This document shows positions 1 through 64,000 of a DNA stretch of 64,000 bases, in pieces. The translations under genes were made by a program, and so were the position numbers. Within the stretch, counting starts at the first letter, position 1. Every line of letters starts with the position of its first letter. Source of the DNA: an uncultured Candidatus Saccharibacteria bacterium (lineage in GTDB: Bacteria > Patescibacteriota > Doudnabacteria > UBA920); the NCBI GenBank assembly GCA_964474825.1, contig CAYYWQ010000001.1, forward strand, positions 165,609-229,608. Direction: 5' to 3'. A model generated the notes under the pieces. It worked only from the letters and a program-made list of their open reading frames with translations. It was not told the origin of the DNA and ran no database searches.

Positions 1-1
1 G

Positions 2-154
2 TTGGGGCAGGAACTGCATGGTCCGTCCGACGAAATGCATATTAATAGAACCCAGGTTTTATTTTATGAAGACCTAAAGACCGACGGCAAAGTGGTGCAG
101 GCAATTCAACAATATAAGCTTGACCCGAACGCCGCCTCTGTTCCGACAAAGTAA
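2..154 (+). CDS. 3' end of an unidentified upstream CDS (partial; ...QAIQQYKLDPNAASVPTK*)
   Basis: Open frame from the window edge to TAA at 152-154; too short to identify. Confidence 0.3.
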   Translation: MGQELHGPSDEMHINRTQVLFYEDLKTDGKVVQAIQQYKLDPNAASVPTK

Positions 155-195
155 AAATCTCTGTCGTTTGAGCTTTTTTGCTCCGTGAAACATAT

Positions 196-232
196 AAAAA
201 CCCTTCAACTTTTTTTGAAGGGTTTTTTATTG
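196..232. terminator. Intrinsic terminator hairpin (aaaaacccttcaa...ttgaagggttttt) with flanking T/A runs; bidirectional
   Basis: Perfect 11-bp inverted repeat with T-run, seen directly. Confidence 0.6.
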
Positions 233-333
233 CATTTTTTTCTCAGTTATGCTATAATGAATTTACATAGATAAGGAAATCCCAAAAAATTTAGCCAAAA
301 TAGCTAATTTTTTTTGTAGAAACAAAAATACAA

Positions 334-3300
334 ATGAATCAAAAAATTTATAAGCTCCTGGGGGCTTGGACAGCTTGCATGCTGGCCATTATATTAATTG
401 GTTTTCAATCCAGTAGCTTTGACAGCTATACGAGTGTTTTAATTTCTGACAGTCCGCAGCTGCATCCAAAAGTTTTAGGAATAACTACAATTGTTTTGCA
501 GCAAGGTTTAAATAGCTACTCCGGCACCGTGGACAGGCAAGTTGGGGGAGCGAGCAATGCCGCGTTTTCCAGTGTGGCCGCGCCTTCAGTTTTTTTGTTT
601 CGCTATGGCGCCCCAAGCAGTTCTGCCAATACCCGTTACAATTATTTGTTGTGGTTTGACGTTTCTTCGATTCCTTCCGATGCCGTTGTTCAATCCGCCA
701 CCTTAACTTTAAAGTCCGGCACCGTGTACGTCCCTGCTACGGTACACGTAAAAAAAATAATTGACCCCAATAATTTAGGGTCACCCTTTACGCAAGGATG
801 GTCAATTGAGGGCAACGCTAATACCACCCAGTTTCGGGTTGGAGGCAATGCGGCGTTCCGAAACCAAACCGGGAGCAGTGCCGGGGTAAAATGGACTACC
901 GCCGACTCCGTAGATGAAAACACTCACATTGAAAATGCGACCGCGGCTGAAGAATCCGGCGCGGCAACAACCTGGAGCAGCAATCAAACTTTTTATGACC
1001 ATGTGGTTACCCAAAGTGTCCAGTCTTGGATTAGCGGTTCTGCCGCTAACCAGGGTTTTTTAATTTACGCGGACGACACTGCCAACATCCAAAACAATCA
1101 CAGCGTGCAAGATGTTACTTTAGACAACCGCCCGAAGCTTACCATTATTTATAGTTCTTCTGCTTCCGTGGCCCCAACTCCTACTCCAACACCAACACCA
1201 ACGCCCACGCCAACACCTACGCCGACCCCAACTCCAACACCTTCCGGAGGCTCCGGAATTAGTCCGGTGTCCAATTCTTCATTTGAAGGTTTTGGTACCA
1301 ACAGTGGGGGAGTGTCTGGCAGTGTTGTCTGGGTTACTAACTTAAACAACAGTGGTGCAGGTTCCCTGCGCGACGCAGTCGCGAATGGCAGGAGTAATGT
1401 TTTGGTGAAATTTTCCGTAGCCGGGACAATTAATTTATCTACGGACTTAGTAGTCACGGGAAACCACGTAACTATAGACGGATTTTCTGCTCCCGCTCCC
1501 GGCATAACAGTTACCGCGACTGACAATGTTTTTGTCATTTCCGGTAACCCCCAAGGTCCGGATTCCACGGGTTCCAATATTGTAATTCAGGGATTAAAAA
1601 TAAGGAGCCCAGGGGGTGACGGTTTCCAAATTGCTTATAATGCCCACGACATAGTAATTGACCATAACTCCATTTATAACACCGGTGACGGTAATGTGGA
1701 TGTTACGGAAGGGGCTTATAATGTAACGGTGTCTTGGAACATAATGTATAAAAGCGGGCCCGGGGCTTCACTCCTCTCGACTGACGCTTCCAGGGTTTCC
1801 TACCATCATAATATTTTTTACGGCAATACGGACCGCAACCCCATAATCACCTCAACCAAAACGCGCAATTATTCAACCGGTCCGGCGCATACCGGCCCTG
1901 AGGCGGATATTCGCTATAACATTATGTGGGATTATGGTATTGGTACTTACTTCCTTTCCACTACAGATTCTTTAGCCACCGGAAATTCCGTGGCCAATTT
2001 GTATAAAAATAACGGCGTAACTAATCCCAGCGATGTCATTGTAAGGGCCCGTTTGTCGGGTACTGTTAATACCAACCGGGCGGATGTTTACGTTGCGGGG
2101 AACGTTTGCGTGCATGATTGCCGTGGTACAGCCTATTCTTACAACAATCTGGATGCGGCCTTTGCTTTTCTTACTGCGAACTCCCAGAACAACCAGTCCG
2201 CGGCCTTTACCGCGCCGACTATTTCCGGTCCTGCCGCCGGAGACCAGCAGGGTAAAATAACAGAATGGACAAAAGTTAAAAATGAGGCCGGAGTCGGTTT
2301 GATGTTTGCCGATGACGCCCCTGACGCAATTGTCCACTCCAATGTCTCAATTCCCGCAGCCACAATTTTTACTCAAACTTGGAACAGTGACTCTGGTTCC
2401 GTAGTTTCGCCCACTCCTACTCCCACCCCAACGCCGACTCCTACACCTACCGCAACCCCCACGCCGACCCCAACACCAAATCCGACCCCTACCCCGGACA
2501 TTACCGCCCCTGTTTTTTCCAATTTAGTCGGTAGTAATATTTTAACTACCTCTGCCGTGATTTCCTGGATAACAAACGAATCTGCGGACACTCAAGTGGA
2601 ATATGGGAAAACCACTTCTTACGGATCCTCTACGGTACTGGGTTCCTCTTTAATATTAAATCACTCAGTAACACTACTCGGTCTTTCGCCGAGTACCCTA
2701 TATCATTTTCGGGTAAAGTCCAGGGACGGCAGCGGTAACTTAGCCGTGTCAGCGGATTTTTCCTTTACAACCCAAGTCTTGGTAATCCCAACTCCCACAC
2801 CAACGCCCACTCCTACTCCAACTCCGGGACCAGGATCTCCAACCCCAACACCTACTCCAGGTTCGGGATCGCCAACCCCGACCCCGACCGCAGTCCCAAC
2901 AACTGCCCCCACAACTGGGTCTTCCGGTGGAGGCGGGGGGTCTTATGGCGGCGTGTCTGTTCCCACTACTATAGTTTTCATTCCGCCTTCCACCACGGTT
3001 TCCATGCCTCCGGTTTCAAACGGCACTACCAGCTCAGGCCTTAAGCTTGTAAACGACAAAGGAACTTATTATTTAATTCAAGATGGTAAACGCCAGGGCA
3101 TTACTAATCCGGGTATGCTTTATAGTTATGGCTTTAGTTTTAGCGACGCGAAACCGGCCACAGTCCAAGACCAGGCGTTGCCGGAAGGCGGCTTAATTTC
3201 GCCCGCGGACGGCAGTCTGGTTAAGAGCAAAGAAGACCCCACTGTCTATTTAATTTCCAATGCCCAAAGGTATGCCTTTGTGTCAGCCCAAGTCTTCACA

Positions 3301-3594
3301 GATTTAGGCTTTAAGTTTTCCTCAGTTTTAGTTGTCACTAATCCGGAATTGCAAATACTTTCCAGGGCTAACAATTTATCAAACTCCGCCCTTGCCCACC
3401 TTCCGGGTTTTGACATTAACCAAAGCGGCACTATTTACTGGATAGGTTACGACGGCAAAAAATATCCTTACCCGTCCCTACAAGTCTACAACTCCTGGCA
3501 CATAGACAATGACTTTAGCAGGGTTGTCCCTGCGAATGATGCAGATAAAAATATTCCTACAGGAGACAAGGTAAGTGAGAGGGTAGTGGAGTGA
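334..3594 (+). CDS. Giant secreted/cell-surface protein. Domains: N-terminal signal/TM, DNRLRE-like domain, right-handed parallel beta-helix (pectate-lyase-like) domain, FN3-like domain, conserved ~190-aa C-terminal domain, all joined by (PT)n linkers
   Basis: N-terminal hydrophobic segment. 'YLLWFDVSSIPSDAVVQSATLTLK...DNRPKLTIIY' fits the DNRLRE domain pattern. Beta-helix repeats 'IVIDHNSIYNTGDGNVDV...VSWNIMY'. FN3-like 'PDITAPVFSNL...LYHFRVKSRDGSGN'. PTPTPT linkers. Confidence 0.75.
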   Translation: MNQKIYKLLGAWTACMLAIILIGFQSSSFDSYTSVLISDSPQLHPKVLGITTIVLQQGLNSYSGTVDRQVGGASNAAFSSVAAPSVFLFRYGAPSSSANTRYNYLLWFDVSSIPSDAVVQSATLTLKSGTVYVPATVHVKKIIDPNNLGSPFTQGWSIEGNANTTQFRVGGNAAFRNQTGSSAGVKWTTADSVDENTHIENATAAEESGAATTWSSNQTFYDHVVTQSVQSWISGSAANQGFLIYADDTANIQNNHSVQDVTLDNRPKLTIIYSSSASVAPTPTPTPTPTPTPTPTPTPTPTPSGGSGISPVSNSSFEGFGTNSGGVSGSVVWVTNLNNSGAGSLRDAVANGRSNVLVKFSVAGTINLSTDLVVTGNHVTIDGFSAPAPGITVTATDNVFVISGNPQGPDSTGSNIVIQGLKIRSPGGDGFQIAYNAHDIVIDHNSIYNTGDGNVDVTEGAYNVTVSWNIMYKSGPGASLLSTDASRVSYHHNIFYGNTDRNPIITSTKTRNYSTGPAHTGPEADIRYNIMWDYGIGTYFLSTTDSLATGNSVANLYKNNGVTNPSDVIVRARLSGTVNTNRADVYVAGNVCVHDCRGTAYSYNNLDAAFAFLTANSQNNQSAAFTAPTISGPAAGDQQGKITEWTKVKNEAGVGLMFADDAPDAIVHSNVSIPAATIFTQTWNSDSGSVVSPTPTPTPTPTPTPTATPTPTPTPNPTPTPDITAPVFSNLVGSNILTTSAVISWITNESADTQVEYGKTTSYGSSTVLGSSLILNHSVTLLGLSPSTLYHFRVKSRDGSGNLAVSADFSFTTQVLVIPTPTPTPTPTPTPGPGSPTPTPTPGSGSPTPTPTAVPTTAPTTGSSGGGGGSYGGVSVPTTIVFIPPSTTVSMPPVSNGTTSSGLKLVNDKGTYYLIQDGKRQGITNPGMLYSYGFSFSDAKPATVQDQALPEGGLISPADGSLVKSKEDPTVYLISNAQRYAFVSAQVFTDLGFKFSSVLVVTNPELQILSRANNLSNSALAHLPGFDINQSGTIYWIGYDGKKYPYPSLQVYNSWHIDNDFSRVVPANDADKNIPTGDKVSERVVE

Positions 3595-3596
3595 CC

Positions 3597-3714
3597 TCTC
3601 TACTAAATACTAAAATAACTAAAAATACTAAAGCTATAATATTCCATATTACTATAATTTCTGGTTTCGTATTTAGTACATTTAGTCTACTTTAGTATTT
3701 AGTAGAAATAATTT
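3597..3714. repeat. Palindromic intergenic repeat, family A, coreless copy: ctactaaatactaaa...tttagtatttagtag inverted termini
   Basis: Termini are reverse complements. The same termini recur at 44891-44908, 50878-51012 and 58144-58272. Confidence 0.7.
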
Positions 3715-3715
3715 T

Positions 3716-6700
3716 ATGGATAAAATTATAAAAACCAACATGCATCCAAGAATAAAAATCCTAGCAGCTTTTGCCGGCACCTTGTTAGTCATGCTTATGC
3801 TCGGAGTGCAAACTTCGGACACCCTTTTGTATGTTGATAATATTTTAACTTCTACTGAATTAAACCAGCAGGGGAGAGTGTTAGGAGTTCAAACTGTAAC
3901 TTTTCAGCAGGGCAATAACGGCTACAGCGGTAATACTTCTGTGCAAATTTTTGGCCGGGCTCAGAACATTGGATATGACTACCAAACGTATAGGTATACC
4001 GGTTCCCTGCGTTATTATAATTTTGAACATTTTAATTTAGGAAATACTTCGTCATGGCAAAATGTTGTAAGCGCTAAGCTTAAACTGTATCGCACAGGGG
4101 GAAATGTTTATGCTCCTGCGGGAGTAAAAGTTTATTTAAGAAGAATAAATGACCCCGACAATTTAGGTTCTTCTTACGCAACCGGTTGGAAGGTAACGGC
4201 TGCGGACGGTTACCGAAACGGGGCTAACCAGGAATCTCGGGACGACTCCGTTAGTCCCGATGTTAAGTGGCAAAGTTCTGATCCAAGTTCCCCCGATGAT
4301 TTAGGCAATGACTATCTTCAAAATGTTTTAAAGCCCCTGGCCCAGTCTCCGTATTTTGTTCCAGCGCAGTCCGACCCTGTTGGCACCGAGTATATTTTGG
4401 ACGTTACGGACGATGTGGAATGTTTTAGGAGCGGGAATTGCAAAAACGAAGGTTGGACAACATATCATGAGGACGCGGCTAACATCCAAAATTTTATTGG
4501 CAACTCTCGGGCTGCTACGGCCAGTTACCGTCCATTGCTTGAGGTAACATTTACCAGTGGTGTTGTTTCCCCGACCCCGACGCCCACACCAACGCCAACA
4601 CCGACCCCAACTCCTACAGTAACACCAACTCCAACTCCCACTCCCACAGCAACCCCCACCGCATCGGTAACCCCAACCCCGACGCCTACAATTATTAGTA
4701 GTAGCGGTTTTTGGTATATTCGTCCAGACGGCGGCGACAGAAGCCAGTGTAACGGGCAAGTGGACGCATCATACCCGGGCAGCGGCACAAACCAGCCTTG
4801 CGGCTTTAAACACCCAAACTATCTTTTCACTACTGATCCCGGTGTCGGCCAGCCCGCAGAAATACCGACTTGGGTTATCGCGGGAGGGGATACTGTTATT
4901 ATTAAAAGAGGCGAATACCGAATCGGTTTTAAAATAAACGAAATCAAAGGCCACTGGAACTTTAAAGGTTGTCCTGGTGACGCCCCTAATTGTTTTAATC
5001 CCACTATTCCTGGCGGAACTGTTCAGAAACCGACTCGGATTTTAGGGGAAGGTTGGCAAAATCCTGATTCAGTAAAACCAAAATTAATGGGGGGAGTTTG
5101 GGTTGGCGCGGTTTTAAACCTAAAAGGAGCAAAAAATGTGGTAGTTGAAAATTTGGAAATCTCAGATTATGCACAATGCACTCCTACATCAAGCGGCCCC
5201 GATTTGTGTGTCCGCAGCGGCTTTCCCAAAAGCGACGCCGGACAAAACGGTATTGTTATAGACGCAAACACCGATAACCTAACATTACGTAATTTGAATA
5301 TCCACGGGCTTGCATCGGGTGGAATTTTTGGAGCTAATGCGGGTACTATAACAGCTGAAAATGTGCGTATTGCCGGTATTTCAAGTGGTGGTTGGAACTC
5401 CGATGATCCGGGTGATACATATGTAACCGGTACCCTAAATATAAAAAACCTACTATTAGAGTGGAGCGGCTGTGTGGAAGAATACCCTATAAGGAGCGCT
5501 TTGCCTTACTACAAATGTTATGACCAAGGCCATACTGGTTTTGGAGATGGCTTTGGTATTTTGGTTGGTGAAGGGGCCAAAATAAATATCGACCGTTCTG
5601 TTATACGCAATAATGTCCAAGATGGATTGGATATTCTTTATGTGCAAGGTAAGACCCCGGAAATAAAAATTACAAACTCCGCGTCTTACGCCAATGGTGG
5701 CCAGCAATGGAAATTTGGCCCGTTTAAAAAAGTGGATTTCTACAATAATTTAACCATCTCTAATTGTCGTCGAGGCGCCGAGGGTATGCCTGGACTGCCT
5801 GCAACTTTCAACGAAAATTTCACCGAATATTGCCGGGCTTTTGATGGGGTAATTTTAGCCTTCAAAGATGACGGCGTGGTAAATTGGTATAACAATACCT
5901 TTGTTGGCTATAATTCAACTATTTTTGACCTTCAGAGTGAAGTGGCTAATGAGGTATTTGATTCAAACGGAAGGCGTGGCGTGCTGCCAATAAAATCATC
6001 CACCATTTCTTCCAGTATAGAAAGATTGTTTCCTGACCCAAGTATAAAGCCGGATGGTAAACGTAAAACTTTTGACCTAAGCTATCTTCCTTTTGATATT
6101 ACCTATGCGGGGGTCAAGGTTAATGGAGTCAATCAAACTTCTGGAGAGCCAGGAAAGGACGCGTCGGCCGTGTGGTGGTGGAGCCCAGCAACTAAAACTC
6201 TCACTCAGGATCCTTCCGCTCCGGCTCTTGCCTCCAACGATGTCTTGTCTGTGATCTACACCCCTAAAGGATGGGCTGATAATGCCCGCTTTAATTATGG
6301 CAATAATATTTTCCGTGGCTATACCCGTTTGTTCAATACGTTGGTTCCTCCCAATTTGTTTTATACTTTTGGTGTAGACTTGGATAAGCTTATGCCTGCA
6401 ACGACCCGTAGAAAAAATTTAATTTGCGGTGTTCGTACGGTGGGCTGGAAGCCCGCGGCGGAAGAAACTTATTTAACCAGTTGCCCTGGAACGTGGCTAA
6501 AAAACGAACCGATGTCATTCACTAAAGAAAGTGATTTGGATGTTTTGGATTTAAGGTGGGCTGCCAATTCACCGGCAAAAGGCGCGGGGATTGACCTTGG
6601 TATTGGCCTTGGGCCAAATATTGGTGCCAACGTAGATTTGGTCGTTGCAAGTTTTCCTCCGTCTCCAACCCCCACCCCCATAGTAACCCCAACCCCTTCA

Positions 6701-7795
6701 TCAACTCCTACCCCCACACCAACCCCAACTCCCACTCCCACATCTATCCCAACTCCAACCCCGGACATCACTGCTCCTGTAATCTCTAACCTAAGAGGTA
6801 GTTTAATTACTTCCTCTTCTGCAGTCATTTCCTGGAATACCAATGAGAATTCGAACACTCAGGTAGAATATGGATTAACCAATAGTTATGGAGCCTCTAG
6901 TTCCCTGGTTACTTCACTAGCCCTTGGTCATTCAGTAACCCTCATAGGATTATCTCCTAATACTTTGTATCACTTTAGGGTTAAATCTAAAGACGGTGCT
7001 GGTAATTTAGCAGTATCTGCAGACTTTAGCTTTACCACAGAAGCTACAGTTGTTCCCACCCCAACTCCTTCAGTTACACCAACCCCAACTCCTACTGTTA
7101 CTACTAGCCAAGACCCAAATGCTACTCCCACCCCAACCCCAGTCCCAACAGTAACTCCAACCCCTGTGCCAACCCCCACTCCTAAAGTCATTGTCTTCAT
7201 CCCTCCTGCTACTATTCCTTCACAGATTGTATCCACTAGGTTCAAACTAATAGACCAAAAAGGTACGTTCTATGTAGTGGCAGATGGAGAGCGAAGGGGA
7301 GTAACTAACCCTGGCATGCTCTACAGCTATGGCTTAAGCTTTGCCGATGCCAAACCAGCCACAGAAGCAGAACAAACTTTTCCTGAAGCAGGGTTGATTC
7401 TTCCGGCTGACGGCAGTTTAGTTAAAAGCCAAGAAGACCCAACGGTTTACCTCATCACCCAGGGACAAAGATTTGCTTTTGTTTCAGCCAAAGTCTTCTT
7501 AGGTCTTGGCTTTAAGTTTAACTCTGTATTAGTTGTTACCAATCCTGAGCTTCAGTCTATGGCAAAGGCAGACAACTTAACTAATGAAGCCATGCCTCAC
7601 CCTTCAGGCTTTGACATTAACGACAAAGGAACTGTCTACTGGATAGGTTATGACGGCAAGAAGTACCCTTACCCGTCCCTTTCTGTTTACAACTCCTGGC
7701 ACATAGACAATGACTTTAGCAGGGTTGTTCCTGCTAACACGGCAGATCGTAATCTCCCTACGGGAGAGAATGTTAGTGAGAGGGTAGTGGAGTAG
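3716..7795 (+). CDS. Giant secreted/cell-surface protein, paralog of 334-3594, with the same domain order (DNRLRE-like, beta-helix, FN3-like, conserved C-terminal domain, PT linkers)
   Basis: C-terminal ~190 aa nearly identical to the upstream paralog (KLxxxKGTxY...YNSWHIDNDFSRVVPAN...SERVVE). FN3 block 'PDITAPVISNL...LYHFRVKSKDGAGN'. Beta-helix repeats. PT linkers. Confidence 0.75.
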   Translation: MDKIIKTNMHPRIKILAAFAGTLLVMLMLGVQTSDTLLYVDNILTSTELNQQGRVLGVQTVTFQQGNNGYSGNTSVQIFGRAQNIGYDYQTYRYTGSLRYYNFEHFNLGNTSSWQNVVSAKLKLYRTGGNVYAPAGVKVYLRRINDPDNLGSSYATGWKVTAADGYRNGANQESRDDSVSPDVKWQSSDPSSPDDLGNDYLQNVLKPLAQSPYFVPAQSDPVGTEYILDVTDDVECFRSGNCKNEGWTTYHEDAANIQNFIGNSRAATASYRPLLEVTFTSGVVSPTPTPTPTPTPTPTPTVTPTPTPTPTATPTASVTPTPTPTIISSSGFWYIRPDGGDRSQCNGQVDASYPGSGTNQPCGFKHPNYLFTTDPGVGQPAEIPTWVIAGGDTVIIKRGEYRIGFKINEIKGHWNFKGCPGDAPNCFNPTIPGGTVQKPTRILGEGWQNPDSVKPKLMGGVWVGAVLNLKGAKNVVVENLEISDYAQCTPTSSGPDLCVRSGFPKSDAGQNGIVIDANTDNLTLRNLNIHGLASGGIFGANAGTITAENVRIAGISSGGWNSDDPGDTYVTGTLNIKNLLLEWSGCVEEYPIRSALPYYKCYDQGHTGFGDGFGILVGEGAKINIDRSVIRNNVQDGLDILYVQGKTPEIKITNSASYANGGQQWKFGPFKKVDFYNNLTISNCRRGAEGMPGLPATFNENFTEYCRAFDGVILAFKDDGVVNWYNNTFVGYNSTIFDLQSEVANEVFDSNGRRGVLPIKSSTISSSIERLFPDPSIKPDGKRKTFDLSYLPFDITYAGVKVNGVNQTSGEPGKDASAVWWWSPATKTLTQDPSAPALASNDVLSVIYTPKGWADNARFNYGNNIFRGYTRLFNTLVPPNLFYTFGVDLDKLMPATTRRKNLICGVRTVGWKPAAEETYLTSCPGTWLKNEPMSFTKESDLDVLDLRWAANSPAKGAGIDLGIGLGPNIGANVDLVVASFPPSPTPTPIVTPTPSSTPTPTPTPTPTPTSIPTPTPDITAPVISNLRGSLITSSSAVISWNTNENSNTQVEYGLTNSYGASSSLVTSLALGHSVTLIGLSPNTLYHFRVKSKDGAGNLAVSADFSFTTEATVVPTPTPSVTPTPTPTVTTSQDPNATPTPTPVPTVTPTPVPTPTPKVIVFIPPATIPSQIVSTRFKLIDQKGTFYVVADGERRGVTNPGMLYSYGLSFADAKPATEAEQTFPEAGLILPADGSLVKSQEDPTVYLITQGQRFAFVSAKVFLGLGFKFNSVLVVTNPELQSMAKADNLTNEAMPHPSGFDINDKGTVYWIGYDGKKYPYPSLSVYNSWHIDNDFSRVVPANTADRNLPTGENVSERVVE

Positions 7796-7804
7796 AAAAA
7801 TAAA

Positions 7805-7838
7805 AAAATCCCCGTCACATATGTGACGGGGATTTTAA
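7805..7838. terminator. Bidirectional intrinsic terminator (ccccgtcacatatgtgacgggg) between the giant protein gene and rplT
   Basis: Perfect 9-bp stem with flanking A/T runs. Confidence 0.7.
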
Positions 7839-7843
7839 ATATT

Positions 7844-8191
7844 CTACTTAACTAAACTTTTTACCATTTTGTCGAACTCTGTTGGGTATTGGACAGCAAG
7901 TTCGGCAAGCATTTTGCGGTTAATGAGAATGTTTTCTTTTTTCAAAAGTCCGGCAAACTTGCTCCAAGTGGTTCCGTTTTCTCTTAATGCGGCGTTGGTT
8001 CTAATGAGCCAAAGAGCACGGAAGTCGCGTTTCTTGTTGCGACGGTCGCGGTAGGCGTATTTGTCGGCATGAAGTAACGCTTCCCGGGCTAAAGGAAAAT
8101 TAGTAGAGCGGCGGTTGTCAAAACCCTTGGCTCTCTTAAGTAAATTTTTTCTGCGTTTGTGTGCGGCAACTCCGCGTTTGATTCTTGTCAT
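7844..8191 (-). CDS. rplT: 50S ribosomal protein L20
   Basis: MTRIKRGVAAHKRRKNLLKRAKGF... is a canonical L20 N-terminus; last gene of the infC-rpmI-rplT operon. Confidence 0.9.
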   Translation of the reverse strand: MTRIKRGVAAHKRRKNLLKRAKGFDNRRSTNFPLAREALLHADKYAYRDRRNKKRDFRALWLIRTNAALRENGTTWSKFAGLLKKENILINRKMLAELAVQYPTEFDKMVKSLVK

Positions 8192-8265
8192 ATGGTTAGC
8201 TGGTAGCTTGTAGGGGGTAGCTGGTAGGCCTGCATTGCTACAGACTACTAACTACTTCCTACTGG
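8192..8265 (-). repeat. Intercistronic structured repeat, copy 1 (rpmI-rplT spacer)
   Basis: About 70 nt nearly identical to the 8461-8534 spacer (ggtagcttgtag...ctacaagctac inverted repeats). Confidence 0.6.
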
Positions 8266-8460
8266 CTACTTGTAGGGAATTATACTCTTTAATTTATTGT
8301 GGCTTTTGTGGAGCAGTTGGTCACGGCGTTTGTTGGTAGTGGTTTTGCCGGATTCGCGGGAATTAAAATGACCCTGGCCTGTTGATCTTGCAATCAATTT
8401 TCCGGTCTTGGTCTTCTTTATTCTCTTGGCTGTTCCTTGGTGGGTTTTAACTTTGGGCAT
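8266..8460 (-). CDS. rpmI: 50S ribosomal protein L35
   Basis: MPKVKTHQGTAKRIKKTKTGKL... canonical L35. Confidence 0.9.
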   Translation of the reverse strand: MPKVKTHQGTAKRIKKTKTGKLIARSTGQGHFNSRESGKTTTNKRRDQLLHKSHNKLKSIIPYK

Positions 8461-8534
8461 AGTTTTAGTTGGTAGCTTGTAGTGAGTAGCTGGTAGGCCT
8501 GTATTGCTACAAGCTACTAACTACTTCCTACTGG
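8461..8534 (-). repeat. Intercistronic structured repeat, copy 2 (infC-rpmI spacer)
   Basis: Near-identical to 8192-8265. Confidence 0.6.
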
Positions 8535-9041
8535 CTATTTAGTTGGTGCTATTGTTATGCTCCAGGTGCCGCCCATTCTTTTAACCGGGACGTCTACTCT
8601 GTGAGCCACTGTTACCATTTTAATAAATTTTTCCAATTGCTGTTTTCCTAAGTCTCCAAAAGCCTGTTCACGGCCGCGCATACGGAGTTCTATTTTAACC
8701 ACATTGCCGTCTGCCAAAAATTCCATAACTTTGGCGGCTTTAATTCCCATGTCGTGTTCGCTTATGCGTACACTAATCCAAATGGTTTTAAGCTCTACCT
8801 TTTTGGCGTTCTTTTTTTGCTGTTGTTCCAGCTTCTTTTGCTGATAGCGGAACTTGGCAAAATCTATAAGTTTGCAAACAGGCGGGTTAGCTAAGGGCGA
8901 TACTTCCACTAAATCTAGCCCATTTTCCTGGGCTAAAGTCAGCGCTTCGCCTAAACGCATAACGCCAATCTGTTTGCCGTCGTCGCTTATAACTCGGACG
9001 TCGCCGGCTTTAATTTGATGGTTAACTCGGGTCTTTTGCAA
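8535..9041 (-). CDS. infC: Translation initiation factor IF-3 (true start may be a non-AUG codon)
   Basis: VRVISDDGKQIGVMRLGEALTLAQENGLDLVEVSPLANPPVCKLIDFAKFRYQQ... canonical IF-3. Confidence 0.9.
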   Translation of the reverse strand: MQKTRVNHQIKAGDVRVISDDGKQIGVMRLGEALTLAQENGLDLVEVSPLANPPVCKLIDFAKFRYQQKKLEQQQKKNAKKVELKTIWISVRISEHDMGIKAAKVMEFLADGNVVKIELRMRGREQAFGDLGKQQLEKFIKMVTVAHRVDVPVKRMGGTWSITIAPTK

Positions 9042-9068
9042 AGTTTTTGTCTTTAAGACTTGTATAAC

Positions 9069-9097
9069 ATTCTAGCAATTATAAGGATTTTTGTCAA
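9069..9097 (-). promoter_or_regulatory. Sigma70-like promoter of the infC operon (TTGACA-17-TAGAAT on the minus strand)
   Basis: Consensus -35 and near-consensus -10 with 17-nt spacer read from sequence. Confidence 0.5.
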
Positions 9098-9216
9098 ACC
9101 CCGTAGAATCACATGGCAAACTATTTGTTATCAAAGTTAAACTTTCAGTTACCTTTTTCTATATAAATAAAATTTTGTGTACCGCTGGATTGCCATGTAG
9201 CTCTACGGGGCAAAGG

Positions 9217-10533
9217 CTAGTAAATCAGCGCTATAATAGTGGCCACGCCTATTAAAATCATAAATACTGTAACTATCCAGCCTAAAGCCTTGGCAACGGG
9301 TTTATTTATATGGTTTTCGCCCATAACTTTTTTGCTGGAGCTAAGTATGACTATTAAAACTAAAATTATTGGGGCGACAATCCCGTTTAGGACCGCGGCA
9401 TAAATTAAGCTTTTTATAGGGTCCATACCCACAAAGTTCATTACGAGGCCAAAAATCATGGAAACAATAATTACTCCATAAAAAGCGTGGGCCTGTTTGA
9501 ATTTGCGGTAAAGGCCTTCTTTCCAGCCCAGGGCTTCGGAAATAGCGTAGGAAGCGCTACCTGCCAGTACGGGAACCGAAAGCAGGCCAATCCCTACAAT
9601 CCCTAAAGTAAAGAGCAGAAAGGCGCTGTCGCCGGCCAAAGGGCGCAGGGCTGAAGCTGCCTGCTCCGCGGTTTTAATGTCTGTCATCCCGTTTGCAAAA
9701 AGCGTTGCCGCGCAGGTGACAATAATAAAGAACATGACCATGTTGGAAAAAAACATTCCTGACCAAACGTCTACCCGCATTTTTTTTATTTCCGCCGGGC
9801 TGGTTAATGCTTGCCTGGATTTAAGCGTAACTTTTCCTTGTAAAATTTCTTCTTCCACTTCCTGTGAGGTTTGCCAAAAAAATAAATAAGGCGAAATGGT
9901 CGTCCCTAAAATTCCGCAAACCAAGAAAATTTCTTCCTTGGAAAAAGTCATGTGGGGCCAAACCGTATTCGTTAAAATTTGTCCCCAATCCAAACGAATA
10001 GTCAGGGCAGTTAAAACGTAAGAAAATAAAACTAAAGAAAGCCATTTTAAATATTTGGCGTAACGCGCGTAAGGCGTGGCAATTTGCATCCACAGGCTAA
10101 AGCCGGTAAAAATAAAAATCAGTAAAGCGAAGTTGGCATCCGGCGCCAACAGCTGCGTGGCTTTGGCCATGGCGCCAAGGTCCGCCCCAATGTTAAAGCT
10201 GTTGGCAATAAATAAAAGGCCGGCGCAGCCGTAAAGCACCCAGCGCGGAAAGTGGCGTTTAATATTCCCGGCAAGGCCGCGGCCTGTAACCATGCCAATG
10301 CGCGCGCACATTTCCTGCACAACCGCCATTAAAGGAAAGGTTAAAAGGGCCAGCCAAAGAAAGTTAAAACCATATTGCGCCCCGGTCTGTGAATAAGTGG
10401 CAATACCAGAAGGGTCGTCGTCTGCCGCTCCGGTGGTTAACCCAGGCCCTAGCATATGCCAATAATTGCTGGCCTTCTTAAGGTCTTTTTTTGCTTCCTT
10501 TAGCGAATTTTGTTCAATTTTTTTGAAATTCAC
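9217..10533 (-). CDS. mntH: Nramp-family divalent metal (Mn2+/Fe2+) transporter
   Basis: GPGLTTGAADDDPSGIATYSQTGAQYG...MAVVQEMCARIGMVTG Nramp signature; multiple TM segments. Confidence 0.85.
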   Translation of the reverse strand: MNFKKIEQNSLKEAKKDLKKASNYWHMLGPGLTTGAADDDPSGIATYSQTGAQYGFNFLWLALLTFPLMAVVQEMCARIGMVTGRGLAGNIKRHFPRWVLYGCAGLLFIANSFNIGADLGAMAKATQLLAPDANFALLIFIFTGFSLWMQIATPYARYAKYLKWLSLVLFSYVLTALTIRLDWGQILTNTVWPHMTFSKEEIFLVCGILGTTISPYLFFWQTSQEVEEEILQGKVTLKSRQALTSPAEIKKMRVDVWSGMFFSNMVMFFIIVTCAATLFANGMTDIKTAEQAASALRPLAGDSAFLLFTLGIVGIGLLSVPVLAGSASYAISEALGWKEGLYRKFKQAHAFYGVIIVSMIFGLVMNFVGMDPIKSLIYAAVLNGIVAPIILVLIVILSSSKKVMGENHINKPVAKALGWIVTVFMILIGVATIIALIY

Positions 10534-10687
10534 GGCTTTTGTTTCAAGGGGTTATGTTTGCTTAATTTTACCATATTTTAGTTTACCCGCCTAAACTTTT
10601 CTTTTACCTATTAAAAGGGAGTGCTATTTATCATTTTGTTAATAAATAGACATTTTTATATATTAGGAAAAAGTTTTGGTGGGTGTA

Positions 10688-10717
10688 TTTGACACACCGT
10701 TATGGGCTTGCTATCTT
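10688..10717 (+). promoter_or_regulatory. Candidate promoter (TTGACA...) of the pyr operon leader
   Basis: TTGACA at 10688; -10-like TATCTT/TATATA about 17 nt downstream. Confidence 0.35.
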
Positions 10718-10770
10718 ATATAAGATAATCAAATGAAATACCCTAAAAATCGCTACAACTTTATATCGTG

Positions 10771-10808
10771 AACCCCAACCGTTTTACGGTCTGGGGTTAT
10801 TTTTTTAC
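10771..10808 (+). terminator. Leader intrinsic terminator/attenuator upstream of pyrC (aaccccaaccg-tttta-cggtctggggtt + T7)
   Basis: 11-bp stem followed by atttttttt, about 85 nt upstream of the pyrC ATG. Confidence 0.6.
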
Positions 10809-10893
10809 CCACCTTATCAATAATTATTATAGCGGGCAATCCGCCATAGTCAGCCCAGGCTGACGACGGCGGATGGGATAGATTTTTAGATAA

Positions 10894-12213
10894 ATGCTCA
10901 CCATTGAAGGAAATATAGTAAACATAGACGGAATAAATCGTGGCCGAATAGAAATAGGCGACAATGGTTTAATAACTTCGGTTGGCAAAGAAACAGGGAA
11001 TGCAGATGTTGTTTTAAAAGAAGAATTAATTTTTCCGGGGTTTATAGACGTTCATGTCCACGCGCGCGAATGTGTTGACCATAGCCAGGACTATAAAGAA
11101 GATTTTGCCACTGTTGGGGAGGCAGCCATAAACGGTGGCGTAGTGGCAATTGCCGATATGCCCAACAACCCTGTGGCGCCGGTAGATGAAAAAAGTTATG
11201 AGGAAAAATATCAGCTTACGAAAAAATGTCCGGTAGATGTTTTGTTATATGCTGGTATTGGTCCTAAAACCAATCCGTTTTCTGTGTCATTCCGAGCGAG
11301 TGCATCCGAGTCGAGGAATCCCTTAAATTTTGTTCATACTGATGACAAGGGATCCCTCCGCTCACCCTCAGATGCATTCGGGTTCGGTCGGGATGACAAG
11401 CGTCCAGTTCCTTACAAAGCTTTTATGGGAAAATCGGTGGGGGATTTGTTCTTTGAATCTTTCCAGCAGCTAGAAGAGGTTTTGGAAAAATACAGCGGCC
11501 AAAGCGTTAGTTTTCACTGCGAAGACCCTAAAGTGTTGGCGGAAAACCAAAATCAATCTTCACATGAAAAGCAACGTCCGCCACAGGCCGAAGTTTCAGC
11601 TGTGGATTTTGCGCTAAGAATGATTGAGAAATATAATTTGCAAGGAAAAATTTGCCATTGTTCAACTATGGAAGGGGTACAAAAAGTTATTGCGGCAAAA
11701 AAGCGCGGCCTACCAGTAACAGTAGAAGTTACGCCGCATCATTTGTACTTTAATGCAGAAGCCAAACTTCAAATGAATCCTCCACTGCGTAAGCAAGATG
11801 ATTGCTTAGCTTTGATTGAGGCTTTGAAAAAAGGGGAAATAGATTATTTAGCCACAGACCACGCGCCGCATACTATAGAAGAAAGAAATATAGGAATTTC
11901 AGGACTGCCGCATTTAGATACATATGGCCCGTTTGTGACATGGCTTATGACAGAACATAATTTTACTGCCCAAGATATTGCCAGGGTTTGTTCCCAAAAT
12001 CCCGGACAATTTCTAAATAAATTTATAAATGTAAAGTATGGTAAAGTAGAGGAAGGTTACGCAGGCAGCTTAACAGTAATAGACATGAAAAAGCCGGTTA
12101 AAATAGAAACCGCGATGCTAAAAACAAAGTGCGGTTGGTCGCCGTTTGAAGGAATTACGTTTCCGGGTAGTGTCGTAAAAACAATTATTAAAGGCAAGGT
12201 TTATGAACGGTAA
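10894..12213 (+). CDS. pyrC: Dihydroorotase, carrying an in-frame ~112-nt palindromic repeat insertion
   Basis: FPGFIDVHVHARE metal-binding motif; TDHAPH; first gene of the pyrC-carA-carB-pyrB cluster. Confidence 0.8.
   Translation: MLTIEGNIVNIDGINRGRIEIGDNGLITSVGKETGNADVVLKEELIFPGFIDVHVHARECVDHSQDYKEDFATVGEAAINGGVVAIADMPNNPVAPVDEKSYEEKYQLTKKCPVDVLLYAGIGPKTNPFSVSFRASASESRNPLNFVHTDDKGSLRSPSDAFGFGRDDKRPVPYKAFMGKSVGDLFFESFQQLEEVLEKYSGQSVSFHCEDPKVLAENQNQSSHEKQRPPQAEVSAVDFALRMIEKYNLQGKICHCSTMEGVQKVIAAKKRGLPVTVEVTPHHLYFNAEAKLQMNPPLRKQDDCLALIEALKKGEIDYLATDHAPHTIEERNIGISGLPHLDTYGPFVTWLMTEHNFTAQDIARVCSQNPGQFLNKFINVKYGKVEEGYAGSLTVIDMKKPVKIETAMLKTKCGWSPFEGITFPGSVVKTIIKGKVYER
11286..11397. repeat. Palindromic repeat element, family B (RPE-like), inserted in-frame within pyrC
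   Basis: gtcattccgagcgagtgcatccgag...ctcagatgcattcgg...gggatgac. Imperfect long inverted repeat. Homologous copies at 16477-16526 and 20516-20634. Confidence 0.75.
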
Positions 12214-13237
12214 ATTAGTATTAAAAGACGGTAGCGTTTACGAAGGAGCTTCTTTTGGTGCGGACAATTCTGCCTCCGGCGAGGTGGTTTTTGCCACAGG
12301 CATGGTTGGTTACCCCGAAGGCATAACAGACCCAAGTTTCCGTGGGCAAATTTTAGTAATGACCTATCCGCTTATTGGCAATTATGGCGTGCCTGACAAA
12401 AAGTTTTGGGAGTCTAGTAAAATGCAAATTAGCGGCCTTATTGTCTGTAATTATATAGACACGCCTTCGCACCATTCTTCTAGGCAAACATTGTCGCAAT
12501 GGTTAAAAAAGAGCGGTGTGCCGGCTTTGGAAATTAAAGATACTAGGGGGCTTACGCAGAAATTGCGGACGCATGGGGTAATGCTTGGTAAGGTGGCTTT
12601 TGGAAAAGATGATGGGGATTTTCAGGATCCAAATTTAAGAAATCTGGTGGCAGAAGTTTCCTGCAAAAAACCTTACACAATCGGTTCTGGAAAAAAATCA
12701 GTTGTGCTAATAGATTGCGGCGCTAAACTAAACATTGCCCGCAGTTTAGCAAAACGCGGACTTAAAGTAATTGTTGTGCCTTGGAATACCGACGTTACTA
12801 AGCTTAAGCAGAAAATTTCAGGCGTAGTTATTTCTAACGGTCCTGGCGACCCAACAATGGCGGATGCTACGATTGCTAATGTAAAAAAGATTTTGGCAAA
12901 GAAAATTCCGACTTTTGGTATTTGTTTAGGTAATCAAATTTTGGCTTTAGCTTCTGGCGGCACAACCTACAAATTAAAATTTGGGCATAGGGGACAAAAC
13001 CAACCCGCGGTTTTAGCCGGCACAAAAAAAGCAATTCTGACAACCCAGAACCACGGTTTTGCCGTAGGTAAAATCCCCAAAGGTTTTAAACAATGGTTTT
13101 ATAACGCTAACGACAAGACCAACGAAGGTATAATCCATAAAACTTTGCCTTTTATGTCCGTGCAGTTCCACCCAGAAGCCACGCCGGGACCAACGGACGC
13201 TGACTGGCTGTTTGATTATTTCTTAGAAAAAATATGA
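12203..13237 (+). CDS. carA: Carbamoyl-phosphate synthase small (glutamine amidotransferase) subunit
   Basis: GICLGNQILALASGG...HGFAV triad region; N-terminus VYEGASFGA...GEVVFATGMVGYPEGITDPSFRGQILV. Confidence 0.9.
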   Translation: MNGKLVLKDGSVYEGASFGADNSASGEVVFATGMVGYPEGITDPSFRGQILVMTYPLIGNYGVPDKKFWESSKMQISGLIVCNYIDTPSHHSSRQTLSQWLKKSGVPALEIKDTRGLTQKLRTHGVMLGKVAFGKDDGDFQDPNLRNLVAEVSCKKPYTIGSGKKSVVLIDCGAKLNIARSLAKRGLKVIVVPWNTDVTKLKQKISGVVISNGPGDPTMADATIANVKKILAKKIPTFGICLGNQILALASGGTTYKLKFGHRGQNQPAVLAGTKKAILTTQNHGFAVGKIPKGFKQWFYNANDKTNEGIIHKTLPFMSVQFHPEATPGPTDADWLFDYFLEKI

Positions 13238-16200
13238 AAAAATTTAAGAAAATTTTAATACTAGGAAGCGGCGCGCTTAAAATTGGCGAGGCCGGGGAGT
13301 TTGATTATAGCGGCTCGCAAGCTATTAAAGCTTTAAAGGAAGAAGGAATAAAGTCGGTTTTAATAAACCCGAACATAGCGACCATTCAGACTTCCAAACT
13401 GCTTGCTGACGAAGTTTATTTTTTGCCGGTTAACCATTACTTTGTGGAAAAGGTTATTGCTAAAGAAAAGCCGGACGGTATAATGCTTTCTTTTGGCGGG
13501 CAGACTGCGCTTAACTGTGGTTTGGCTTTGCAAAAAAGCGGCACGCTAAAAAAATACGGGGTAAAAGTTTTGGGCAGCCCGGTTAAAAGCATTGAACTTA
13601 CGGAAGACAGGCAATTGTTTGCCGACCATTTGCGCGCCTTAAATATTCCTGTGCCGCCAAGCGGCACGGCAGAAACCTATGACCAGGCTTTAAAAATTGT
13701 TAAAAAAATTAGTTTTCCAGTAATGGTACGCGCGGCTTATGCCTTGGGTGGGCAAAAGAGTGGCGTTGCCCGAAACCTCCGTGAATTAAAAGAAATTGTG
13801 GAAGGCGCTCTGGCTATATCTTCCCAAGTCTTAATAGAAAAATATTTACACCATTTTAAAGAATTAGAATACGAAGTCGTGCGCGATCAATTTGATAATA
13901 CTGTTACGGTTTGTAACATGGAAAATTTGGATCCGCTGGGAATCCATACCGGTGACAGCATTGTTGTGGCGCCAAGTCAGACTTTAACTAACACGGAATA
14001 TCATGGCCTTAGGGAGGCTAGTATTAAAATTGTAAAATCTTTAGGAATAGTAGGCGAGTGTAATGTGCAGTACGCGCTTAATCCAAAACCCAAAAGAGGG
14101 GAAATGGATTACTATGTTATTGAAGTCAATGCTCGTTTGTCCCGTTCATCTGCCTTGGCTTCTAAAGCAACTGGATATCCCCTTGCCTATGTTGCGGCAA
14201 AATTAGCCCTCGGTAAAAGTCTTTTAGAAGTTAAAAATAAAATTACCCAGGTTACCCAAAGCTTTTTTGAACCGGCGCTGGATTATTGCGTAGTCAAAAT
14301 CCCCCGCTGGGACTTGGAAAAATTCAAAGGGGCGGAAGAAAAAATTGGCTCGGCTATGAAATCCGTAGGCGAAGTTATGGCCATTGGCCGGAGTTTTGAA
14401 GAAGCCCTTCAAAAAGCTGTGCGCATGCAAAGCGGTCAAACCGAAAGCGTGACTGACAACGGCTTTAAAGACAAAACTGAGTTGGATCATTTTTTGTCTG
14501 TTCCGACTCCCAAACGTTTGTTTGCTGTTGCCCAAAGCTTAATGCACGGTATGACTGTTGCAAAAGTTCATAGTAAGACAGGCATTGACCCGTGGTTTTT
14601 ATACCGTTTGCAAAATATTGCAAACGCTCAAAAAGGATTATCTAAAAGTTCTGATTTAGATAAGCTGACACTCACACAATTAAAACAATTAGGTTTTTCG
14701 GACAAAAAAATTGCCCAGGTTTGCGGCAAGAAAGAATTAGATATTCGTGAGCTGCGCAAGAAGTTCAATATCCGCCCCTCAGTATTTCAAATAGATACTT
14801 TAGCAGGCGAAGTCCCGGCCAAAACTAATTATTTGTATTTAACATATCATGGTAATCATGACGACGTAGAGTCATTAGGAAAAAATGCAGTGCTGGTTTT
14901 AGGCAGCGGCCCATACCATATTGGCAGCAGCGTTGAATTTGATTGGTCTTGCGTGCACGCGGCTATGGCACTTAAGCGCCACAAAAAACAATCTATCATA
15001 ATTAATTGTAACCCGGAAACAGTGTCAACCGATTACGACATGTCTGACAGGTTGTATTTTGAAAATTTGTCATTTGAAACCGTTGCTGACATTTACGAAT
15101 TTGAGCATCCGGAAGGGGTTGTTATTTCCGTGGGCGGACAGAGGCCAAATAATTTGGCGGGCAAGCTTTCCAAGGCAGGTTTTAAAATTTTAGGAACGTC
15201 CGCGGCCAACATTGACCGCGCAGAAGACCGGAACAAGTTTTCTGCTTTGTTAGATAAATTAAATATTCTACAGGCCGAATGGCAAAGCTTTTCTACAATT
15301 TCCGATGCAGAGAAATTCGCGGACAAAGTTGGTTTTCCTGTGTTAGTGCGTCCTTCTTACGTTTTGTCCGGCAGTGCCATGAGTGTTTGCTACAACAAAC
15401 AGCAATTGGAAGACTTTGTCAGTAAGGCTGCCATACTTAGTCCCGAATATCCGGTAACAATTTCCAAATATATAGAGAACGCCAAAGAACTGGAATTTGA
15501 CGCTGTGGCCCAAAACGGCCAGGTGGTAATTTACGCCATAAGCGAGCACGTGGAAAACGCCGGCGTGCATAGCGGCGACGCGACTATTGTTTATCCCACC
15601 CAGCGCGTTTACGCTTCCACAGAACAGCAGTTAAAAATAATTGCCAAACAACTGGCTAAAGAACTTAAAGTTACAGGGCCATTTAACATCCAATTTTTGG
15701 TAAAAGACAACCGCCCATATGTAATTGAAGTTAATTTGCGCGCCAGCAGGACTTTCCCGCTTTTAAGTAAAGCCTTGGACAAGAACTTTCCGGAACTTGC
15801 GGTAGACAGTTTTTTTGGCAAAGCACCAACAGACGTTTACGAACGCCCGGCCGCTGTGGTTGTAAAGTCCCCGCAATTTTCTTTTGCCCGCCTTTCCGGA
15901 GCAGACCCCGTCCTTCGGGTAGAAATGGCCTCTACAGGAGAAGTGGCGTGTTTTGGAAAGACTTATGACGAAGCTTTGCTTAAATCTATTATGTCTGCCA
16001 ATAGCTTTGATTTTAATAAAAAGGCTGTGCTGCTGTCTTTAGGTGGAGAATTAAATAAGGCTAAGTTTTTGGAACAGGCAGGGGATTTATTTACCTTAGG
16101 CTATAAAATTTTCGCCACAGACACTACCGCAGAGTACTTAAAAAAGCAGGGGATGGAATGTCATACAGTCAGGAAAGCGCACGAAAAGTCCCAGGGCCAT

Positions 16201-16452
16201 GACAATTTTTTGGATATTGTTGAAGGCAAGCAGGTGGCCTTTGTGGTAAACTTAAGCCAACCAAGCAGCCGGCTTAGGGATGAGCGCGTTAAGCGGCAAT
16301 TAAGCGACGGCTTCCGCATACGCCGCGCCACTGTAGACAACCAAATTCCTTTGTTTACAGACCTGCACTTAGCCAGAGCTTTTGTAAAAGCCTTAAAGAA
16401 CTACGAAATGGGGGACTTAGAAATAAAAAGCTACAAACAATATTTAAAATGA
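13234..16452 (+). CDS. carB: Carbamoyl-phosphate synthase large subunit
   Basis: ILILGSGALKIGEAGEFDYSGSQA...; duplicated ATP-grasp halves; 1072 aa. Confidence 0.9.
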   Translation: MKKFKKILILGSGALKIGEAGEFDYSGSQAIKALKEEGIKSVLINPNIATIQTSKLLADEVYFLPVNHYFVEKVIAKEKPDGIMLSFGGQTALNCGLALQKSGTLKKYGVKVLGSPVKSIELTEDRQLFADHLRALNIPVPPSGTAETYDQALKIVKKISFPVMVRAAYALGGQKSGVARNLRELKEIVEGALAISSQVLIEKYLHHFKELEYEVVRDQFDNTVTVCNMENLDPLGIHTGDSIVVAPSQTLTNTEYHGLREASIKIVKSLGIVGECNVQYALNPKPKRGEMDYYVIEVNARLSRSSALASKATGYPLAYVAAKLALGKSLLEVKNKITQVTQSFFEPALDYCVVKIPRWDLEKFKGAEEKIGSAMKSVGEVMAIGRSFEEALQKAVRMQSGQTESVTDNGFKDKTELDHFLSVPTPKRLFAVAQSLMHGMTVAKVHSKTGIDPWFLYRLQNIANAQKGLSKSSDLDKLTLTQLKQLGFSDKKIAQVCGKKELDIRELRKKFNIRPSVFQIDTLAGEVPAKTNYLYLTYHGNHDDVESLGKNAVLVLGSGPYHIGSSVEFDWSCVHAAMALKRHKKQSIIINCNPETVSTDYDMSDRLYFENLSFETVADIYEFEHPEGVVISVGGQRPNNLAGKLSKAGFKILGTSAANIDRAEDRNKFSALLDKLNILQAEWQSFSTISDAEKFADKVGFPVLVRPSYVLSGSAMSVCYNKQQLEDFVSKAAILSPEYPVTISKYIENAKELEFDAVAQNGQVVIYAISEHVENAGVHSGDATIVYPTQRVYASTEQQLKIIAKQLAKELKVTGPFNIQFLVKDNRPYVIEVNLRASRTFPLLSKALDKNFPELAVDSFFGKAPTDVYERPAAVVVKSPQFSFARLSGADPVLRVEMASTGEVACFGKTYDEALLKSIMSANSFDFNKKAVLLSLGGELNKAKFLEQAGDLFTLGYKIFATDTTAEYLKKQGMECHTVRKAHEKSQGHDNFLDIVEGKQVAFVVNLSQPSSRLRDERVKRQLSDGFRIRRATVDNQIPLFTDLHLARAFVKALKNYEMGDLEIKSYKQYLK

Positions 16453-16476
16453 CAAACATTAATTTATAATTTAGTT

Positions 16477-16526
16477 GTCATCCCGACCGACGAGTGCATC
16501 CGAGGAGCGGAGGGATCCCTTAAACT
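16477..16526. repeat. Family B palindromic repeat, short copy abutting the pyrB start codon
   Basis: gtcatcccgaccgacgagtgcatccgaggagcggagggatccctt matches the arms of the 11286-11397 element. Confidence 0.65.
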
Positions 16527-16529
16527 TAT

Positions 16530-17435
16530 ATGAAAAATTTAATTAGCGTAAGCCAGTTAAAAAAAGCCGATGTCCAAAGAATATTGGCTTTGGCGGAAAA
16601 AATAGAGAAATCAAAAAAACAGAACAAAGTCAGAGAAAGTTTAAAGAATAAAGTTGTTGCCTGTTTGTTTTTTGAACCCAGCACCCGGACAAGGCTTTCC
16701 TTTGAAACTGCGGCTTTACGTTTGGGCGCCAGGGTTGTCAGTATGGAAAACGGCAGCGAATCTTCGTCGGCTTTTAAAGGGGAATCTATAACAGACACCA
16801 TTAAAATAGTTAATGGCTACGCGGATTTTATTGTTATGAGGCACCCAAAAGACGGCTCCGCGGAAATTGCGGCCAAAGCCGCTAAAGTGCCATTTATAAA
16901 TGCAGGAGACGGCGGTAATCAGCATCCTACCCAGGCGCTTTTGGACGCCTATACTATTTGGAAAAAGTTCAAAAGACTTTCCAATTTACGTTTAGCTTTT
17001 GGGTTTGACCCTAAGCATTCCCGGACAATTAAATCACTTTGCCAAATTCTTTCGCTTTACGACAATAACAGTTTTACTTTTATTTGCCCAAAACAGCTGG
17101 ACCCGCCCAAGGAATTTTTGGACAAATTAAAAAAAAGCGGCGTTCAATACAAAATTGAACGCGACCTGGAAAAAGTTTTAGACAGTGATATTTTGTATTT
17201 AAACCGTTTGCAGGGCGAGCGTTTTGCCAGTAAAAAAGAGTTTGAGCAGCTAAGGCATAAATACACCTTAAGGGCCGCTATGCTCAAAGGCAAAAAATCT
17301 TTAATAATGAACCCCTTGCCTCGAATAGACGAAATGGAAGAAAAGGTTGACGACCTGCCCAACGCAATTTATTTTGAACAGGCCCATAACGGGCTTTACG
17401 TTCGCATGGCCTTGCTTCAAATGTTGTCTGAGTAA
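16530..17435 (+). CDS. pyrB: Aspartate carbamoyltransferase catalytic subunit
   Basis: STRTRLSFETAALRLGA and HPTQALLD motifs. Confidence 0.9.
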   Translation: MKNLISVSQLKKADVQRILALAEKIEKSKKQNKVRESLKNKVVACLFFEPSTRTRLSFETAALRLGARVVSMENGSESSSAFKGESITDTIKIVNGYADFIVMRHPKDGSAEIAAKAAKVPFINAGDGGNQHPTQALLDAYTIWKKFKRLSNLRLAFGFDPKHSRTIKSLCQILSLYDNNSFTFICPKQLDPPKEFLDKLKKSGVQYKIERDLEKVLDSDILYLNRLQGERFASKKEFEQLRHKYTLRAAMLKGKKSLIMNPLPRIDEMEEKVDDLPNAIYFEQAHNGLYVRMALLQMLSE

Positions 17436-17444
17436 GATGTTTAC

Positions 17445-18158
17445 TTAATTAATGTCACTGTAAACAGTGACATTTTTTATTTCGTGCCAGGCCGCGGCCG
17501 GCAGTTTAGCGAAAGATGTTTTGTTAACCAAAACAGCATCTAACTTTTCTTTTTTCTCCGGGCCGCAGACAAAACCAATGCCTTCGTCTATCAGCTTAAA
17601 AAAAGTTACAGTTGTTGTTATTCTTTGCGGATATTGGTTTTTTCCTGTAGCCTCGTAGGCAACTGTCCAGGCTTCGGACTCAAATAAATCGGCAAACTTT
17701 TTTTCATCATCAGTATATGGGAATATGCCGGCAGTGTGTCCGTCGGCGCCCATTCCTAGTGTTGCAATTATTATCCCATCAGTATTATCTTCCCGCCATT
17801 TTTTTAAGCGCCCTTCCCAACGCTCTCTAACAGTTTCAATTGTATCTTCTGGCCTGGGCAAGGTGCCAATAAAAGCGCATTCCATTTCCAGGGCGTCTTT
17901 GTAAAAGTCAGTTTTTTGGAATTGGGAAAAATTATTCACTTTGGCGTCTTGGCTGAAACGGTCGTCCAGCATGCCAACGGTTAAATGTTCACTTAAACTG
18001 GTTTTGCCCGCGTACTCCAAAATAGGCAAAGCTGAGCCTGAGGAAAGCAGAAGTAAAACTGGCCGGTCTTTGTTTGAAGCCAGTAGCTTGTTTAGTGCCT
18101 CGCCGGCAGCTGCTGCCACGGCTTCTATATTTGGTTCTTTAATGACCTGAAAACTCAT
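17445..18158 (-). CDS. pgl: 6-phosphogluconolactonase-like (NagB/Pgl sugar-phosphate isomerase family)
   Basis: GMGADGHTAGIFP motif. Confidence 0.65.
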   Translation of the reverse strand: MSFQVIKEPNIEAVAAAAGEALNKLLASNKDRPVLLLLSSGSALPILEYAGKTSLSEHLTVGMLDDRFSQDAKVNNFSQFQKTDFYKDALEMECAFIGTLPRPEDTIETVRERWEGRLKKWREDNTDGIIIATLGMGADGHTAGIFPYTDDEKKFADLFESEAWTVAYEATGKNQYPQRITTTVTFFKLIDEGIGFVCGPEKKEKLDAVLVNKTSFAKLPAAAWHEIKNVTVYSDIN

Positions 18159-18163
18159 TTATT

Positions 18164-18841
18164 TTAAGATTTTATTGCAAATGGATTAAAGTCAGTCTTG
18201 CTGTCGTAATAGTCCTCGCTCTCAGCGCGTTTTAAAAAGTTTATAACAGCGTAAGTTAAAGGCGTGGCCGCTATTTCAAACAAGACTTTAAAAACATAAA
18301 TTGTTCCAACTAAGTTTAGTAGAGCGTCAAAAGGCATTGTACCGTAAAAGGCAATAAGCGAAAAAGTAATCGAATCTATACCTTCGCCAGCAATTGTTGA
18401 GCCAATGGTTCGCATCCACAAATCTTTTCCGCCGCTCCAAATTTTCATTTTTGCCAAAACAAAAGAGTTTAAAAATTCACCGGCCCAATAGGCGCAAATG
18501 CTGGCAAAAATAATCCGTGGCACAAACCCAATAATTTGCTCATAAGCGGCCTGGCCGGTCCAATCGGGTGCCGCAGGCAAATACTGTACAACCGCGAAAG
18601 TCGCGCCTGTTAAGACTAAAGCCCCAAAGCCTACCCAAATTGCGCGCCTGGCTCTTTTGTAGCCATAAACTTCCGTTAAAATGTCCCCAAAAATATAGGC
18701 AAGGGGAAACAGCACTGTGCCGCCGTCAAAATTAAAACCCCAGACTTGTGAAATTTTTGCCGAAGCAACATTGGAAATAATTAGCACTGCTACGAAAAAA
18801 GCAAGAATAATGTCAAAGTACCTATAGGTTTTTTGGTCCAT
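18164..18841 (-). CDS. YhhQ/DUF165-family membrane protein (putative queuosine-precursor transporter)
   Basis: Polytopic; the YGYKRARRAIWVGFGALV region resembles the YhhQ family. Confidence 0.5.
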   Translation of the reverse strand: MDQKTYRYFDIILAFFVAVLIISNVASAKISQVWGFNFDGGTVLFPLAYIFGDILTEVYGYKRARRAIWVGFGALVLTGATFAVVQYLPAAPDWTGQAAYEQIIGFVPRIIFASICAYWAGEFLNSFVLAKMKIWSGGKDLWMRTIGSTIAGEGIDSITFSLIAFYGTMPFDALLNLVGTIYVFKVLFEIAATPLTYAVINFLKRAESEDYYDSKTDFNPFAIKS

Positions 18842-18874
18842 ATTTATTAGCCGTCGTGCGACTTAATTTATTAA

Positions 18875-19987
18875 TTAGATAATTACTCTTTTTAAATACT
18901 GCGGTATCTTAACCAAGATTTCATAAGGGATAGTATGGCAAAGTTTAGCTATGTTGTCTACACTGTTGGGGTCTTTGGGATTTTTGCTCATTATTGTTAC
19001 CGGCATGTCCAAACGGGGATTACTAACTTTTGAAATATCTATAGACGTTATATTCATACTAACTCTTCCGAGTATAGGACAAACCGTTTTCCCCACCATC
19101 ATAAAACCTTTACTAGAAAGTCTTCTGTCCAAGCCTTCGTGGTAGCCGCCTGCCACTGTGGCTACATTCATGTTTTTTGGCGCTGTAAAGGTTATATTGT
19201 ATCCAATTTTTTCGCCTTTTTTAAGTTTGCGAATAGAACTAATTACAGAACGCATTTCTAAGGCAGGTTTTAGGTTAAGTGGATTTCGCGGAGAAAAATT
19301 ATAGCCGTATAAAGAAATTCCCAAGCGCCCAATGTTGGAATCAATTTTTCCATTCAAATCCGCGCCCGCGCTGTTGCTTAAGTGTTTGTATTTTATGGAA
19401 GGTAATTCTTTAGGAAGTTTTTTAGCCAAACTATTCCATAACGCAATTTGCTTATGGCTAAATTCGTCTGTGTCGCCGTCTGCGTCTGCTAAGTGTGAAG
19501 ACATTCCTTCCACTTTAATAAATTTATTTTTTTGAATAATCTTAACTGCTTCATCAAGCTGCTGTGGAAGCAGTCCTTGCCTGCGCATGCCAGTGTCTAT
19601 TTTTAAATGAAAGACAACAGGCTTTATAATTTTGCGATTTATATCCTTTAACTGGTCCAGGCTAATAATTCCAAAAGAAATATTACGTAGCTTTTGATTG
19701 TTAATGCTTTCTGTGGTGCAGTAACCCAAAACCAAAAGGGGAGTTTTTATTTTGGCTTTCCGAAGTTCGCATGCCTCAAATATGGAATTAACCATAAAAA
19801 AAGGCGAGCCTTGCCCGTCTAAAATTTTACCAATTTCCACAAGTCCATGACCGTAACCATTGCTCTTAATAACCGGCGCAAATTTAACACTCCTGTAAGC
19901 GCGCTGAAATTGGCGAAGATTATGTAAAATATTGTCTTTATAAACCAAAACCTCTATTAGAGTTTCGTAAGGATTGCCTAATGTCAT
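18875..19987 (-). CDS. alr: Alanine racemase. Start reassigned to the ATG at 19987, because the ORF-caller's extension to 20290 overlaps the KH-domain gene
   Basis: VIKSNGYGHG PLP-lysine motif; C-terminal GRVSMNITSID. Confidence 0.8.
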   Translation of the reverse strand: MTLGNPYETLIEVLVYKDNILHNLRQFQRAYRSVKFAPVIKSNGYGHGLVEIGKILDGQGSPFFMVNSIFEACELRKAKIKTPLLVLGYCTTESINNQKLRNISFGIISLDQLKDINRKIIKPVVFHLKIDTGMRRQGLLPQQLDEAVKIIQKNKFIKVEGMSSHLADADGDTDEFSHKQIALWNSLAKKLPKELPSIKYKHLSNSAGADLNGKIDSNIGRLGISLYGYNFSPRNPLNLKPALEMRSVISSIRKLKKGEKIGYNITFTAPKNMNVATVAGGYHEGLDRRLSSKGFMMVGKTVCPILGRVSMNITSIDISKVSNPRLDMPVTIMSKNPKDPNSVDNIAKLCHTIPYEILVKIPQYLKRVII

Positions 19988-20089
19988 ATAAGCATTATAC
20001 CAAACTGGTATTGAAATAGAAAAGAAAGTGAGGTAGAATACTGCACGGGCTCCAAGGGGAGCCAATCTCAAGTTGAAGGATGGTTCAAG

Positions 20090-20320
20090 ATGAAGGATTT
20101 GGTTGAACGTATCGTGAAGGTGCTCGTTGATATCCCGGAACAAGTTGATGTCCGGGAGGTGAGCGGTGCGGAAGTAACGGTTTTTGAAGTTCGGGTGGCC
20201 CCTTCCGATACCGGAAAGGTAATAGGCAAACAAGGGCGTACTGTGCGTTCGATCCGCACTCTGTTGGGCGCGGCGGGTATGAAGGATCACAGGCGTTACT
20301 CTGTGGAGATCTTGGAGTAG
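20090..20320 (+). CDS. KH-domain RNA-binding protein (UPF0109/YlqC-like)
   Basis: MKDLVERIVKVLVDIPEQVDVREV...VAPSDTGKVIGKQGRTVRSIRTLL... closely matches the conserved KH-domain protein family; local GC is higher than its surroundings. Confidence 0.8.
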   Translation: MKDLVERIVKVLVDIPEQVDVREVSGAEVTVFEVRVAPSDTGKVIGKQGRTVRSIRTLLGAAGMKDHRRYSVEILE

Positions 20321-20448
20321 CTATGCTTCTTAGGCTACTAGTTGTGATGACCGGGCTGGTCATTCTATATTGCATGTTCCGTCTGGGACTTTCGTAACCG
20401 CGCCGCGGCCCGCAGTTTGTGGCCGCCGCTCAACCAAGCAAAAACCGG

Positions 20449-20510
20449 TAAAGACACAGTTTGCGCAGTACGCGCCGACTAGTTCTTTACCGGTTTTTCA
20501 ATTTACCCTT
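20449..20510 (+). terminator. Long stem-loop (13-bp stem aaaaccggtaaag/ctttaccggtttt, ~31-nt loop) followed by a T-run; candidate terminator after the KH gene
   Basis: Inverted repeat seen directly; loop is atypically long. Confidence 0.4.
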
Positions 20511-20515
20511 TTTGT

Positions 20516-20634
20516 GTCATTCCGAGCGAGTGCAGCCGAGAGAGGAATCCCTTAACTCTTATAATCATCCGCAAAGATATCCCTCCACTCTTCCTCAGAT
20601 GCATTCGGAGTAAGTTGGGATGACAAAGGGATGT
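20516..20634. repeat. Family B palindromic repeat, full-length intergenic copy
   Basis: gtcattccgagcgagtgcagccgag...gaatccctta...gatgcattcgg...gggatgac. Confidence 0.75.
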
Positions 20635-20637
20635 TAT

Positions 20638-21843
20638 TTAAACTATTTCAAACCTATTTTGTTTCCGTTGCCAAAAGTAAACAATTATGGCCGCGGCTAA
20701 AAGCGCTATTGGGATCCAGTATCCGGGGACATAGGCGGTGGAAAATTCCCAGAAGCCTATTTTTTGGAAGCTAATGTTGCCGCGCACGGTTGCTACGTTG
20801 TCCAGTAATTGGTCAGTCTGTGTGTTTAAACTTTCTAGAGTATTTTTAATTGAAGTGATCTGGCTGGTTAAATAGCCGGATTGGCTGTTGTAGTTGTAAT
20901 TTTCATTGGCCAACTGGCTGCGTAAGTTTGCCACGCGGTTTTTTAAAGTTTGTTTTTCTTGTTCTATTTGCGCGGCACGGCTTGGGTCAAAAGTAGTTTC
21001 TTTTTCTAAGTCCGCCAGTTGCTTGTTTGCCGAGCTAATTTGCCCGTTTAATTTGCCCGTGGTTTGGGTGTGGGCTTCGTTTAATTTGGTTAAATCTAAA
21101 TTTAATTGTGCCAGGCTTTTATTCTGTTCGTTAGTTTGCTGTTCCAAAGAAACTTTTTCCGGCAGCATGTTTTGGCTGCTTAAGCTTTCACTGTAAAAGC
21201 GCGCGCCGGTTAAGTTTTTAATTTCTGTTTTAAAACTTTCCAGTTTACCGGACGGGATTACAAAACTAATATGGCCGGACTGCTCCGAAGCGCTGGCGGA
21301 ATCTACCCGTCCGCCAAAGCCGCGGACAGTTGTTTCTACCCTTTGTTCTAAAGGCTGAATGTCCCTGCTTTTTAAAACAGCGCCATAACCTGTTTTAATA
21401 AATTCGCGGTTGTCCGTGGAAGGGATTTCCGCCGCTTGGTTATAGGGTTGGGTATAATAATAGTCAGGCGCAAATGTTTTTGCGGACGAGTTATTCATGG
21501 GAGCCGACAGCGAATCTGTCCGCAGGCCCCTTGCGGAAGAATCTATTTCTTGATTATTTAAAGGCACGGCAGGAGATTGTGCCACAGTAGTTTCTTTATT
21601 TTGCCCCATTAAAAGTTGTGTGTTGGTTTTGTGGTTGGCCACCGTAATAAATAGCAGGCTTACAAAGGCCATGCCGGAAAGCGCCAAAGAGAGCCAGGGG
21701 ACAGGGGATTTAAAATTATCAGCATTAACAACGGCGGGGTTTAACTCACTGAGCGCCGCGTTTTTTAAGGTTTGATAATTGTTGGGCAGCTGCTGTTGCT
21801 GTTTGCCCCAGTCGCTTAAAGTTTTTTCTAAAGTGTAATTCAT
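20638..21843 (-). CDS. Putative anti-sigma factor / DUF4349-like membrane protein (short cytoplasmic N-terminus, TM, coiled-coil periplasmic domain, C-terminal hydrophobic segment)
   Basis: Immediately downstream of the ECF sigma gene; TM at ~50-70; Q/N-rich coiled coil; C-terminal IPIALLAAAIIVYFW. Confidence 0.5.
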   Translation of the reverse strand: MNYTLEKTLSDWGKQQQQLPNNYQTLKNAALSELNPAVVNADNFKSPVPWLSLALSGMAFVSLLFITVANHKTNTQLLMGQNKETTVAQSPAVPLNNQEIDSSARGLRTDSLSAPMNNSSAKTFAPDYYYTQPYNQAAEIPSTDNREFIKTGYGAVLKSRDIQPLEQRVETTVRGFGGRVDSASASEQSGHISFVIPSGKLESFKTEIKNLTGARFYSESLSSQNMLPEKVSLEQQTNEQNKSLAQLNLDLTKLNEAHTQTTGKLNGQISSANKQLADLEKETTFDPSRAAQIEQEKQTLKNRVANLRSQLANENYNYNSQSGYLTSQITSIKNTLESLNTQTDQLLDNVATVRGNISFQKIGFWEFSTAYVPGYWIPIALLAAAIIVYFWQRKQNRFEIV

Positions 21844-21937
21844 ATTTTTTCAGTTTTACCCTGTTAAATAATTTTGTCAAAGCAGCTTATGTAACAAACT
21901 AATTTGATGTGGTTTAAGTAATAGATCTCCTGGCTAT

Positions 21938-22465
21938 CTATTTAACAGGGTGAATTGCGGCACGGGCCCGGGTAAGTGCTCTATGCAGGCGCACCCTAAC
22001 CGCCACAAAGTTAATGTTCAAAACTTTAGCTATGTCGTTTACAGGCAAGTCGCTAATATAACGAAGGCGTAAAAGTTCGCGGTCGTCCTCGCTTAACAGA
22101 GCCATTACCTGCTCTATTAATAAAGTATTTTCGGAAGTTTTAGCGTCGTCCGTTACCTGTTCGTGCTGCTCCACATTCAACTCGACTTCTCTTCCGGATT
22201 TTCTCCAGTATTGTCGGCATTCGTTATGCGCAATGGCAAACAACCAGGCGCTAAAATTTCCGCCTTCTGTCCTAAAGCCGGGCAAGGCGTTAATGGCTTT
22301 AAGCCATGTGTTCTGAAGTATGTCTTCGGCCAGTGTTTTGTTTTTAAGGGTGTTAACCAAATAGCCAAAAAGTTTTGGCGTAAGGGCATCCCAAAGTTGG
22401 CCCAATGCTTCCTTGTTACCGCCCTGGGCCTGTTTTACTAACGTTTGCTGCTGTTGTAAATCCAT
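21938..22465 (-). CDS. ECF-type RNA polymerase sigma-70 factor
   Basis: Region 2 (LVNTLKNKTLAEDILQNTWLKA) and region 4 (DIAKVLNINFVAVRVRLHRALTRAR) motifs. Confidence 0.85.
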   Translation of the reverse strand: MDLQQQQTLVKQAQGGNKEALGQLWDALTPKLFGYLVNTLKNKTLAEDILQNTWLKAINALPGFRTEGGNFSAWLFAIAHNECRQYWRKSGREVELNVEQHEQVTDDAKTSENTLLIEQVMALLSEDDRELLRLRYISDLPVNDIAKVLNINFVAVRVRLHRALTRARAAIHPVK

Positions 22466-22543
22466 AAATTATAATTGCCAGACTGATATCAGTTGCTATA
22501 GCTATATATAGATAATACCGCAAGACGGTAAAAGGTTACAAGT

Positions 22544-22580
22544 AAAAAACCGTCCCGTTCTAAATTAAGGGGCGGTTTTT
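22544..22580. terminator. Terminator hairpin (aaccgtccc...ggggcggtt) between the pilin and sigma genes
   Basis: Imperfect inverted repeat with flanking T/A runs. Confidence 0.45.
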
Positions 22581-22595
22581 AATAATATTATAGTT

Positions 22596-23114
22596 TTACT
22601 TCACTACTCCAATTGAGTAATATTGTCCGAATGTGGCATCGCCATAAGACAGGGTGCCTTTAAGTTGTGGGTGAGCAACGGTTTCCAGTGGTGCTGCCAA
22701 AAAATAGGCCAAGGTACTGCTGGCATTTGCCGGAAATTTAAGGTTAGTGCCGTATACGTAGACGTATCCGGTAGTGGCAGAATTGCTCGGGTCTTTAGGG
22801 TCACGGGTAATATATTTTGGCACCATGGGGCTCATAAAGGAGTTGTCTCCCGAAGAGTCCACGTTTCCAATACCGGCAAGGCTAAGGTTGCAGGCTCCGC
22901 TGTATCCAACGTCTGTACAGTCCGGGTAGCGCTTGTTGTCCGCGTAGTATAATTCTAAGGCTTTGGCTACATTATTTAAGTCCGCGATTCTCTTAGTGTC
23001 ACGCCCTTTAATGCGAGCTGTTTTTAATGCCACCATAGTTAGGGAAGAAATAAAGACAATAATAGAAACAACTACCATAAGTTCTACAAGTGTATAACCA
23101 CTCATAGACTCCAT
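22596..23114 (-). CDS. Type IV pilin / pseudopilin with prepilin N-terminal cleavage-methylation motif (start taken at the internal Met giving the short leader MESMSG)
   Basis: SGYTLVELMVVVSIIVFISSLTMVAL is the class III signal; DLNNVAKALELYYADNKRYPD is a pilin-like head domain. Confidence 0.8.
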   Translation of the reverse strand: MESMSGYTLVELMVVVSIIVFISSLTMVALKTARIKGRDTKRIADLNNVAKALELYYADNKRYPDCTDVGYSGACNLSLAGIGNVDSSGDNSFMSPMVPKYITRDPKDPSNSATTGYVYVYGTNLKFPANASSTLAYFLAAPLETVAHPQLKGTLSYGDATFGQYYSIGVVK

Positions 23115-23345
23115 GGAAGGTTTATTGTGTTTTTTGAGGGAAAAGTGGGATGCTTTGTCTTTATGAATTTTTGTTCTTGATTTCATTTTTGCGATTTTTT
23201 ACAAATTGCACTATGTGGTTATTTTACCACTATTTTTTGTTTTTTTAAAATGGTAAATAGTCAATTTTGCTTTAATCCTTATATTAATGCCATTTTTAGT
23301 CAAAATCATGCTATAATAGAAACCAGAAAATTAAATTTAGAATTT

Positions 23346-24344
23346 ATGAAAAGATTACTGCTTATCTTGGCGGTTATGTTATTACTTGGAGCTTCGTGTA
23401 ATAACCAAAAAACTCCGGCTACCCAAAATCAGGAGGGGGAGCTAAATACACATTCAACAAGTACCCCAAACGAGCCGGTGAGTGGCGAAACAACTTCTGT
23501 AAAAGTGGCGGTAATTGCTTTGGGGGACAATGGAAAATTAGGAGAAAAAATTGGCTGCGACGACAGTGTGGTTTACATAACCAAAAATGTTCCGGCAACA
23601 AAGCAACCACTTAACGCGGCCTTAAAACAACTCTTTGTGTTAAATGAATCCAGCGTAAAAGATGCCGCCTATCCCAATGCTGATTTGTATAATGTCATTC
23701 ACAGCTGGCAGCGAAGTTATCCGGAAAAAGAAGTAGTTTTAAAGTTTGACCATGCCACAATTGAGGAAGGCGTGGCTAAAATTTATTTAACCGGAAGTTT
23801 TGGAAGCATTGGCGGGGTTTGCGATGACCCACGAGTTGCCGCGCAATTCGGAGGGACAATTAAGCAATTCTCCTCTGTAAAATCTTATGAGACTTACTTA
23901 AACGGTAAACCCGTTGTTTGGACAGAACTGTTTTCCGGAATGGGTTGGGAAACTTATATTAACAGCGAATATGGTTTTGAAATTCATTACCCCGGGAATT
24001 GGACACAGAAAATTACACAAGCCGGAAGTCTTAAGGAAGCGTACCCGTTGGAAATAGAGTGGAATACTCAGTCTGACATTAAAGTATATTTGGAGGCAGA
24101 TTATCATTCTTTTGATTTTGCGCAATCGCACATAGGTTCTGATGGTGGAAAAACTGTCTTTGGAAGAAAATATGATTTACTGCATGGAAAAACTTCCAGT
24201 TCATCCAACACCTCTTTTATAATGTATTCAACAAAAGGAACGGGGGACAGGGCTTATCACTTGCGTGTTACATACCCAACTTCTAAGGAATCTACGGCAA
24301 TTGGATGGGCGGAAGATTTGTTGGGGACTTTAACGTTCAAATAG
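23346..24344 (+). CDS. Secreted lipoprotein, function unknown (start at MKRLLLILAVMLLLGASC)
   Basis: Signal peptide with LGASC lipobox; ORF-caller start at 23250 is upstream of the signal. Confidence 0.55.
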   Translation: MKRLLLILAVMLLLGASCNNQKTPATQNQEGELNTHSTSTPNEPVSGETTSVKVAVIALGDNGKLGEKIGCDDSVVYITKNVPATKQPLNAALKQLFVLNESSVKDAAYPNADLYNVIHSWQRSYPEKEVVLKFDHATIEEGVAKIYLTGSFGSIGGVCDDPRVAAQFGGTIKQFSSVKSYETYLNGKPVVWTELFSGMGWETYINSEYGFEIHYPGNWTQKITQAGSLKEAYPLEIEWNTQSDIKVYLEADYHSFDFAQSHIGSDGGKTVFGRKYDLLHGKTSSSSNTSFIMYSTKGTGDRAYHLRVTYPTSKESTAIGWAEDLLGTLTFK

Positions 24345-24396
24345 TGTTAGGGAACTTTTTAATGCCGAGGTGGCCGTTGCGACAAAGACGGTTTTT

Positions 24397-25272
24397 TTAA
24401 AGCCATCTTGCCACTGGTTCCTCCGGAGATTCTTCCTGTTTTATTTTCAGCATGGCATTCGTCATGGGGAAATCAAAGCCTTTTTCTCTTGCCATGACTT
24501 TGTGTAATTTTTTTAGGAATTCCGCGCGTTGTACCCGCTTAAATAGGGGATAACCGTCCCAAAGATACATTTGCGGGGTTTCCCTTTTTTTCGCGTAGCC
24601 GTAAACTATGTCGTTCTTGCCTTCAAAGTCAGGTATGGTCACACTGCCGCTACCCTCGTTTTCGCTGTCAAAAAAATAACGAGCCAAAGAAGCCAAGAGT
24701 TCGTCCTTAGAGGCTAAATATTTCTCTCGGGATTTTATGTCTTGTTTGTCTATGTCCTGGCTGTAGATTTTTTCGGAAACTAAATAACCGGTACCTTTTT
24801 TTTGTTTTTTGTCCTGTGTGGTCGGTTGCTCGGGCTCGCCAAATACTAGCTGCATGTCGGGCAAATATTTTGCAAAATGTTTTTTTAGCAGCTCCAGAGA
24901 TTTTTGGTACTCATGGTGGAATTCGCCAAAGGTGTATTTAAATCGCTCGTGACTTGATTTAGGCAAGTGAGCGTCTTGATACATTTTCATGTCCAAAAGC
25001 GTTAACCGCTTTATTATGTGCTCGTCGTCCGGCCCGGCTTCCCAGCCTTCTCCTTCCACTGACCTAACAGGTTTCCTTGCTTCATATACTTTGGCTAAGT
25101 CTCCTTCGGCTATTTTTTTGCCCATAAATACCGGTGCCAAATCTTTTTTTTCGCCGGCGATGATTTTTTTAAATTTTTCAAAACTTTCAGCAAATTTAAC
25201 CATATTTTTTGTATTTATTAAAAAATAAAAACCGGCCCAAAGGCCGATTATAATTGATGCCAGCCACAGCAA
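24397..25272 (-). CDS. Hypothetical membrane-anchored protein
   Basis: N-terminal TM helix; no recognisable motif. Confidence 0.5.
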   Translation of the reverse strand: MLWLASIIIGLWAGFYFLINTKNMVKFAESFEKFKKIIAGEKKDLAPVFMGKKIAEGDLAKVYEARKPVRSVEGEGWEAGPDDEHIIKRLTLLDMKMYQDAHLPKSSHERFKYTFGEFHHEYQKSLELLKKHFAKYLPDMQLVFGEPEQPTTQDKKQKKGTGYLVSEKIYSQDIDKQDIKSREKYLASKDELLASLARYFFDSENEGSGSVTIPDFEGKNDIVYGYAKKRETPQMYLWDGYPLFKRVQRAEFLKKLHKVMAREKGFDFPMTNAMLKIKQEESPEEPVARWL

Positions 25273-25489
25273 TTACTGCTGTGAATACGCTGTCACCCAA
25301 GGCATATTTATTATACCGCATTTAAAAAATTTGTAAATGTGGAAAAACTTTTTACCTAAAGATTGTGGAATTAGAGGAAAAATAATCTTCTAAAATCATC
25401 AATAAATATTGCTGAGCTTAGAGGATCGGGCAAGCTTAGCTTACCCGTGCCTGTCGAACTTGATTACTCCTCCTAGTTTTTGCGCTTTT

Positions 25490-25795
25490 TTAGCGCTGGG
25501 GTTGAGGTCGCCGGGAAGCCGCCAAGGCCGCCATGCGACCCTTGTTGCCGACTTCGCTCAGCACCATCATCATCGGCGCCGGTTCGGCGACGTTCTTGCC
25601 GTTCTGGGCAATGGCGATAAGCGCCTCGCCTCCGTCTTTCTCCAATATGAGCACCAGCGTGCTCCTTGTTCCTTTTTCTACTCCTTCCGAAAGGCGCAGG
25701 CCCATCATTTGCAGGGCCTGTTGGATCTCTTCACCATGGGCGAAGTTTTGCGCGATCAGCTCGGGGGTCACTCCGGTTACTACCATCTGAGGCAT
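25490..25795 (-). CDS. Hypothetical protein within the high-GC segment (start at MPQMVV, preceded by GGAGAAAGA RBS)
   Basis: Protein-like composition; opposite-strand ORF 25409-25948 is Arg/His-rich and low-complexity. Confidence 0.45.
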   Translation of the reverse strand: MPQMVVTGVTPELIAQNFAHGEEIQQALQMMGLRLSEGVEKGTRSTLVLILEKDGGEALIAIAQNGKNVAEPAPMMMVLSEVGNKGRMAALAASRRPQPQR

Positions 25796-25961
25796 TCTTT
25801 CTCCAAGAATTTGATTTTCGCAACACTTCCACAATTTTGTGGAAAGCGAACTGCCAATAATAATTTATTTAGCAAATCGTTTTCCATAAATTTTTACAAT
25901 TGCAACTTAAGATTCTATCAAGATTTAGTCTTATTGTCAATGAAATAATACAAATATGCAA

Positions 25962-26000
25962 AAAGGAGATTATGTAAGATTTATAAATTTAAAACCAGCC
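25962..26000 (-). terminator. Intrinsic terminator after the ligase-like gene (gcctcaagg-gaaa-ccttgaggc + T-run on the minus strand)
   Basis: Perfect 9-bp stem. Confidence 0.6.
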
Positions 26001-26642
26001 TCAAGGTTTCCCTTGAGGCTTTCGAAATCCCGCAAACCGCTTTGCGCGTTCTTTTTTTATGGGGTTGTAGTCGGCGTTGAGGATCTTGACCCAATTGGCT
26101 GGCAGCGTAGGGTCGTAGCCCGCGTCTTTTAGTTTGGCAACCAGTCCCTCTAAGGTGTGCTTGCGGGTACGTGCCAGCAACTTTTGCGCCTCTTGCGATT
26201 CATAGTAGGGCAGGCGCCGCAGGGTGCCGGTTGTTGTTTGCGGAAAAATTCTTTGCAAGATTTGTTTCCGCATAAGCAGGCTGAGTTGCCGCACGTCTTC
26301 GCCATTTAGCCAGAGTAGGTCAAACACAAAGTAAATAACGTGCGGGTTGCCGGTGGTTACGGCTTCAAAGTCCGGGTTGCCTTCGCTGTCCAGACAGGCC
26401 AGTTCGCCGTCGAACACAGCTTCTTCAAAACCCAAACCCACAAGCTCCTTGCGCACCTGCGCGAACCCGGCATGGGTTTTACCGCTTTTCGTTTGCAGTG
26501 TTACGCTCTTGCCAGAGATTTTTGCCAGGCAACGCCAGCCGTCTACTTTGGGTTCGTACACGTAGAGCAGGGGATTCTTAAGCACTTGCGTTATGCTGTA
26601 GCGGTCATCGCTCACAACAATAGCGGTTATTTTGGGCACCAT
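26001..26642 (-). CDS. Minimal ATP-dependent DNA ligase-like nucleotidyltransferase (213 aa, adenylation domain only)
   Basis: Motif I KVDGWR, motif III FDGEL, motif IV EGLVAK, motif V WVKIL; high-GC context. Confidence 0.65.
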   Translation of the reverse strand: MVPKITAIVVSDDRYSITQVLKNPLLYVYEPKVDGWRCLAKISGKSVTLQTKSGKTHAGFAQVRKELVGLGFEEAVFDGELACLDSEGNPDFEAVTTGNPHVIYFVFDLLWLNGEDVRQLSLLMRKQILQRIFPQTTTGTLRRLPYYESQEAQKLLARTRKHTLEGLVAKLKDAGYDPTLPANWVKILNADYNPIKKERAKRFAGFRKPQGKP

Positions 26643-26864
26643 ACTCCCTCCTTGGTATAACCAGAAACGGAGGGATTTAATAAAAGTTACGAATAAAAAA
26701 GCACAAAGATTGTCTTTGCGCGAAGTTTATGCAAAATTTTTTCAAACCACTTCCCAAACTAATTATAAAATAACAAACTTGGGAGGTGGGCTGAAATACA
26801 ACAGGAGTTGTAGTAGCCCGGTCTTGAATTCAAATCCACTCAACTTGTTGGAACTGGCTGGAAG

Positions 26865-27398
26865 TTACTGCTGGGCGATGATCTTTCTGGACTCGCTCAT
26901 GTTTTTGCTGAGCTCAGGTGCGAGCTCAAAGCTTTTAGAGAGGGAGCTAATATGGCTTTCTAATGCTTTGCCCTCGTCTTCGAATTCTCGGAGCTTTTCG
27001 TAAAACAGAGGATCCTTACTTTTTGGTATGAGGTTAGCCCTCGCCTCAAGGATTTTTCTGTGGGAGTTCAGGAACTTGAGTTTCGTCTGATGGTAAGTCC
27101 CCAAGACATTCGCTAGTCTTATGTAGGCCTTCCTGACTTCACGCTGGGCGATTGTTCCTTCGTACCAATCGTCGATTTTTTTTGCCTGAGCTAGTTTTGC
27201 CTTTAGTATGTCCAAGGCGTAGTCGGAAAAGCCGGCGGCGACCTGGCAGTCTCTGGCAAACGTCTCCAGCCTGTCCTTCTCTACTTCTAGGGCGGCTTGC
27301 CAGTCTTTTTTTCTCTCGGCGGTTGCGGTGGTGCTGGCGCTCAGGAAGATCGCCAACAAAATAAGAGAGTGGATTAAATTTTTCATGGCTTTCCTCAA
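26865..27398 (-). CDS. Secreted hypothetical protein (signal peptide; helical)
   Basis: N-terminal LILLAIFLSASTTATA signal. Confidence 0.45.
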   Translation of the reverse strand: MRKAMKNLIHSLILLAIFLSASTTATAERKKDWQAALEVEKDRLETFARDCQVAAGFSDYALDILKAKLAQAKKIDDWYEGTIAQREVRKAYIRLANVLGTYHQTKLKFLNSHRKILEARANLIPKSKDPLFYEKLREFEDEGKALESHISSLSKSFELAPELSKNMSESRKIIAQQ

Positions 27399-27523
27399 AA
27401 GGAACTAGGCGCCTAAAAAGCCGCGCAAATCCCTTCAAAGAAAACCCTGTATTATACCCCCTAAAAAATATGCTTTAGTATATCAAAAAGCCCGGGAAAG
27501 TCCAGGCTTAGTTTTATAAAATA

Positions 27524-27892
27524 TTAGTTATTGTTACTCCACCAATTTGGCCTGCTTAAGTCTTTTGTTTTAATTCCTTTCGCTAGACAATAGGGAATAT
27601 AAGGCAAAACATCTGCGAGTAAATGTAAAATAATTAAAGGCGGAAATTTTGTCCAATTACCAAAGTCTTGGTGAATGCAAACAAGCTCGCCTTCATCTAC
27701 AGCATGAATGTGTTTAAAATAAGCACGGGAACGATAGCTGTTGGTTGGGTGGGAAAAATTATACTCTTTTTTAAATAAATTTTTTACAGCCTCAAAATCT
27801 GCCGGCTTAACCCAAATAAAATATCTGTCTAATGGCTTAATGTCCAGCATCTTCCTTTCCCAAAAATAATTCCAAAGTTCTGTTTCTTTCAT
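27524..27892 (-). CDS. Hypothetical protein downstream of the KAP NTPase gene
   Basis: ORF only. Confidence 0.4.
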   Translation of the reverse strand: MKETELWNYFWERKMLDIKPLDRYFIWVKPADFEAVKNLFKKEYNFSHPTNSYRSRAYFKHIHAVDEGELVCIHQDFGNWTKFPPLIILHLLADVLPYIPYCLAKGIKTKDLSRPNWWSNNN

Positions 27893-27974
27893 GTTCTAAA
27901 TTCTAATTGGAGTAAAAAACGGGCCATGTCCCTATTTGTTTTTCCTTGTTGATCATTCATGAAAGTTTATATGA

Positions 27975-30900
27975 TTATGGAAGAGATATGTTGCTATTTT
28001 CATCAAATTCTTTTTCCTGCTCTACGCCAAAGAACGCATATTTTATTTTGCCCTTCTTAGAGATTCCTTCATCTGGGTCTCCTCCAATTCTATTTGTCAG
28101 CTGAATTGTAAGCGTACCGTTTACAATAGATTTATTTAGCTGTTCTGTAATATCAATAATTTTTTCAGAATGGGTGCCATAAGTTGCTTTTACTATCTTA
28201 AACTTGTCTTTAGCCCCAAGATTTTTCAACAATGTTTTGCCTGTTAGTCGCTCACTCGACCCCTCAGGATTTTGATAAAGCTCTAAACCATATTGTTCAA
28301 TTTCACTAATAAATGAAGTCTTTTTTTCGAACAAAAGTTTATGTGCAAATAAAATATTAACCAAACTTTCCTTTTGTGGTAATGGTGTCTTTTTTAGTAT
28401 TTCAAATAGCTTTCTAGGTAAACCTTCTTTCCTGCTCTTGGGGATGTTTTGAATAACATTCCCACTTTGAAGGTAGCCTGAAATTTTGTTTTTCACCTCT
28501 TGGGATTCGCCATCATTATCAAGAATTGCTAGCCATACATCTAATAACTTTTCCTTGTGCTCATCACTCAATAGATTATATGAAGGAATGAGAAAACTGT
28601 GAGTTAAAAATCGCTGATCTAAATCTGTAAAACTAGCCGACCATTCTAAAAGCTTATCAAATATTCCATCTAAGAAACCATCATTTAGTTGTGATCGAAT
28701 TAACTCTATCTTTTGTAAAGCGAAGCGAATATTAACAAAATCTTTGGACTCGATTATAATTTGTTTTAAGCCCTCCAAATACAAGGTCTTCTTTTTGCTT
28801 GCATCAATACCGTTCAAGCCTTCTAACAGGAGAGTTTTTTGACCTTCGTCAACACTTGGTTGCAAGACTCTTTCAACTATAGATCTTTTTAAATCAGTTA
28901 CAAATTCTACTTTTTCTTCAGCAAATTTTAATAACAAACTCTTTATATCTTGGAATTCGTTACTTGAAGAAATTTGTTGTTCATAGACTTTTTTAAAATC
29001 ATCTTTGGCTGTTTCTGAAGCCTGCGAGAGTTTATTTATAAGGTTAACAATATCAAGCTTTAGCTTTTGTGGTATTACTGGATTGTTAATATATAAAATA
29101 TAATGGGGGGCTACTACCTCATAATAATCTTTTGTTATTTTTTCTTCCTTAATTATATTAATATAAAAATTAAGTACCGCTTCCTTTCCAGGGTTCCATT
29201 CTGGAATTTTGGGATTTGTAATAAATCCATTTAAGTTATTTAATAATTGGGCAATTTGCTTTTTGCTTAAAAATGGTATTATCTGAGAATTAACTTGCAA
29301 AGTTTTAGTACTCAACTCATCCAATGAACTAGGGTCGTTAGTGATAGTATTTAGACCATAAATAAGTTGGTCTATAAAACCTTCGCTAATAAATGATTTG
29401 GTGACTGTTTTGTTGGCTAGCAATAGTAAAGAAGTGTCTAAAACAGAAACCTTAAGATTATTATCTTGATAATATCGATAAATTAAATCTGAGATTTTTG
29501 TTTTGATTTGGGAAGTAAGTATGTCAACATTTTTGGAATAGGTCTCAATGATCTTGTTAAGTACCACTTTAGGATCATCACTCTCCAAAACTTTTGAATG
29601 CTCATCAAGGATTAGATCGCGCTGAGTAAATTGAGTTTTTGTATTACCGTTCAAGACTTTAAAAAGACTTTCGGATTTATAAGAACCTGCTTTAGCAAGA
29701 TGTGGAGTTTTGGCCGCTGATTGTGTAAATGCGTCTGCCAGTTTAGCTTTATATCCATCTGGAATTAAATCAAATATGGATAGAACCATATTTAAAATAT
29801 TGAAAACAGAAGCAAATTTATTTTGTCTTTGCTCTTGATTCAAGAGCGAACTAATTTGCTGAACTATATTTTGTTTCTCCTGCTCATTCGACTTTTTAAT
29901 TGTACTTAAGACAGACTCTTCTCTACCACTAATCAAAGAAATTTTAAGTTCCGAGCTTACGCCTAATACCCCGGCATAACCCTCTCTTTTTAAATTTATG
30001 AATTGTTCAAGCTTTAAAGATTGATATGGCCTTGATGCTTGTAGAAAATCAGAAAGGTTCTGGTCTTCAAGTTGCTTTTTTATCTCCTTTATTTTAGGTC
30101 CGTCTTCTGTACCGTTTCTCAAGTAAGTATCTGCGACTTGAAGGGCATCGGAATCATCAAGAAGAACTTTAAAGAAATTTGGCCATTCTTCTTGTAAGAT
30201 AATTAATTTGGATAAAAATGTGAGGTTGTTAGTTACTAGGCCTGTATCAATGTTTCCGAGCTCCTCTTGAGCTAAGGCTAAAAGATAGGTCGTACTTAAA
30301 TTATTGTAAAACTGCTTTATCTTTCTAGGAGTATGAGAAAAAGCATTTAAAACTAAATTGGCAATATTATCTTTTTCCTCATCGTCCTTAAATGGAATTG
30401 CAATCTGACATGAAATCTTGCTAATATACTTTTCTAAATCTCCTTTGAGAAAAGGTGATAAGCGTACTGTAACTTGAAAGAACTTCTTTAAAAAATCTCT
30501 GCTCTGAAGATCTTTTTCATTAGCACCAAGGTCGTCAGTTATAAGACCTTTTTTTAAATGATTCAATAGTGCCCCTTCGTCTACAGGAACAATATAAAGG
30601 CATCCATCGATATTTAAAAAAGTTTTTATTGTGCCTAATAATTCAATTGCTATTTCATTTGTGCACCTATCAAGATTATCAATTACGATAACGATTTTTT
30701 TAAACTTTTTCTTTGCAGTACTAACATATCTTTTAAAGACTTCCTCAAATTGCTCATCAGAAAATAAAGGACTATTTTCTTCGACCCAGTCTTTGACTTT
30801 AATCAAATTTTTAAGACCACTAACACCTCTAGATAAAATTGTTGCTAAGGAACTTGGCACTAATACTAAAACAATTTTATAAAACCATTCAATATTATAG

Positions 30901-31406
30901 TTAAATTGCCACAAGAACGAGGCTGCTAAAATAATCAAATACCAAAAGATAAACTGTAAAACCAAATTTTTTACTTCTTCTTTATCCCAGTATAAGTTGT
31001 AAGACTGTTTTTTTGTTGTTACCGTCGTATAAAAGATTAGTTTTAAATTATCATCAATATCTAAATCTGCTTTCATTTTGGCAAGAAACTGACGATAAAA
31101 AGCATTCTTTTGGTATTTCCAAGCATCAAAATACACGAAGCCAATATCTGATGCAGATTCTTGTAGTCTCTTTCTAAGAAATTTATTAACCAAAGTTGTT
31201 TTTCCAACTCCCCATTTACCCAAAACCCCAACTACAAAAGGCGTCTTAGCCTCCTTTGTAATAGCTTCAAGAGTATCAACATAGTGCTCATACCCAAATT
31301 CATCGAGATCCGAAGGTTCATCAATTAATAGAAGAGATTGGCCTTTTGCAAGAAGGTCTTTAAATTCTTTATCTTTCTTGTTATTCCACCAGCTTGTGAT
31401 GTCCAT
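27975..31406 (-). CDS. KAP-family P-loop NTPase (1143 aa) with TM helices inserted in the NTPase domain
   Basis: Walker A GVLGKWGVGKTT; TM pair LVLQFIFWYLIILAASFLW / IVLVLVPSSLATIL; KAP signature IVIVIDNLDRC. Confidence 0.8.
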   Translation of the reverse strand: MDITSWWNNKKDKEFKDLLAKGQSLLLIDEPSDLDEFGYEHYVDTLEAITKEAKTPFVVGVLGKWGVGKTTLVNKFLRKRLQESASDIGFVYFDAWKYQKNAFYRQFLAKMKADLDIDDNLKLIFYTTVTTKKQSYNLYWDKEEVKNLVLQFIFWYLIILAASFLWQFNYNIEWFYKIVLVLVPSSLATILSRGVSGLKNLIKVKDWVEENSPLFSDEQFEEVFKRYVSTAKKKFKKIVIVIDNLDRCTNEIAIELLGTIKTFLNIDGCLYIVPVDEGALLNHLKKGLITDDLGANEKDLQSRDFLKKFFQVTVRLSPFLKGDLEKYISKISCQIAIPFKDDEEKDNIANLVLNAFSHTPRKIKQFYNNLSTTYLLALAQEELGNIDTGLVTNNLTFLSKLIILQEEWPNFFKVLLDDSDALQVADTYLRNGTEDGPKIKEIKKQLEDQNLSDFLQASRPYQSLKLEQFINLKREGYAGVLGVSSELKISLISGREESVLSTIKKSNEQEKQNIVQQISSLLNQEQRQNKFASVFNILNMVLSIFDLIPDGYKAKLADAFTQSAAKTPHLAKAGSYKSESLFKVLNGNTKTQFTQRDLILDEHSKVLESDDPKVVLNKIIETYSKNVDILTSQIKTKISDLIYRYYQDNNLKVSVLDTSLLLLANKTVTKSFISEGFIDQLIYGLNTITNDPSSLDELSTKTLQVNSQIIPFLSKKQIAQLLNNLNGFITNPKIPEWNPGKEAVLNFYINIIKEEKITKDYYEVVAPHYILYINNPVIPQKLKLDIVNLINKLSQASETAKDDFKKVYEQQISSSNEFQDIKSLLLKFAEEKVEFVTDLKRSIVERVLQPSVDEGQKTLLLEGLNGIDASKKKTLYLEGLKQIIIESKDFVNIRFALQKIELIRSQLNDGFLDGIFDKLLEWSASFTDLDQRFLTHSFLIPSYNLLSDEHKEKLLDVWLAILDNDGESQEVKNKISGYLQSGNVIQNIPKSRKEGLPRKLFEILKKTPLPQKESLVNILFAHKLLFEKKTSFISEIEQYGLELYQNPEGSSERLTGKTLLKNLGAKDKFKIVKATYGTHSEKIIDITEQLNKSIVNGTLTIQLTNRIGGDPDEGISKKGKIKYAFFGVEQEKEFDENSNISLP

Positions 31407-31427
31407 AATTATAATTTATACAAAAGT

Positions 31428-31460
31428 TAGTCCATAGGTATTTTACTCCCAATTAAGCCA
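31428..31460 (-). promoter_or_regulatory. Conserved island promoter, copy 1 (TTGTAA-17-GGAGTAAAAT), upstream of the KAP NTPase gene
   Basis: Same motif at 34916-34947 and 38111-38143. Confidence 0.55.
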
Positions 31461-31866
31461 TTTTACAAAGACCCTTGATATTAAATAATCAAAGCCTATT
31501 TAAGAGTCTGACCACTAACCTGCGAAGATAATATCTCGCAACGGCTGACAGAAAATTTTATCAATTTTAGACTAATCTTGCGGTTTTATTTGTTTGGCTG
31601 ACAATGCAAGCTTTGCATATGCCACATCATCGTGAAAATCGTATTTAGCATGTTTATTTTTTGCAAACAAACGAGTGAGGATATCCATCCTTAGCAATTC
31701 ATTAGCTTCTCTTTTTGTCATACCTGAAACGTGAGCAGGCAAATATTCTAAAGGATAGTGTATGCCGCAGGCTTTGGAAAACAAAAAGGGGACATGACCC
31801 ATTTAAAAACGCCGCATGGCGTTTTTTTGTGTGCACCTAGGTTGCGCTTATGGGAGGAGTAGGGGA

Positions 31867-32151
31867 CTAGTTTATAAATTCTTTTAGCATTTGTTTTACG
31901 GTGGTTTTTCCTTTTGTTGTTTTAAAATAAGCTTCTCTTCTTAGGGCGTCTTGTTTGTTGGGAAAAGCTTCGTAAAAAATTAGTTCCAACGGCCGGCGGT
32001 TTTTGGTCGAAACATTTTTACCCATATTATGGTCATAAACTCTTTGTTTTAAGTCATCGGAATAGCCAATATAAAACAGCCCGTCTTTGAGGCTGCGGAG
32101 GATGTAGACATAATGAAATTTTATAGACATAAGTTTATGATTAATCTTCAT
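31867..32151 (-). CDS. GIY-YIG nuclease-domain protein (small, UPF0213/YhbQ-like)
   Basis: YVYILRSLKDGLFYIGYSDDLKQRVYDHN...RRPLELIFYE. Confidence 0.75.
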   Translation of the reverse strand: MKINHKLMSIKFHYVYILRSLKDGLFYIGYSDDLKQRVYDHNMGKNVSTKNRRPLELIFYEAFPNKQDALRREAYFKTTKGKTTVKQMLKEFIN

Positions 32152-32159
32152 TAATCATA

Positions 32160-32370
32160 TTGTATCAAAACTATTCGGCCCTGTACTGCTCACGGTTTAT
32201 GGCCGCGCCACGACCCTAAATTGAAAATTTAGGGCTTGACCCGAGCGAACAAGGTACAGCCCTGAACCAGTCGCCATCAAATGGCTCCGGTACAGGGCAC
32301 TCACCACTCTTTAACCTGACGGTTCGCGAGTGGTTCGTGGTGGAGCACATCGAGAGGCTGGCAAAACGTT
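32160..32370. ncRNA. GC-rich structured non-coding region (candidate ncRNA of unknown class)
   Basis: About 57% GC versus about 40% nearby. ccctgtac/gtacaggg long-range complement. Local hairpin ccctaaatt-gaaa-atttaggg. No ORF. Confidence 0.3.
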
Positions 32371-32570
32371 ATTTGGCTTAGTTAAAGAGATTTATTTTTT
32401 GATGGTTACTACAAAAGCTATTGCTTAGATTTTTATTAGAACCATTTTACTTACTATGTAAAGGTTAAACAGGTTTTCTAAATGAGAAAAATACAAATAA
32501 ATTTTTGTTAGACAACAAGCCCTAAAAAAGATATAATAATAAGGTAAAGTAGTCAAAATCCACCGAAATT

Positions 32571-33992
32571 ATGACAGAAAAGCAAACAAAAGAAATAGAA
32601 AGCAATATACTGAAACTAGATAATGTGTTAAAGAAAAAATATACTTCCAAGCTGGAAGTTAATTTTGATTTGAAGAGAACCCTAGTTAGTTTTCAGGCTA
32701 ATAAAATAGAATCTGGGTACCGTTGGTATAAATTTAAAGAAGGGTTCTCGTCATCTCTAGTTAAGTATTGTCTTAAAAAAGCAGGTTTAAAGAAAGGTAA
32801 AATACTTGATCCCTTTGCAGGAAGTGGTACTTCATTGTTTGTTGGTGTTGAGGAAGGACTGGATGCCACAGGAATCGAGTTATTGCCCATAGGTCGTGAA
32901 ATTATAAAAGCCAGAGAATTCGCATTACAGACAGATAAAGAAAAACTAAGGTCCATAATAGCAGATTGGATAAAGAATAAGCCTTGGAAAGACCCCAAGA
33001 TAAAAGCCAAGCACTTAAAGTATTTAAATATTACTAAGGATGCTTTTCCCGATGAGACCGAGGTTGAGCTAGGTAGATATCTAACATATTGTGAAAAATT
33101 AAAGGACAAAGACCTGTCTCAGTTTTTTAGATTTGCTGCATTATGTATTTTAGAAGAAATTAGTTATACACGAAAAGATGGTCAATATTTAAGATGGGAT
33201 CACAGGTCACGTAGAACTAATGGCAGTAAAATTTTCAACAAAGGATTAATAAAAACCTTTGACCAGGCTATTAGTTCAAAGTTAGACCAAATTTGTATAG
33301 ATTTAAATAAAGAAGAAATTGATTTATTTTCAAAGGTTGGAAATAAAGAAATCGGAAGCATAGAATTGCTTGAAGGATCTTGTTTAGATGTTCTCCCTAA
33401 GCTTAAAGCTAAGAGCTATGACTTTGTTATGACTTCTCCACCTTATTGCAATAGATACGATTACACTCGTACCTATGCTTTAGAATTAGCCTTACTTGAG
33501 GTAGAAGAACAGGAATTGAAAGATTTAAGACAGACAATGCTTTCCTGTACAGTTGAAAATAGAGAAAAGAGTGATTTGAAAAATAAATTTTCTAGAGAGG
33601 TTTTTGAAGAAGCTTCAAAGGCATTTGATTCTCAAAAGCTCTTAAAATCTATACTAGATTATCTAGAGATATTAAAAAAAGAAAAAAAGCTCAATAACAC
33701 TGGGATCGTCAGAATGATCCGTAACTATTTTTATGAAACAAGCTTAGTAATATTTGAATGCTCCAGAATTCTGAAATCTGGTGGATACTTTTTCATGGTC
33801 AATGATAATGTTAGGTATGCCAGTATAAACATTCCTGTTGATCTTATTTCTTCAGAATTTGCCAAAGCAGCCGGATTCAATGTAGAAAAAATATGGGTCT
33901 TACCAATAGGAAAAGGCAATAGTAGCCAACAAATGGGACTACATGGAAGAGAGGAATTGAGAAAATGTGTCTACGTCTGGCGCAAAATCTAA
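32571..33992 (+). CDS. DNA methyltransferase (N4-cytosine or N6-adenine; alpha-class motif order I then IV)
   Basis: SAM motif I ILDPFAGSGTS; catalytic motif IV TSPPY. Confidence 0.8.
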   Translation: MTEKQTKEIESNILKLDNVLKKKYTSKLEVNFDLKRTLVSFQANKIESGYRWYKFKEGFSSSLVKYCLKKAGLKKGKILDPFAGSGTSLFVGVEEGLDATGIELLPIGREIIKAREFALQTDKEKLRSIIADWIKNKPWKDPKIKAKHLKYLNITKDAFPDETEVELGRYLTYCEKLKDKDLSQFFRFAALCILEEISYTRKDGQYLRWDHRSRRTNGSKIFNKGLIKTFDQAISSKLDQICIDLNKEEIDLFSKVGNKEIGSIELLEGSCLDVLPKLKAKSYDFVMTSPPYCNRYDYTRTYALELALLEVEEQELKDLRQTMLSCTVENREKSDLKNKFSREVFEEASKAFDSQKLLKSILDYLEILKKEKKLNNTGIVRMIRNYFYETSLVIFECSRILKSGGYFFMVNDNVRYASINIPVDLISSEFAKAAGFNVEKIWVLPIGKGNSSQQMGLHGREELRKCVYVWRKI

Positions 33993-34888
33993 AGAGAAAT
34001 TAGCCAGGATATTAAGCCCTCAAACTGAGTATCAGAATTTAGATTAGCTGCACAAGCTAGTCTTTTTTCTTGTAGCTGGTTGTAAATCTCTACTGCCATA
34101 GCATTCTCAATTGCAGCACCTACGAAAAATAATTTAGGCTTATTTTTATTATCTTCAAAGACTTTTCTAATTCTGTCTAAAGCACTATTGGCCGTTTTCC
34201 AATGTTCATCTGCTCCAGCAGGGTCAATTCCTCCCTTTAATTCACCACACGCAAGATAACGATTCTTATCATTAAAAATGTCTTTAGTGATTTTAGTTAA
34301 GCCTGTTGTGTCGAGTAGAATTGCATCAATATTTTTACCAATTAGAGCAGGCTTGAAATCAAAAACCAAAAATCTTTTTGGCCAAGTAAGGCTTTGAACT
34401 TTCCCAGAATCACTTGCTTTAGCTTCGAGTTCAATCTTCTTTGCTTTCAATTTTTTTACTATAGCACCAGCTAATTTGTTACCTGCTAATGCCCCAGTCT
34501 TATTCCTTGAAATACCTCCTAATGTATCGCCCTTGGTAAGTAAGTATCTATACACAAGCTCTTGAGTAAAATTGTCTCCGGCAGTAATTTGATATTTATT
34601 TAAAGCCTCTTTTAAGGCTGCCTTTAAGTCTTCCTCAGAAAGGTGATTAATGGCTTTATCAGAAAACCCAACCGCAGCAATTAACTCCAGTCTATGATGC
34701 GAAAAAAACTCAGGTTTGAAAATATCCTCAATAGTTTTTACTTTTGATAATCCTTCTTTAAATGTCTCTGCTTTTACTAAGTAAGGATGAGCACTGCTTT
34801 CTTTAAAAAGTGCTTGCGTTAAAAACCCCTTCCTTACATTGTACGGGGAAGTAACCAAATCCTCTGGCTTATCAATTGAGTCAGTCAT
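33989..34888 (-). CDS. Putative Type II restriction endonuclease, convergent and overlapping stop codons with the methyltransferase
   Basis: Tail-to-tail 4-bp overlap with the MTase, typical R-M arrangement; no recognisable family. Confidence 0.45.
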   Translation of the reverse strand: MTDSIDKPEDLVTSPYNVRKGFLTQALFKESSAHPYLVKAETFKEGLSKVKTIEDIFKPEFFSHHRLELIAAVGFSDKAINHLSEEDLKAALKEALNKYQITAGDNFTQELVYRYLLTKGDTLGGISRNKTGALAGNKLAGAIVKKLKAKKIELEAKASDSGKVQSLTWPKRFLVFDFKPALIGKNIDAILLDTTGLTKITKDIFNDKNRYLACGELKGGIDPAGADEHWKTANSALDRIRKVFEDNKNKPKLFFVGAAIENAMAVEIYNQLQEKRLACAANLNSDTQFEGLISWLISL

Positions 34889-34915
34889 TCTATATAATTA
34901 AGCTAAATAATTATC

Positions 34916-34947
34916 TGTATTTTACTCCTTAGCAACGGACTTGGCAA
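34916..34947 (-). promoter_or_regulatory. Conserved island promoter, copy 2 (TTGCCA-17-GGAGTAAAAT), upstream of the restriction gene
   Basis: Motif match. Confidence 0.55.
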
Positions 34948-35021
34948 GAAAAAGGCTTATAAATATAAGCAAACAGTTTGCCAAATCAATACCCTCAAGC
35001 TGACTAAGTTTCTCAAACTCG

Positions 35022-36899
35022 CTATTTCCATTTATCAATTAGGGTCATTGTTTCGTTCCTTGGTGCATATTTCTTTTCTATTTCCCCAATATCAACTACA
35101 ACAGGGACTTGTGCCAGTAAGCCTGCAAGTATACAAGTTCCCGTGGGTAAAATTGGTATGTAGTCAAAAGACACCTTATCCAAAAAAGAAATAGTCTTTT
35201 CGACAGCCTTTATGTCTTCTTGGTTAATTAGTCTGTGTAGGAAGTAATTATGAAGTTGAGAAATTATTGTTTGAGAAATATCTGAAGGTCTCTGGCTAGC
35301 AATAGTTAGGAATACCCCAAATTTTCTCCCTTCTTTTATTATTTCTTCAAAAGTTTCTAATCGATAATCTTTCCATTGTTCACTTTCTCTTTCTGAATCG
35401 TCGGATAAGATATTATGAGCCTCGTCGATAATAATGTTTAGGAAAGTGTTATCGTGTTTTTTCTTTTTTTCATTATATAAGCTCTTGCAAAGAAGCAATG
35501 GAAGTATTTTTCTAATATGGATATCTTCAACGTCTTTAAATGATACAATGGTTATATTTGGTTTTATATTGTTTGAATCTTGTGTTTGAACATCTTTAAC
35601 TTCAATAACCTTTTCTAATTCAGGGTATCTGCTATCCATTCTTTTAATTAAAGGAGATAAGTGCTCACGGTTTGCATGACCTTTAATAATATCGTCATAA
35701 TATTTTATAACAACCTTTAATCTAATAAGATTTATACTTGAATGGTTAAATTCTAGTTCGTCAATAATTCCTTTTAAAGGTTGAAGAATGTCCGTATTAA
35801 TACCTTCTTGACCATATTGATCAGTTGCCCCAATGTTCATATAAGAGCCTGTGGTTCCATTGAAGCCTAATTTTTCACTAAGAATATTTTTTGCATCTTC
35901 AAGCTTTTCGAAATTATTTACGCTAGTATATAAATCAGAAAATAATTCTATAAAAATTTTTGATCCCAAATTTTTATCTTTTTTATCAATCGTTTCTTTT
36001 ACCATCGAATACAATTTCGTTCTTAAGTTAGCATTAAAATTATCTCCTTCAAAGATTCTTTTCAAAGCACGGCTTGTCATAACGCTTCTCAAAAAGGGAG
36101 TTTGTGTTTTTTCAGTTGCCTCCAAATATATAGCCCAAAATATGGGATCGTTTAAAGTCTCTTCCGATACAGGAAATTTTTTACTTTCTTGACCTAACCT
36201 CGTTGAAAGTTTATAAATGTTTTTATATTTTTCTTCTACTATCCCATTTGGGTGATCGTATTCCCCATTAAAATCAACTAAGAAAAATTGAGCCTTTTTC
36301 TTAAAGCCATTGTTGTCTTTATATTTTTCAAAAAGTTCGTGGTAAATTTTTGCTAAGGTATAGGATTTACCACTGCCAGTATTTCCGAATATACCGATAT
36401 GACTTGCAAAAAGACTATTGATACCCACTCCTATACGCTGTCCTTTTTCAAGCGACAGCACACCAATATATATAGGTTCGTCAGTTCCTTTTATGAAATT
36501 ATGGACTTGGTCAAATTCATCTTTTTCCAACAAATAGCATTCATTATCAATCAAGGGGAGCTCTTTTATACCTCTTTCAAAATTTTGCCCCTCAAAAAAT
36601 CCTAACAAGCTAATGCTTAGAGTCCTGCTAATTTTATCTCCTTCATTTTTATAACTCTTTTCTGCAAACTGTTTATCTTCAGTGACAAACTCACCGTCAA
36701 CTTTTCCAATAATTTTTATAAAACCTTTTGCTATTTTAACGTACCCTCCGACTGATATGTTTTTTAAAAGCTCCCCTCTATATAAAAGATTTGAGGAGTT
36801 TTTACTTTTATCAACCTTTACTTTTATCACCCTGCCTTCAACAGAGATGACCTTTCCTATTTTAAAAATAGAATCTTTTAATAGAGAGTCGTCGTTCAT
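35022..36899 (-). CDS. HerA-like (DUF87) ATPase, partner of the SIR2 protein
   Basis: Walker A GNTGSGKS; Walker B IIIDEAHNIL; 625 aa. Confidence 0.75.
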   Translation of the reverse strand: MNDDSLLKDSIFKIGKVISVEGRVIKVKVDKSKNSSNLLYRGELLKNISVGGYVKIAKGFIKIIGKVDGEFVTEDKQFAEKSYKNEGDKISRTLSISLLGFFEGQNFERGIKELPLIDNECYLLEKDEFDQVHNFIKGTDEPIYIGVLSLEKGQRIGVGINSLFASHIGIFGNTGSGKSYTLAKIYHELFEKYKDNNGFKKKAQFFLVDFNGEYDHPNGIVEEKYKNIYKLSTRLGQESKKFPVSEETLNDPIFWAIYLEATEKTQTPFLRSVMTSRALKRIFEGDNFNANLRTKLYSMVKETIDKKDKNLGSKIFIELFSDLYTSVNNFEKLEDAKNILSEKLGFNGTTGSYMNIGATDQYGQEGINTDILQPLKGIIDELEFNHSSINLIRLKVVIKYYDDIIKGHANREHLSPLIKRMDSRYPELEKVIEVKDVQTQDSNNIKPNITIVSFKDVEDIHIRKILPLLLCKSLYNEKKKKHDNTFLNIIIDEAHNILSDDSERESEQWKDYRLETFEEIIKEGRKFGVFLTIASQRPSDISQTIISQLHNYFLHRLINQEDIKAVEKTISFLDKVSFDYIPILPTGTCILAGLLAQVPVVVDIGEIEKKYAPRNETMTLIDKWK

Positions 36900-36911
36900 G
36901 AGGATTTTACA

Positions 36912-38072
36912 TTAGTCCGAAATCTTTTTAACAATTTTGCTAAATATTTCTTTGTCAATATTTTGTAAATTCAATTCAAACATATCTTCTTTCTTCCCTT
37001 GAAGCCTAGCTATTAGAGAGCCGGCTTTTTGGGGAGGAGTTAAAATATGAATATTATTGTTTTTGATTTTATCAAAATCAATAATTTTTCTAAGCGTCTT
37101 TTCTGTGTTTGTAGAATGAGCGAGAATAAAAATTCTCAATGTTGGGTTAGAATCCGCAGCCCTTAACGTAAGCGCTCTTATATGCTGGTCTCTAAAGGAA
37201 AAACCCATAACAAATAAAACGGTGTTTTCTTTTTCTAACTCGTTTGAGTAAGACCTTAGCAATCCATAATAGGTTTCATTAAGAACTGTATCCTTTAATT
37301 TTGCTTCTGTAGGGTTAACAATGGCAAAATCTTTGTAGCTTGCCATAAATTGTTTAATTTCGTCAATACATTTTAGGCCATTAGATTTTTTTATTAAATC
37401 TTGTTCCTTATCTTTTTTGTCGATAGTAATAATTTTATCTTTTGGAATTTTGATCTCATTTAATTTTTTAATAAGTTCTAAATTCGATGAAAATTTTATT
37501 TCCTTATTTTCGATTTGCCAAGTTAAAGATCCGTGCATTTTTAACACATTAAATACTGGTATCTCCGAGGTGTTGTCGTAATAAAGACTTTTTTTAAAAT
37601 AAGATTTTTTAAAATTACCTAGATTAAAAGCAGGTTTAAATCTGCCACAGAAACCATCATTAAATTCAAGGCCACTTTCCTCTAAACTTTTTTCTAAAAA
37701 TAAATCAATATTGGTTGTAAACAAATTTGCCTGTTTGCAAAAAATATTTTTTCTTTTTAATAACAAAGTGTTTATAGATGTTAAAAAGTTTCTATAATTT
37801 TGTAAGACTTCATTTGGTTCATTTTCATTTTGTAGAATCCCGACATTTTTTGAAATTACTCCGTCAAAGTAGTGTTTGTAAAGCGATGACGTGATAATCT
37901 CTTTTTGTTCGGCTTCAACTATTTGGTTTTTATTCTCTTCAAAAATCCCAAGTAAATTTTCTATATTTTCTAGGCAATCTAAATACGGTCTCGACATCCC
38001 AGCCCCAATTAAAAAGTTTATGTTTGCACTTTCTATTACACTTTGTATTTCGTCTAGGTTATGTGTATCCAT
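36912..38072 (-). CDS. SIR2-like (SIR2_2 family) NADase-domain protein of a SIR2-HerA defence pair
   Basis: NFLIGAGMSRP, FTTNIDLFLE (TTNYD-like) and KMHGSL motifs. Confidence 0.7.
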   Translation of the reverse strand: MDTHNLDEIQSVIESANINFLIGAGMSRPYLDCLENIENLLGIFEENKNQIVEAEQKEIITSSLYKHYFDGVISKNVGILQNENEPNEVLQNYRNFLTSINTLLLKRKNIFCKQANLFTTNIDLFLEKSLEESGLEFNDGFCGRFKPAFNLGNFKKSYFKKSLYYDNTSEIPVFNVLKMHGSLTWQIENKEIKFSSNLELIKKLNEIKIPKDKIITIDKKDKEQDLIKKSNGLKCIDEIKQFMASYKDFAIVNPTEAKLKDTVLNETYYGLLRSYSNELEKENTVLFVMGFSFRDQHIRALTLRAADSNPTLRIFILAHSTNTEKTLRKIIDFDKIKNNNIHILTPPQKAGSLIARLQGKKEDMFELNLQNIDKEIFSKIVKKISD

Positions 38073-38110
38073 AAATAGGCAGATTAACAGATCAAAAAGT
38101 AACTATGCAT

Positions 38111-38143
38111 GTATTTTACTCCTATCTAAGCGGTTTTACAAAG
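38111..38143 (-). promoter_or_regulatory. Conserved island promoter, copy 3 (TTGTAA-17-GGAGTAAAAT), upstream of SIR2-HerA
   Basis: Motif match. Confidence 0.55.
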
Positions 38144-38487
38144 GGGGTGGATTCCGATATAATTTAAATAACAACTGAATAAAGTAGCCTAAACCACTAG
38201 TAATATTGGCATGGCGAAAAAAACCACAGAAATGTAAAGACGGTCACCTGTCTTGTCTTAACCATTTCTGTGGTCACTATCCGAAAGGGTAGCGGGGCAA
38301 GCGGGTGGCCTTTTTTGATTCCCGTAGAAAGGTTAAAAATATGTGCTTTAGTCCGTTCGATAATACTTGGCATTTTGTATACTTGATTGTTTGGACTGTT
38401 ATTTGGACAATCATTGGGTACGGACTTCGTAAGTCAGAAAAAGGTGGCAGCTTTTAGCTGTCCTTTTTAATTGCTAAGTTATTTTAT

Positions 38488-38952
38488 ATGTCCCTACATT
38501 CAAACAAAAAAGATTTTGTGTGTCCGAAATGTTCAATAATATTTATTCCTTACAAAGCTACTTTTGAATGTCCTAAGTGTGGCTATACAGGAAAGACCCC
38601 TGATGAGTATTTGGATTTTGTTGATATTTGTGCAATATCGTTAAAAAATAACAAACAAGAGTTTGGTTCATTCATTCCTCCAGTATGGTATAGTGGTTGC
38701 TACTCTGACCGAATACAAAGTGATATTTTTAAATTGTTTGCAATAGTAGAAGCACAGAAGCTTGCTGATATCAAAAGTTTTGTTGATGAAACAATGAAGG
38801 GGGCTGGTATGGATGCTGATATGCAAACACAATTAAAAAATATTTTCTTTGAAGTAAAAATTGCTTATGACAAACTACCTAAAATAAAAATAACTACTTT
38901 TTCAAAATTTAAAGATCGATTAAGAAAAAAACTTAAAACTTGGTTACCTTAG
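38488..38952 (+). CDS. Hypothetical Zn-ribbon protein (CPKC...CPKC)
   Basis: Two CxxC pairs near the N-terminus. Confidence 0.45.
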   Translation: MSLHSNKKDFVCPKCSIIFIPYKATFECPKCGYTGKTPDEYLDFVDICAISLKNNKQEFGSFIPPVWYSGCYSDRIQSDIFKLFAIVEAQKLADIKSFVDETMKGAGMDADMQTQLKNIFFEVKIAYDKLPKIKITTFSKFKDRLRKKLKTWLP

Positions 38953-39006
38953 TTTTTAAAACAAACTTTAAGCATTGGCTTTTTGTGTGAGTGCCGAAAA
39001 AACAAA

Positions 39007-39348
39007 ATGGAAAAGCGAAGAGGAATATTTAGCAAAGAAGAAGCTGACTCAGCTCCTCGTAAACCCGGAGTGTATTTTATATATTCCAATAAATTTATTC
39101 ATCGAGTGATTGGAAAAAGTAAAATAGTTTATATTGGTGTGGCAAGATCAAATTTATTTAGAAGGATAGTCGGGCCTAGAGAGGCCCTGCCTAGATTTAT
39201 TAGACTTGAAAAAAATGGCCATAAGCTAACATTCAAAATAATTAAAAAATGCCGAACTAAAAGGCAAGCCAAGAGATTAGAAAAAAGAGAGTTAAAAAAA
39301 TTTGAAGAAAAACATTTAGAATTACCCTGCTTAAATCACAGTTCTTAA
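39007..39348 (+). CDS. GIY-YIG-like domain protein (second copy in the island)
   Basis: GVYFIYSN...IVYIGVARSN...R; basic C-terminus. Confidence 0.5.
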   Translation: MEKRRGIFSKEEADSAPRKPGVYFIYSNKFIHRVIGKSKIVYIGVARSNLFRRIVGPREALPRFIRLEKNGHKLTFKIIKKCRTKRQAKRLEKRELKKFEEKHLELPCLNHSS

Positions 39349-39521
39349 AGCTAGGTAAACAGTTCCTATTTCGGCCAAAACTGACAAATTTGGCTTGTTT
39401 TAGCTACCCAGCTAGATAACTATAACCTGGCTATTTGCGTGCTATAGCGAGCCGTTTTACTGCCGAGTTTGTTAAAATGGTGTAAAATAAAAGAAGATTT
39501 GAGCATTAATTCAAATACACC

Positions 39522-40028
39522 ATGCTTCCAGAAATAACAAAAAGTGATAGTCGAAGATCCATCACTTTTAAAGAGTTTATCGAAATAGGTAATAAAAAAA
39601 ATTATAGTTCTGAAGAGGAATGGAAAAAATCTCGTGGGTTTAGTGAGGAAGGAATGAATACCGAACTATCTGGGGCATTTAAAGTCAGCGATGACGGGAC
39701 AGAATCTTGGGTTTGTAGAAACAACAACTGCCGAGAGATTCTTGTAAAAGATGTTAATGGTATGAGGGCAATGGTTAGAGCGCTGGGTAATGTTGATGTT
39801 TATGTTAAGTATGAAGAGATGGCAGCTTATTGCCCCAAGTGCCAAACGTTTAATGATTTAATGGACAATACTTATTGGACGGATGCTATGGCCGATTTTG
39901 AAAATGGGCAACAAAAACCGCTAACTACTTTATTTATTCAAGATGAGCAACGTGCAAGTGAGCAGGCTCAAATAGACAAAGTGCAAAAAAGGAGTATCGT
40001 AAAATCCTACCTACTAAAATTAAAATGA
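39522..40028 (+). CDS. Hypothetical protein with Cys pairs (CRNNNC...CPKC)
   Basis: ORF only. Confidence 0.4.
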   Translation: MLPEITKSDSRRSITFKEFIEIGNKKNYSSEEEWKKSRGFSEEGMNTELSGAFKVSDDGTESWVCRNNNCREILVKDVNGMRAMVRALGNVDVYVKYEEMAAYCPKCQTFNDLMDNTYWTDAMADFENGQQKPLTTLFIQDEQRASEQAQIDKVQKRSIVKSYLLKLK

Positions 40029-40159
40029 GCCTTGTTGATATCCCTGCTTGACAATTGGTGTAGTAGTGCTAAAATAATAATGTTTTAAAATTGAACATTG
40101 CCAATGTAGCCAATTTACATTGGAAATCCGTCTGCAGGACGGTCTAAAACGGTCAGAAG

Positions 40160-40213
40160 CCCGTACTAACATAAGAGCAATCGCTCGTATGCTGGTACGG
40201 GCTTTTTTTATGT
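40160..40213 (+). terminator. Intrinsic terminator (agcccgtac...gtacgggct + T7)
   Basis: 9-bp stem and T7 run. Confidence 0.6.
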
Positions 40214-40297
40214 CTGAAAACGACTTCAACATTAACCAGCTACCAGAAGAGCTCCAAGAATATATTGGGGTCGTGCTTAGCATAGGAGAGGAATCAA

Positions 40298-40663
40298 ATG
40301 AAGCTACTGCCGAGAAATAACTTTCTAATAATTCCAAATAGGTTAATTGAGGATTATATGAAAAAGCTTAAACCAACCGAATTTAAATTTATGATCGTGT
40401 TGCTTTATTTGTCCCAAAGGTTTTCAACTGACAAGTTTTTTTATACTGACCAACAGATTACTAAAAGATTTGGCATTAGTGCAAACTCACTAAACCGAGC
40501 CAGGATGAGGCTGGAAGAATTAGACCTTATTAAGTACCGGAGTGGATTTCGTACACAAAAATTTTCTAGAGCTACCAGATATAAAATATTTCCAAGTAAA
40601 GCTATACGAAAATTATTTAGAATTCGTAGTATCCAAAAAGAGATACTACTGAAACCTCCATAG
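40298..40663 (+). CDS. Putative winged-HTH DNA-binding protein (replication-initiator/regulator-like)
   Basis: The segment 'ITKRFGISANSLNRARMRLEELDLIKY' looks like a helix-turn-helix. Confidence 0.4.
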   Translation: MKLLPRNNFLIIPNRLIEDYMKKLKPTEFKFMIVLLYLSQRFSTDKFFYTDQQITKRFGISANSLNRARMRLEELDLIKYRSGFRTQKFSRATRYKIFPSKAIRKLFRIRSIQKEILLKPP

Positions 40664-40755
40664 TATACCAAAAAGGGAGGTTAATTAAGAAGTAAAGTAA
40701 CTATTAAATAAGAATAATAATTAATTTAAACCCTAAAGGGTTTATATGTAACTAT

Positions 40756-41205
40756 ATGATTAATAAATCAACTGATAATAAATCTATAATATGTGATTTT
40801 AAAAAGCATCTGCTGACTATAACTGATAAGAAGCTCCACAATGTTCAGACCATAGTCCAGTTTTATTTCTGGATTAAAAAGCTGGACAAAAAGTATGAGC
40901 CATTCAAAAGACACGTTAGGGCCGCTAAGAAAATTGATGTCTGGGCTAAGTCAGATCTGGACAAGGCTTATAACCTAATAATTGACCTTGGTGTCTTTAT
41001 GGACAACAAGGGATTGGATTATACCTTGGACACCATACATCGGAATATACCTAAATACGAATCTGGAAGCCTGGATAACGACGAGGTGCAAGAGCTTAAG
41101 GATGCTTTAGAGTTTGAACGTAAGCGCACTGAGCAACGGCTGGCTGAGTTCAGAAAAGAGCAGGAGGAGGAAAATAAGAAAAAAGGTAAACGGAAGAAAA
41201 AATAA
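40756..41205 (+). CDS. Hypothetical protein with Lys-rich C-terminus
   Basis: ORF only. Confidence 0.4.
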   Translation: MINKSTDNKSIICDFKKHLLTITDKKLHNVQTIVQFYFWIKKLDKKYEPFKRHVRAAKKIDVWAKSDLDKAYNLIIDLGVFMDNKGLDYTLDTIHRNIPKYESGSLDNDEVQELKDALEFERKRTEQRLAEFRKEQEEENKKKGKRKKK

Positions 41206-41220
41206 TTAATTACAACAACC

Positions 41221-41466
41221 ATGACTAAAAACAATAAACCTACAATAAAGAATTCTTCAAAAAAAGCACCAGCTGTTCATATACAAGATCTTGAATCCTT
41301 GGGTTCTAGTTTAAAAAAAGGGGGTAAAGAGCCGATGATGATAAGGGTGGGTAATGTTAAATATGACCTTGGTGTGAGTTACATAATGGTTGAAGATCAG
41401 TGGCTAGAAGAAGATATATTGGATTTGATTAGCAAATTCAAAAAACGGTACGGTAATGGCAAATAG
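41221..41466 (+). CDS. Hypothetical small protein
   Basis: ORF only. Confidence 0.35.
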   Translation: MTKNNKPTIKNSSKKAPAVHIQDLESLGSSLKKGGKEPMMIRVGNVKYDLGVSYIMVEDQWLEEDILDLISKFKKRYGNGK

Positions 41467-41688
41467 CCTGTAAGCTTGGGGAGGCACTTAAAGTTAGTAC
41501 CTCCCCAAGACGGCTATACATCTCATTTTTTAAGCTAGGTCGTTAATAATCAAATCAATCAATCAATCCAGCTAGGCATTTGAAAACCGTCGAATGTCGA
41601 CCTTTCCTTAGACTTTAGGCCTTTGTATCTTATAATCAAAATAACATAACTTTACATAACATAACCAATGTAAAATCACCATAAAAAT

Positions 41689-43158
41689 ATGGCCAACAGC
41701 AATATAATAAAGCCTAATAATAAATTTCTTGCCTATGTCAGGGTTAGCAGTAAAGACCAGTCCCGTGGCACCAGCCTTGATGAGCAAAAAGCCCGTATCA
41801 TGCAATATGCCCATGACAAGGGGTTTGAAATTATAAAATTTTACGGTGAGGTTGAATCGGCTTCAAAAGCAGGCAGAGAGATTTTTCAAGATATGACAGA
41901 GCAGTTAAAAAAAGAAAAATTGGCTGGCATTATATTTCACAAAGTAGACAGGTCATCTCGTAACCCAAAAGATTCAGCCGAACTCTACCAGCTTATGATG
42001 GAAGGGTATCAGTTGCACTTTGCAGACGGTGGATACTCAACCAATGACCCTACAGGCCGAACTATGATTTATATTATGTGGGGCATAGCCAGTAGCTACA
42101 GTGAAAATTTGGCAGCAGAAATTAATAAGGGAATTTTAGGAAGATTAAAACAAGGGCGTTATCCTGGACCTGTTCCTTTGGGTTACAAAAAAGCAGAGGA
42201 CTGTAAAGCCGTACTGGATCCACAGAAAGCCCCACTGGTCAAAAGAATGTTTCAGGAATATGCCACAGGCAAGTATTCCATAGAAACTATGAAAAAAATA
42301 ACAAAAGAGTTTGGCCTGACAAATAGAAATGGTTGCTACTTGGGTATTAATCCGATTCACGGAATGTTAAGGGAAACTTTTTACTATGGCCTTATTACTC
42401 ACAAGCGAGGTACGTTTCAGGGAGAGCACCCACCTTTAATTACCAAAGCTTTATTTGATAAGGTTCAGTTTATGCTACACGACAGGGGCTTTAAAATTGA
42501 GCACCACCACAAATATATATTTCAAGGGCTGATGAAGTGTTATGTATGTGGCAAAATACTTAAAGCTATGACTGCAAAAAGGAATCATCGTTACTACCTG
42601 TGCAGGAATAGGTCTTGTGGAATTAAAACTATTTCGGAAAAAGTAGTTGAGGATCAATTTGTTGAGAAGCTAAAAGAATTGGAATTCAGCCCCGAAGAAG
42701 CCGAAGGGTTTAAAAAAGCCGTCCTAAGTTTTAGAAGGACAGCAGAACGGTCAAAGGACGAACAAATTAAAGCCTTGGACCTGGAGCTATCAGCGATTGA
42801 TTCAAGGCTAAGTGAATTATTGCAGAAGTATATTGATAAAAGGATTGACGATGAAACCTACAGCAAGACCAGAGAAGCCTTGTTAAACAGGCAAATAGAG
42901 CACAAAGAAGCCCGTACAGCACTGGAAACAACAGATGAAAAGGCCTTTGACGAAATAACCGAGTTGGTCAAACTGCTAATAAACCCAAGCATAGCCTATA
43001 GAAAAAGCACTGATCCAATAAATCAGCGCCGTCTCGTAATGTCTATGGTGGCAAACCTTGAGCTAAACGGTAAAGTACTTATAGTTAAGTGGAAAAAACA
43101 CTTTGATTTGATCGCTAGACGACCAAAACTAAATTATGGTGGAGATGCCGGGAGTTAA
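41689..43158 (+). mobile_element. Large serine recombinase (phage-type integrase) gene
   Basis: Catalytic region YVRVSSKDQ...SLDEQ...IIFHKVDRSSRN; recombinase domain; Zn-ribbon CYVCGK...CRNRSC; C-terminal coiled coil. Confidence 0.85.
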
Positions 43159-43715
43159 ACCCGGGTCCAAAACTTCTCAACTTTTCCATTGTTCACAAGA
43201 TTAGTCAGCTCATAAACTTTAACGACAGGAGCTGACCAGATATCGCCAAAGGTGATTTACTTAGCTTAGGCTAACCTGCGCAAATCAACCAGGTTAACTG
43301 CAGCCCCAATAAACTTGCTGGACCGTGGTCGGGGCGGACCGCGGGGCAAGGCATTAACTTAAAATTAAGCTAATACAGGTTGTAACTGGGCGTTTTGAAA
43401 CGCGGCTACTACCTTGTTCCAAGCTGTTGTAGCATTTGGATTTGATTACGGCATTTTTACGAGTGAGTAATCATTCTCGTCTTGCATATAGAAAAATGTT
43501 AAAGTCCTGTCAAAATCCGTCATCCCCAGTATGACAACCTTGCAATTGTTCGCTGTCTTACAGACTAAACCATTACAAAGTATTTTCCTAAGGGTGCCCA
43601 CAAATAGAGCGTTTTGCATAACCTACAGCTCACAAAGGAGGTTTGCAAGGTTGCTCTACTGGGCATCCCCACAGGAAGACTATTTTACCACAAAAATGCG
43701 TTGTGGACAAGTGCT

Positions 43716-43860
43716 TTGACACTAATTTTGAGAATGTTATAATAATAGTGCTTTGCGCAGGTGCACGGAGACAAACGTGGGTGAGAGTCCCGCCCCGAGA
43801 AAGCAACGCGTAAAGCGCCAATCTTATTTTTAGACCTTTTATGGGTCTTTTTTTGTTTAG
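43716..43860 (+). ncRNA. Candidate small RNA: consensus sigma70 promoter (TTGACA-16-TATAAT) followed ~100 nt later by a terminator (agacc-ttttat-gggtct + T7)
   Basis: Promoter and terminator read directly; intervening ~100 nt is GC-rich with no ORF. Confidence 0.4.
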
Positions 43861-44023
43861 TTTATTTTCCTGTATAATTAATTCACAACAGGGAGAATCT
43901 GGAAGAAAGGAGGCTGTATGCTGACCACTGGGTCAGCCCTTGTAATATGGATTCGCATGGAGGCTTGGGGGTTTATTTAGCTCCCGCATACTTGCGAAAA
44001 CCAGCCAATGGCTACTGACAATT

Positions 44024-44467
44024 GTGTTGCCGTTCGGCTTGTCGTCGGCCGCAGCAGTTATCGTATCAAAATTCACTCACGACTGGACAAACGAGTTTGT
44101 CGTGGCTTTAGTGGAGTTGATAGCGGAAAATGGCGTGTTCTATCCGACCGTTTTGCTGTTCGGCAGGTTTTTGCCCAAAAAAGAAAAAGAAAGTAAAGGG
44201 CAGGAACCATTCGCGCAAATGGCAGCCGTTGAAACACTGGATTCTATTTTGAGATTGGCTTTGTTCTTGGCCTGCTCCTGGTTTCCGGCTCAGAAAGATG
44301 TTTTAACCGGAGTAGGAAGTCTGGCTTTGGACATTGTCTTCCTCATTGCTAACGGCAGGAGTCATCAGCTGTTAGAAATTGTTCGGCGGGGCAGGGGAGT
44401 TCTCCAGCAGTATTACTCCGTACTCTTCGACAACTCAATACTGAGACTGGGGTTAGCCATATCCTAG
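44024..44467 (+). CDS. Hypothetical protein (uncertain)
   Basis: ORF only; moderately hydrophobic. Confidence 0.3.
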   Translation: MLPFGLSSAAAVIVSKFTHDWTNEFVVALVELIAENGVFYPTVLLFGRFLPKKEKESKGQEPFAQMAAVETLDSILRLALFLACSWFPAQKDVLTGVGSLALDIVFLIANGRSHQLLEIVRRGRGVLQQYYSVLFDNSILRLGLAIS

Positions 44468-44539
44468 TTTCGTGCCTGCTTTGCTTTTGCGGCCTAGATG
44501 TTTAGGCCGCTTTTTTTATCCACAAATTCGCTTGACAGG

Positions 44540-44627
44540 GAGTTTTTTTAAGAGTAATATTTAGATGTCTATCTAAATGTCTAAATACAGCACTAAATTT
44601 AAAACTCTTCATTCTAAATTATAATCC
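44540..44627 (+). promoter_or_regulatory. Promoter (TTGACA...TAATAT) with overlapping palindromic operator tttagat-gtct-atctaaa upstream of the ArsR gene
   Basis: 7-4-7 perfect palindrome immediately downstream of the -10. Confidence 0.5.
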
Positions 44628-44897
44628 ATGTCTTTATCACAAACTTTCCAGGCGCTTTCTGAGCCTAACCGTCAGAAAATTCTGGACCTATTAAAAAAAG
44701 AAGAACTTTCGGTTTCGGAAATTTTGCAAGATTTAAAAATAACCATGCCAACGCTGTCACATCATTTAGACATTTTAAAGCGTGCGAACCTTATTTCGAG
44801 CCGCCGTGACGGCCAGCAAATTATTTATTCTTTAAACCTAAGTGTGTTTGAAGAAATTACAGAGCAAATAGTAAAATTTTTGTCACTTAAAAAGTGA
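44628..44897 (+). CDS. ArsR/SmtB-family transcriptional repressor (SdpR-like)
   Basis: LSEPNRQKILDLL...LSVSEILQDLKITMPTLSHHLDILKRANLI. Confidence 0.85.
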   Translation: MSLSQTFQALSEPNRQKILDLLKKEELSVSEILQDLKITMPTLSHHLDILKRANLISSRRDGQQIIYSLNLSVFEEITEQIVKFLSLKK

Positions 44898-44939
44898 TCT
44901 CTACTAAATACTAAATCTTAAATCATTAATCTTAAATCT

Positions 44940-45623
44940 ATGCTCTATCCAATTAAAATGTCATTTAAAACCGAAGTTTTGCCGGCTGCTATGTTAATTG
45001 CCGCCTGGATTTTTGGCTTTTATTTTTACGCGCATTTTCCGGACCAAGTGGCTACTCACTGGAATTTTGCCGGAGACGCGGACAAATATGGAAGCAAGGC
45101 CAGTGGCGCATTTGCAATACCCGGGGTAATCACAGGGATTTACTTTCTATTTTTAGTCCTGCCATTTCTGGACCCAAAAAAAGAACGTTACGCGGAGTTC
45201 GCGGGCATTTACCATTTTTTTAAAGCGGCCATTATGTTTGTGTTGTTCGGTACCTTTATTGCCGCAAGCTTGGCCAATTTGGGTTATGCAGTCCGCATTA
45301 ATGTGGTTGTACCGCTATTAATTGGCGTGTTGTTTGTTGCTATGGGCAATTTTATGGCCAAAATAAAATCCAACTGGTTTGTTGGAATTAAGACTCCGTG
45401 GACTTTGTCTAGCGAAAATGTTTGGACCAAGACGAATCGTTTTGGCGGCTTTGCCATGGTCGTGTTTGGCCTAATGCTAATTGTAAGCCCGCTGCTTCCC
45501 AAAGTTTGGAGCATGATTTTCCTTTTTACGGGCGTTGCCGTGGTAAGCGTGGGCAGTTTTATCTATTCTTATGTGGCTTATAAAAAAGAAAGAAGGGCTG
45601 TCGAGAAATTAATAGTAAAGTAG
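44940..45623 (+). CDS. SdpI/YhfL-family membrane protein (immunity-protein-like)
   Basis: NWFVGIKTPWTLSSENVWTKTNRFGG motif; polytopic; paired with an ArsR-family regulator as in sdpR-sdpI. Confidence 0.65.
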   Translation: MLYPIKMSFKTEVLPAAMLIAAWIFGFYFYAHFPDQVATHWNFAGDADKYGSKASGAFAIPGVITGIYFLFLVLPFLDPKKERYAEFAGIYHFFKAAIMFVLFGTFIAASLANLGYAVRINVVVPLLIGVLFVAMGNFMAKIKSNWFVGIKTPWTLSSENVWTKTNRFGGFAMVVFGLMLIVSPLLPKVWSMIFLFTGVAVVSVGSFIYSYVAYKKERRAVEKLIVK

Positions 45624-45624
45624 A

Positions 45625-46320
45625 TTATTTAGAAACCACGAGCGCGACTTTTCTGTTTTCTTCCATGCTTTTGGTAAGGTTGTTCCAATCGGCCGCGGCT
45701 TTTTTTAGGGTTTCAAAACTGTATTCGTTTCTGTTGCCGCCATTTGTGCCAGGGTCATTTATTATAAAAGTGCTTCCTTTAAAACCCCGAATAACTACCA
45801 TGTGGTAAGTGGGCCCGCCGTTAATATACTGCTGGGTGCCCAAAAATTTGGCGTTAAGGGGGAGCAAAATAGGGTGCTTGTCCGCAAGTTCTCTTTTTAG
45901 GTCTTCTTCTGTAAAATTATTTATTTGTTTTATTTTCAGGCCAAAAGCTCCTTCGGCCATTTTAGTGGTGGCGCCAACTCCGGTGTCGGTGTTATAGCCT
46001 AAATTTTCCTGCTCCCATTTTTTTAGGTTGTTAATAGCTTCCTGGGCAGCGCTTGCCGGCAACTTGTCCAGTGTATTGCCGGTTAAAAAGGCGTTAGCCA
46101 TGGTTACGCTGGTTTCTTCACAGTCTTCGTTCCTGTCCCAGTTGTTGTTAGGGGCCTGGGTGCTAAACGGGATGGGTAAAATGGTTGTTTCCGGAAGGGA
46201 CATGGGCACTACAACCCTAAAAAGAAAAAGTCCGGCCGCGGCAAGAATAATAAATACCACTCCGGCGGAAACCATGTCTAATTTTGGGTGTTCAATTTTA
46301 AATCCAAATATTTTAAACAT
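45625..46320 (-). CDS. Membrane-anchored C39-like (Peptidase_C39_2/BtrH-like) cysteine peptidase-domain protein
   Basis: N-terminal TM; NNNWDRNEDCEETSVTMANAFL (Cys) ... YHMVVIRGF (His). Confidence 0.45.
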   Translation of the reverse strand: MFKIFGFKIEHPKLDMVSAGVVFIILAAAGLFLFRVVVPMSLPETTILPIPFSTQAPNNNWDRNEDCEETSVTMANAFLTGNTLDKLPASAAQEAINNLKKWEQENLGYNTDTGVGATTKMAEGAFGLKIKQINNFTEEDLKRELADKHPILLPLNAKFLGTQQYINGGPTYHMVVIRGFKGSTFIINDPGTNGGNRNEYSFETLKKAAADWNNLTKSMEENRKVALVVSK

Positions 46321-46391
46321 AGGTTTTTTATTTTGTAATATTTATTTTACGAGCTAAGAAGTTAAAAGGGGTTCAGCCCATGTATTTTATT

Positions 46392-46430
46392 ATAGCAAAA
46401 ATAAAGGCCCTTGCTCTAGAGCAAGGGCCG
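46392..46430 (-). terminator. Intrinsic terminator (ggcccttgctc-ta-gagcaagggcc + T-run on the minus strand) between the small ORF and the peptidase gene
   Basis: 11-bp perfect stem. Confidence 0.6.
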
Positions 46431-46434
46431 AGTA

Positions 46435-46500
46435 TTATACGCTGGCTGTAGGAGCCGGTGTACCAGTAGGAGGTGTAGAAGGTTTTGTATCGTCAAACAT
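46435..46500 (-). CDS. Candidate small peptide gene (MFDDTKPSTPPTGTPAPTASV) with strong RBS
   Basis: AAGGAAG RBS 6 nt upstream of ATG; terminator follows; sits upstream of the C39-like peptidase. Confidence 0.3.
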   Translation of the reverse strand: MFDDTKPSTPPTGTPAPTASV

Positions 46501-46891
46501 AAGCTTCCTTTCGCTGTAACTTTCTTTGGGTTACAGAATAATTATTAGCACTCCTTAAGTATGGTCTCAAATATGGCTCTTGTATAGAGAGAAAAAGACG
46601 TATTTCAACATTACAGCCTGAGCTAAGCCACAAGAAACGTTAACTGCTTCAGTTAAGCAGTTAATTAATTATTTAAATATCAAAAAGCGCAGTAAAAGAC
46701 AGAATTACTTGTAAATAAAGGAACAATTGCCCGCCGTGCTATATACAGTACTTAATATAGAGAGTAGGCTTAAGATAGTTAAATCATTAATTAATTATTT
46801 AACTGACCACGAAGTTTAGGTTTTTTCTTTGAATGAAATATTTATTGCAAAAAACCTAAGCCCCGCGGCCGGTTAACAAAAAGGAGAATTT

Positions 46892-47197
46892 ATGTTAACC
46901 GACAAACAAATAGAAAAAATCCGCAAAGGTTTTAACGGTATTGATCAGAGAACAATTTTTAAGATTCTCGGCGACACTAATCGTTATAGAATTTTTGAAA
47001 TGTTAGGCAAACAGTCTAAACTGGCTGTGAGTGATATGGCAAAAATTTTGCGCATTTCAATTCCGTTAGCCTCCCAGCATTTAAAAATCCTGGAACAGGC
47101 TAAAATTCTACAAAAAGAGAGAATTGGCCAAAAAGTTTACTACAAAGTCAGGGCAGACAACAGGATCGGCCGGTCGATAGCCGAAGGAGTGCTTTAA
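46892..47197 (+). CDS. ArsR/SmtB-family transcriptional regulator
   Basis: ILGDTNRYRIFEML...VSDMAKILRISIPLASQHLKILEQAKIL. Confidence 0.8.
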   Translation: MLTDKQIEKIRKGFNGIDQRTIFKILGDTNRYRIFEMLGKQSKLAVSDMAKILRISIPLASQHLKILEQAKILQKERIGQKVYYKVRADNRIGRSIAEGVL

Positions 47198-47216
47198 CTA
47201 CAAAGAAACAAAATAT

Positions 47217-47435
47217 ATGTCAAAAACAGACGTAATCATTCTGGCCAGGGAGCTGTTTAAAATAAGGATTAGTTCTTCAAACGAAGGCTTGGCCGAAGAC
47301 GACGGTGTTCACAAAATGAAAGTGAAGGGGATTGGGTCTTATAACAATGAAGCCATAGAAAAGTGGTATAAGGAGGCGCTGGAAACCGCGGAAATTATTA
47401 TTTCCCTGGAAAATAGTTACTTAAATAACGCATAA
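47217..47435 (+). CDS. Hypothetical small protein
   Basis: ORF only. Confidence 0.35.
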   Translation: MSKTDVIILARELFKIRISSSNEGLAEDDGVHKMKVKGIGSYNNEAIEKWYKEALETAEIIISLENSYLNNA

Positions 47436-47512
47436 AGCGGGTGTAACAAAAATTTTAACTTATCGTTTTATATAACAGAGAAATAATTAAAAATGCTTTA
47501 ACTAGTACATAT

Positions 47513-48001
47513 ATGGACCAACAACAAAAACCAAGCGACCCTAACAAAAAGTATGCCTATATTGCCATAGGGGTGGTAGCAGTGCTTCTTTTGGGCTATG
47601 GAATTTATTCTTACAACCATGACAACTGGAACATTGGCCTTGGGAACAAGGAGCAGGACCAGGATTATTTAGATAACGTAGCACCGGACGCCACAACAAC
47701 GGAGCCTAGCACAGGCACTACCGGAGGCACTAAAAAGCTGGCTTATGGCGACGCCATAAAAGCCTATCCTTACCGCTTCCAGTTTAGTAAGTGCTTGGGT
47801 ACTCCCGCTACCTTGGCTGTAAAAACAGGCTCCTATGTAATGCTGGACAACCGTGACTCTGTGGCTCATACAATAGTGGCGGATAAGCAAACATTTAAAA
47901 TAGCAGGGTTCGATTACGCCCTGGTTCACACCTCTACGCTTGGAAATCTGTCCGTCTTATGCGACGGTAAGCCCCGCGTTACCTTAAATGTCCAGAAATA
48001 A
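47513..48001 (+). CDS. Hypothetical membrane-anchored protein
   Basis: N-terminal TM helix. Confidence 0.45.
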   Translation: MDQQQKPSDPNKKYAYIAIGVVAVLLLGYGIYSYNHDNWNIGLGNKEQDQDYLDNVAPDATTTEPSTGTTGGTKKLAYGDAIKAYPYRFQFSKCLGTPATLAVKTGSYVMLDNRDSVAHTIVADKQTFKIAGFDYALVHTSTLGNLSVLCDGKPRVTLNVQK

Positions 48002-48025
48002 TTTAACCTAAAGGAGAACTAATCT

Positions 48026-48382
48026 ATGGATTCATATAACTCACCCAGTACCAAGCCTCTCTACAGAGGCACACAAATAGTTTGGTATATTACCGGACTT
48101 TTAGAAGCCTTATTGGCTTTCCGTTTTCTGTTAAAGTTGTTCGGGGCCAACCCGGCCGCGGGTTTTACCGACTTTATTTACAGCATTACCTACCCGTTCG
48201 CAGCGCCTTTCCTCAACGTATTTAAAATTACCAAAGTGGAAGGAAGTGTTTTTGAATGGACAACTTTGCTGGCCATGCTGGTTTACTGGCTAATTGCTAT
48301 GGCCATAGTTAAACTCTTCGTTATGGGTAAAACCGTTTCCACTCCCGAAGCGGCTGTAAAATTGGACAGCCAGGACAAATAA
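48026..48382 (+). CDS. Small membrane protein (YggT-like?)
   Basis: Two TM helices. Confidence 0.4.
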   Translation: MDSYNSPSTKPLYRGTQIVWYITGLLEALLAFRFLLKLFGANPAAGFTDFIYSITYPFAAPFLNVFKITKVEGSVFEWTTLLAMLVYWLIAMAIVKLFVMGKTVSTPEAAVKLDSQDK

Positions 48383-48409
48383 CATAACATAAATAGAAAG
48401 GAAAAATTT

Positions 48410-48772
48410 ATGCCAAAAGCATCTAACACAGGAAAAGTGGCCGGAGTTGTAGGACTTGCCGCGGCTGGGGTTGCCGCCGTAGCTACCGGATATTATTTTT
48501 ATGGTAAAGACGGCAAGGAGCACAGGAAAGAGGCCGGGGCTTGGGCTAAAAAAGCCAAGCTGGAAGTCTTGCAAAAAATTAAAGTAATGAAAACAGTAAG
48601 CCAGGCTGCTTACCAAAAAGCAGTAGCCGAAGTTATGACAAAGTATAAGCAGGTTAAAAGCATTGACCCTAAGGAACTTAGTGCCTTTGGAGAAGAGCTA
48701 AAAGGACACTGGGCGGATATTTCCAAGAAAGCGGCAAAGCTAACACGAAAAGCCGGAACTAAAAAAAGCTAA
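48410..48772 (+). CDS. YtxH/DUF948-like membrane-anchored coiled-coil protein, paralog of 50486-50857
   Basis: G/A-rich TM followed by YYFYGKDGKEHRK and a helical Lys-rich domain. Confidence 0.45.
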   Translation: MPKASNTGKVAGVVGLAAAGVAAVATGYYFYGKDGKEHRKEAGAWAKKAKLEVLQKIKVMKTVSQAAYQKAVAEVMTKYKQVKSIDPKELSAFGEELKGHWADISKKAAKLTRKAGTKKS

Positions 48773-48784
48773 GAGTCTATATTT

Positions 48785-49129
48785 ATGAATATTCTTTCTG
48801 TAATTATTTTTGGAGCCATGACCGGATTTATTGCCTATAAAGTTAAGGCTTCCAATTTTAGCATGGGATGGAATATTTATTTAGGAGTCTTAGGTGCTAT
48901 TTTGGCCAGTTGTGTTATGGCTTATATTAATTTTGTCTACAACCTGCCCACGCATTTTACCGCAGGCTTCAATTTATTTAGCATAGCGGTGGACGTTGTG
49001 GGGGCATTGTCCTTAATTTACGCGCCCAGGTTTTATAACAAAACTGCAAGTAAATTTAGTAATAGCCAATTATTAATTAGCCTAATAAACAGGCTAAGAG
49101 AAAGGGGATTATATGGCCACAACAGATGA
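48785..49129 (+). CDS. GlsB/YeaQ/YmgE-like small membrane protein
   Basis: IIFGAMTGFIAY...GVLGAILAS glycine-zipper TM pattern. Confidence 0.45.
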   Translation: MNILSVIIFGAMTGFIAYKVKASNFSMGWNIYLGVLGAILASCVMAYINFVYNLPTHFTAGFNLFSIAVDVVGALSLIYAPRFYNKTASKFSNSQLLISLINRLRERGLYGHNR

Positions 49130-49297
49130 CGACGCGGTACAAGCTCAACAAGAGGCCGACAAGTCTCAAGAAAAGGCGGATCAAGTCCGGGAGCAGGCGG
49201 CAGACGAGCATCGCGAAGCTGCTAAGGAAGAAGAGGAGAAGGCTGAGGCCTTAGAATAGTTGTTCTATTAATTTAATTAATTATTAAAAATAATTAT

Positions 49298-49546
49298 ATG
49301 GGTATTATACTTTGGATAATCTTTGGTGCGTTAGTGGGATGGATAGCGTCTCTAATTATGAAAACAGACGCCCAGCAGGGAGCCTTGCTTAACATTGCCG
49401 TGGGTATTGTTGGCGCAGTTTTAGGCGGCTGGATTATGAGCGCCATAGGTAAGAGCGGTGTAACCGGCTTTAACCTTTACAGTTTCCTGGTTGCTCTTCT
49501 TGGCGCTGTAGTGTTAATTTGGATTGTAAAAGCCATAAGGGCTTAA
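49298..49546 (+). CDS. GlsB/YeaQ/YmgE-family (transglycosylase-associated) membrane protein
   Basis: [21 protein letters not shown]...[14 protein letters not shown]. Confidence 0.7.
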
Positions 49547-49574
49547 AAATTAAATAATGTTGAAAGGATTAATT

Positions 49575-49766
49575 ATGAGACAGTTGTCTTGTGCATCAAT
49601 GGGTGATTCCTCATGCAATTTTGTAGCAAAGGGAGAAAATGACGAAGAAGTTGTGGCTAAAATGCAGGAACATGTTAAAACCGCGCATCCGGACAAAGCA
49701 GCGGAAGGCGCGGACGCTGAAGCCATGAAAGAAAAAATGATGGCGGCAATTACAGATGTTGCTTAA
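49575..49766 (+). CDS. DUF1059-family small protein (start at MRQLSC)
   Basis: MRQLSCASMGDSSCNF...EEVVAKMQEHVKTAHPD. Confidence 0.55.
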   Translation: MRQLSCASMGDSSCNFVAKGENDEEVVAKMQEHVKTAHPDKAAEGADAEAMKEKMMAAITDVA

Positions 49767-49812
49767 AAAGATTTTATAAAACATTCCCAAGTCTAGAGCT
49801 TGGGAATGTTTT

Positions 49813-50439
49813 TTATTTAAGCAAAGATTTTAAATTGGCAATTTTTCCGTCCGTAATTTTCCATTCGTAAATGTCGGAATTGGCAATGTCTTTGGTGGTT
49901 TCTTTGCCGCGGTAAATGCGTGGGATCTCGGGAAAGTGGAACAGCAGCATGCGAATTACGCCATTATGGCAAATTACACCAACATTTTTCCCGGAATTGT
50001 TGGTAATAATGTCTAAAATAGAACTAAAGGACCGTTGCCTTACGTCTTCCGCGTTCTCGCCGCCAAACGGCCGGTAATCGTAAACTTGCAGGAGTTCTTT
50101 TTCGCGGTTGTCGGGCAGTATTTTGTCCCATTCCTCCAGGCTCTTGCCGGCCAGGCTGCCAAAATCCCGCTCATGCAAACGGCTGTCGTGAATAACTGGA
50201 ATGGGTTTTTCCAATTTTTGGTTTAAAAGTGCGGCGCTTTCTTCGGCCCGGTGCAGGTAGGAAGTATAAAGAATGTCCAGGCTTAATTCCTTAACAATTG
50301 GTACCAGCTTTTCCATTTGGATTACCCCGTTAGTGTCCAGGTAGTCGTCCAGTAAAATTCCCTGGCGGACGTGTTGCGCGTTGCTTGGGGTTTCCCCATG
50401 GCGAATAAAATATAGAGTGGTTTGGGGTTGATCTGGCAT
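49813..50439 (-). CDS. Histidine phosphatase superfamily (phosphoglycerate-mutase-like) protein; start set at the internal Met to avoid overlap
   Basis: LYFIRHGETPSN (RHG motif). Confidence 0.75.
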   Translation of the reverse strand: MPDQPQTTLYFIRHGETPSNAQHVRQGILLDDYLDTNGVIQMEKLVPIVKELSLDILYTSYLHRAEESAALLNQKLEKPIPVIHDSRLHERDFGSLAGKSLEEWDKILPDNREKELLQVYDYRPFGGENAEDVRQRSFSSILDIITNNSGKNVGVICHNGVIRMLLFHFPEIPRIYRGKETTKDIANSDIYEWKITDGKIANLKSLLK

Positions 50440-50485
50440 AACTTTAAAATCCGCCCCGGATTTTCGCTCGGGGCGGATAAATTTA

Positions 50486-50857
50486 TTATTTAGATTTTTT
50501 GCTTGTTTTCGCTTTTGCGGCCGGAGGCTTGGGTAGGTGCTTGGCAATGTCTTTCCAGTGGCTTTTGAGTTCTTTGGTTAAGTGGTCCAGTTCTTTTGGG
50601 CTGGCGCTTTGCAGTTTTTTGTATTTATCCATTACCTGGCTAACCGCCTCTTCATAACCCTGCTGGCTCAGTTCTTTCATTTTTTCCATTTGCTCCATAA
50701 CGTCTGCCTTGGCTTTTACGGTCCAGGCCTTCATTTGACCGCGGTGCTTTTTGGCTTCCTTGCTTCCGTAAAAATAATAAGCTCCGGCTGCGGCCGCAAG
50801 GGCGGCAAGCCCTGCCGTGGCTTTAACTAGTGGGTGGGATGATTTGTTTGTAGGCAT
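50486..50857 (-). CDS. YtxH/DUF948-like membrane-anchored protein, inverted paralog of 48410-48772
   Basis: AGLAALAAAAGAYYFYGSKEAKKHR...ELKSHWKDIAKHL parallels 48410-48772. Confidence 0.45.
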   Translation of the reverse strand: MPTNKSSHPLVKATAGLAALAAAAGAYYFYGSKEAKKHRGQMKAWTVKAKADVMEQMEKMKELSQQGYEEAVSQVMDKYKKLQSASPKELDHLTKELKSHWKDIAKHLPKPPAAKAKTSKKSK

Positions 50858-50877
50858 AGTGTTATTTATTAATAATA

Positions 50878-51012
50878 AATTTTCTACTAAATACTAAATT
50901 AAACTAAAAGTACGACACAGTCATCCGACATGTCGTCCCGTCGAATGACTGGGACGAAATCTAGGATTTTAAGTTTTAGTATTTTTAGTTATTTTCGTAT
51001 TTAGTAGAGGTT
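50878..51012. repeat. Family A palindromic element, full copy with core (cagtcatccgacatgtcgtcccgtcgaatgactgg)
   Basis: ctactaaatactaaa...tttagtag termini; nested palindromes in the core; near-identical to 58144-58272. Confidence 0.75.
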
Positions 51013-51277
51013 ACTTTTTCTTGCTCTTTTTATAAATGTTGCTAAAAAAACTGCTGAAGAATTTTAATTTTGCGCCTTGTTCCTTAACATTTTGGCGCAG
51101 TTCCGAAAGCTCCCCGGAAATTATATCTGCCTCGCTTTTGGCTTTGCGGCTAATATATTTAATGTCTTTGAGTATCTTAATAACATAAACGGCCACAATG
51201 GCTAAAAGTATCGTTAAAATTACCACTGCTATAGAGGTAATAAAGAAAAATATATGCATTTGGTAGAAATCTGTCAT
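51011..51277 (-). CDS. Hypothetical membrane-anchored coiled-coil protein
   Basis: TM FFFITSIAVVILTILLAIVAVYV followed by a charged helix. Confidence 0.4.
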   Translation of the reverse strand: MTDFYQMHIFFFITSIAVVILTILLAIVAVYVIKILKDIKYISRKAKSEADIISGELSELRQNVKEQGAKLKFFSSFFSNIYKKSKKK

Positions 51278-51295
51278 ATATCTATTATATCACAC

Positions 51296-51850
51296 TTAAC
51301 CGTGGGCAGGGGAGTCTTGGTATTTTTGGAATAATTCTTCCAAAATGTTTTGGTATTGTGTGCGGATGTTTTCGTCCCGGCCAACTTCCAAAACCTCGTC
51401 GTTAATATTGGTTGCCGAAGTTGTCCAGTTGTAACTGCCGCTGGCATAGGCTTTGTCTGTAACTACGGCCTTGGTATGCATAATGCCGTCCACGTTCCTT
51501 TCGTAAATTTTAATGTCCGCTTCTTTTAACGCTTTAATAATTTCTTTTTGGCCGCTCGCACCGTCAATTTGGTTACGGTCAGTTAAGCCTACAACTTTAA
51601 GCCCGCGGTATTTGGCCCCAAGCAGGGCGTCTTTAATGTCTTGCCTGGTAAAAGTATAAATAGAAAAATACACAAACTTATCCGCGTCTTGAATAACATC
51701 TATAATTTCCTTGTTTAGCGCGTGGTCGTGATTATAGTAAACTGAAATTTGATGCTGAGGCTGGTAGTGGTAAGAATAGTAAAACTGCCCACAAGCGGCA
51801 ATTAGTAGAATTATAATTATTAAATAAACTTTTTCTTTTAAGGTGTTCAT
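51296..51850 (-). CDS. Phospholipase D-family (Nuc-like, single HKD) protein
   Basis: HTKAVVTDKAYASGSYNWT HxK...D...GSxN motif; N-terminal TM/signal. Confidence 0.75.
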   Translation of the reverse strand: MNTLKEKVYLIIIILLIAACGQFYYSYHYQPQHQISVYYNHDHALNKEIIDVIQDADKFVYFSIYTFTRQDIKDALLGAKYRGLKVVGLTDRNQIDGASGQKEIIKALKEADIKIYERNVDGIMHTKAVVTDKAYASGSYNWTTSATNINDEVLEVGRDENIRTQYQNILEELFQKYQDSPAHG

Positions 51851-51948
51851 TTGTTTTTCTGTCTTTACGAACTACGAAGCAATACTAATATACGAATTAA
51901 ACTGTTGGCATTAGTATATTCGTAACAATTAGTAGTTAGTAAAGACAG

Positions 51949-52380
51949 TTATTTAAATTCCCTAATTTCTTTATTGGCTTCCCTTTTTTTCACATACTCC
52001 CTTTTGTCAGTTTTCTTTCTGGCTTTACCTAACCCAATCTTTATTTTTAAAAGCCCGCGGTGACCCAGGAAAATTTCTAAAGGAATTACCACCAAGCCTT
52101 TTTCTTTGCCTAGGAGCTGGTTTATTTCGTGTTTATTTAAAAGTAATTTGCGGGTGTGGGTAGGGTCGTATTTTTCATTAGCCGCGTATTTGTAAGGCCC
52201 AATATGGCAGTTAATTAAATTGGCTCCGGAAGAGGATACAGTAACATAGCTGCCTGTTAAGGAAACATTCCCAGATTTAACAGACTTAACTTCAGCTCCT
52301 GAAAGCACCAAGCCCGCCACTAAAGTTTCTTTAATGTCGTAATCAAAATTTGCCCTGCGGTTGTCTGCGAGAGTTTTCAT
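51949..52380 (-). CDS. smpB: SsrA-binding protein
   Basis: ANRRANFDYDIKETLVAGLVLSGAEVKSVK... Confidence 0.9.
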   Translation of the reverse strand: MKTLADNRRANFDYDIKETLVAGLVLSGAEVKSVKSGNVSLTGSYVTVSSSGANLINCHIGPYKYAANEKYDPTHTRKLLLNKHEINQLLGKEKGLVVIPLEIFLGHRGLLKIKIGLGKARKKTDKREYVKKREANKEIREFK

Positions 52381-52429
52381 ATAAATTGACCTTAAACTTT
52401 CTTTATTATACTATTTCTTTTATGAATAG

Positions 52430-52675
52430 CCCAGTACCAAAGGGGGAAAGAACGGTGTTTTGGTCTGGAATGGTCCAGAAAGAAAGCCAGTTAAGGTTGC
52501 TTTATGGGCCCGGTCCTTTTCCGGCCACCCCGAGCGAATTTTCCGGCGGCTTTCTGTGGATCCTTCAAATCGGGGACAAAAAAGTCCCCGCACTATCGAA
52601 TCAGATCCAAGACCGTCTGTAGTATTTTTCCTATATTTAGGAATCGGCCCAAGTTCCCCCGGGCCGATTTTTTTT
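52430..52675 (+). ncRNA. Structured GC-rich RNA/leader between smpB and argS. Promoter-like TTGACC at 52388; hairpins tctgga/tccaga and ggggac-a6-gtcccc; intrinsic terminator cggccc...gggccg + T8 at 52645-52675
   Basis: No coherent ORF (four overlapping short ORFs); stems and terminator read directly; class not identified. Confidence 0.4.
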
Positions 52676-52718
52676 GTTTCACTTTTTAGCATGTTTTATG
52701 CTATAATAAACGCATAAT

Positions 52719-54458
52719 ATGCCAAGTGAAACATCAAAACTTTATTTGCAGCACTTGCTGGCCGGAGCGCTTTCCGACCTCCAGTTAACTTCACAATTGT
52801 CTGCTGAGCCCGAAGTTTCCCTGCCTGACTCTCGTTTTGGTGACTACACCACCAATGTCGCTATGGTTCTTGCAAAAAAGTTAAAAGAGAACCCTAAAGC
52901 CGTTGCCGAAAAATTGGCTGAACGTATTAAAAATTTGGACACAACAAAAGTGTTTAGGGGTATTGAAGTGGTCGGTGGTTTTATAAACTTTAATTTGTCA
53001 CAAGATTTTTTGCTTCAGAACCTGACTAAAATTTCTGAACAAAAAGACAATTTTGGCTCTTCTTGGAATAATGAAGACAAAACCGTTGTTGTGGAATATT
53101 TCCAAAACAATGTGGCCAAGCCGCCGCATGTGGGGCACTTACGTTCCGCAGTAGTTGGGGACAGCCTGCTTAGGATTTTTAGGTTCTTGGGTTACAACGC
53201 TATTTCCGACACGCATATTGGCGACTGGGGCACCCAGTTTGGTATTTTAATTTTGGCTTACAAAACTTTGGGGGACCAAAAAATAGTTGAGGAAAACCCT
53301 ATTGAAGAGCTGAATAAGTTGTATGTGGAAATGTCTGGGAAAATTGAGCAGCAGCCGGAACTTAGGGAGCAGGCCAAAGCTGAATTTAAAAAGCTGGAAG
53401 ATGGCGACAAGGAAAACCGAAAGCTCTGGGAATGGTTTGTAAAAGAATCGCTGAAAGATTTTGAGCGCTACAGAAAACTTTTGGGACTACTTCCGTTCGA
53501 TAACAATCTTGGCGAAAGTTTTTACGAAGACAAAATGCCGGCCATACTGGAAGAGCTAAAATCTAAAAATTTAGTTAAGACCGGGGAAACAGGCGAGCTT
53601 TATGTGGACTTGGAAGAGTATAGTCTTGGGAGGTGTATTTTAGTAAAGTCAGACGGTGCAACAACGTATCACTTGCGCGACTTTGCCACTTACATTTATA
53701 GAAGAAAAGAATTTAATTTTTACAAAAATATTTATGTAGTAGATAATCGCCAGGCGCATCACTTTAGGCAGTTGTTTAAAATTTTAGAACTGGCCGGGTA
53801 TCCTACAGCTATAGATAGCGCGCATGTTGAACTTGGCTTTATGAGTCTCCCGGAAGGGCCAATTTCCACCCGCAAGGGAAATATTATTAGCCTTCAAAAC
53901 TTAGTGGACGAAGCAGAAAAGCGGGCCTTACAAATTATTGAGGAAAAAAACCCGGAACTTAAAAACAAGAAAGCAGTAGCCGGACAAGTGGCCCGCGCTT
54001 CCATAAAATATTTTGACTTAGTCCATAACAGGAAAACAGAATTCGTCTTTACTTGGGACAGCGCGCTTTCCTTCGACGGCAACACAGGCCCTTACTTGCA
54101 ATATACCCACGCGCGGATTCACGGCATTTTACGGAAAGCGGGCAAGCAAGAAAAATCGGAAGCAGGAACTTTTGACGTTACCGCGGAATATAACGCGCAT
54201 GAAATTGCGGTTTTGCGGAAATTAAACCAATTTGCTGAGGTTTTGGAGTTTGTGGCTGTAGATTACATGCCAAACCTATTGTGCAACTACTTATTTGAAC
54301 TTTCCCAGGAATTTAATTCTTTTTACCAGGAAGTGCCGGTTCTGCAGGAAAAAAACAGCATGCTTCGGTCATTTAGATTAGAATTAATAACCGCCACCGC
54401 CCAAGTCCTAAAAAACGGTTTGAATTTACTCGGTATCGAATCTCCGGAGGAAATGTAA
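52719..54458 (+). CDS. argS: Arginyl-tRNA synthetase
   Basis: HVGHLRSAVVGD (HIGH-like); DALSFDGNTGPYLQYTHARI. Confidence 0.9.
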   Translation: MPSETSKLYLQHLLAGALSDLQLTSQLSAEPEVSLPDSRFGDYTTNVAMVLAKKLKENPKAVAEKLAERIKNLDTTKVFRGIEVVGGFINFNLSQDFLLQNLTKISEQKDNFGSSWNNEDKTVVVEYFQNNVAKPPHVGHLRSAVVGDSLLRIFRFLGYNAISDTHIGDWGTQFGILILAYKTLGDQKIVEENPIEELNKLYVEMSGKIEQQPELREQAKAEFKKLEDGDKENRKLWEWFVKESLKDFERYRKLLGLLPFDNNLGESFYEDKMPAILEELKSKNLVKTGETGELYVDLEEYSLGRCILVKSDGATTYHLRDFATYIYRRKEFNFYKNIYVVDNRQAHHFRQLFKILELAGYPTAIDSAHVELGFMSLPEGPISTRKGNIISLQNLVDEAEKRALQIIEEKNPELKNKKAVAGQVARASIKYFDLVHNRKTEFVFTWDSALSFDGNTGPYLQYTHARIHGILRKAGKQEKSEAGTFDVTAEYNAHEIAVLRKLNQFAEVLEFVAVDYMPNLLCNYLFELSQEFNSFYQEVPVLQEKNSMLRSFRLELITATAQVLKNGLNLLGIESPEEM

Positions 54459-54530
54459 AACCGCGGATTAAACGCGGATAACTACGCTGGTCGAACGCTG
54501 ATTTAAAGATAAAATTATTAAATAACACAC

Positions 54531-55103
54531 ATGAGTGAAATGGATAATAAAAGGGGAGATGTAAATTTTTCCTCGACCCCGGAATTAGATAAATTACAGA
54601 GGGATACGGTTAAAAATCAGTCAACCGGGAATAATGAAAATTATTCTTTAGATGAAGGTCGGGTTGCCTTTGGAAATTTGGCAATATTTTTAGTAATGGG
54701 AGTCCTAATTATATTAGGATGGTTAGGATTTGAATGGGCCGAGTACGCTTTTATAATTAGTCTTTATACTATTCTAGGTGCTTCATTGGTGCAGAAAAAA
54801 ATTTCGTTCAGCAAGAATACTAGAGCCCCCAGTGTAGGTTTGCTGATAATCAAAGGGAAGAGGGCTATATTTTTGTCTATTTTATTCATTTTAGTTTTAA
54901 CTATAATTCTTTTGCTTACTCAAACGAATATTATGGATTTTATTTTAGTAAGCGGATCCACTTTTGAACACCAGTTAAACCTTAGCCCATTATTGATTGC
55001 GTTACTACCAGGTATTATTGTTGGTTATTCATACGTGAAATTAAGCGATTATTGGGAACAAATTTCTTTACGAAAATATAATAATGTAATATCAGGAAAT
55101 TAA
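54531..55103 (+). CDS. Hypothetical polytopic membrane protein
   Basis: Multiple TM helices. Confidence 0.45.
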   Translation: MSEMDNKRGDVNFSSTPELDKLQRDTVKNQSTGNNENYSLDEGRVAFGNLAIFLVMGVLIILGWLGFEWAEYAFIISLYTILGASLVQKKISFSKNTRAPSVGLLIIKGKRAIFLSILFILVLTIILLLTQTNIMDFILVSGSTFEHQLNLSPLLIALLPGIIVGYSYVKLSDYWEQISLRKYNNVISGN

Positions 55104-55104
55104 T

Positions 55105-58100
55105 ATGGCACAAGAAACACCACAACAACCAAATACAGGAGCGCCAAACTTTAATGAGTTGGAACAAAACATATTAAAGTTTTGGGACGAGAATAAAACT
55201 TTTCAAAAATCTCTGGACCAAACTTTGGGCAAGAAGCCTTATATTTTTTATGATGGTCCGCCTTTTGCCACGGGGTTGCCTCATTATGGGCACATTTTAG
55301 CTTCAACTGTTAAAGATGCTTTCCCGCGCTACCAGACAATGAAAGGGCGCTATGTCCGCAGGCGCTGGGGCTGGGATTGCCACGGTTTGCCCATTGAAAA
55401 TATTGTTGAGCAGCACTTAAAAATTTCCGGCAAAAAACAAATTGAGGAAATTGGCGTGGACCGGTTTAACCAGGTTTGCCGCGACAATGTACTTCGCTTT
55501 ACCGAAGAGTGGGGGAAAATGGTCAAGCGCATGGGCCGCTGGACTGAGTTTGAAAATTCCTACAAGACTATGGACACCACTTATATGGAATCGGTCTGGT
55601 GGGGTATAAAACAAATTTGGGAAAAAGATTTAATTTACCAGGACAGGAAAGTCCTGCTCTACTGCAGCCGCTGCGAAACTCCCATTTCCAATTTTGAAGT
55701 GGCTATGGATAACAGCTACCGCGACGTTACCGAAGAATCTGTTTTTGCTAAATTTAAACTCTTGCCGCGCCAAAGAATAGTAAACGATTTAACCAACGAC
55801 AAAACCTTTGCCTTGGCTTGGACAACCACACCATGGACTTTGCCGGGTAACACGTCTTTAAATTTGGGCCCAGACATCCAGTACGTTTTAGTAGAGCAAA
55901 ATGATGAACGTTATATTTTGGCCAAAGAACGACTCTCTATATTAAACGGTGAGTATGAAACCGTCGCGGAGTTTCCGGCAAGAGCCTTGGAAGGCTTAGA
56001 ATACGAACCGCTTTATCCGGGCGTTGTTCCTAATGGCCGGAGCGATTCATCTGCCAACGTAAAAGACATGCTTGGCGACCCCAGCCGCGCTCACCGGATT
56101 TATTTGGCTGACTTTGTTACAACACAAGACGGTACAGGTATAGTTCATAACGCCGCAATGTATGGTGAAGAAGACTACGAACTGGCCAAAGAAAAGAATT
56201 TGCCAAGGTTAGATATGCTGGACCACAAGGGCGAATACATAGCCAATGAACGCAACCCAAAAAATTTGCACGGTGTGTTCTTTAAAGACGCGGACAAAAT
56301 AGTTTTAAAGGAACTTAAAGAACGCAATTTAGTTTACAATGTTTTAAGCTATACCCATAGTTATCCGCACTGCCACCGCTGCGGCACGCCTTTGTTTTAT
56401 AACGCTTTGCCTGCCTGGTTTATTAATATCCAAAAAGTAAAAGCCCAGCTACGCAAATTAAACAGCGAAGAAATTAACTGGTACCCGGAACATTTAAAAA
56501 TGGGACGGTTCGACAAAAGCATGGAGTCGGCTCCGGATTGGAATATTTCCCGCAACCGTTACTGGGCAACTCCGCTGCCGTTTTGGAAGTGTGAGAACGA
56601 GGAGTGTAAATCTACAATTTGTATTGGTTCAATAGAGGATCTTAAAGAGAAATCTAGCAATTTTGCGGAAGTCTATCCTAATTACAACCCGGAAGATTTA
56701 AACAAACTGGATTTGCATAAGCCGTACATAGACCAGGTTATTGTAAAATGCCCCCAGTGCGGAGGCCAAAGCAAACGCGTGCCCGAAGTTGTGGATTGCT
56801 GGGTAGAGAGCGGCAGCATGCCTTTTGCGGAATTACATTACCCATTTGAAAATCAGGAACAGTTTAAAAACCGTTTCCCGGCAGACTTTGTAGCTGAGTA
56901 CATTGGCCAGACCCGGGCTTGGTTTTATGTTATGCATGTTATGTCTGCCTTGGTATTTGACCACGCGCCGTTTAAGCACGTTGTTACCACCGGAAACATT
57001 TTGGCCGAAGACGGCAGTAAGATGTCCAAGTCTAAAAATAACTACCCGGATCCCTGGATACTCATAGAAAAATATGGCATTGACGCGCTGCGGTTCTATT
57101 TGTTGACCTGTCCGGTTATGAGCGCGGACGACATTAATTTCAGCGAAAAAAGCGTGCAGGAAGTCAGCCGTAAAGTCAGCATGCTGGTTTATAATATGTG
57201 GAGTTTTTACAGGATGTATGAGAAGTCAGTAATCAGTTCTCAGTTCACAGCAAACGGTGGGGACCATATTTTAGACAAGTGGATTATGTCCAGGCTTTCG
57301 CAGACACATTTGGAAGTAACTAAAGATATGGACGCTTATAACACAGTGCGTGTCGGGCGTGCCATAATAGATTTTGTTAACGATCTCTCCACCTGGTACG
57401 TCCGCCGCAGCCGCGAAAGAATAAAGCAGGACAACGAGGATTCCAAGGCAGCACTACAAACTTTGGGTTTGGTTTTGGCCGAGCTTTCCAAAATGCTGGC
57501 GCCGCTCATGCCCTTTTTGGCAGATTTTATTTACAAAGACTTAACAGGCAAAGAGTCTGTGCATTTGGAATTGTGGACGGAAAAAATGCCTGAGCCAGAC
57601 ACTAAAATTTTAGAAGAAATGTCGGTAATCCGGGAAATTGTTGAACAGGGACTTTCTTTACGTAAAGAGCATGGTCTAAAAGTCAGGCAGCCTTTGGCTG
57701 AGCTAGAATATCACCTTACAGGCAAAAATAATTTACTGGGCGCGGAACTTGAAAAAGTTTTGGCCGAAGAGTTAAATGTTAAATTAGTCAGCGGCCGCAG
57801 CGATTTTGTACCCAAAGCCGGGTGGGCTTTTAGGGAAACGCCGGGATTTAAGTTGGCCTTGAATTTGGAATTAAACGAGGAGCTCAAAAAAGAAGGCCTT
57901 GCGCGCGAACTGGAACGCTTAGTGCAGGACTTGCGTAAAAAGAGCGGTCTTAAGGTGGGGGAATTAGTAGACCTTTATTACAACGCCACAGACGAAGTCC
58001 TTGAGCACGCGCTGCTAAATTTGCTTGATCGCAAAAAAACTTTTGTCAGCCAAATCCAAAAGAGTCTGGAAGTGGAAGTGGATTTTGAGGCCCAGGGCGA

Positions 58101-58143
58101 AGTGGAAGGTAAAGCTATTTGGGTGGGGCTCATTAAGATATAA
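55105..58143 (+). CDS. ileS: Isoleucyl-tRNA synthetase (type 2, eukaryote-like)
   Basis: PFATGLPHYGHIL (HIGH); SKMSKSKNN (KMSKS); 1012 aa. Confidence 0.9.
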   Translation: MAQETPQQPNTGAPNFNELEQNILKFWDENKTFQKSLDQTLGKKPYIFYDGPPFATGLPHYGHILASTVKDAFPRYQTMKGRYVRRRWGWDCHGLPIENIVEQHLKISGKKQIEEIGVDRFNQVCRDNVLRFTEEWGKMVKRMGRWTEFENSYKTMDTTYMESVWWGIKQIWEKDLIYQDRKVLLYCSRCETPISNFEVAMDNSYRDVTEESVFAKFKLLPRQRIVNDLTNDKTFALAWTTTPWTLPGNTSLNLGPDIQYVLVEQNDERYILAKERLSILNGEYETVAEFPARALEGLEYEPLYPGVVPNGRSDSSANVKDMLGDPSRAHRIYLADFVTTQDGTGIVHNAAMYGEEDYELAKEKNLPRLDMLDHKGEYIANERNPKNLHGVFFKDADKIVLKELKERNLVYNVLSYTHSYPHCHRCGTPLFYNALPAWFINIQKVKAQLRKLNSEEINWYPEHLKMGRFDKSMESAPDWNISRNRYWATPLPFWKCENEECKSTICIGSIEDLKEKSSNFAEVYPNYNPEDLNKLDLHKPYIDQVIVKCPQCGGQSKRVPEVVDCWVESGSMPFAELHYPFENQEQFKNRFPADFVAEYIGQTRAWFYVMHVMSALVFDHAPFKHVVTTGNILAEDGSKMSKSKNNYPDPWILIEKYGIDALRFYLLTCPVMSADDINFSEKSVQEVSRKVSMLVYNMWSFYRMYEKSVISSQFTANGGDHILDKWIMSRLSQTHLEVTKDMDAYNTVRVGRAIIDFVNDLSTWYVRRSRERIKQDNEDSKAALQTLGLVLAELSKMLAPLMPFLADFIYKDLTGKESVHLELWTEKMPEPDTKILEEMSVIREIVEQGLSLRKEHGLKVRQPLAELEYHLTGKNNLLGAELEKVLAEELNVKLVSGRSDFVPKAGWAFRETPGFKLALNLELNEELKKEGLARELERLVQDLRKKSGLKVGELVDLYYNATDEVLEHALLNLLDRKKTFVSQIQKSLEVEVDFEAQGEVEGKAIWVGLIKI

Positions 58144-58272
58144 CTTCTACTAAATACTAAAAGAGACTAAAAATACGACACAGTCATCCGACGTGTCGTC
58201 CCGTCAAATGACTGGGACGAAAGCGAAATATTTAGATTTAGTACATTTAGTTAATTTAGTATTTAGTAGAGA
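58144..58272. repeat. Family A palindromic element, full copy with core
   Basis: Near-identical to 50878-51012; creates a spurious N-terminal extension on the recO ORF. Confidence 0.75.
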
Positions 58273-58273
58273 T

Positions 58274-58987
58274 ATGCCACGAGAACAAACCTACCAAGCT
58301 ATAATTCTAAAAAAACAGCCTTACGGGGAAGCTGACGAACTTATTACGGTTTTTACCAAAGAACAGGGTAAGCTGCGTGTTTTGGCAAAATCGGTTAAGT
58401 TTGCTAAAAGCAAGCTGCAGTATGGCCTCCAGACTTTGTTTTTTTGCAAGCTGAGCGTGGTGGGCAGTAAGCTGCCTAAAGTTATTGGCGTGGAAGTTTT
58501 GGAAAGTTTTTCGGGGCTCCGGGAGAATTTGGAAGCAGCCAAGATTTCCTTTTATATTTTGGAATTGGCTTTAAAATTTACGCCCGATGAGCAAATAAAT
58601 TCCGCTTTGTTTGATTTATTAATAAAATCTTTAAAATTCTTTTCCTCAGCGCATAACGAGCTGGTCTTGGGCAGCGGCCTGGCAAAGTTTAAAATCGACT
58701 TCTTGGAGTCTTTAGGGTTGGGAATACAAACTGGTTCTGAAGAAGATACCCCCGAAGAACTATTTTTTAGTAACCAAGCTGGGGGATTTTTATTTTACAA
58801 AGGAACAACTCCTGCCCAAAAAGTACGGAGGGTAACTTATGCGTGGTTTTTAGAACTGTCCAAAATTTCTTTCCAAGAGCTGTCTGCGCGAAACATGGGA
58901 GATTTGGAGGAATTGCAAGATATTTTGTCCGGATTTTTAAGTTATCATTTGGAGAGGGAAATTAAATCCCAAAGGTTTATGTTATAA
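58274..58987 (+). CDS. recO: DNA repair protein RecO (start at MPREQ)
   Basis: YQAIILKKQPYGEADELITVFTKEQGKLRVLAKSVK N-terminal OB-fold pattern. Confidence 0.7.
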   Translation: MPREQTYQAIILKKQPYGEADELITVFTKEQGKLRVLAKSVKFAKSKLQYGLQTLFFCKLSVVGSKLPKVIGVEVLESFSGLRENLEAAKISFYILELALKFTPDEQINSALFDLLIKSLKFFSSAHNELVLGSGLAKFKIDFLESLGLGIQTGSEEDTPEELFFSNQAGGFLFYKGTTPAQKVRRVTYAWFLELSKISFQELSARNMGDLEELQDILSGFLSYHLEREIKSQRFML

Positions 58988-59012
58988 TATTGCTATAATT
59001 TATTAAAAATTT

Positions 59013-60845
59013 ATGCCCATAACACCTGAAAATAATCCCCAGACCCAAAGTCCGCCAAGCTCGTTTACTAAAAAGACCATAGGACAACCCGGCCCTGCTC
59101 CGTTAGTTGCATCCTCTGGGGCCGTTCACTCCCCAGCCGGTTTTTATCGCGAGAATCGTTTTTATGTATGGGCTATTTTAGCCGGGGTTGTTACTATTTC
59201 CGTGTTGGCTTACTTTGCTTTTCGTAAAAGTCCCCCGGTAGCCCCTACAGCGGCTAATGTTACTATTTCGGTGGATGTTCCCGAAACCGCCCCGGCCGGA
59301 GGGCAGACCGTTTATAAAATTAAAGTGGAAAATGACGACACGCAGAAATTGGTCCAAATGTCCTTAGAGTTGGCTTACGGTGAAGGCATGTCTTTTATTA
59401 GTAGTGTGCCCAATCCGCAAAATTTGTCAGGCACCCAATTTGCCGTGCCAGACCTGAGTCCCGGGCAAAACGCGGTCATTACTGTTAAAGCACAGCTTAG
59501 TGGCAATGTTAATGACCAAAAAAACCTTTCCATGAAAGTGCATTACCGCTTTAGTAATTTTAATTCGGAATTCCTTGCCCAAGAAATTTCTACTGTCCGC
59601 TTAACGGCGTCCAATGTGGCGCTGGATATTTCTGGTCCCACAACCACCAATAATGCCCAAATAGCGGTTTACACAGTAAGGTATCAAAACAATTCAAACG
59701 ATGCCATTTCCGGCGCCCAAATAAAATTAAATTATCCCAGTGGATTTGTTTTTGCCACAGCCCAGCCGCCGTCCGATTCAGCCGGCAATATCTGGAACAT
59801 AGACGCGCTGGCATCCGGAGCCTCGGGTACCATAACCATCCAGGGTTCGTTTAATTCGTCTAATCCCGGAGAAGGCAAAACTATTTCTGCTGACTTTTTA
59901 ATATTAGGCCAAGACGGCCAGTATTTTACTCAAAATAGCCGAAGTTTTACCACAACTATGGCCAGCCTGCCTTTGCTTGTAAGTCAAGTGGTAGATAATC
60001 TAAACGCAGAAAGTACCGTTAATCCGGGTGAAAATTTACGTTATAGTATAAAATACCAAAACAACAGCAGCGTGGTAGCCACTGGCGTTAATGTTTTACT
60101 GACTTTAAATTCCAAGGCTTTGGATTTTAGCAGTATTCAGGCTGAAGGAGCGCAGGTTAACAACAATACCATTTCCTGGGACGCTTCCTCTGTGTCTAAT
60201 TTGGGGAGTTTAAACCCCAATGAATCCGGTCAGCTGTCTTTTTCTGTGCGCGTTAAAAATCCCGCCACTAAAGATTCCTCAAAAAATTTAACTGTTTTAA
60301 GCGACATTAAAATTAAATCAACGGAATACGACAGTTATTTTCCGGGGAACCAGGTTAGCTTAAAAATTTCCAGCCCGGTCAGCTTAAATACAGCGCTAGA
60401 TTTCCAAAGCGGCCAGCTGCCGCCACAGGTTGGCAAGACTTCCCTTTATTCTGTAACTCTGACTTTAACTAATTCTACAAACGATTTTAACGGCGGCACA
60501 CTAACAGCCTTTATTCCGTTAGGTGCCGGAGGGTTTGTGCCTGGAAGCGTTAATAGTGCCGAGTCGGGGAAAGTCCAGTTTGATTCTACTACAAGCAAAT
60601 TAACATGGCAGGTGGGTTCGCTGCCCGCGCATATTGGCCAGTTTAGCCCGGCCAGAACCTTACAGTTCGGCGTGCGCCTGATTCCTTCGGCTTCACAAGC
60701 AGGGGAGAGACCAACCTTAATTAAAGACATTCAGTTTAATGCTACAGACAGCTTTACCGGCCAGCCGGTGAGCGCCAAGGCAGACAATATAACCACAGGC
60801 GACCTTTCCGGCAACAATGGCCAAAACAGTACAGTGGAAAGATGA
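59013..60845 (+). CDS. Membrane-anchored surface protein with DUF11-like repeat domains
   Basis: N-terminal TM; repeated ~100-aa units such as GQTVYKIKVENDD...MSFISSVP, IAVYTVRYQNNS...GFVFATAQP and GENLRYSIKYQNNS. Confidence 0.55.
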   Translation: MPITPENNPQTQSPPSSFTKKTIGQPGPAPLVASSGAVHSPAGFYRENRFYVWAILAGVVTISVLAYFAFRKSPPVAPTAANVTISVDVPETAPAGGQTVYKIKVENDDTQKLVQMSLELAYGEGMSFISSVPNPQNLSGTQFAVPDLSPGQNAVITVKAQLSGNVNDQKNLSMKVHYRFSNFNSEFLAQEISTVRLTASNVALDISGPTTTNNAQIAVYTVRYQNNSNDAISGAQIKLNYPSGFVFATAQPPSDSAGNIWNIDALASGASGTITIQGSFNSSNPGEGKTISADFLILGQDGQYFTQNSRSFTTTMASLPLLVSQVVDNLNAESTVNPGENLRYSIKYQNNSSVVATGVNVLLTLNSKALDFSSIQAEGAQVNNNTISWDASSVSNLGSLNPNESGQLSFSVRVKNPATKDSSKNLTVLSDIKIKSTEYDSYFPGNQVSLKISSPVSLNTALDFQSGQLPPQVGKTSLYSVTLTLTNSTNDFNGGTLTAFIPLGAGGFVPGSVNSAESGKVQFDSTTSKLTWQVGSLPAHIGQFSPARTLQFGVRLIPSASQAGERPTLIKDIQFNATDSFTGQPVSAKADNITTGDLSGNNGQNSTVER

Positions 60846-60977
60846 TTAAGGGAATGAATTATTTATTACAATAAGATTGGTCCAAATTTTAGCTTCTCCC
60901 ATTAAATGAACAGTTTAGCAAAAAGTAAAACGCCGCCCACAAGGCGGCGTTTATAATTTATGTTTTAACTTTTTATT

Positions 60978-62123
60978 TTATGGATATATATAGCCTTGTA
61001 TAGCCGGGTCGCTGGTAGATACCCAGCGCTGGTTTACCCGGTTGAATTTTTCGTAGTTCATTTCGGAAACCAATACTCGGTTGCCGTCAACCTGTTCAAC
61101 AAAGGCTACATGGCCATAGCGGCCATAGCCTTTGGTGCCAAAGACAATGGCGGCGTTCGCTGCCGGTTCCTGCCCGGTTACATAACCGGAGGCGCGGGCG
61201 TTGGAAAGCCAGTTTTTAGCATTACCGCCAAAAGTAATTTTCATGCGGGTGGCAACGTAATAAGTGCAGTAACCAATAGGGAAGTAATGGTTGTCCGCGT
61301 CATAGCCGGAGCTAATGCTGGTCACTCCCGGAGTGGTGGGGGTAGATGGTTTTGAAGTTTTTGGTTTAGGGGTTGGTTTGGGAGTGGGTGCCTGCGCAAC
61401 TACGCCGCCGGGAATAATTAAAAAGTCTCCGGGGTTAATGGCTTCGGCGCTGTCTAGTCCGTTGTAGGAAATTATGATTTCCAAAAGTTTTGCGGCGGAA
61501 GCATCCCTAGCTTTTTTGTCGGTATTGTATTTTTCCGGGTTAAACTGTGCGGCTAAGTCCGGCAAAGTTGTGTTGGCATCAGCAGTTACAGCTATGCCGT
61601 CCACCGGAGGAATTATTAAGTCCCAGCCTGGTTTTATAACATCGCTGCTCAGGTTCGGGTTGCTCCAAAGAATGCTGTTTACGGAGATTCCATTTTTCTG
61701 GGCTATGGATTTTAGGCTGTCGCCTGGCTGCGTGGTGTAAACTTTTTTGGTAACATTGGTAACCAAAGCCTGAATGCTGTCGGGGTTAGGAGCCGCAATG
61801 CCGTTGTCTTCAAGGCCGCCGGCATCATTGCTTGTGCTGTCAGCAAAACCACTTTGACTGTCCAGGCCGGCCAGTTCGTCGGCCTGAGCCTGGGGGATTA
61901 AGTTGGTAGCCGTAAAAACTGTAATTACAGTGTTGTTCCTTTCGGAGAGTTGTTTGTTCAGCACAGGGTGCAGAGCCAAAAAATTCGCCGCAAGGCTTTT
62001 ATCGCTATAGTTCTTCAGGTCTCCAAAATCAAAAAAATGGAAATTAAGTCCGGCAACGGCCAAGGCAATTACCATAACCAGCAGTTCGCTGGAAAACTTC
62101 ACGCCAAAATCAAGAACGTCCAT
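60978..62123 (-). CDS. LysM-domain plus CHAP-domain peptidoglycan hydrolase, membrane-anchored
   Basis: LysM YTTQPGDSLKSIAQKNGISVNSILWSN; CHAP GYCTYYVA (Cys) ... YGHVAFVEQ (His); PTPKPT linker. Confidence 0.75.
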   Translation of the reverse strand: MDVLDFGVKFSSELLVMVIALAVAGLNFHFFDFGDLKNYSDKSLAANFLALHPVLNKQLSERNNTVITVFTATNLIPQAQADELAGLDSQSGFADSTSNDAGGLEDNGIAAPNPDSIQALVTNVTKKVYTTQPGDSLKSIAQKNGISVNSILWSNPNLSSDVIKPGWDLIIPPVDGIAVTADANTTLPDLAAQFNPEKYNTDKKARDASAAKLLEIIISYNGLDSAEAINPGDFLIIPGGVVAQAPTPKPTPKPKTSKPSTPTTPGVTSISSGYDADNHYFPIGYCTYYVATRMKITFGGNAKNWLSNARASGYVTGQEPAANAAIVFGTKGYGRYGHVAFVEQVDGNRVLVSEMNYEKFNRVNQRWVSTSDPAIQGYIYP

Positions 62124-62614
62124 GCGCTTTAAATGCACGGCCGGGAAAGCATTAAGGTGCACACGCCTCAGTTGGGGGGCGCGTCGTTTAAACAAAAACA
62201 GGGATTTTTTTATGTAATACTGAATGAAAAAAGCGGTCGTAAAAGAAAGCTTTTTAAATTTAGACCGCCAAAAACGAATAGTCTGAATTTTTTTACTCCA
62301 GTAATAATATAGAGGGGCGCTAAGTAGCAGTATTTACGGTAATTTGTTAGCAAAACCCTAAATATTTTAATGTCTATATAAGTTTAGTCTATGACCCAGA
62401 GGTTAGGCAAGTATTTCATCCACAGTTGGCGGATTTTACTTTTAAACTTAAGCAATTTTATTTTCTTGGCTTATTTTAAAGCAGATTTGGCAAAATGAGC
62501 TTGCAATTTTCTTGCAAACGGTTTTAAGGTTTTTTAGGCGTCTAATTAACACTGTCTAATCATGATATTCATAGGTCGTGCTATAATACTTTGGGTAATA
62601 AAAGTTTTAGGAAA

Positions 62615-64000
62615 ATGGATTTAGGCAGCTTAAACGACAAGCAAAAGCAGGCAGTCACGGCCCCCTTAGGGCCGGTTTTAGTCTTGGCTGGGCCGGGAAG
62701 CGGCAAAACCAAGACTTTAACTTTTCGCATTGCCTATATTATAGAGAAGAAAATGGCGCACCCCGGTAATATTCTAGCTCTGACTTTTACCAATAAAGCG
62801 GCCAAGCAAATGCGCGAGCGGATTTCACCGCTTTTGGCGCGCTTTAAAGGCGCGGTTGAGCAAATTACTATGGGGACTTTCCACGCGGTTTGCGCCAAGT
62901 TGCTCCGTAAAGAAATTACGGCTTTGGGTTACAGTAATGACTTTGTAATTTTTGACAAAGACGACCAAACCAAAGTCCTTAAGGAGATTTTGGAAGATTT
63001 ACGTATAGACACCAAGCGCCTGCCCGCGCCTTTGTTTGCAGCTTTAATGGGCCGGGCAAAAAATGTGTTGCAATTACCTTCGGAGTTAAACCTGGGACTG
63101 GAATCTCCCATGGCGGAAAAATTACAGGAAGTTTACGCCCGTTACCAGGATTCGTTGTTTAAACAAAATGCCTTGGATTTTGACGATTTGCTCATGTTGA
63201 CCGTTAAATTATTTGAAAACTTCCCCAAAGTTTTGGAAAAATACCAAAAACAATTTTCCACCATTTTGGTAGACGAGTATCAGGACACTAACCCGGCCCA
63301 ATATACTTTGTTAAAGATGTTGGCCGTTCACCACAATATTTTTGTAGTGGGGGACGACGCGCAGAGTATTTATAAGTTCAGAGGCAGTGATATTCGCAAC
63401 ATTTTAAATTTTGAGCAGGATTTTCCAAAAGCCTTGGAAATTAAGCTGGAGCAGAATTACCGGAGCACCAAAAATATTTTGCAGGCCGCGCAGAAGGTTA
63501 TTGAATTAAACAGCGAACAGCGTAAAAAAACACTGTGGACGGAAAATTTGGACGGCGAAAAAATTACACTATACGAGGCCAACGACGAGAGAGCTGAAGC
63601 CGAGTTTGTCGCCAAAAAGGTTATTTCTTTGTCTTCTGGCCGTCCCGACGAAATAGAATATGATTTTAAGGAAAATGATGGCGACCCGGAAACTAAGGGT
63701 GCCGGTTTTTCCATATTGGACCGTTTTATTAAAGCTCGTAGGCTATACGGTGCCGCCGCGCCTTCTTTGCGGCAATCGCTACTGCCGCAGCTACCAAAAC
63801 AGCACGAGCCTTTAAATGAATACTGTGTGCTGTACAGGACCCACGCCCAAAGCCGCGCCATTGAAGAAGTCTTTATAACTTCTGGTATTCCTTACCAAAT
63901 AGTGGGCGGCCTGAAATTTTATGAACGCAAGGAAATTAAGGACATGCTGTGTTATTTGCGTTTAATTTTGAATTTTCGGGACCTGGTTTCTTTAAAGCGC
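62615..64000 (+). CDS. UvrD/PcrA-type ATP-dependent DNA helicase (3'-truncated by the window end)
   Basis: Walker A VLAGPGSGKTKTLTFRIAY; VDEYQDTN motif II. Confidence 0.85.
   Translation, partial: MDLGSLNDKQKQAVTAPLGPVLVLAGPGSGKTKTLTFRIAYIIEKKMAHPGNILALTFTNKAAKQMRERISPLLARFKGAVEQITMGTFHAVCAKLLRKEITALGYSNDFVIFDKDDQTKVLKEILEDLRIDTKRLPAPLFAALMGRAKNVLQLPSELNLGLESPMAEKLQEVYARYQDSLFKQNALDFDDLLMLTVKLFENFPKVLEKYQKQFSTILVDEYQDTNPAQYTLLKMLAVHHNIFVVGDDAQSIYKFRGSDIRNILNFEQDFPKALEIKLEQNYRSTKNILQAAQKVIELNSEQRKKTLWTENLDGEKITLYEANDERAEAEFVAKKVISLSSGRPDEIEYDFKENDGDPETKGAGFSILDRFIKARRLYGAAAPSLRQSLLPQLPKQHEPLNEYCVLYRTHAQSRAIEEVFITSGIPYQIVGGLKFYERKEIKDMLCYLRLILNFRDLVSLKR

Follow-up and report, generated by a model that had tools for sequence, protein, structure and literature searches.

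One promoter-like core recurs before three defence units on an integrative element of an uncultured patescibacterium

The morons of temperate phages have reportedly been described by Hendrix and colleagues as autonomous additions to a mobile element, each with its own promoter, gene and terminator, and they normally bring unrelated promoters. In integron arrays, a promoterless cassette gains expression, from the common promoter Pc, after its capture by a platform. The genomic islands of Dehalococcoides are said to carry a serine recombinase and to show tandem accretion, and we know of no report of a cargo promoter shared within them. Their targeting to the tmRNA gene (ssrA) is a subject of PMC3146451.

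The island analysed here lies in a stretch of 64,000 nt (the window) and is an integrative element of ~15 kb, located at the 3' end of a tmRNA gene and made of the LOOT RNA, small core genes, a large serine recombinase and, beside this core, a low-GC cargo arm (Table 1). Two of the core proteins are small zinc ribbons (CxxC...CxxC) of unknown function, and no repressor or sigma gene was recognisable on the element. For the left end of the island, no repeated copy of the 3' end of the tmRNA gene was found, and synteny did not help either. The window and all of the ten other distinct contigs carrying the LOOT RNA, an RNA with no function known to us, have the same element-type genes, with a large serine recombinase in eight of these contigs.

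As for morons, each defence unit of the island has its own promoter-like site, and SIR2-HerA at least has its own terminator-like end; the units occupy the cargo arm by the core, and sister elements have different cargo at the same place. The differences are that no phage structural genes were found on the element and that its three units have one promoter core. With the Dehalococcoides islands it shares the tmRNA site, here with the large serine recombinase by the tmRNA 3' end, and signs of accretion, namely a second element in the related locus L048 and additional, partial recombinase genes in L051, L060 and L061. However, the host lineage is another, the cargo is represented by defence genes rather than dehalogenases, and the present family has a small GIY-YIG-like gene as well as the LOOT RNA. 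The likeness to integrons is that a promoterless cassette, such as SIR2-HerA in the form found in L054, would gain expression after capture by the platform. In contrast to integrons, the island has neither an attC-like site nor a tyrosine integrase (its only recombinase is of the large serine type), its homology breakpoints versus L054 and L059 show no fixed recombination site, and a single Pc is replaced by one promoter copy per unit.

Table 1. Positions in the window of the promoter-like sites, the defence units and the element core.
Feature	Position	Strand	Details
Possible fourth relative, GGGGTATAATAC	27449..27460	-	10/12 positions; 50 nt 5' of ORF 26865-27398
KAP-family P-loop NTPase, 1143 aa, defence candidate	27975..31406	-	Pfam KAP_NTPase 1.1e-34
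Copies of GGAGTAAAATAC	31438-31449, 34917-34928, 38111-38122	-	exact match
Promoter-like site, KAP NTPase	31438..31468	-	TTGTAA 31468-31463, 17-nt spacer ending GGAG, TAAAAT 31445-31440, AC
Predicted methyltransferase promoter, differing from the shared one	32509-32537	+	TAGACA-17-TATAAT
Type II DNA methyltransferase, convergent with the endonuclease	32571..33992	+	Pfam/PADLOC
BsoBI-like type II restriction endonuclease	33989..34888	-	Pfam Endonuc-BsobI 8.4e-80; PADLOC REase_II
Promoter-like site, BsoBI-like restriction endonuclease	34917..34947	-	TTGCCA 34947-34942, 17-nt spacer, TAAAAT 34924-34919, AC
Hairpin GCTTATATTTATAAGC, then CTTTTTC	34955..34970	-	terminator-like end of the SIR2-HerA unit, conserved in L054
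SIR2-HerA two-gene defence operon	35022..38072	-	SIR2_2 36912-38072, then HerA 35022-36899
Promoter-like site, SIR2-HerA	38111..38141	-	TTGTAA 38141-38136, 17-nt spacer, TAAAAT 38118-38113, AC
Predicted divergent promoter TTTACA-17-TATAAT and LOOT RNA	38135..38310	+	promoter 38135-38163, LOOT RNA 38186-38310; start of the core module
Core motif GGTGTAAAATAA	39479..39490	+	ends 31 nt 5' of the 168-aa core gene; without TTG at -35 spacing
Large serine recombinase	41689..43158	+	3' end overlaps the tmRNA gene
tmRNA gene	43137..43527	-	island integration site

The three exact copies of the 12-mer GGAGTAAAATAC in the window are all intergenic, and in each case a TTG stands exactly 16 nt 5' of the 12-mer. 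The first-pass annotation had described a recurring minus-strand architecture before the KAP NTPase, the restriction gene and SIR2-HerA. This was borne out, with the 17-nt spacer, and its gene identities agree with Pfam and PADLOC (the KAP NTPase has PADLOC matches to PDC-S20, QatA and PifA); of its intervals, the first (31428-31460) was ~8-10 nt off and the third extended 2 nt past the -35, the remainder being correct. Relative to TTGACA, the -35 element agrees at 4/6 positions for the KAP and SIR2 sites and at 5/6 for the restriction site; the spacer is inside the sigma-70-type range of 16-18 nt, and the -10 agrees with TATAAT at 5/6 positions in all the sites, which keep the A at position 2 (A-11) and the T at position 6 (T-7). 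All three were recovered as TTGnnn-17-TAAAAT in a promoter consensus scan. They are outside coding sequence, on the same strand as the downstream gene and pointing to it, and the last T of the -10 precedes the ATG by 33 nt (KAP), 30 nt (restriction endonuclease) or 40 nt (SIR2-HerA). In these elements and in the short gene distance the sites resemble sigma-70/sigma-A promoters, from which they differ in having no TGn, but GAG at -15 to -13, and in a 12-nt identity that exceeds the needs of promoter function. We also considered GGAG as the Shine-Dalgarno sequence of a leader peptide and rejected it: two of the sites are followed by an ATG, 8 and 10 nt away, the third by none, and the mini-ORFs are of 8 and 2 codons.

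The occurrence of the pattern is not random. In 100 dinucleotide-preserving shuffles of the window, 0.00 matches to TTG-N16-GGAGTAAAATAC were expected, against the 3 found. The 12-mer with at most 2 mismatches is unremarkable in the window (15 matches vs 8.3 expected), and consensus-like promoter matches are common in the AT-rich island (80 found vs 54 expected); the remarkable features are the exactness of the copies and their placement, not the relaxed count. The form GGNGTAAAATA had 4 matches vs 0.39 expected, all four within the island, intergenic and 29-39 nt 5' of a same-strand ORF. In pairwise comparisons, the KAP and SIR2 sites have a common 33-nt block with a score reached by 0/2000 shuffles, while the pair of the KAP and restriction sites is weak (51/2000, P about 0.025); the latter site has little in common with the others apart from the TTG and the 12-mer. 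The 12 mismatches counted by eye within the 49-nt repeat all spare the -35 block (10 nt) and the -10 block (12 nt) (P about 2e-4). We dropped the idea that the entire core boundary was once copied to the region upstream of KAP and has since decayed there, its support being marginal: for the part beyond the -35 the score was matched or exceeded in 46/3000 shuffles, and for the leader in 280/3000. Homology of the KAP upstream region with the core spacer between the GIY-YIG and 168-aa genes was significant in only 1/8 comparisons.

The sites are also placed at unit boundaries. The restriction-gene site begins 7 nt past the HerA terminator hairpin, where the homology with the L054 cassette stops, and the GGGGTATAATAC site stands directly after a terminator, near the left edge of the island. 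A hairpin before the KAP site is weak in the window and strong in L059 (z = -3.75); no terminator was found directly after KAP or the endonuclease. The SIR2-HerA site and the divergent LOOT promoter overlap in their -35 elements. In 31400-32600, a relaxed Rfam search gave no match, and LOOT RNA complementary to the 12-mer was discarded, with no match seen by eye.

Among the relatives, the KAP site travels with its gene: in L059, whose KAP is within the same 90%-identity cluster, the orthologous site follows the strong hairpin and keeps the -35, 16/17 of the spacer and GGAGTAAAAT. There GT, not AC, follows the -10, so AC is not under long-term constraint. Homology between the window and L059 extends about 150 nt past the KAP promoter-like site, and GIY-YIG genes adjoin the KAP unit in both. 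Other KAP homologues are only ~43% identical, and in L057, the one checked, the upstream sequence is unrelated and adjoins a tRNA gene; the restriction enzyme, the methylase and HerA have no close relatives at 90%. The SIR2-HerA cassette of L054 (81%, SIR2) is common to the window from ATG to terminator, and is promoterless inside another operon, without the 12-mer; homology stops just 5' of the -35 and starts again at the ATG of SIR2. The boundary sequence TTTTACAAAG at the SIR2-HerA site is common to the window and the sister elements L048 and L053.

A mobile-element-specific signal, as had been suggested, stands in part. The motif GGTGTAAAATAA, a close variant of GGAGTAAAATAC, is kept 5' of the equivalent core gene in five elements (L048, L049, L052, L053 and the window) and GGTGTAAAAT is the LOOT promoter of L049, which makes a promoter signature of the element lineage plausible; the signal is, however, missing from the cargo of the closest sister and from the 81% SIR2-HerA relative. 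Precisely, that sister, L048, has before its cargo an outward TTGTTA-17-CATAAT-AC instead of the 12-mer (9/12 positions). GG(A/T)GTAAAAT occurs also in the KAP promoter-like site of L059, is missing in L060 and L061, and is not used by L048 and L052 for their cargo; L053 has one exact 12-mer, on a stop codon at the cargo/core boundary and without -35. No relatives came from viral contigs scanned with two protein anchors, the recombinase and the 168-aa core protein.

To evaluate the flanks, we derived a lineage context from 73 upstream TA[AT]AAT hexamers of 11 related loci. T-15 (0.55), G-14 (0.34) and A-5 are favoured there, and not G-15, A-14 and C-5, whereas the three sites read G-15, A-14, G-13; host promoters use GTGGTAAAAT. 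The suggestion of an extended -10 therefore fails, GGAG being different from the classical TGn. As a product of lineage-profile frequencies, GGAG with A-10, A-6 and C-5 has a joint frequency of ~1e-4 per promoter. Since the flanks of the lineage differ from GGAG/AC, convergence on a generic optimum does not account for the identity, and flanks that are identical yet outside the usual TGn context point to shared descent or shared constraint.

The 31-nt pattern TTGNNAA-N5-TT-N5-GGAGTAAAATAC was found at 22 unrelated loci, one site each, among 185,579 GTDB species genomes. Thirteen of the 22 carry TTGACA at the two free positions, vs ~1 in 16 expected; hence the 12-mer is part of strong promoters of the ordinary kind in Clostridia, Planctomycetia and others, and no special sigma factor is needed. 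The pattern had 0 matches in viral contigs and 20 unrelated loci in JGI metagenomes, with a single site each except for L038 (two copies within a local repeat). The viral, JGI and GTDB collections, which do not contain the window's own genome, yielded no further island with several copies.

We consider these data as promoter re-use on a mobile element, not as a new kind of signal. Judged from the sequence, the three sites are probably working sigma-70-type promoters, each driving one defence unit, with the GGAGTAAAATAC core descending from one promoter lineage. An ancestral promoter lineage circulating in this element family would have given the identical GGAGTAAAATAC cores, with selection keeping the -35 and -10 blocks and the spacers free to drift. 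TTGnnA and TAAAAT would be the contacts of the RNA polymerase holoenzyme, transcription would start ~7 nt downstream, and the resulting leaders would be short (~24-34 nt) and Shine-Dalgarno-poor, like those of the host's own genes. The co-regulation and the common regulator proposed in the first-pass annotation are not shown by a common promoter core alone.

The blocks could possibly be an operator as well, a reading compatible with the promoter reading and to which we give limited weight: on this view, which is the co-regulation idea of the first-pass annotation, a protein of the element or of the host would read GG(A/T)GTAAAATA(C/A), so that the core gene and all three units are turned on or off jointly. 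The identity beyond the hexamers (G-16, G-15, A-14, G-13, C-5), atypical for the lineage, is in its favour, as is the core-gene motif, which is kept in five elements despite variable surroundings and has no -35, as would fit activator dependence or a factor-specific site. The two zinc-ribbon proteins of the core are available candidates, and the overlap of the SIR2 and LOOT -35 elements lends itself to joint control. Yet, by inspection, there is no dyad or direct-repeat symmetry past GTA...TAC, and the element lacks a recognisable repressor or sigma gene; moreover, the KAP orthologue of L059 has GT in place of AC, the 12-mer occurs also in ordinary TTGACA promoters of unrelated phyla, and the methylase, with its different promoter, stays outside the motif.

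A bolder proposal, which we regard as unlikely, is that GG(A/T)GTAAAAT is the plug-in promoter of an undescribed LOOT-RNA/serine-recombinase element family in Patescibacteria: it would be supplied to captured promoterless defence cassettes and read by an element-encoded factor, coupling defence to the divergent LOOT promoter through the overlapping -35.

Quite improbable, in our evaluation, is a mark of cassette junctions, that is, a recombination or homing target (e.g. of GIY-YIG nucleases or of the recombinase) used for cargo swaps and not a transcription signal. Such a mark would account for 3/3 copies at the borders of unrelated cassettes, for the GIY-YIG genes beside the KAP unit in the window and L059, and for the exact copy without -35 at the cargo/core boundary of L053; on the other hand, the homology breakpoints versus L054 and L059 are not on the 12-mer, the att sites of a serine recombinase are expected at element ends and not internally, and a distance to TTG fixed at 17 nt, an unchanging orientation and start codons 30-40 nt away are properties of promoters. 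Chance, or three AT-rich promoters having converged independently, is already disfavoured and scarcely credible, since, although TTG...TAAAAT is common in AT-rich DNA and the restriction-KAP pair is weak, the full pattern has 0 expected matches, the flank combination is rare under the lineage profile, and no shuffle reached the KAP-SIR2 score.

We know of no mapped promoters in uncultured Patescibacteria. If true, promoter re-use on this element would provide a simple handle to predict transcription units in these bacteria, and candidate promoters for gene expression in such organisms. The LOOT RNA and its element context may, in the end, outweigh the promoters in interest. If the sites are active and of common origin, they would illustrate a way in which a small integrative element can have newly captured defence genes expressed in a reduced genome, that is, by re-using one promoter module rather than relying on cassette-borne promoters.

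The 64-kb window has exactly three copies of the 12-mer GGAGTAAAATAC, which joins GGAG to a TAAAAT -10 hexamer and a following AC. All three lie on the minus strand, each with a TTG 16 nt 5′ of it. The combined pattern TTG-N16-GGAGTAAAATAC gave 3 matches in the window and 0.00 in 100 dinucleotide-preserving shuffles, hence the architecture that the first-pass annotation had described upstream of three genes is present. The identities of these genes (KAP NTPase, restriction gene and SIR2-HerA) were confirmed; of the intervals assigned to the sites, the middle one was right, the first was about 8-10 nt off and the third was 2 nt too long. With two mismatches allowed, the 12-mer had an unremarkable 15 matches in the window against 8.3 expected, so the exact copies are what matters.

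Promoter-like sites and associated features (positions refer to the window or, for L-numbered relative contigs, to that contig)
Feature	Position	Strand	Remark
KAP site	12-mer 31438-31449; TTGTAA-17-TAAAAT 31468-31440	minus	upstream of KAP-family NTPase, 1143 aa
Restriction-gene site (middle)	12-mer 34917-34928; TTGCCA-17-TAAAAT 34947-34919	minus	upstream of BsoBI-like type II endonuclease; methylase convergent
SIR2 site	12-mer 38111-38122; TTGTAA-17-TAAAAT 38141-38113	minus	upstream of SIR2 + HerA pair
LOOT RNA, window	38186-38310	plus	Rfam RF03000, 67 bits; core module
Small ORFs incl. GIY-YIG-like protein			core module
DnaD/O-like replication-initiator fragment			core module
Large serine recombinase gene	41689-43158		overlaps tmRNA 3′ end
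LOOT RNA, L048	6452-6576
LOOT RNA, L049	4709-4828 and 18853-18970
LOOT RNA, L052	7061-7178
LOOT RNA, L053	3297-3423
LOOT RNA, L054	8373-8501		contig reached via cargo proteins
LOOT RNA, L059	1344-1469		contig reached via cargo proteins
LOOT RNA, L060	4453-4578
LOOT RNA, L061	790-914

In a consensus scan the three sites matched at 9-10 of 12 hexamer positions, each with a 17-nt spacer. Because consensus-like matches are common in AT-rich DNA here (80 found against 54 expected), position outweighs score. All three sites are intergenic and oriented to the next gene, with 30-40 nt between the end of the -10 and the ATG. A hairpin (34970-34955) plus T-run closes the SIR2-HerA unit, and the next -35 begins 7 nt on; in the relative contig L059 a strong terminator hairpin (z = -3.75) precedes the KAP promoter, and its U-tract extends into the -35. 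The missing ribosome-binding motif at the three sites is normal for this genome, since leaders of host genes in the window are short, AT-rich and mostly without a Shine-Dalgarno sequence.

Across the window, in fact, most genes have no Shine-Dalgarno sequence, and in many a TATAAT or TAAAAT box stands only 13-40 nt ahead of the start codon (for example, the gene starts at 334, 3716, 17445, 52719 and 59013), a hint that mRNAs of this genome are short or nearly leaderless. We also observed a family of repeats whose core is TCTACTAAATAC; 6 of 7 copies extend to TCTACTAAATACTAAA. The family forms inverted pairs about 100 nt apart directly after gene ends (3600/3695, 50884/50997 and 58147/58259), with a solo copy at 44901, and resembles an intergenic repeat of the host genome or a terminator element acting in both directions.

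The defence genes all lie within a low-GC block (GC 0.31-0.36 against 0.42-0.46 in the flanks) that terminates at a genuine tmRNA gene (43137-43527), with the core module placed between cargo and recombinase. Named relatives of the island proteins are from Daviesbacteria, Minisyncoccia and Parcubacteria/Patescibacteria, so the host is probably a member of the Patescibacteria. Proteins identical to the recombinase, KAP and SIR2 are recorded on an NCBI contig of 1.21 Mb. The left end of the island was not located, either by comparing synteny or by seeking a repeat of the tmRNA 3′ end, none of which was found at the other side. The recombinase 3′ end overlaps that of tmRNA by about 20-34 nt, in the window (43137-43158) and in every tmRNA-linked relative (L048, L051, L052, L060 and L061); the tmRNA 3′ end therefore seems to be supplied by the element. 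An inverted repeat of 24 nt (83% complementary, 43522-43545 with 43643-43666) pairs the tmRNA 5′ end with sequence about 100 nt upstream. Situated between the mature 5′ end and the predicted tmRNA promoter (43710-43682), this repeat could be a structure of the precursor.

Two further observations concern the island. At 27449-27460 (minus strand) GGGGTATAATAC has 10 of 12 positions in common with the 12-mer; it lies 50 nt 5′ of an ORF (26865-27398) and just past a strong terminator (27509-27488), with the presumed left island edge close by. A GC-rich stretch of about 220 nt (32160-32380, minus strand) within the low-GC island lies directly 5′ of a canonical GIY-YIG ORF on the same strand (31867-32151). 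Its minus-strand fold is good (z = -3.78, equalled by 0 of 200 shuffles) and it had no Rfam match, even at E = 1; at the equivalent place in L059, 5′ of the GIY-YIG-like gene, there is a LOOT RNA.

To profile promoter context we considered 73 TA[AT]AAT hexamers from 11 loci of the lineage, each at most 120 nt upstream of a gene, excluding the island. They favour T-17, T-15, G-14 and G-13, with A at -6 to -4, which corresponds to the classical TGn extended -10; the tmRNA promoter GTGGTAAAAT is an example. The island sites instead read G-16, G-15, A-14, G-13 and A-6, C-5, and the extended -10 suggested at first pass was not borne out. Multiplied together, the background frequencies observed at these positions give about 1e-4 per promoter. 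The identity is not explained by convergence on a generic optimum. The KAP and SIR2 sites have in common a 33-nt block whose score was reached by 0 of 2000 shuffles. In the 49-nt repeat returned by a repeat tool, the 12 mismatches (counted by eye) all lie outside the -35 block of 10 nt and the -10 block of 12 nt (P about 2e-4), the pattern expected if selection acts on these blocks. The restriction-gene and SIR2 sites have TTG, the 12-mer and some of the leader in common (1 of 2000 shuffles); paired with the KAP site, the restriction-gene site is only weakly similar (51 of 2000). The KAP upstream region may, with marginal support, be a decayed copy of the core boundary.

The recombinase relatives form a graded series, and contigs with seven of them were fetched; the recombinase adjoins the tmRNA gene in L048, L051, L052, L060 and L061. 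The closest sister, L048 (recombinase 85%), has the core and chromosomal neighbours of the window and a different cargo, an SMC-like gene. Homology between the two starts at TTTTACAAAG, the SIR2 -35 on the opposite strand, and the outward promoter of L048, TTGTTA-17-CATAAT-AC, agrees with the 12-mer at 9 of 12 positions. A relative of the SIR2-HerA cassette (SIR2 81% identical) is found in L054-L056, where it follows another gene after 4 nt and belongs to a different Prim-Pol/serine-recombinase element. Since its homology with the window runs from the ATG to just past the terminator hairpin, the promoter is no part of that cassette. The KAP gene of L059 belongs to the 90%-identity cluster of the window KAP (DNA identity 84-95% per 100 columns over most of the gene), and about 150 nt of homology are retained upstream. 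The L059 promoter agrees in TTGTAA, in 16 of 17 spacer positions and in GGAGTAAAAT, with GT in place of AC. The order in L059 is LOOT, GIY-YIG-like gene, terminator, promoter, KAP.

Extra partial or split recombinase genes lie directly 5′ of the full-length one in L048 (1060-2624), L051 (9050-9784), L060 (8377-9141) and L061 (3739-4401), and in L048 a second Prim-Pol element adjoins, which suggests that elements arrived repeatedly, in tandem, at the tmRNA site.

A related motif, GGNGTAAAATA, had 4 matches in the window against 0.39 expected. The fourth, GGTGTAAAATAA at 39479, precedes a core gene for a 168-aa zinc-ribbon protein; another zinc-ribbon protein of the element has 154 aa. In L048, L049, L052 and L053 the counterpart of the 168-aa gene has the motif 20-37 nt ahead of it, with varying surroundings and no -35. 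The LOOT promoter of L049 likewise has GGTGTAAAAT as its -10 region; this motif was not found in the more distant L060 and L061. An exact GGAGTAAAATAC in L053 (3122-3133, plus strand) lies over the stop codon of the last cargo ORF, with no TTG at the -35 spacing and a terminator following. This copy in a sister element may be a match by chance (for which our composition-based expectation, all scanned loci together, is about 0.02) or a remnant.

Species genomes (one per species, 185,579 species), JGI metagenomes and viral contigs were searched with the pattern TTGNNAA-N5-TT-N5-GGAGTAAAATAC. The species genomes yielded 22 loci with one site each, in Clostridia, Planctomycetia, Bacteroidota, Patescibacteria and others, and in 13 of them the -35 is TTGACA, with AC at both free positions, where about 1 in 16 would be expected. 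There were 20 unrelated loci in the metagenomes (TTGACA in 7) and no matches in the viral contigs. Accordingly, the 12-mer fits ordinary housekeeping-sigma promoters fully and calls for no special sigma factor.

The best account, as read from sequence, is that the three sites would be active sigma-70-type promoters of one lineage, GG(A/T)GTAAAAT, circulating in this element family. One copy would have arrived together with KAP, a second, at the core boundary, would drive a SIR2-HerA cassette that is promoterless elsewhere, and a third would precede the endonuclease. It is possible that the three units, which have the motif in common, are co-regulated by a common factor; against this, neither dyad symmetry in the motif nor a recognisable regulator was found, AC is not retained in the KAP orthologue of L059, and the methylase is under another promoter, TAGACA-17-TATAAT at 32509-32537, different from that of the endonuclease. 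A recombination junction at the shared motif is unlikely, because the homology breakpoints relative to L054 and L059 are off it.

The LOOT RNA was observed in the window and ten other distinct contigs, and every copy precedes a series of small ORFs. In L049 the RNA is followed directly by a GIY-YIG-like small ORF; in the window, L048 and L059 the distance to one is about 200-700 nt. In L054 and L059 the RNA is at the head of operons with defence genes. Eight LOOT contigs have a large serine recombinase, L059 has core-type genes only, and L055 and L056 (the element of L054) were outside the scan. We know of no reported function for this RNA.

The first-pass observation thus stands, and its interpretation is supported in part: the three sites would be a case of one promoter used repeatedly by a mobile element. 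The family of LOOT-RNA elements is a more intriguing by-product than the promoters.

What the first reader, a model, noticed from the sequence alone, without database searches (positions are those of the whole stretch)
38488..43158. Integrative-element backbone: small Zn-ribbon proteins, second GIY-YIG, wHTH protein and a large serine recombinase
Six small plus-strand genes (Zn-ribbon, GIY-YIG-like, Cys-pair protein, putative wHTH, Lys-rich protein, 81-aa protein) end with a phage-type large serine recombinase (41689-43158). The recombinase, the defence cargo to its left and the composition change at about 25.4 kb together suggest one composite integrated element. It may span roughly 25.4-43.9 kb or 27.5-43.9 kb. 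Its att sites are not identifiable by eye. The small proteins might form an uncharacterised regulatory or defence module.
Basis: inference. Interest (0 to 1): 0.55.

Follow-up and report, generated by a model that had tools for sequence, protein, structure and literature searches.

The report
Serine-recombinase defence island in tmRNA gene
This is a 10.8 kb mobile island, carrying two anti-phage systems, that a large serine recombinase inserted at the very tip of the host's tmRNA gene; insertion cuts a conserved tail off the recombinase's own gene, and the island carries an orphan structured RNA (LOOT) whose genomic home had not been described.

Summary
**Observation:** confirmed. The six small plus-strand genes and the 489-aa large serine recombinase (LSR) are real.

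**Interpretation:** partly right. There is an integrated element, but it spans 32338-43144 (about 10.8 kb), not 25.4/27.5-43.9 kb.

- A tmRNA gene (43137-43527, minus strand) overlaps the last 22 nt of the LSR ORF.
- An 8-bp core, TGGTGGAG (the reverse complement of the tmRNA 3' tip), is repeated at 32338 and 43137.
- A close relative (L052/L055) has the same backbone with different cargo. L060/L073 have the same flanks with no island.

**Main findings**
- In the reconstructed excised circle the LSR ORF crosses attP. It gains a 27-aa helix that is conserved across the clade. Integration replaces that helix with four antisense-tmRNA codons.
- All 16 homologues next to a tRNA/tmRNA gene read into it. 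At least three LSR families use this same tmRNA tip.
- LOOT RNA (RF03000) heads the backbone here and gave 19 hits in 16 sequences, all from CPR bacteria.
- The small genes are backbone rather than defence: a GIY-YIG nuclease fold, a RepO/DnaD-like wHTH domain, and orphan proteins.
- The cargo is a BsoBI-type R-M system plus SIR2-HerA.

**Limits:** excision, and the functional effect of the truncation, are inferred and not shown.

The parts
32338..32345 (+). Far-end att core TGGTGGAG. This is the displaced copy of the tmRNA 3' tip and forms an attR-type junction: host flank | core | element P arm.
   Evidence: One of only two direct-orientation copies in the island region. The junction aligns with the L052 tandem junction.
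32339..32428 (+). Detached 3' end of the recombinase gene, which is also the P arm of attP. It encodes GG-AHREAGKTLFGLVKEIYFLMVTTKAIA* and is in frame with the LSR only in the excised circle.
   Evidence: 79% identical to L052 2525-2584. The reconstructed excised ORF is 512 aa. The motif recurs at five junctions, only this frame is open, and pN/pS is 0.4-0.7. The same tail is contiguous in distant homologues.
32571..34888 (.). Cargo 1: a type II restriction-modification pair. DNA methyltransferase at 32571-33992 (+) and BsoBI-type endonuclease at 33989-34888 (-).
   Evidence: Pfam N6_N4_Mtase 6.3e-9 and Endonuc-BsobI 8.4e-80.
35022..38072 (-). Cargo 2: the SIR2-HerA anti-phage system. HerA at 35022-36899 and SIR2 at 36912-38072.
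   Evidence: PADLOC HerA 8e-170 and SIR2 5.2e-52; Pfam.
38095..38185 (.). Divergent promoter region between cargo and backbone. TTTACA-17-TATAAT (+, 38135-38163) faces LOOT, and TTGTAA-17-TAAAAT (-, 38141-38113) faces SIR2-HerA.
   Evidence: Promoter scan, 11/12 and 9/12 matches. The 49-nt repeat also occurs upstream of the KAP NTPase gene.
38186..38310 (+). LOOT RNA (RF03000), the first feature of the conserved backbone. A terminator-like hairpin follows at 38446-38462.
   Evidence: Rfam 67.1 bits against a gathering score of 46.4. My own covariance model gives 109 bits. Terminator scan.
38488..38952 (+). 154-aa protein with two N-terminal CxxC pairs (putative zinc ribbon); backbone gene.
   Evidence: ORF. 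81% identical copy in L055. No significant family hit.
38983..39348 (+). GIY-YIG-fold nuclease-like protein (113 aa from 39007). It is the small gene most widely shared among these elements and always lies downstream of LOOT on the same strand.
39522..40028 (+). 168-aa Cys-pair protein; backbone gene.
   Evidence: 83% identical in L055 and 43% in L011. No family hit.
40048..40204 (+). Promoter-like site (TTGACA-16-TAAAAT) plus a 22-nt hairpin with a U-run; a candidate regulatory leader ahead of the initiator-like gene. It overlaps the mechanical 'orf66'.
   Evidence: The hairpin is conserved in L052.
40298..40663 (+). 121-aa winged-helix protein resembling the N-terminal DNA-binding domain of DnaD/RepO-type replication initiators.
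   Evidence: PHROG 186, 270 and 678, E = 5.7e-9 to 3e-6. 60% identical in L011.
40756..41205 (+). 149-aa Lys-rich protein; backbone gene of unknown function.
   Evidence: 94% identical in L055 and 46% in L011. Only 4 homologues found.
41221..41466 (+). 81-aa ORF in a variable slot just upstream of the recombinase.
   Evidence: Not conserved with L052, where a 112-aa ORF occupies the slot.
41689..43158 (+). Large serine recombinase in its integrated (truncated) form, 489 aa. The last codons (D-A-G-S-stop) are read from antisense tmRNA.
   Evidence: Pfam. 301 homologues found. Junction analysis.
43137..43144 (+). Near-end att core TGGTGGAG. It is the last 8 nt of the tmRNA gene and forms an attL-type junction: element P' arm | core | tmRNA.
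43137..43527 (-). Host tmRNA (ssrA) gene, the integration target. It is left intact.
   Evidence: ARAGORN. Rfam 112.7 bits, full length 1-374.

Best explanation
Window 32338-43144 is a roughly 10.8 kb integrative element of a CPR/Patescibacteria genome. A large serine recombinase inserted it at the extreme 3' tip of the tmRNA gene.

**Shown**
- The crossover lies within an 8-bp core, TGGTGGAG (antisense of CUCCACCA). The core is now present once at each end, so the mature tmRNA sequence is unchanged.
- The element has three parts: (i) a short left end that carries the last 27 codons of the recombinase gene; (ii) a variable cargo bay, here a BsoBI-type R-M system plus SIR2-HerA; and (iii) a conserved backbone. 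The backbone runs promoter, LOOT RNA, Zn-ribbon protein, GIY-YIG nuclease-like protein, Cys-pair protein, leader hairpin, RepO/DnaD-like wHTH, Lys-rich protein, variable small ORF, then the recombinase.
- attP lies inside the recombinase ORF, in the codons for a conserved Gly-Gly. The excised circle would therefore encode a 512-aa enzyme with a conserved C-terminal helix. The integrated copy encodes a 489-aa enzyme in which that helix is replaced by four codons of antisense tmRNA.

**Inferred**
- This integration-dependent truncation changes recombinase activity or stability, and so helps set the direction or stability of integration. Known parallels exist only for tyrosine recombinases: Mx8 IntP and the SSV-type integrases.
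- The backbone provides replication and regulation of the excised form, with LOOT acting as its leader or regulatory RNA.
For: **Recombinase and target**
- LSR domains.
- The tmRNA overlaps the LSR stop by 22 nt.

**Element ends**
- The core is duplicated in direct orientation at 32338 and 43137.
- The sequence after the 32338 core is 79% identical to the far end of the island in the close relative L052. There it follows the C-terminus of a second LSR plus the same core.
- Backbone 38134-41209 and 41524-43265 are 81-85% identical to L052, while the cargo differs.
- L060/L073 align to the virtual island-deleted window on both sides of the junction, with no island between.

**Split recombinase tail**
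- The reconstructed excised ORF is 512 aa, with the tail GGAHREAGKTLFGLVKEIYF....
- Equivalent tails occur at the L052/L055 junction, at two junctions in L164, and contiguously in L008, which has TGGTGGAG inside its ORF.
- Only that frame is open in all five. Synonymous differences are 0.45-0.69 per site against 0.24-0.32 non-synonymous.
- The same GGAxRDxxRTL...YF tail is a contiguous part of 31-40% identical homologues.
- It is predicted as an ordered helix with pLDDT 74-86.

**Generality**
- In 15/15 loci with an adjacent tRNA/tmRNA, plus L009, the LSR ORF reads 20-83 nt into the convergent gene.
- Two further LSR families read into the same tmRNA tip in the other two reading frames.
- L069 shows a 6.9 kb group-B island bounded by the same core.

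**Backbone**
- LOOT gave 19 hits in 16 sequences, all from CPR bacteria and all but three upstream of the LSR. Wherever island limits are known, it sits at the boundary between cargo and backbone.
- wHTH resembles a replication-initiator N-terminal domain.
- Promoter and terminator layout.
Against: - There is no direct evidence that this copy excises. The two public contigs from the same samples that span the left junction are both in the integrated arrangement. No attP or empty-attB sequence from the same strain could be searched.
- The att sites show no detectable dyad symmetry, so the crossover dinucleotide is not placed.
- The conservation of the tail region could partly reflect DNA-level constraint on the P arm. 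The codon statistics rest on only 18 codons.
- The functional effect of losing the tail is untested.
- Tandem arrays (L055, L069) imply recombination between site pairs that canonical LSRs do not use (attP with attL or attR), which is unexplained.
- No recombination directionality factor has been identified.
- The low-GC segment immediately to the left (27.9-32.3 kb) is unexplained, and it means the 'host' side of the far junction may itself be older mobile DNA.
Confidence: 0.8

Rival explanations
1. One reading: one composite integrated element spanning about 25.4/27.5 to 43.9 kb, with the recombinase at its right end and all low-GC defence genes (KAP NTPase, GIY-YIG, R-M, SIR2-HerA) as its cargo.
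For: Low GC runs continuously from about 27.9 to 42 kb. KAP NTPase matches defence models. A 49-nt promoter-like repeat lies upstream of both the KAP and the SIR2-HerA operons. An inverted copy of the core lies at 27537 near the GC shift.
Against: An internal att junction at 32338 matches the far end of the relative's island. A homologue of the 94-aa GIY-YIG gene lies directly next to the tmRNA tip in L060/L073 without the island. The core copy at 27537 is inverted, and an 8-mer like this is expected about once per window. The right boundary is the tmRNA tip, and host synteny (ArsR, SdpI) follows it.
Confidence: 0.08
2. The element is a fixed, no longer mobile remnant. The recombinase was truncated by integration and is now inactive, and the host keeps the island only for its defence genes.
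For: The integrated recombinase lacks a clade-conserved C-terminal helix. Only integrated-form contigs were found in three samples. Degraded recombinases do occur in relatives: the LSR is split in L055 island 2 and shortened in L006.
Against: The ORF is intact with all invariant catalytic and zinc-ligand residues. Both att junctions and the detached tail ORF are intact and in frame. The backbone is under conservation against an 85% relative while the cargo has turned over, which indicates recent mobility of the family.
Confidence: 0.2
3. The small genes together with LOOT are themselves an uncharacterised defence or RNA-guided nuclease module (LOOT RNA plus the GIY-YIG nuclease), rather than maintenance functions.
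For: LOOT and the GIY-YIG-like gene are always on the same strand and in the same order in five islands. The GIY-YIG catalytic residues are invariant. The element family carries defence cargo.
Against: None of the six proteins hits PADLOC. The module co-varies with the recombinase and not with the cargo bay. One member resembles a replication initiator. In a sister island the equivalent position holds a Prim-Pol/AAA_25 replicase. No guide-like variable region is evident in LOOT.
Confidence: 0.1
4. It is a prophage or a phage satellite that uses the serine integrase for lysogeny.
For: Phage-type integrase architecture. A replication-initiator-like gene hits phage protein families. Defence cargo is typical of satellites (my own background knowledge).
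Against: The size is only 10.8 kb. No capsid, terminase, portal or lysis gene is among the 13 ORFs. The family is absent from IMG/VR, whose best viral relatives are at most 28% identical.
Confidence: 0.07

Closest known systems
Phage and ICE large serine integrases (phiC31, Bxb1, A118/LI, TP901-1, SPbeta SprA)
   Same: The same three-domain architecture plus a coiled-coil. A short crossover core, so there is no long target duplication. The gene sits at the end of the element.
   Different: The characterised examples integrate into protein-coding or intergenic sites, with attP outside the int ORF (my background knowledge). Here the target is the last 8 nt of tmRNA, or tRNA 3' ends in relatives, and attP lies inside the recombinase coding sequence, so integration changes the protein.
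tRNA/tmRNA-targeting genomic islands with tyrosine integrases (Williams 2002; Islander/TIGER; tycheposons)
   Same: The same target logic (the conserved 3' end of ssrA or tRNA genes), tandem arrays, and cargo bays. The tycheposon preprint notes that a minority of its 937 elements carry a large serine recombinase instead of a tyrosine recombinase (10.1101/2020.12.28.424599).
   Different: A different recombinase superfamily. Only 8 bp are duplicated, rather than tens of nt of the tRNA 3' end. The crossover is at the acceptor/CCA tip and not in the anticodon or T loop.
Mx8 IntP and SSV1-type integrases (attP inside the int gene)
   Same: Integration alters or splits the integrase gene, so the prophage and the free element encode different proteins. 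For SSV-type integrases see the review PMC8371274. Mx8 is from my background knowledge.
   Different: Those are tyrosine recombinases. SSV-type integration splits the gene into two pieces, whereas here only the last 27 codons are detached. I found no serine-recombinase precedent in the searchable literature.
Integration-dependent immunity of cluster G/N/P mycobacteriophages
   Same: attP lies within a coding sequence, so integration truncates a C-terminal segment and switches the protein's properties (my background knowledge; PMC9262239 was retrieved).
   Different: There the truncated gene is the repressor and the integrase is a tyrosine recombinase. Here the recombinase itself is truncated.
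Defence-carrying integrative satellites and islands (P4-like elements, PICIs, pipolins)
   Same: A conserved integration/replication backbone with a hyper-variable defence cargo bay. Pipolins are described as defence reservoirs at tRNA genes (PMC11551731).
   Different: The backbone genes are unrelated. No packaging-hijack genes or PolB are present. The host is a CPR bacterium. The LOOT RNA is specific to this group.

Membership tests
Large serine recombinase (serine integrase) | N-terminal resolvase catalytic domain with the Ser nucleophile and conserved Arg residues | tested here: met
   PF00239 5.6e-24. R18, V19, S20, Q24, R63, D87, R88 and R91 are invariant in 32 homologues.
Large serine recombinase (serine integrase) | Recombinase domain plus a zinc-ribbon domain with four Cys ligands | tested here: met
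   PF07508 5.2e-14 and PF13408 3.2e-9. C284, C305 and C310 are invariant and C287 nearly so.
Large serine recombinase (serine integrase) | Coiled-coil motif inserted in the zinc-ribbon domain | tested here: met
   The AF2 model of family member P0030 has long paired helices at 342-389 and 395-420. This was not modelled for the window protein itself.
Large serine recombinase (serine integrase) | Catalyses attP x attB recombination | not testable with these tools
   Only sequence-level junction evidence is available.
Site-specific integrative element (genomic island) | Flanked by a direct repeat of the crossover core at attL and attR | tested here: met
   TGGTGGAG at 32338 and 43137.
Site-specific integrative element (genomic island) | Insertion polymorphism: the same flanks without the element in relatives | tested here: met
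   L060/L073. L052/L055 have the same site occupied with different cargo. No empty site from the same strain was found.
Site-specific integrative element (genomic island) | Existence of an excised circular form | tested here: inconclusive
   L008 carries an attP-form ORF with the core inside it, but it is a 3 kb fragment from another organism. Only integrated contigs were found for this strain.
LOOT RNA (Rfam RF03000) | Score above the Rfam gathering threshold over the full model | tested here: met
   67.1 bits against 46.4, model positions 1-121 of 121. Compensatory helices are visible across 7 copies.
GIY-YIG nuclease superfamily | GIY...YIG motifs, catalytic Arg, Glu and Asn, and the alpha/beta fold | tested here: met
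   The window protein alone is below the Pfam cut-off (20.5 vs 22.6 bits). Motif residues are invariant in 33 homologues. The fold matches UvrC GIY-YIG (probability 0.99, TM 0.46-0.55) and I-TevI.
SIR2-HerA defence system (cargo) | Adjacent SIR2 and HerA genes matching the defence-system models | tested here: met
   PADLOC HerA 8e-170 and SIR2 5.2e-52. The genes are 12 nt apart on the same strand.
Prophage or phage satellite | Virion structural, packaging or packaging-hijack genes | tested here: not met
   No such hit among the element's ORFs in Pfam or PHROGs. The family is absent from IMG/VR.
Replicative integrative element (plasmid-like) | Replication initiator plus an origin | tested here: inconclusive
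   Only a 121-aa initiator-like wHTH domain is present. No iterons were found, only a hairpin leader. The sister island has a Prim-Pol/AAA_25 gene.

The most novel reading that the evidence does not exclude
A whole clade of large serine recombinases, abundant in CPR bacteria, has attP embedded in its own coding sequence at a conserved Gly-Gly. These recombinases target the acceptor/CCA tip of tRNA and tmRNA genes. Integration therefore removes a conserved C-terminal helix and excision restores it. This would be a built-in, self-encoded switch controlling recombination direction or enzyme stability, possibly replacing or supplementing a directionality factor. The orphan LOOT RNA would be the dedicated regulatory or replication RNA of these elements, working with the GIY-YIG protein that always follows it.
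Probability: 0.3. Interest if true: 0.8.

Novelty: new variant of a known kind. Interest (0 to 1): 0.62.

Why it matters
Serine integrases are the main enzymes used for large-payload genome engineering, and how they control direction (integration against excision) is a central question. A natural family whose gene is cut by its own integration reaction would be a new, directly testable mode of control. The test is to compare the 512-aa and 489-aa proteins on attP x attB and attL x attR substrates.

The target is the last nucleotides of tmRNA and tRNA genes. These are among the most conserved sequences in bacteria, which makes the family of interest for designing broad-host integration tools.

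The work also gives the first genomic context for LOOT, an orphan Rfam family known only from metagenomes. It is a fixed component of these islands in CPR/Patescibacteria.

Finally, it shows how these reduced-genome bacteria acquire and exchange anti-phage systems: a tmRNA-tip hotspot shared by at least three recombinase families, with cargo bays that turn over between close relatives.

Tried and rejected
- **Displaced tmRNA 3' fragment.** I searched the window and 14 related loci for a long copy of the kind tyrosine-integrase islands leave, using blastn-short and ungapped scans. None exists. The repeat is only the 8-bp core, found later by comparison with L052.
- **9-mer TCGCTAGAC** at 27580 and 43112, and the **inverted core at 27537**: treated as chance, because the orientation is wrong and the counts are at expectation.
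- **Exact look-up of the 94-aa GIY-YIG protein:** not on record. The public gene call is 87 aa.
- **Viral contigs:** only generic LSRs of 28% identity or less.
- **Dyad-symmetry scan** to place the crossover dinucleotide: no signal above random.
- **Rfam search of the GC-rich flank 31380-32600:** nothing at E <= 1.
- **PADLOC, PHROGs and Pfam on the small proteins:** no defence hit. Only the wHTH and GIY-YIG assignments emerged.
- **PDB sequence-profile search for the GIY-YIG family:** only a weak hit to T4 endonuclease II, E = 0.66. The fold search was needed.
- **Search for a circle junction** through contigs carrying the leftmost cargo gene: both contigs are integrated.
- **Literature:** nine searches found no description of LOOT's context, of CPR serine-recombinase islands, or of attP inside a serine-integrase gene. 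The library is incomplete, so absence there is not proof of novelty.
- **Distant proteobacterial and acidobacterial homologues as attP-form copies:** rejected. Their Gly-Gly codons do not spell the tmRNA tip, and no tRNA abuts them.

Full report
**1. Observation**

The last one (41689-43158) is a canonical large serine recombinase (LSR): Resolvase 5.6e-24, Recombinase 5.2e-14, Zn_ribbon_recom 3.2e-9. GC content falls from about 0.43 to 0.29-0.40 between about 28 and 42 kb.

A full-length tmRNA gene lies on the minus strand at 43137-43527 (ARAGORN; Rfam 112.7 bits). Its 3' end overlaps the last 22 nt of the LSR ORF, so the codons for D-A-G-S-stop are read from antisense tmRNA. A LOOT RNA (RF03000, 67.1 bits against a gathering score of 46.4) lies at 38186-38310, just upstream of the first small gene.

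**2. Where the element ends**

There is no long displaced tmRNA fragment in the window. The answer came from a close relative.

- L052/L055 has an 85% identical LSR and the same ArsR/SdpI right flank. It shares the backbone at 81-85% DNA identity (window 38134-41209 and 41524-43265) but carries different cargo, an SMC/AAA_21 protein.
- Further left, L052/L055 carries a second island with a split LSR, a Prim-Pol/AAA_25 gene, an R-M system and a reverse transcriptase.
- At the junction between the two islands, the second LSR's C-terminal coding sequence runs into TGGTGGAG. It then continues into a sequence 79% identical to window 32338-32397.
- TGGTGGAG is the reverse complement of the tmRNA's last 8 nt. 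In the window it occurs in direct orientation only at 32338 and 43137 in the island region.

The recombinase-bounded element is therefore 32338-43144, about 10.8 kb.

Two metagenome contigs from relatives (L060, L073) support this. They align to a virtual island-deleted window on both sides of the junction, with the 94-aa GIY-YIG flank at 81% and the core plus tmRNA at 68%, and nothing lies between them.

The low-GC segment to the left (27.9-32.3 kb: KAP NTPase and a 94-aa GIY-YIG gene) lies outside this unit and has no recombinase of its own.

**3. The recombinase gene crosses attP**

Joining the element's ends, as in an excised circle, extends the LSR ORF across the core into the left end. 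The result is 512 aa ending GG-AHREAGKTLFGLVKEIYFLMVTTKAIA, against 489 aa ending GG-DAGS in the chromosome.

Several observations indicate that this tail is real coding sequence.

- The equivalent reconstruction in L052 gives GGAGREAGQTISALVRDVYF. Two far-end junctions in L164 give GGADRLYRKTFLALVNDIYF and GGAQRVTWQTMISNIITYF. The 3 kb contig L008 (44% identical LSR) has GGANREQWKTLLIKIYRFF contiguous with the ORF, with TGGTGGAG inside it.
- Only this reading frame is open at all five sites. Synonymous differences are 0.45-0.69 per site against 0.24-0.32 non-synonymous.
- The same motif (GGAxRDxxRTL...L..YF) is a normal, contiguous C-terminal part of many 31-40% identical homologues from Proteobacteria and Acidobacteriota. 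Those genes are not next to tRNAs, and their Gly-Gly codons do not spell the tmRNA tip.
- In an AF2 model of P0030 (mean pLDDT 89.3), the tail is an ordered helix at residues 493-510 with pLDDT 74-86. It follows the last zinc-ribbon-domain strands.

The tail is thus an ancestral structural element of the clade. In the tRNA/tmRNA-targeting members the crossover falls in the conserved Gly-Gly codons, so integration detaches the helix. That the protein differs between the two states follows directly from the sequence. What this does to enzyme activity is inference.

**4. Generality**

- Among 47 genome loci with homologues, every one that has a tRNA or tmRNA gene at the LSR 3' end has it in convergent orientation, with the LSR ORF reading 20-83 nt into it. 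The targets are tmRNA, tRNA-Glu, tRNA-Asn and tRNA-Gln. This holds in 15 of 15 cases including the window, plus L009, whose contig ends inside the tRNA.
- The public protein records show the same thing independently: their C-termini are antisense T-arm peptides such as GSATGNRTPI.
- Probing the metagenome collection with this tmRNA's 3' end returned 26 loci. One carries the same LSR family. At least nine carry a second LSR family of about 540 aa, and at least four carry a third. These two families read into the same tip in the other two reading frames (Pfam confirmation for one of each). Three loci look empty, with a terminator hairpin.
- L069 shows a 6.9 kb island of the second family, bounded by the same core and abutting the end of a third-family LSR.

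The tmRNA tip is therefore a shared hotspot, and tandem arrays are common.

**5. The backbone**

*LOOT.* A covariance model built from seven LOOT copies gave 19 hits in 16 of the 79 sequences searched, about 1.07 Mb in total. All hits are in CPR/Patescibacteria LSR loci, and all but three lie upstream of the LSR. None is in the proteobacterial or acidobacterial loci. Where island limits are known (window, both L055 islands, L069, L164), LOOT sits at the boundary between the leftward cargo and the rightward small-gene operon.

A promoter-like site with 11 of 12 matches (38135-38163) would start transcription at LOOT. A terminator-like hairpin (38446-38462) precedes the first small gene. The literature describes LOOT only as a metagenome-derived motif, with no context or function.

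*Small proteins.*
- The GIY-YIG-like protein is the most widely shared small gene, and it always lies downstream of LOOT on the same strand. Its family of 57 proteins keeps the catalytic residues, and the predicted fold matches UvrC and I-TevI GIY-YIG domains.
- The 121-aa wHTH matches the N-terminal domain of DnaD/RepO-type replication initiators. A strong promoter-like site and a 22-nt hairpin precede it. This makes the overlapping 66-aa ORF doubtful as a gene.
- The 168-aa, wHTH and 149-aa proteins recur in L011, whose LSR is 41% identical.
- The 81-aa ORF occupies a variable slot.
- None of the small proteins hits a defence model.

I read this block as the element's replication and regulation backbone. 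That is inference. No recombination directionality factor could be identified.

**6. Cargo**

The cargo is a methyltransferase with a BsoBI-type endonuclease and SIR2-HerA (PADLOC 5e-52 and 8e-170). Sister islands carry other defence genes: an SMC-like ATPase, a BstXI-type R-M system, a reverse transcriptase and GmrSD. The family is therefore a carrier of defence cargo.

**7. Limits**

- No excised form or empty site from this strain was found. Both contigs that span the left junction are in the integrated arrangement.
- The crossover dinucleotide could not be placed.
- Tandem arrays imply site pairings that canonical LSRs avoid.
- The flank left of 32338 is itself atypical. It is low in GC and includes a strongly folding, GC-rich segment of about 190 nt (z = -4.7) with no Rfam match.

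**8. Comparison and novelty**

By every sequence criterion tested, the enzyme is a member of the large serine recombinases. The element works like the tRNA/tmRNA islands known for tyrosine integrases, and like defence-carrying satellites and pipolins.

Large surveys have noted that some tRNA-associated islands carry LSRs. I found no description of the following in the papers that could be searched:
- LSRs that cross over at the acceptor/CCA tip;
- attP inside a serine-integrase ORF. The only precedents retrieved or recalled are tyrosine recombinases: SSV-type integrases and Mx8 IntP (from memory);
- LOOT's association with these elements.

I rate this a new variant of a known kind, with interest 0.62.

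Noticed in passing
window 32152-32337 (minus strand): A GC-rich segment of about 190 nt lies between the displaced tmRNA tip and the 94-aa GIY-YIG gene. It folds very stably (-77.8 kcal/mol, z = -4.69) into three hairpin domains and has no Rfam match at E <= 1. It is missing from L060/L073, where a 5'-truncated homologue of the GIY-YIG gene lies 39 nt from the tmRNA tip.
   Followed up: partly
window 27524-32337: A second low-GC segment has no recombinase. It holds a 1143-aa KAP-family NTPase (PADLOC PDC-S20/QatA/PifA-like), a 94-aa GIY-YIG protein and a 122-aa orphan ORF. Its left boundary is near 27.5-27.9 kb. It may be an older or decayed island at the same tmRNA hotspot.
   Followed up: partly
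window 31422-31470 and 38095-38143: A 49-nt repeat (76% identical) lies just upstream of both minus-strand defence operons (KAP NTPase and SIR2-HerA). On the minus strand it contains a TTGTAA-17-TAAAAT promoter-like site, suggesting a shared cargo promoter.
   Followed up: partly
L056-L081 (metagenome tmRNA loci); L069 4171-11131: At least three distinct large-serine-recombinase families end inside the same tmRNA tip, each in a different reading frame. Tandem arrays of islands from different families share the same 8-bp core.
   Followed up: partly
L164 199-2720: Two far-end junctions (core plus tail-coding P arm), with similar left flanks, bracket about 2.5 kb that holds HSP20, proC and tRNA_bind genes and no recombinase. 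This may be a recombinase-less cassette or the remnant of a tandem island.
   Followed up: no
L163 1647-1662 and 11198-11213: In this relative (58% identical LSR, with SmpB next to tmRNA) the direct repeat at the two ends is 16 nt (TGGTGGAGATGGGCGG) rather than 8. The cargo includes dehydrogenases and a PLD-like protein.
   Followed up: no
window 40048-40204: A strong promoter-like site is followed by a 22-nt hairpin with a U-run, conserved in L052, upstream of the initiator-like wHTH gene. It resembles a plasmid-style attenuator or countertranscript control region, and it overlaps a 66-aa ORF that is probably not a gene.
   Followed up: partly
L053 9240-9264 and 18843-18980: A 71% identical LSR ends GGHCIKKL: after TGGTGGA it reads into sequence that is neither tmRNA nor a tail-coding arm. 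A second LOOT copy in inverted orientation lies 9.6 kb downstream, beyond a GmrSD/ResIII/methylase cluster. This arrangement is unexplained.
   Followed up: no
window 21938-27400: The left host flank holds an ECF-type sigma factor, a type IV pilin-like protein and a small (213-aa) ATP-dependent DNA ligase. The ORFs at 25409-25948 and 25490-25834 overlap on opposite strands, and it is doubtful that they are real genes.
   Followed up: no
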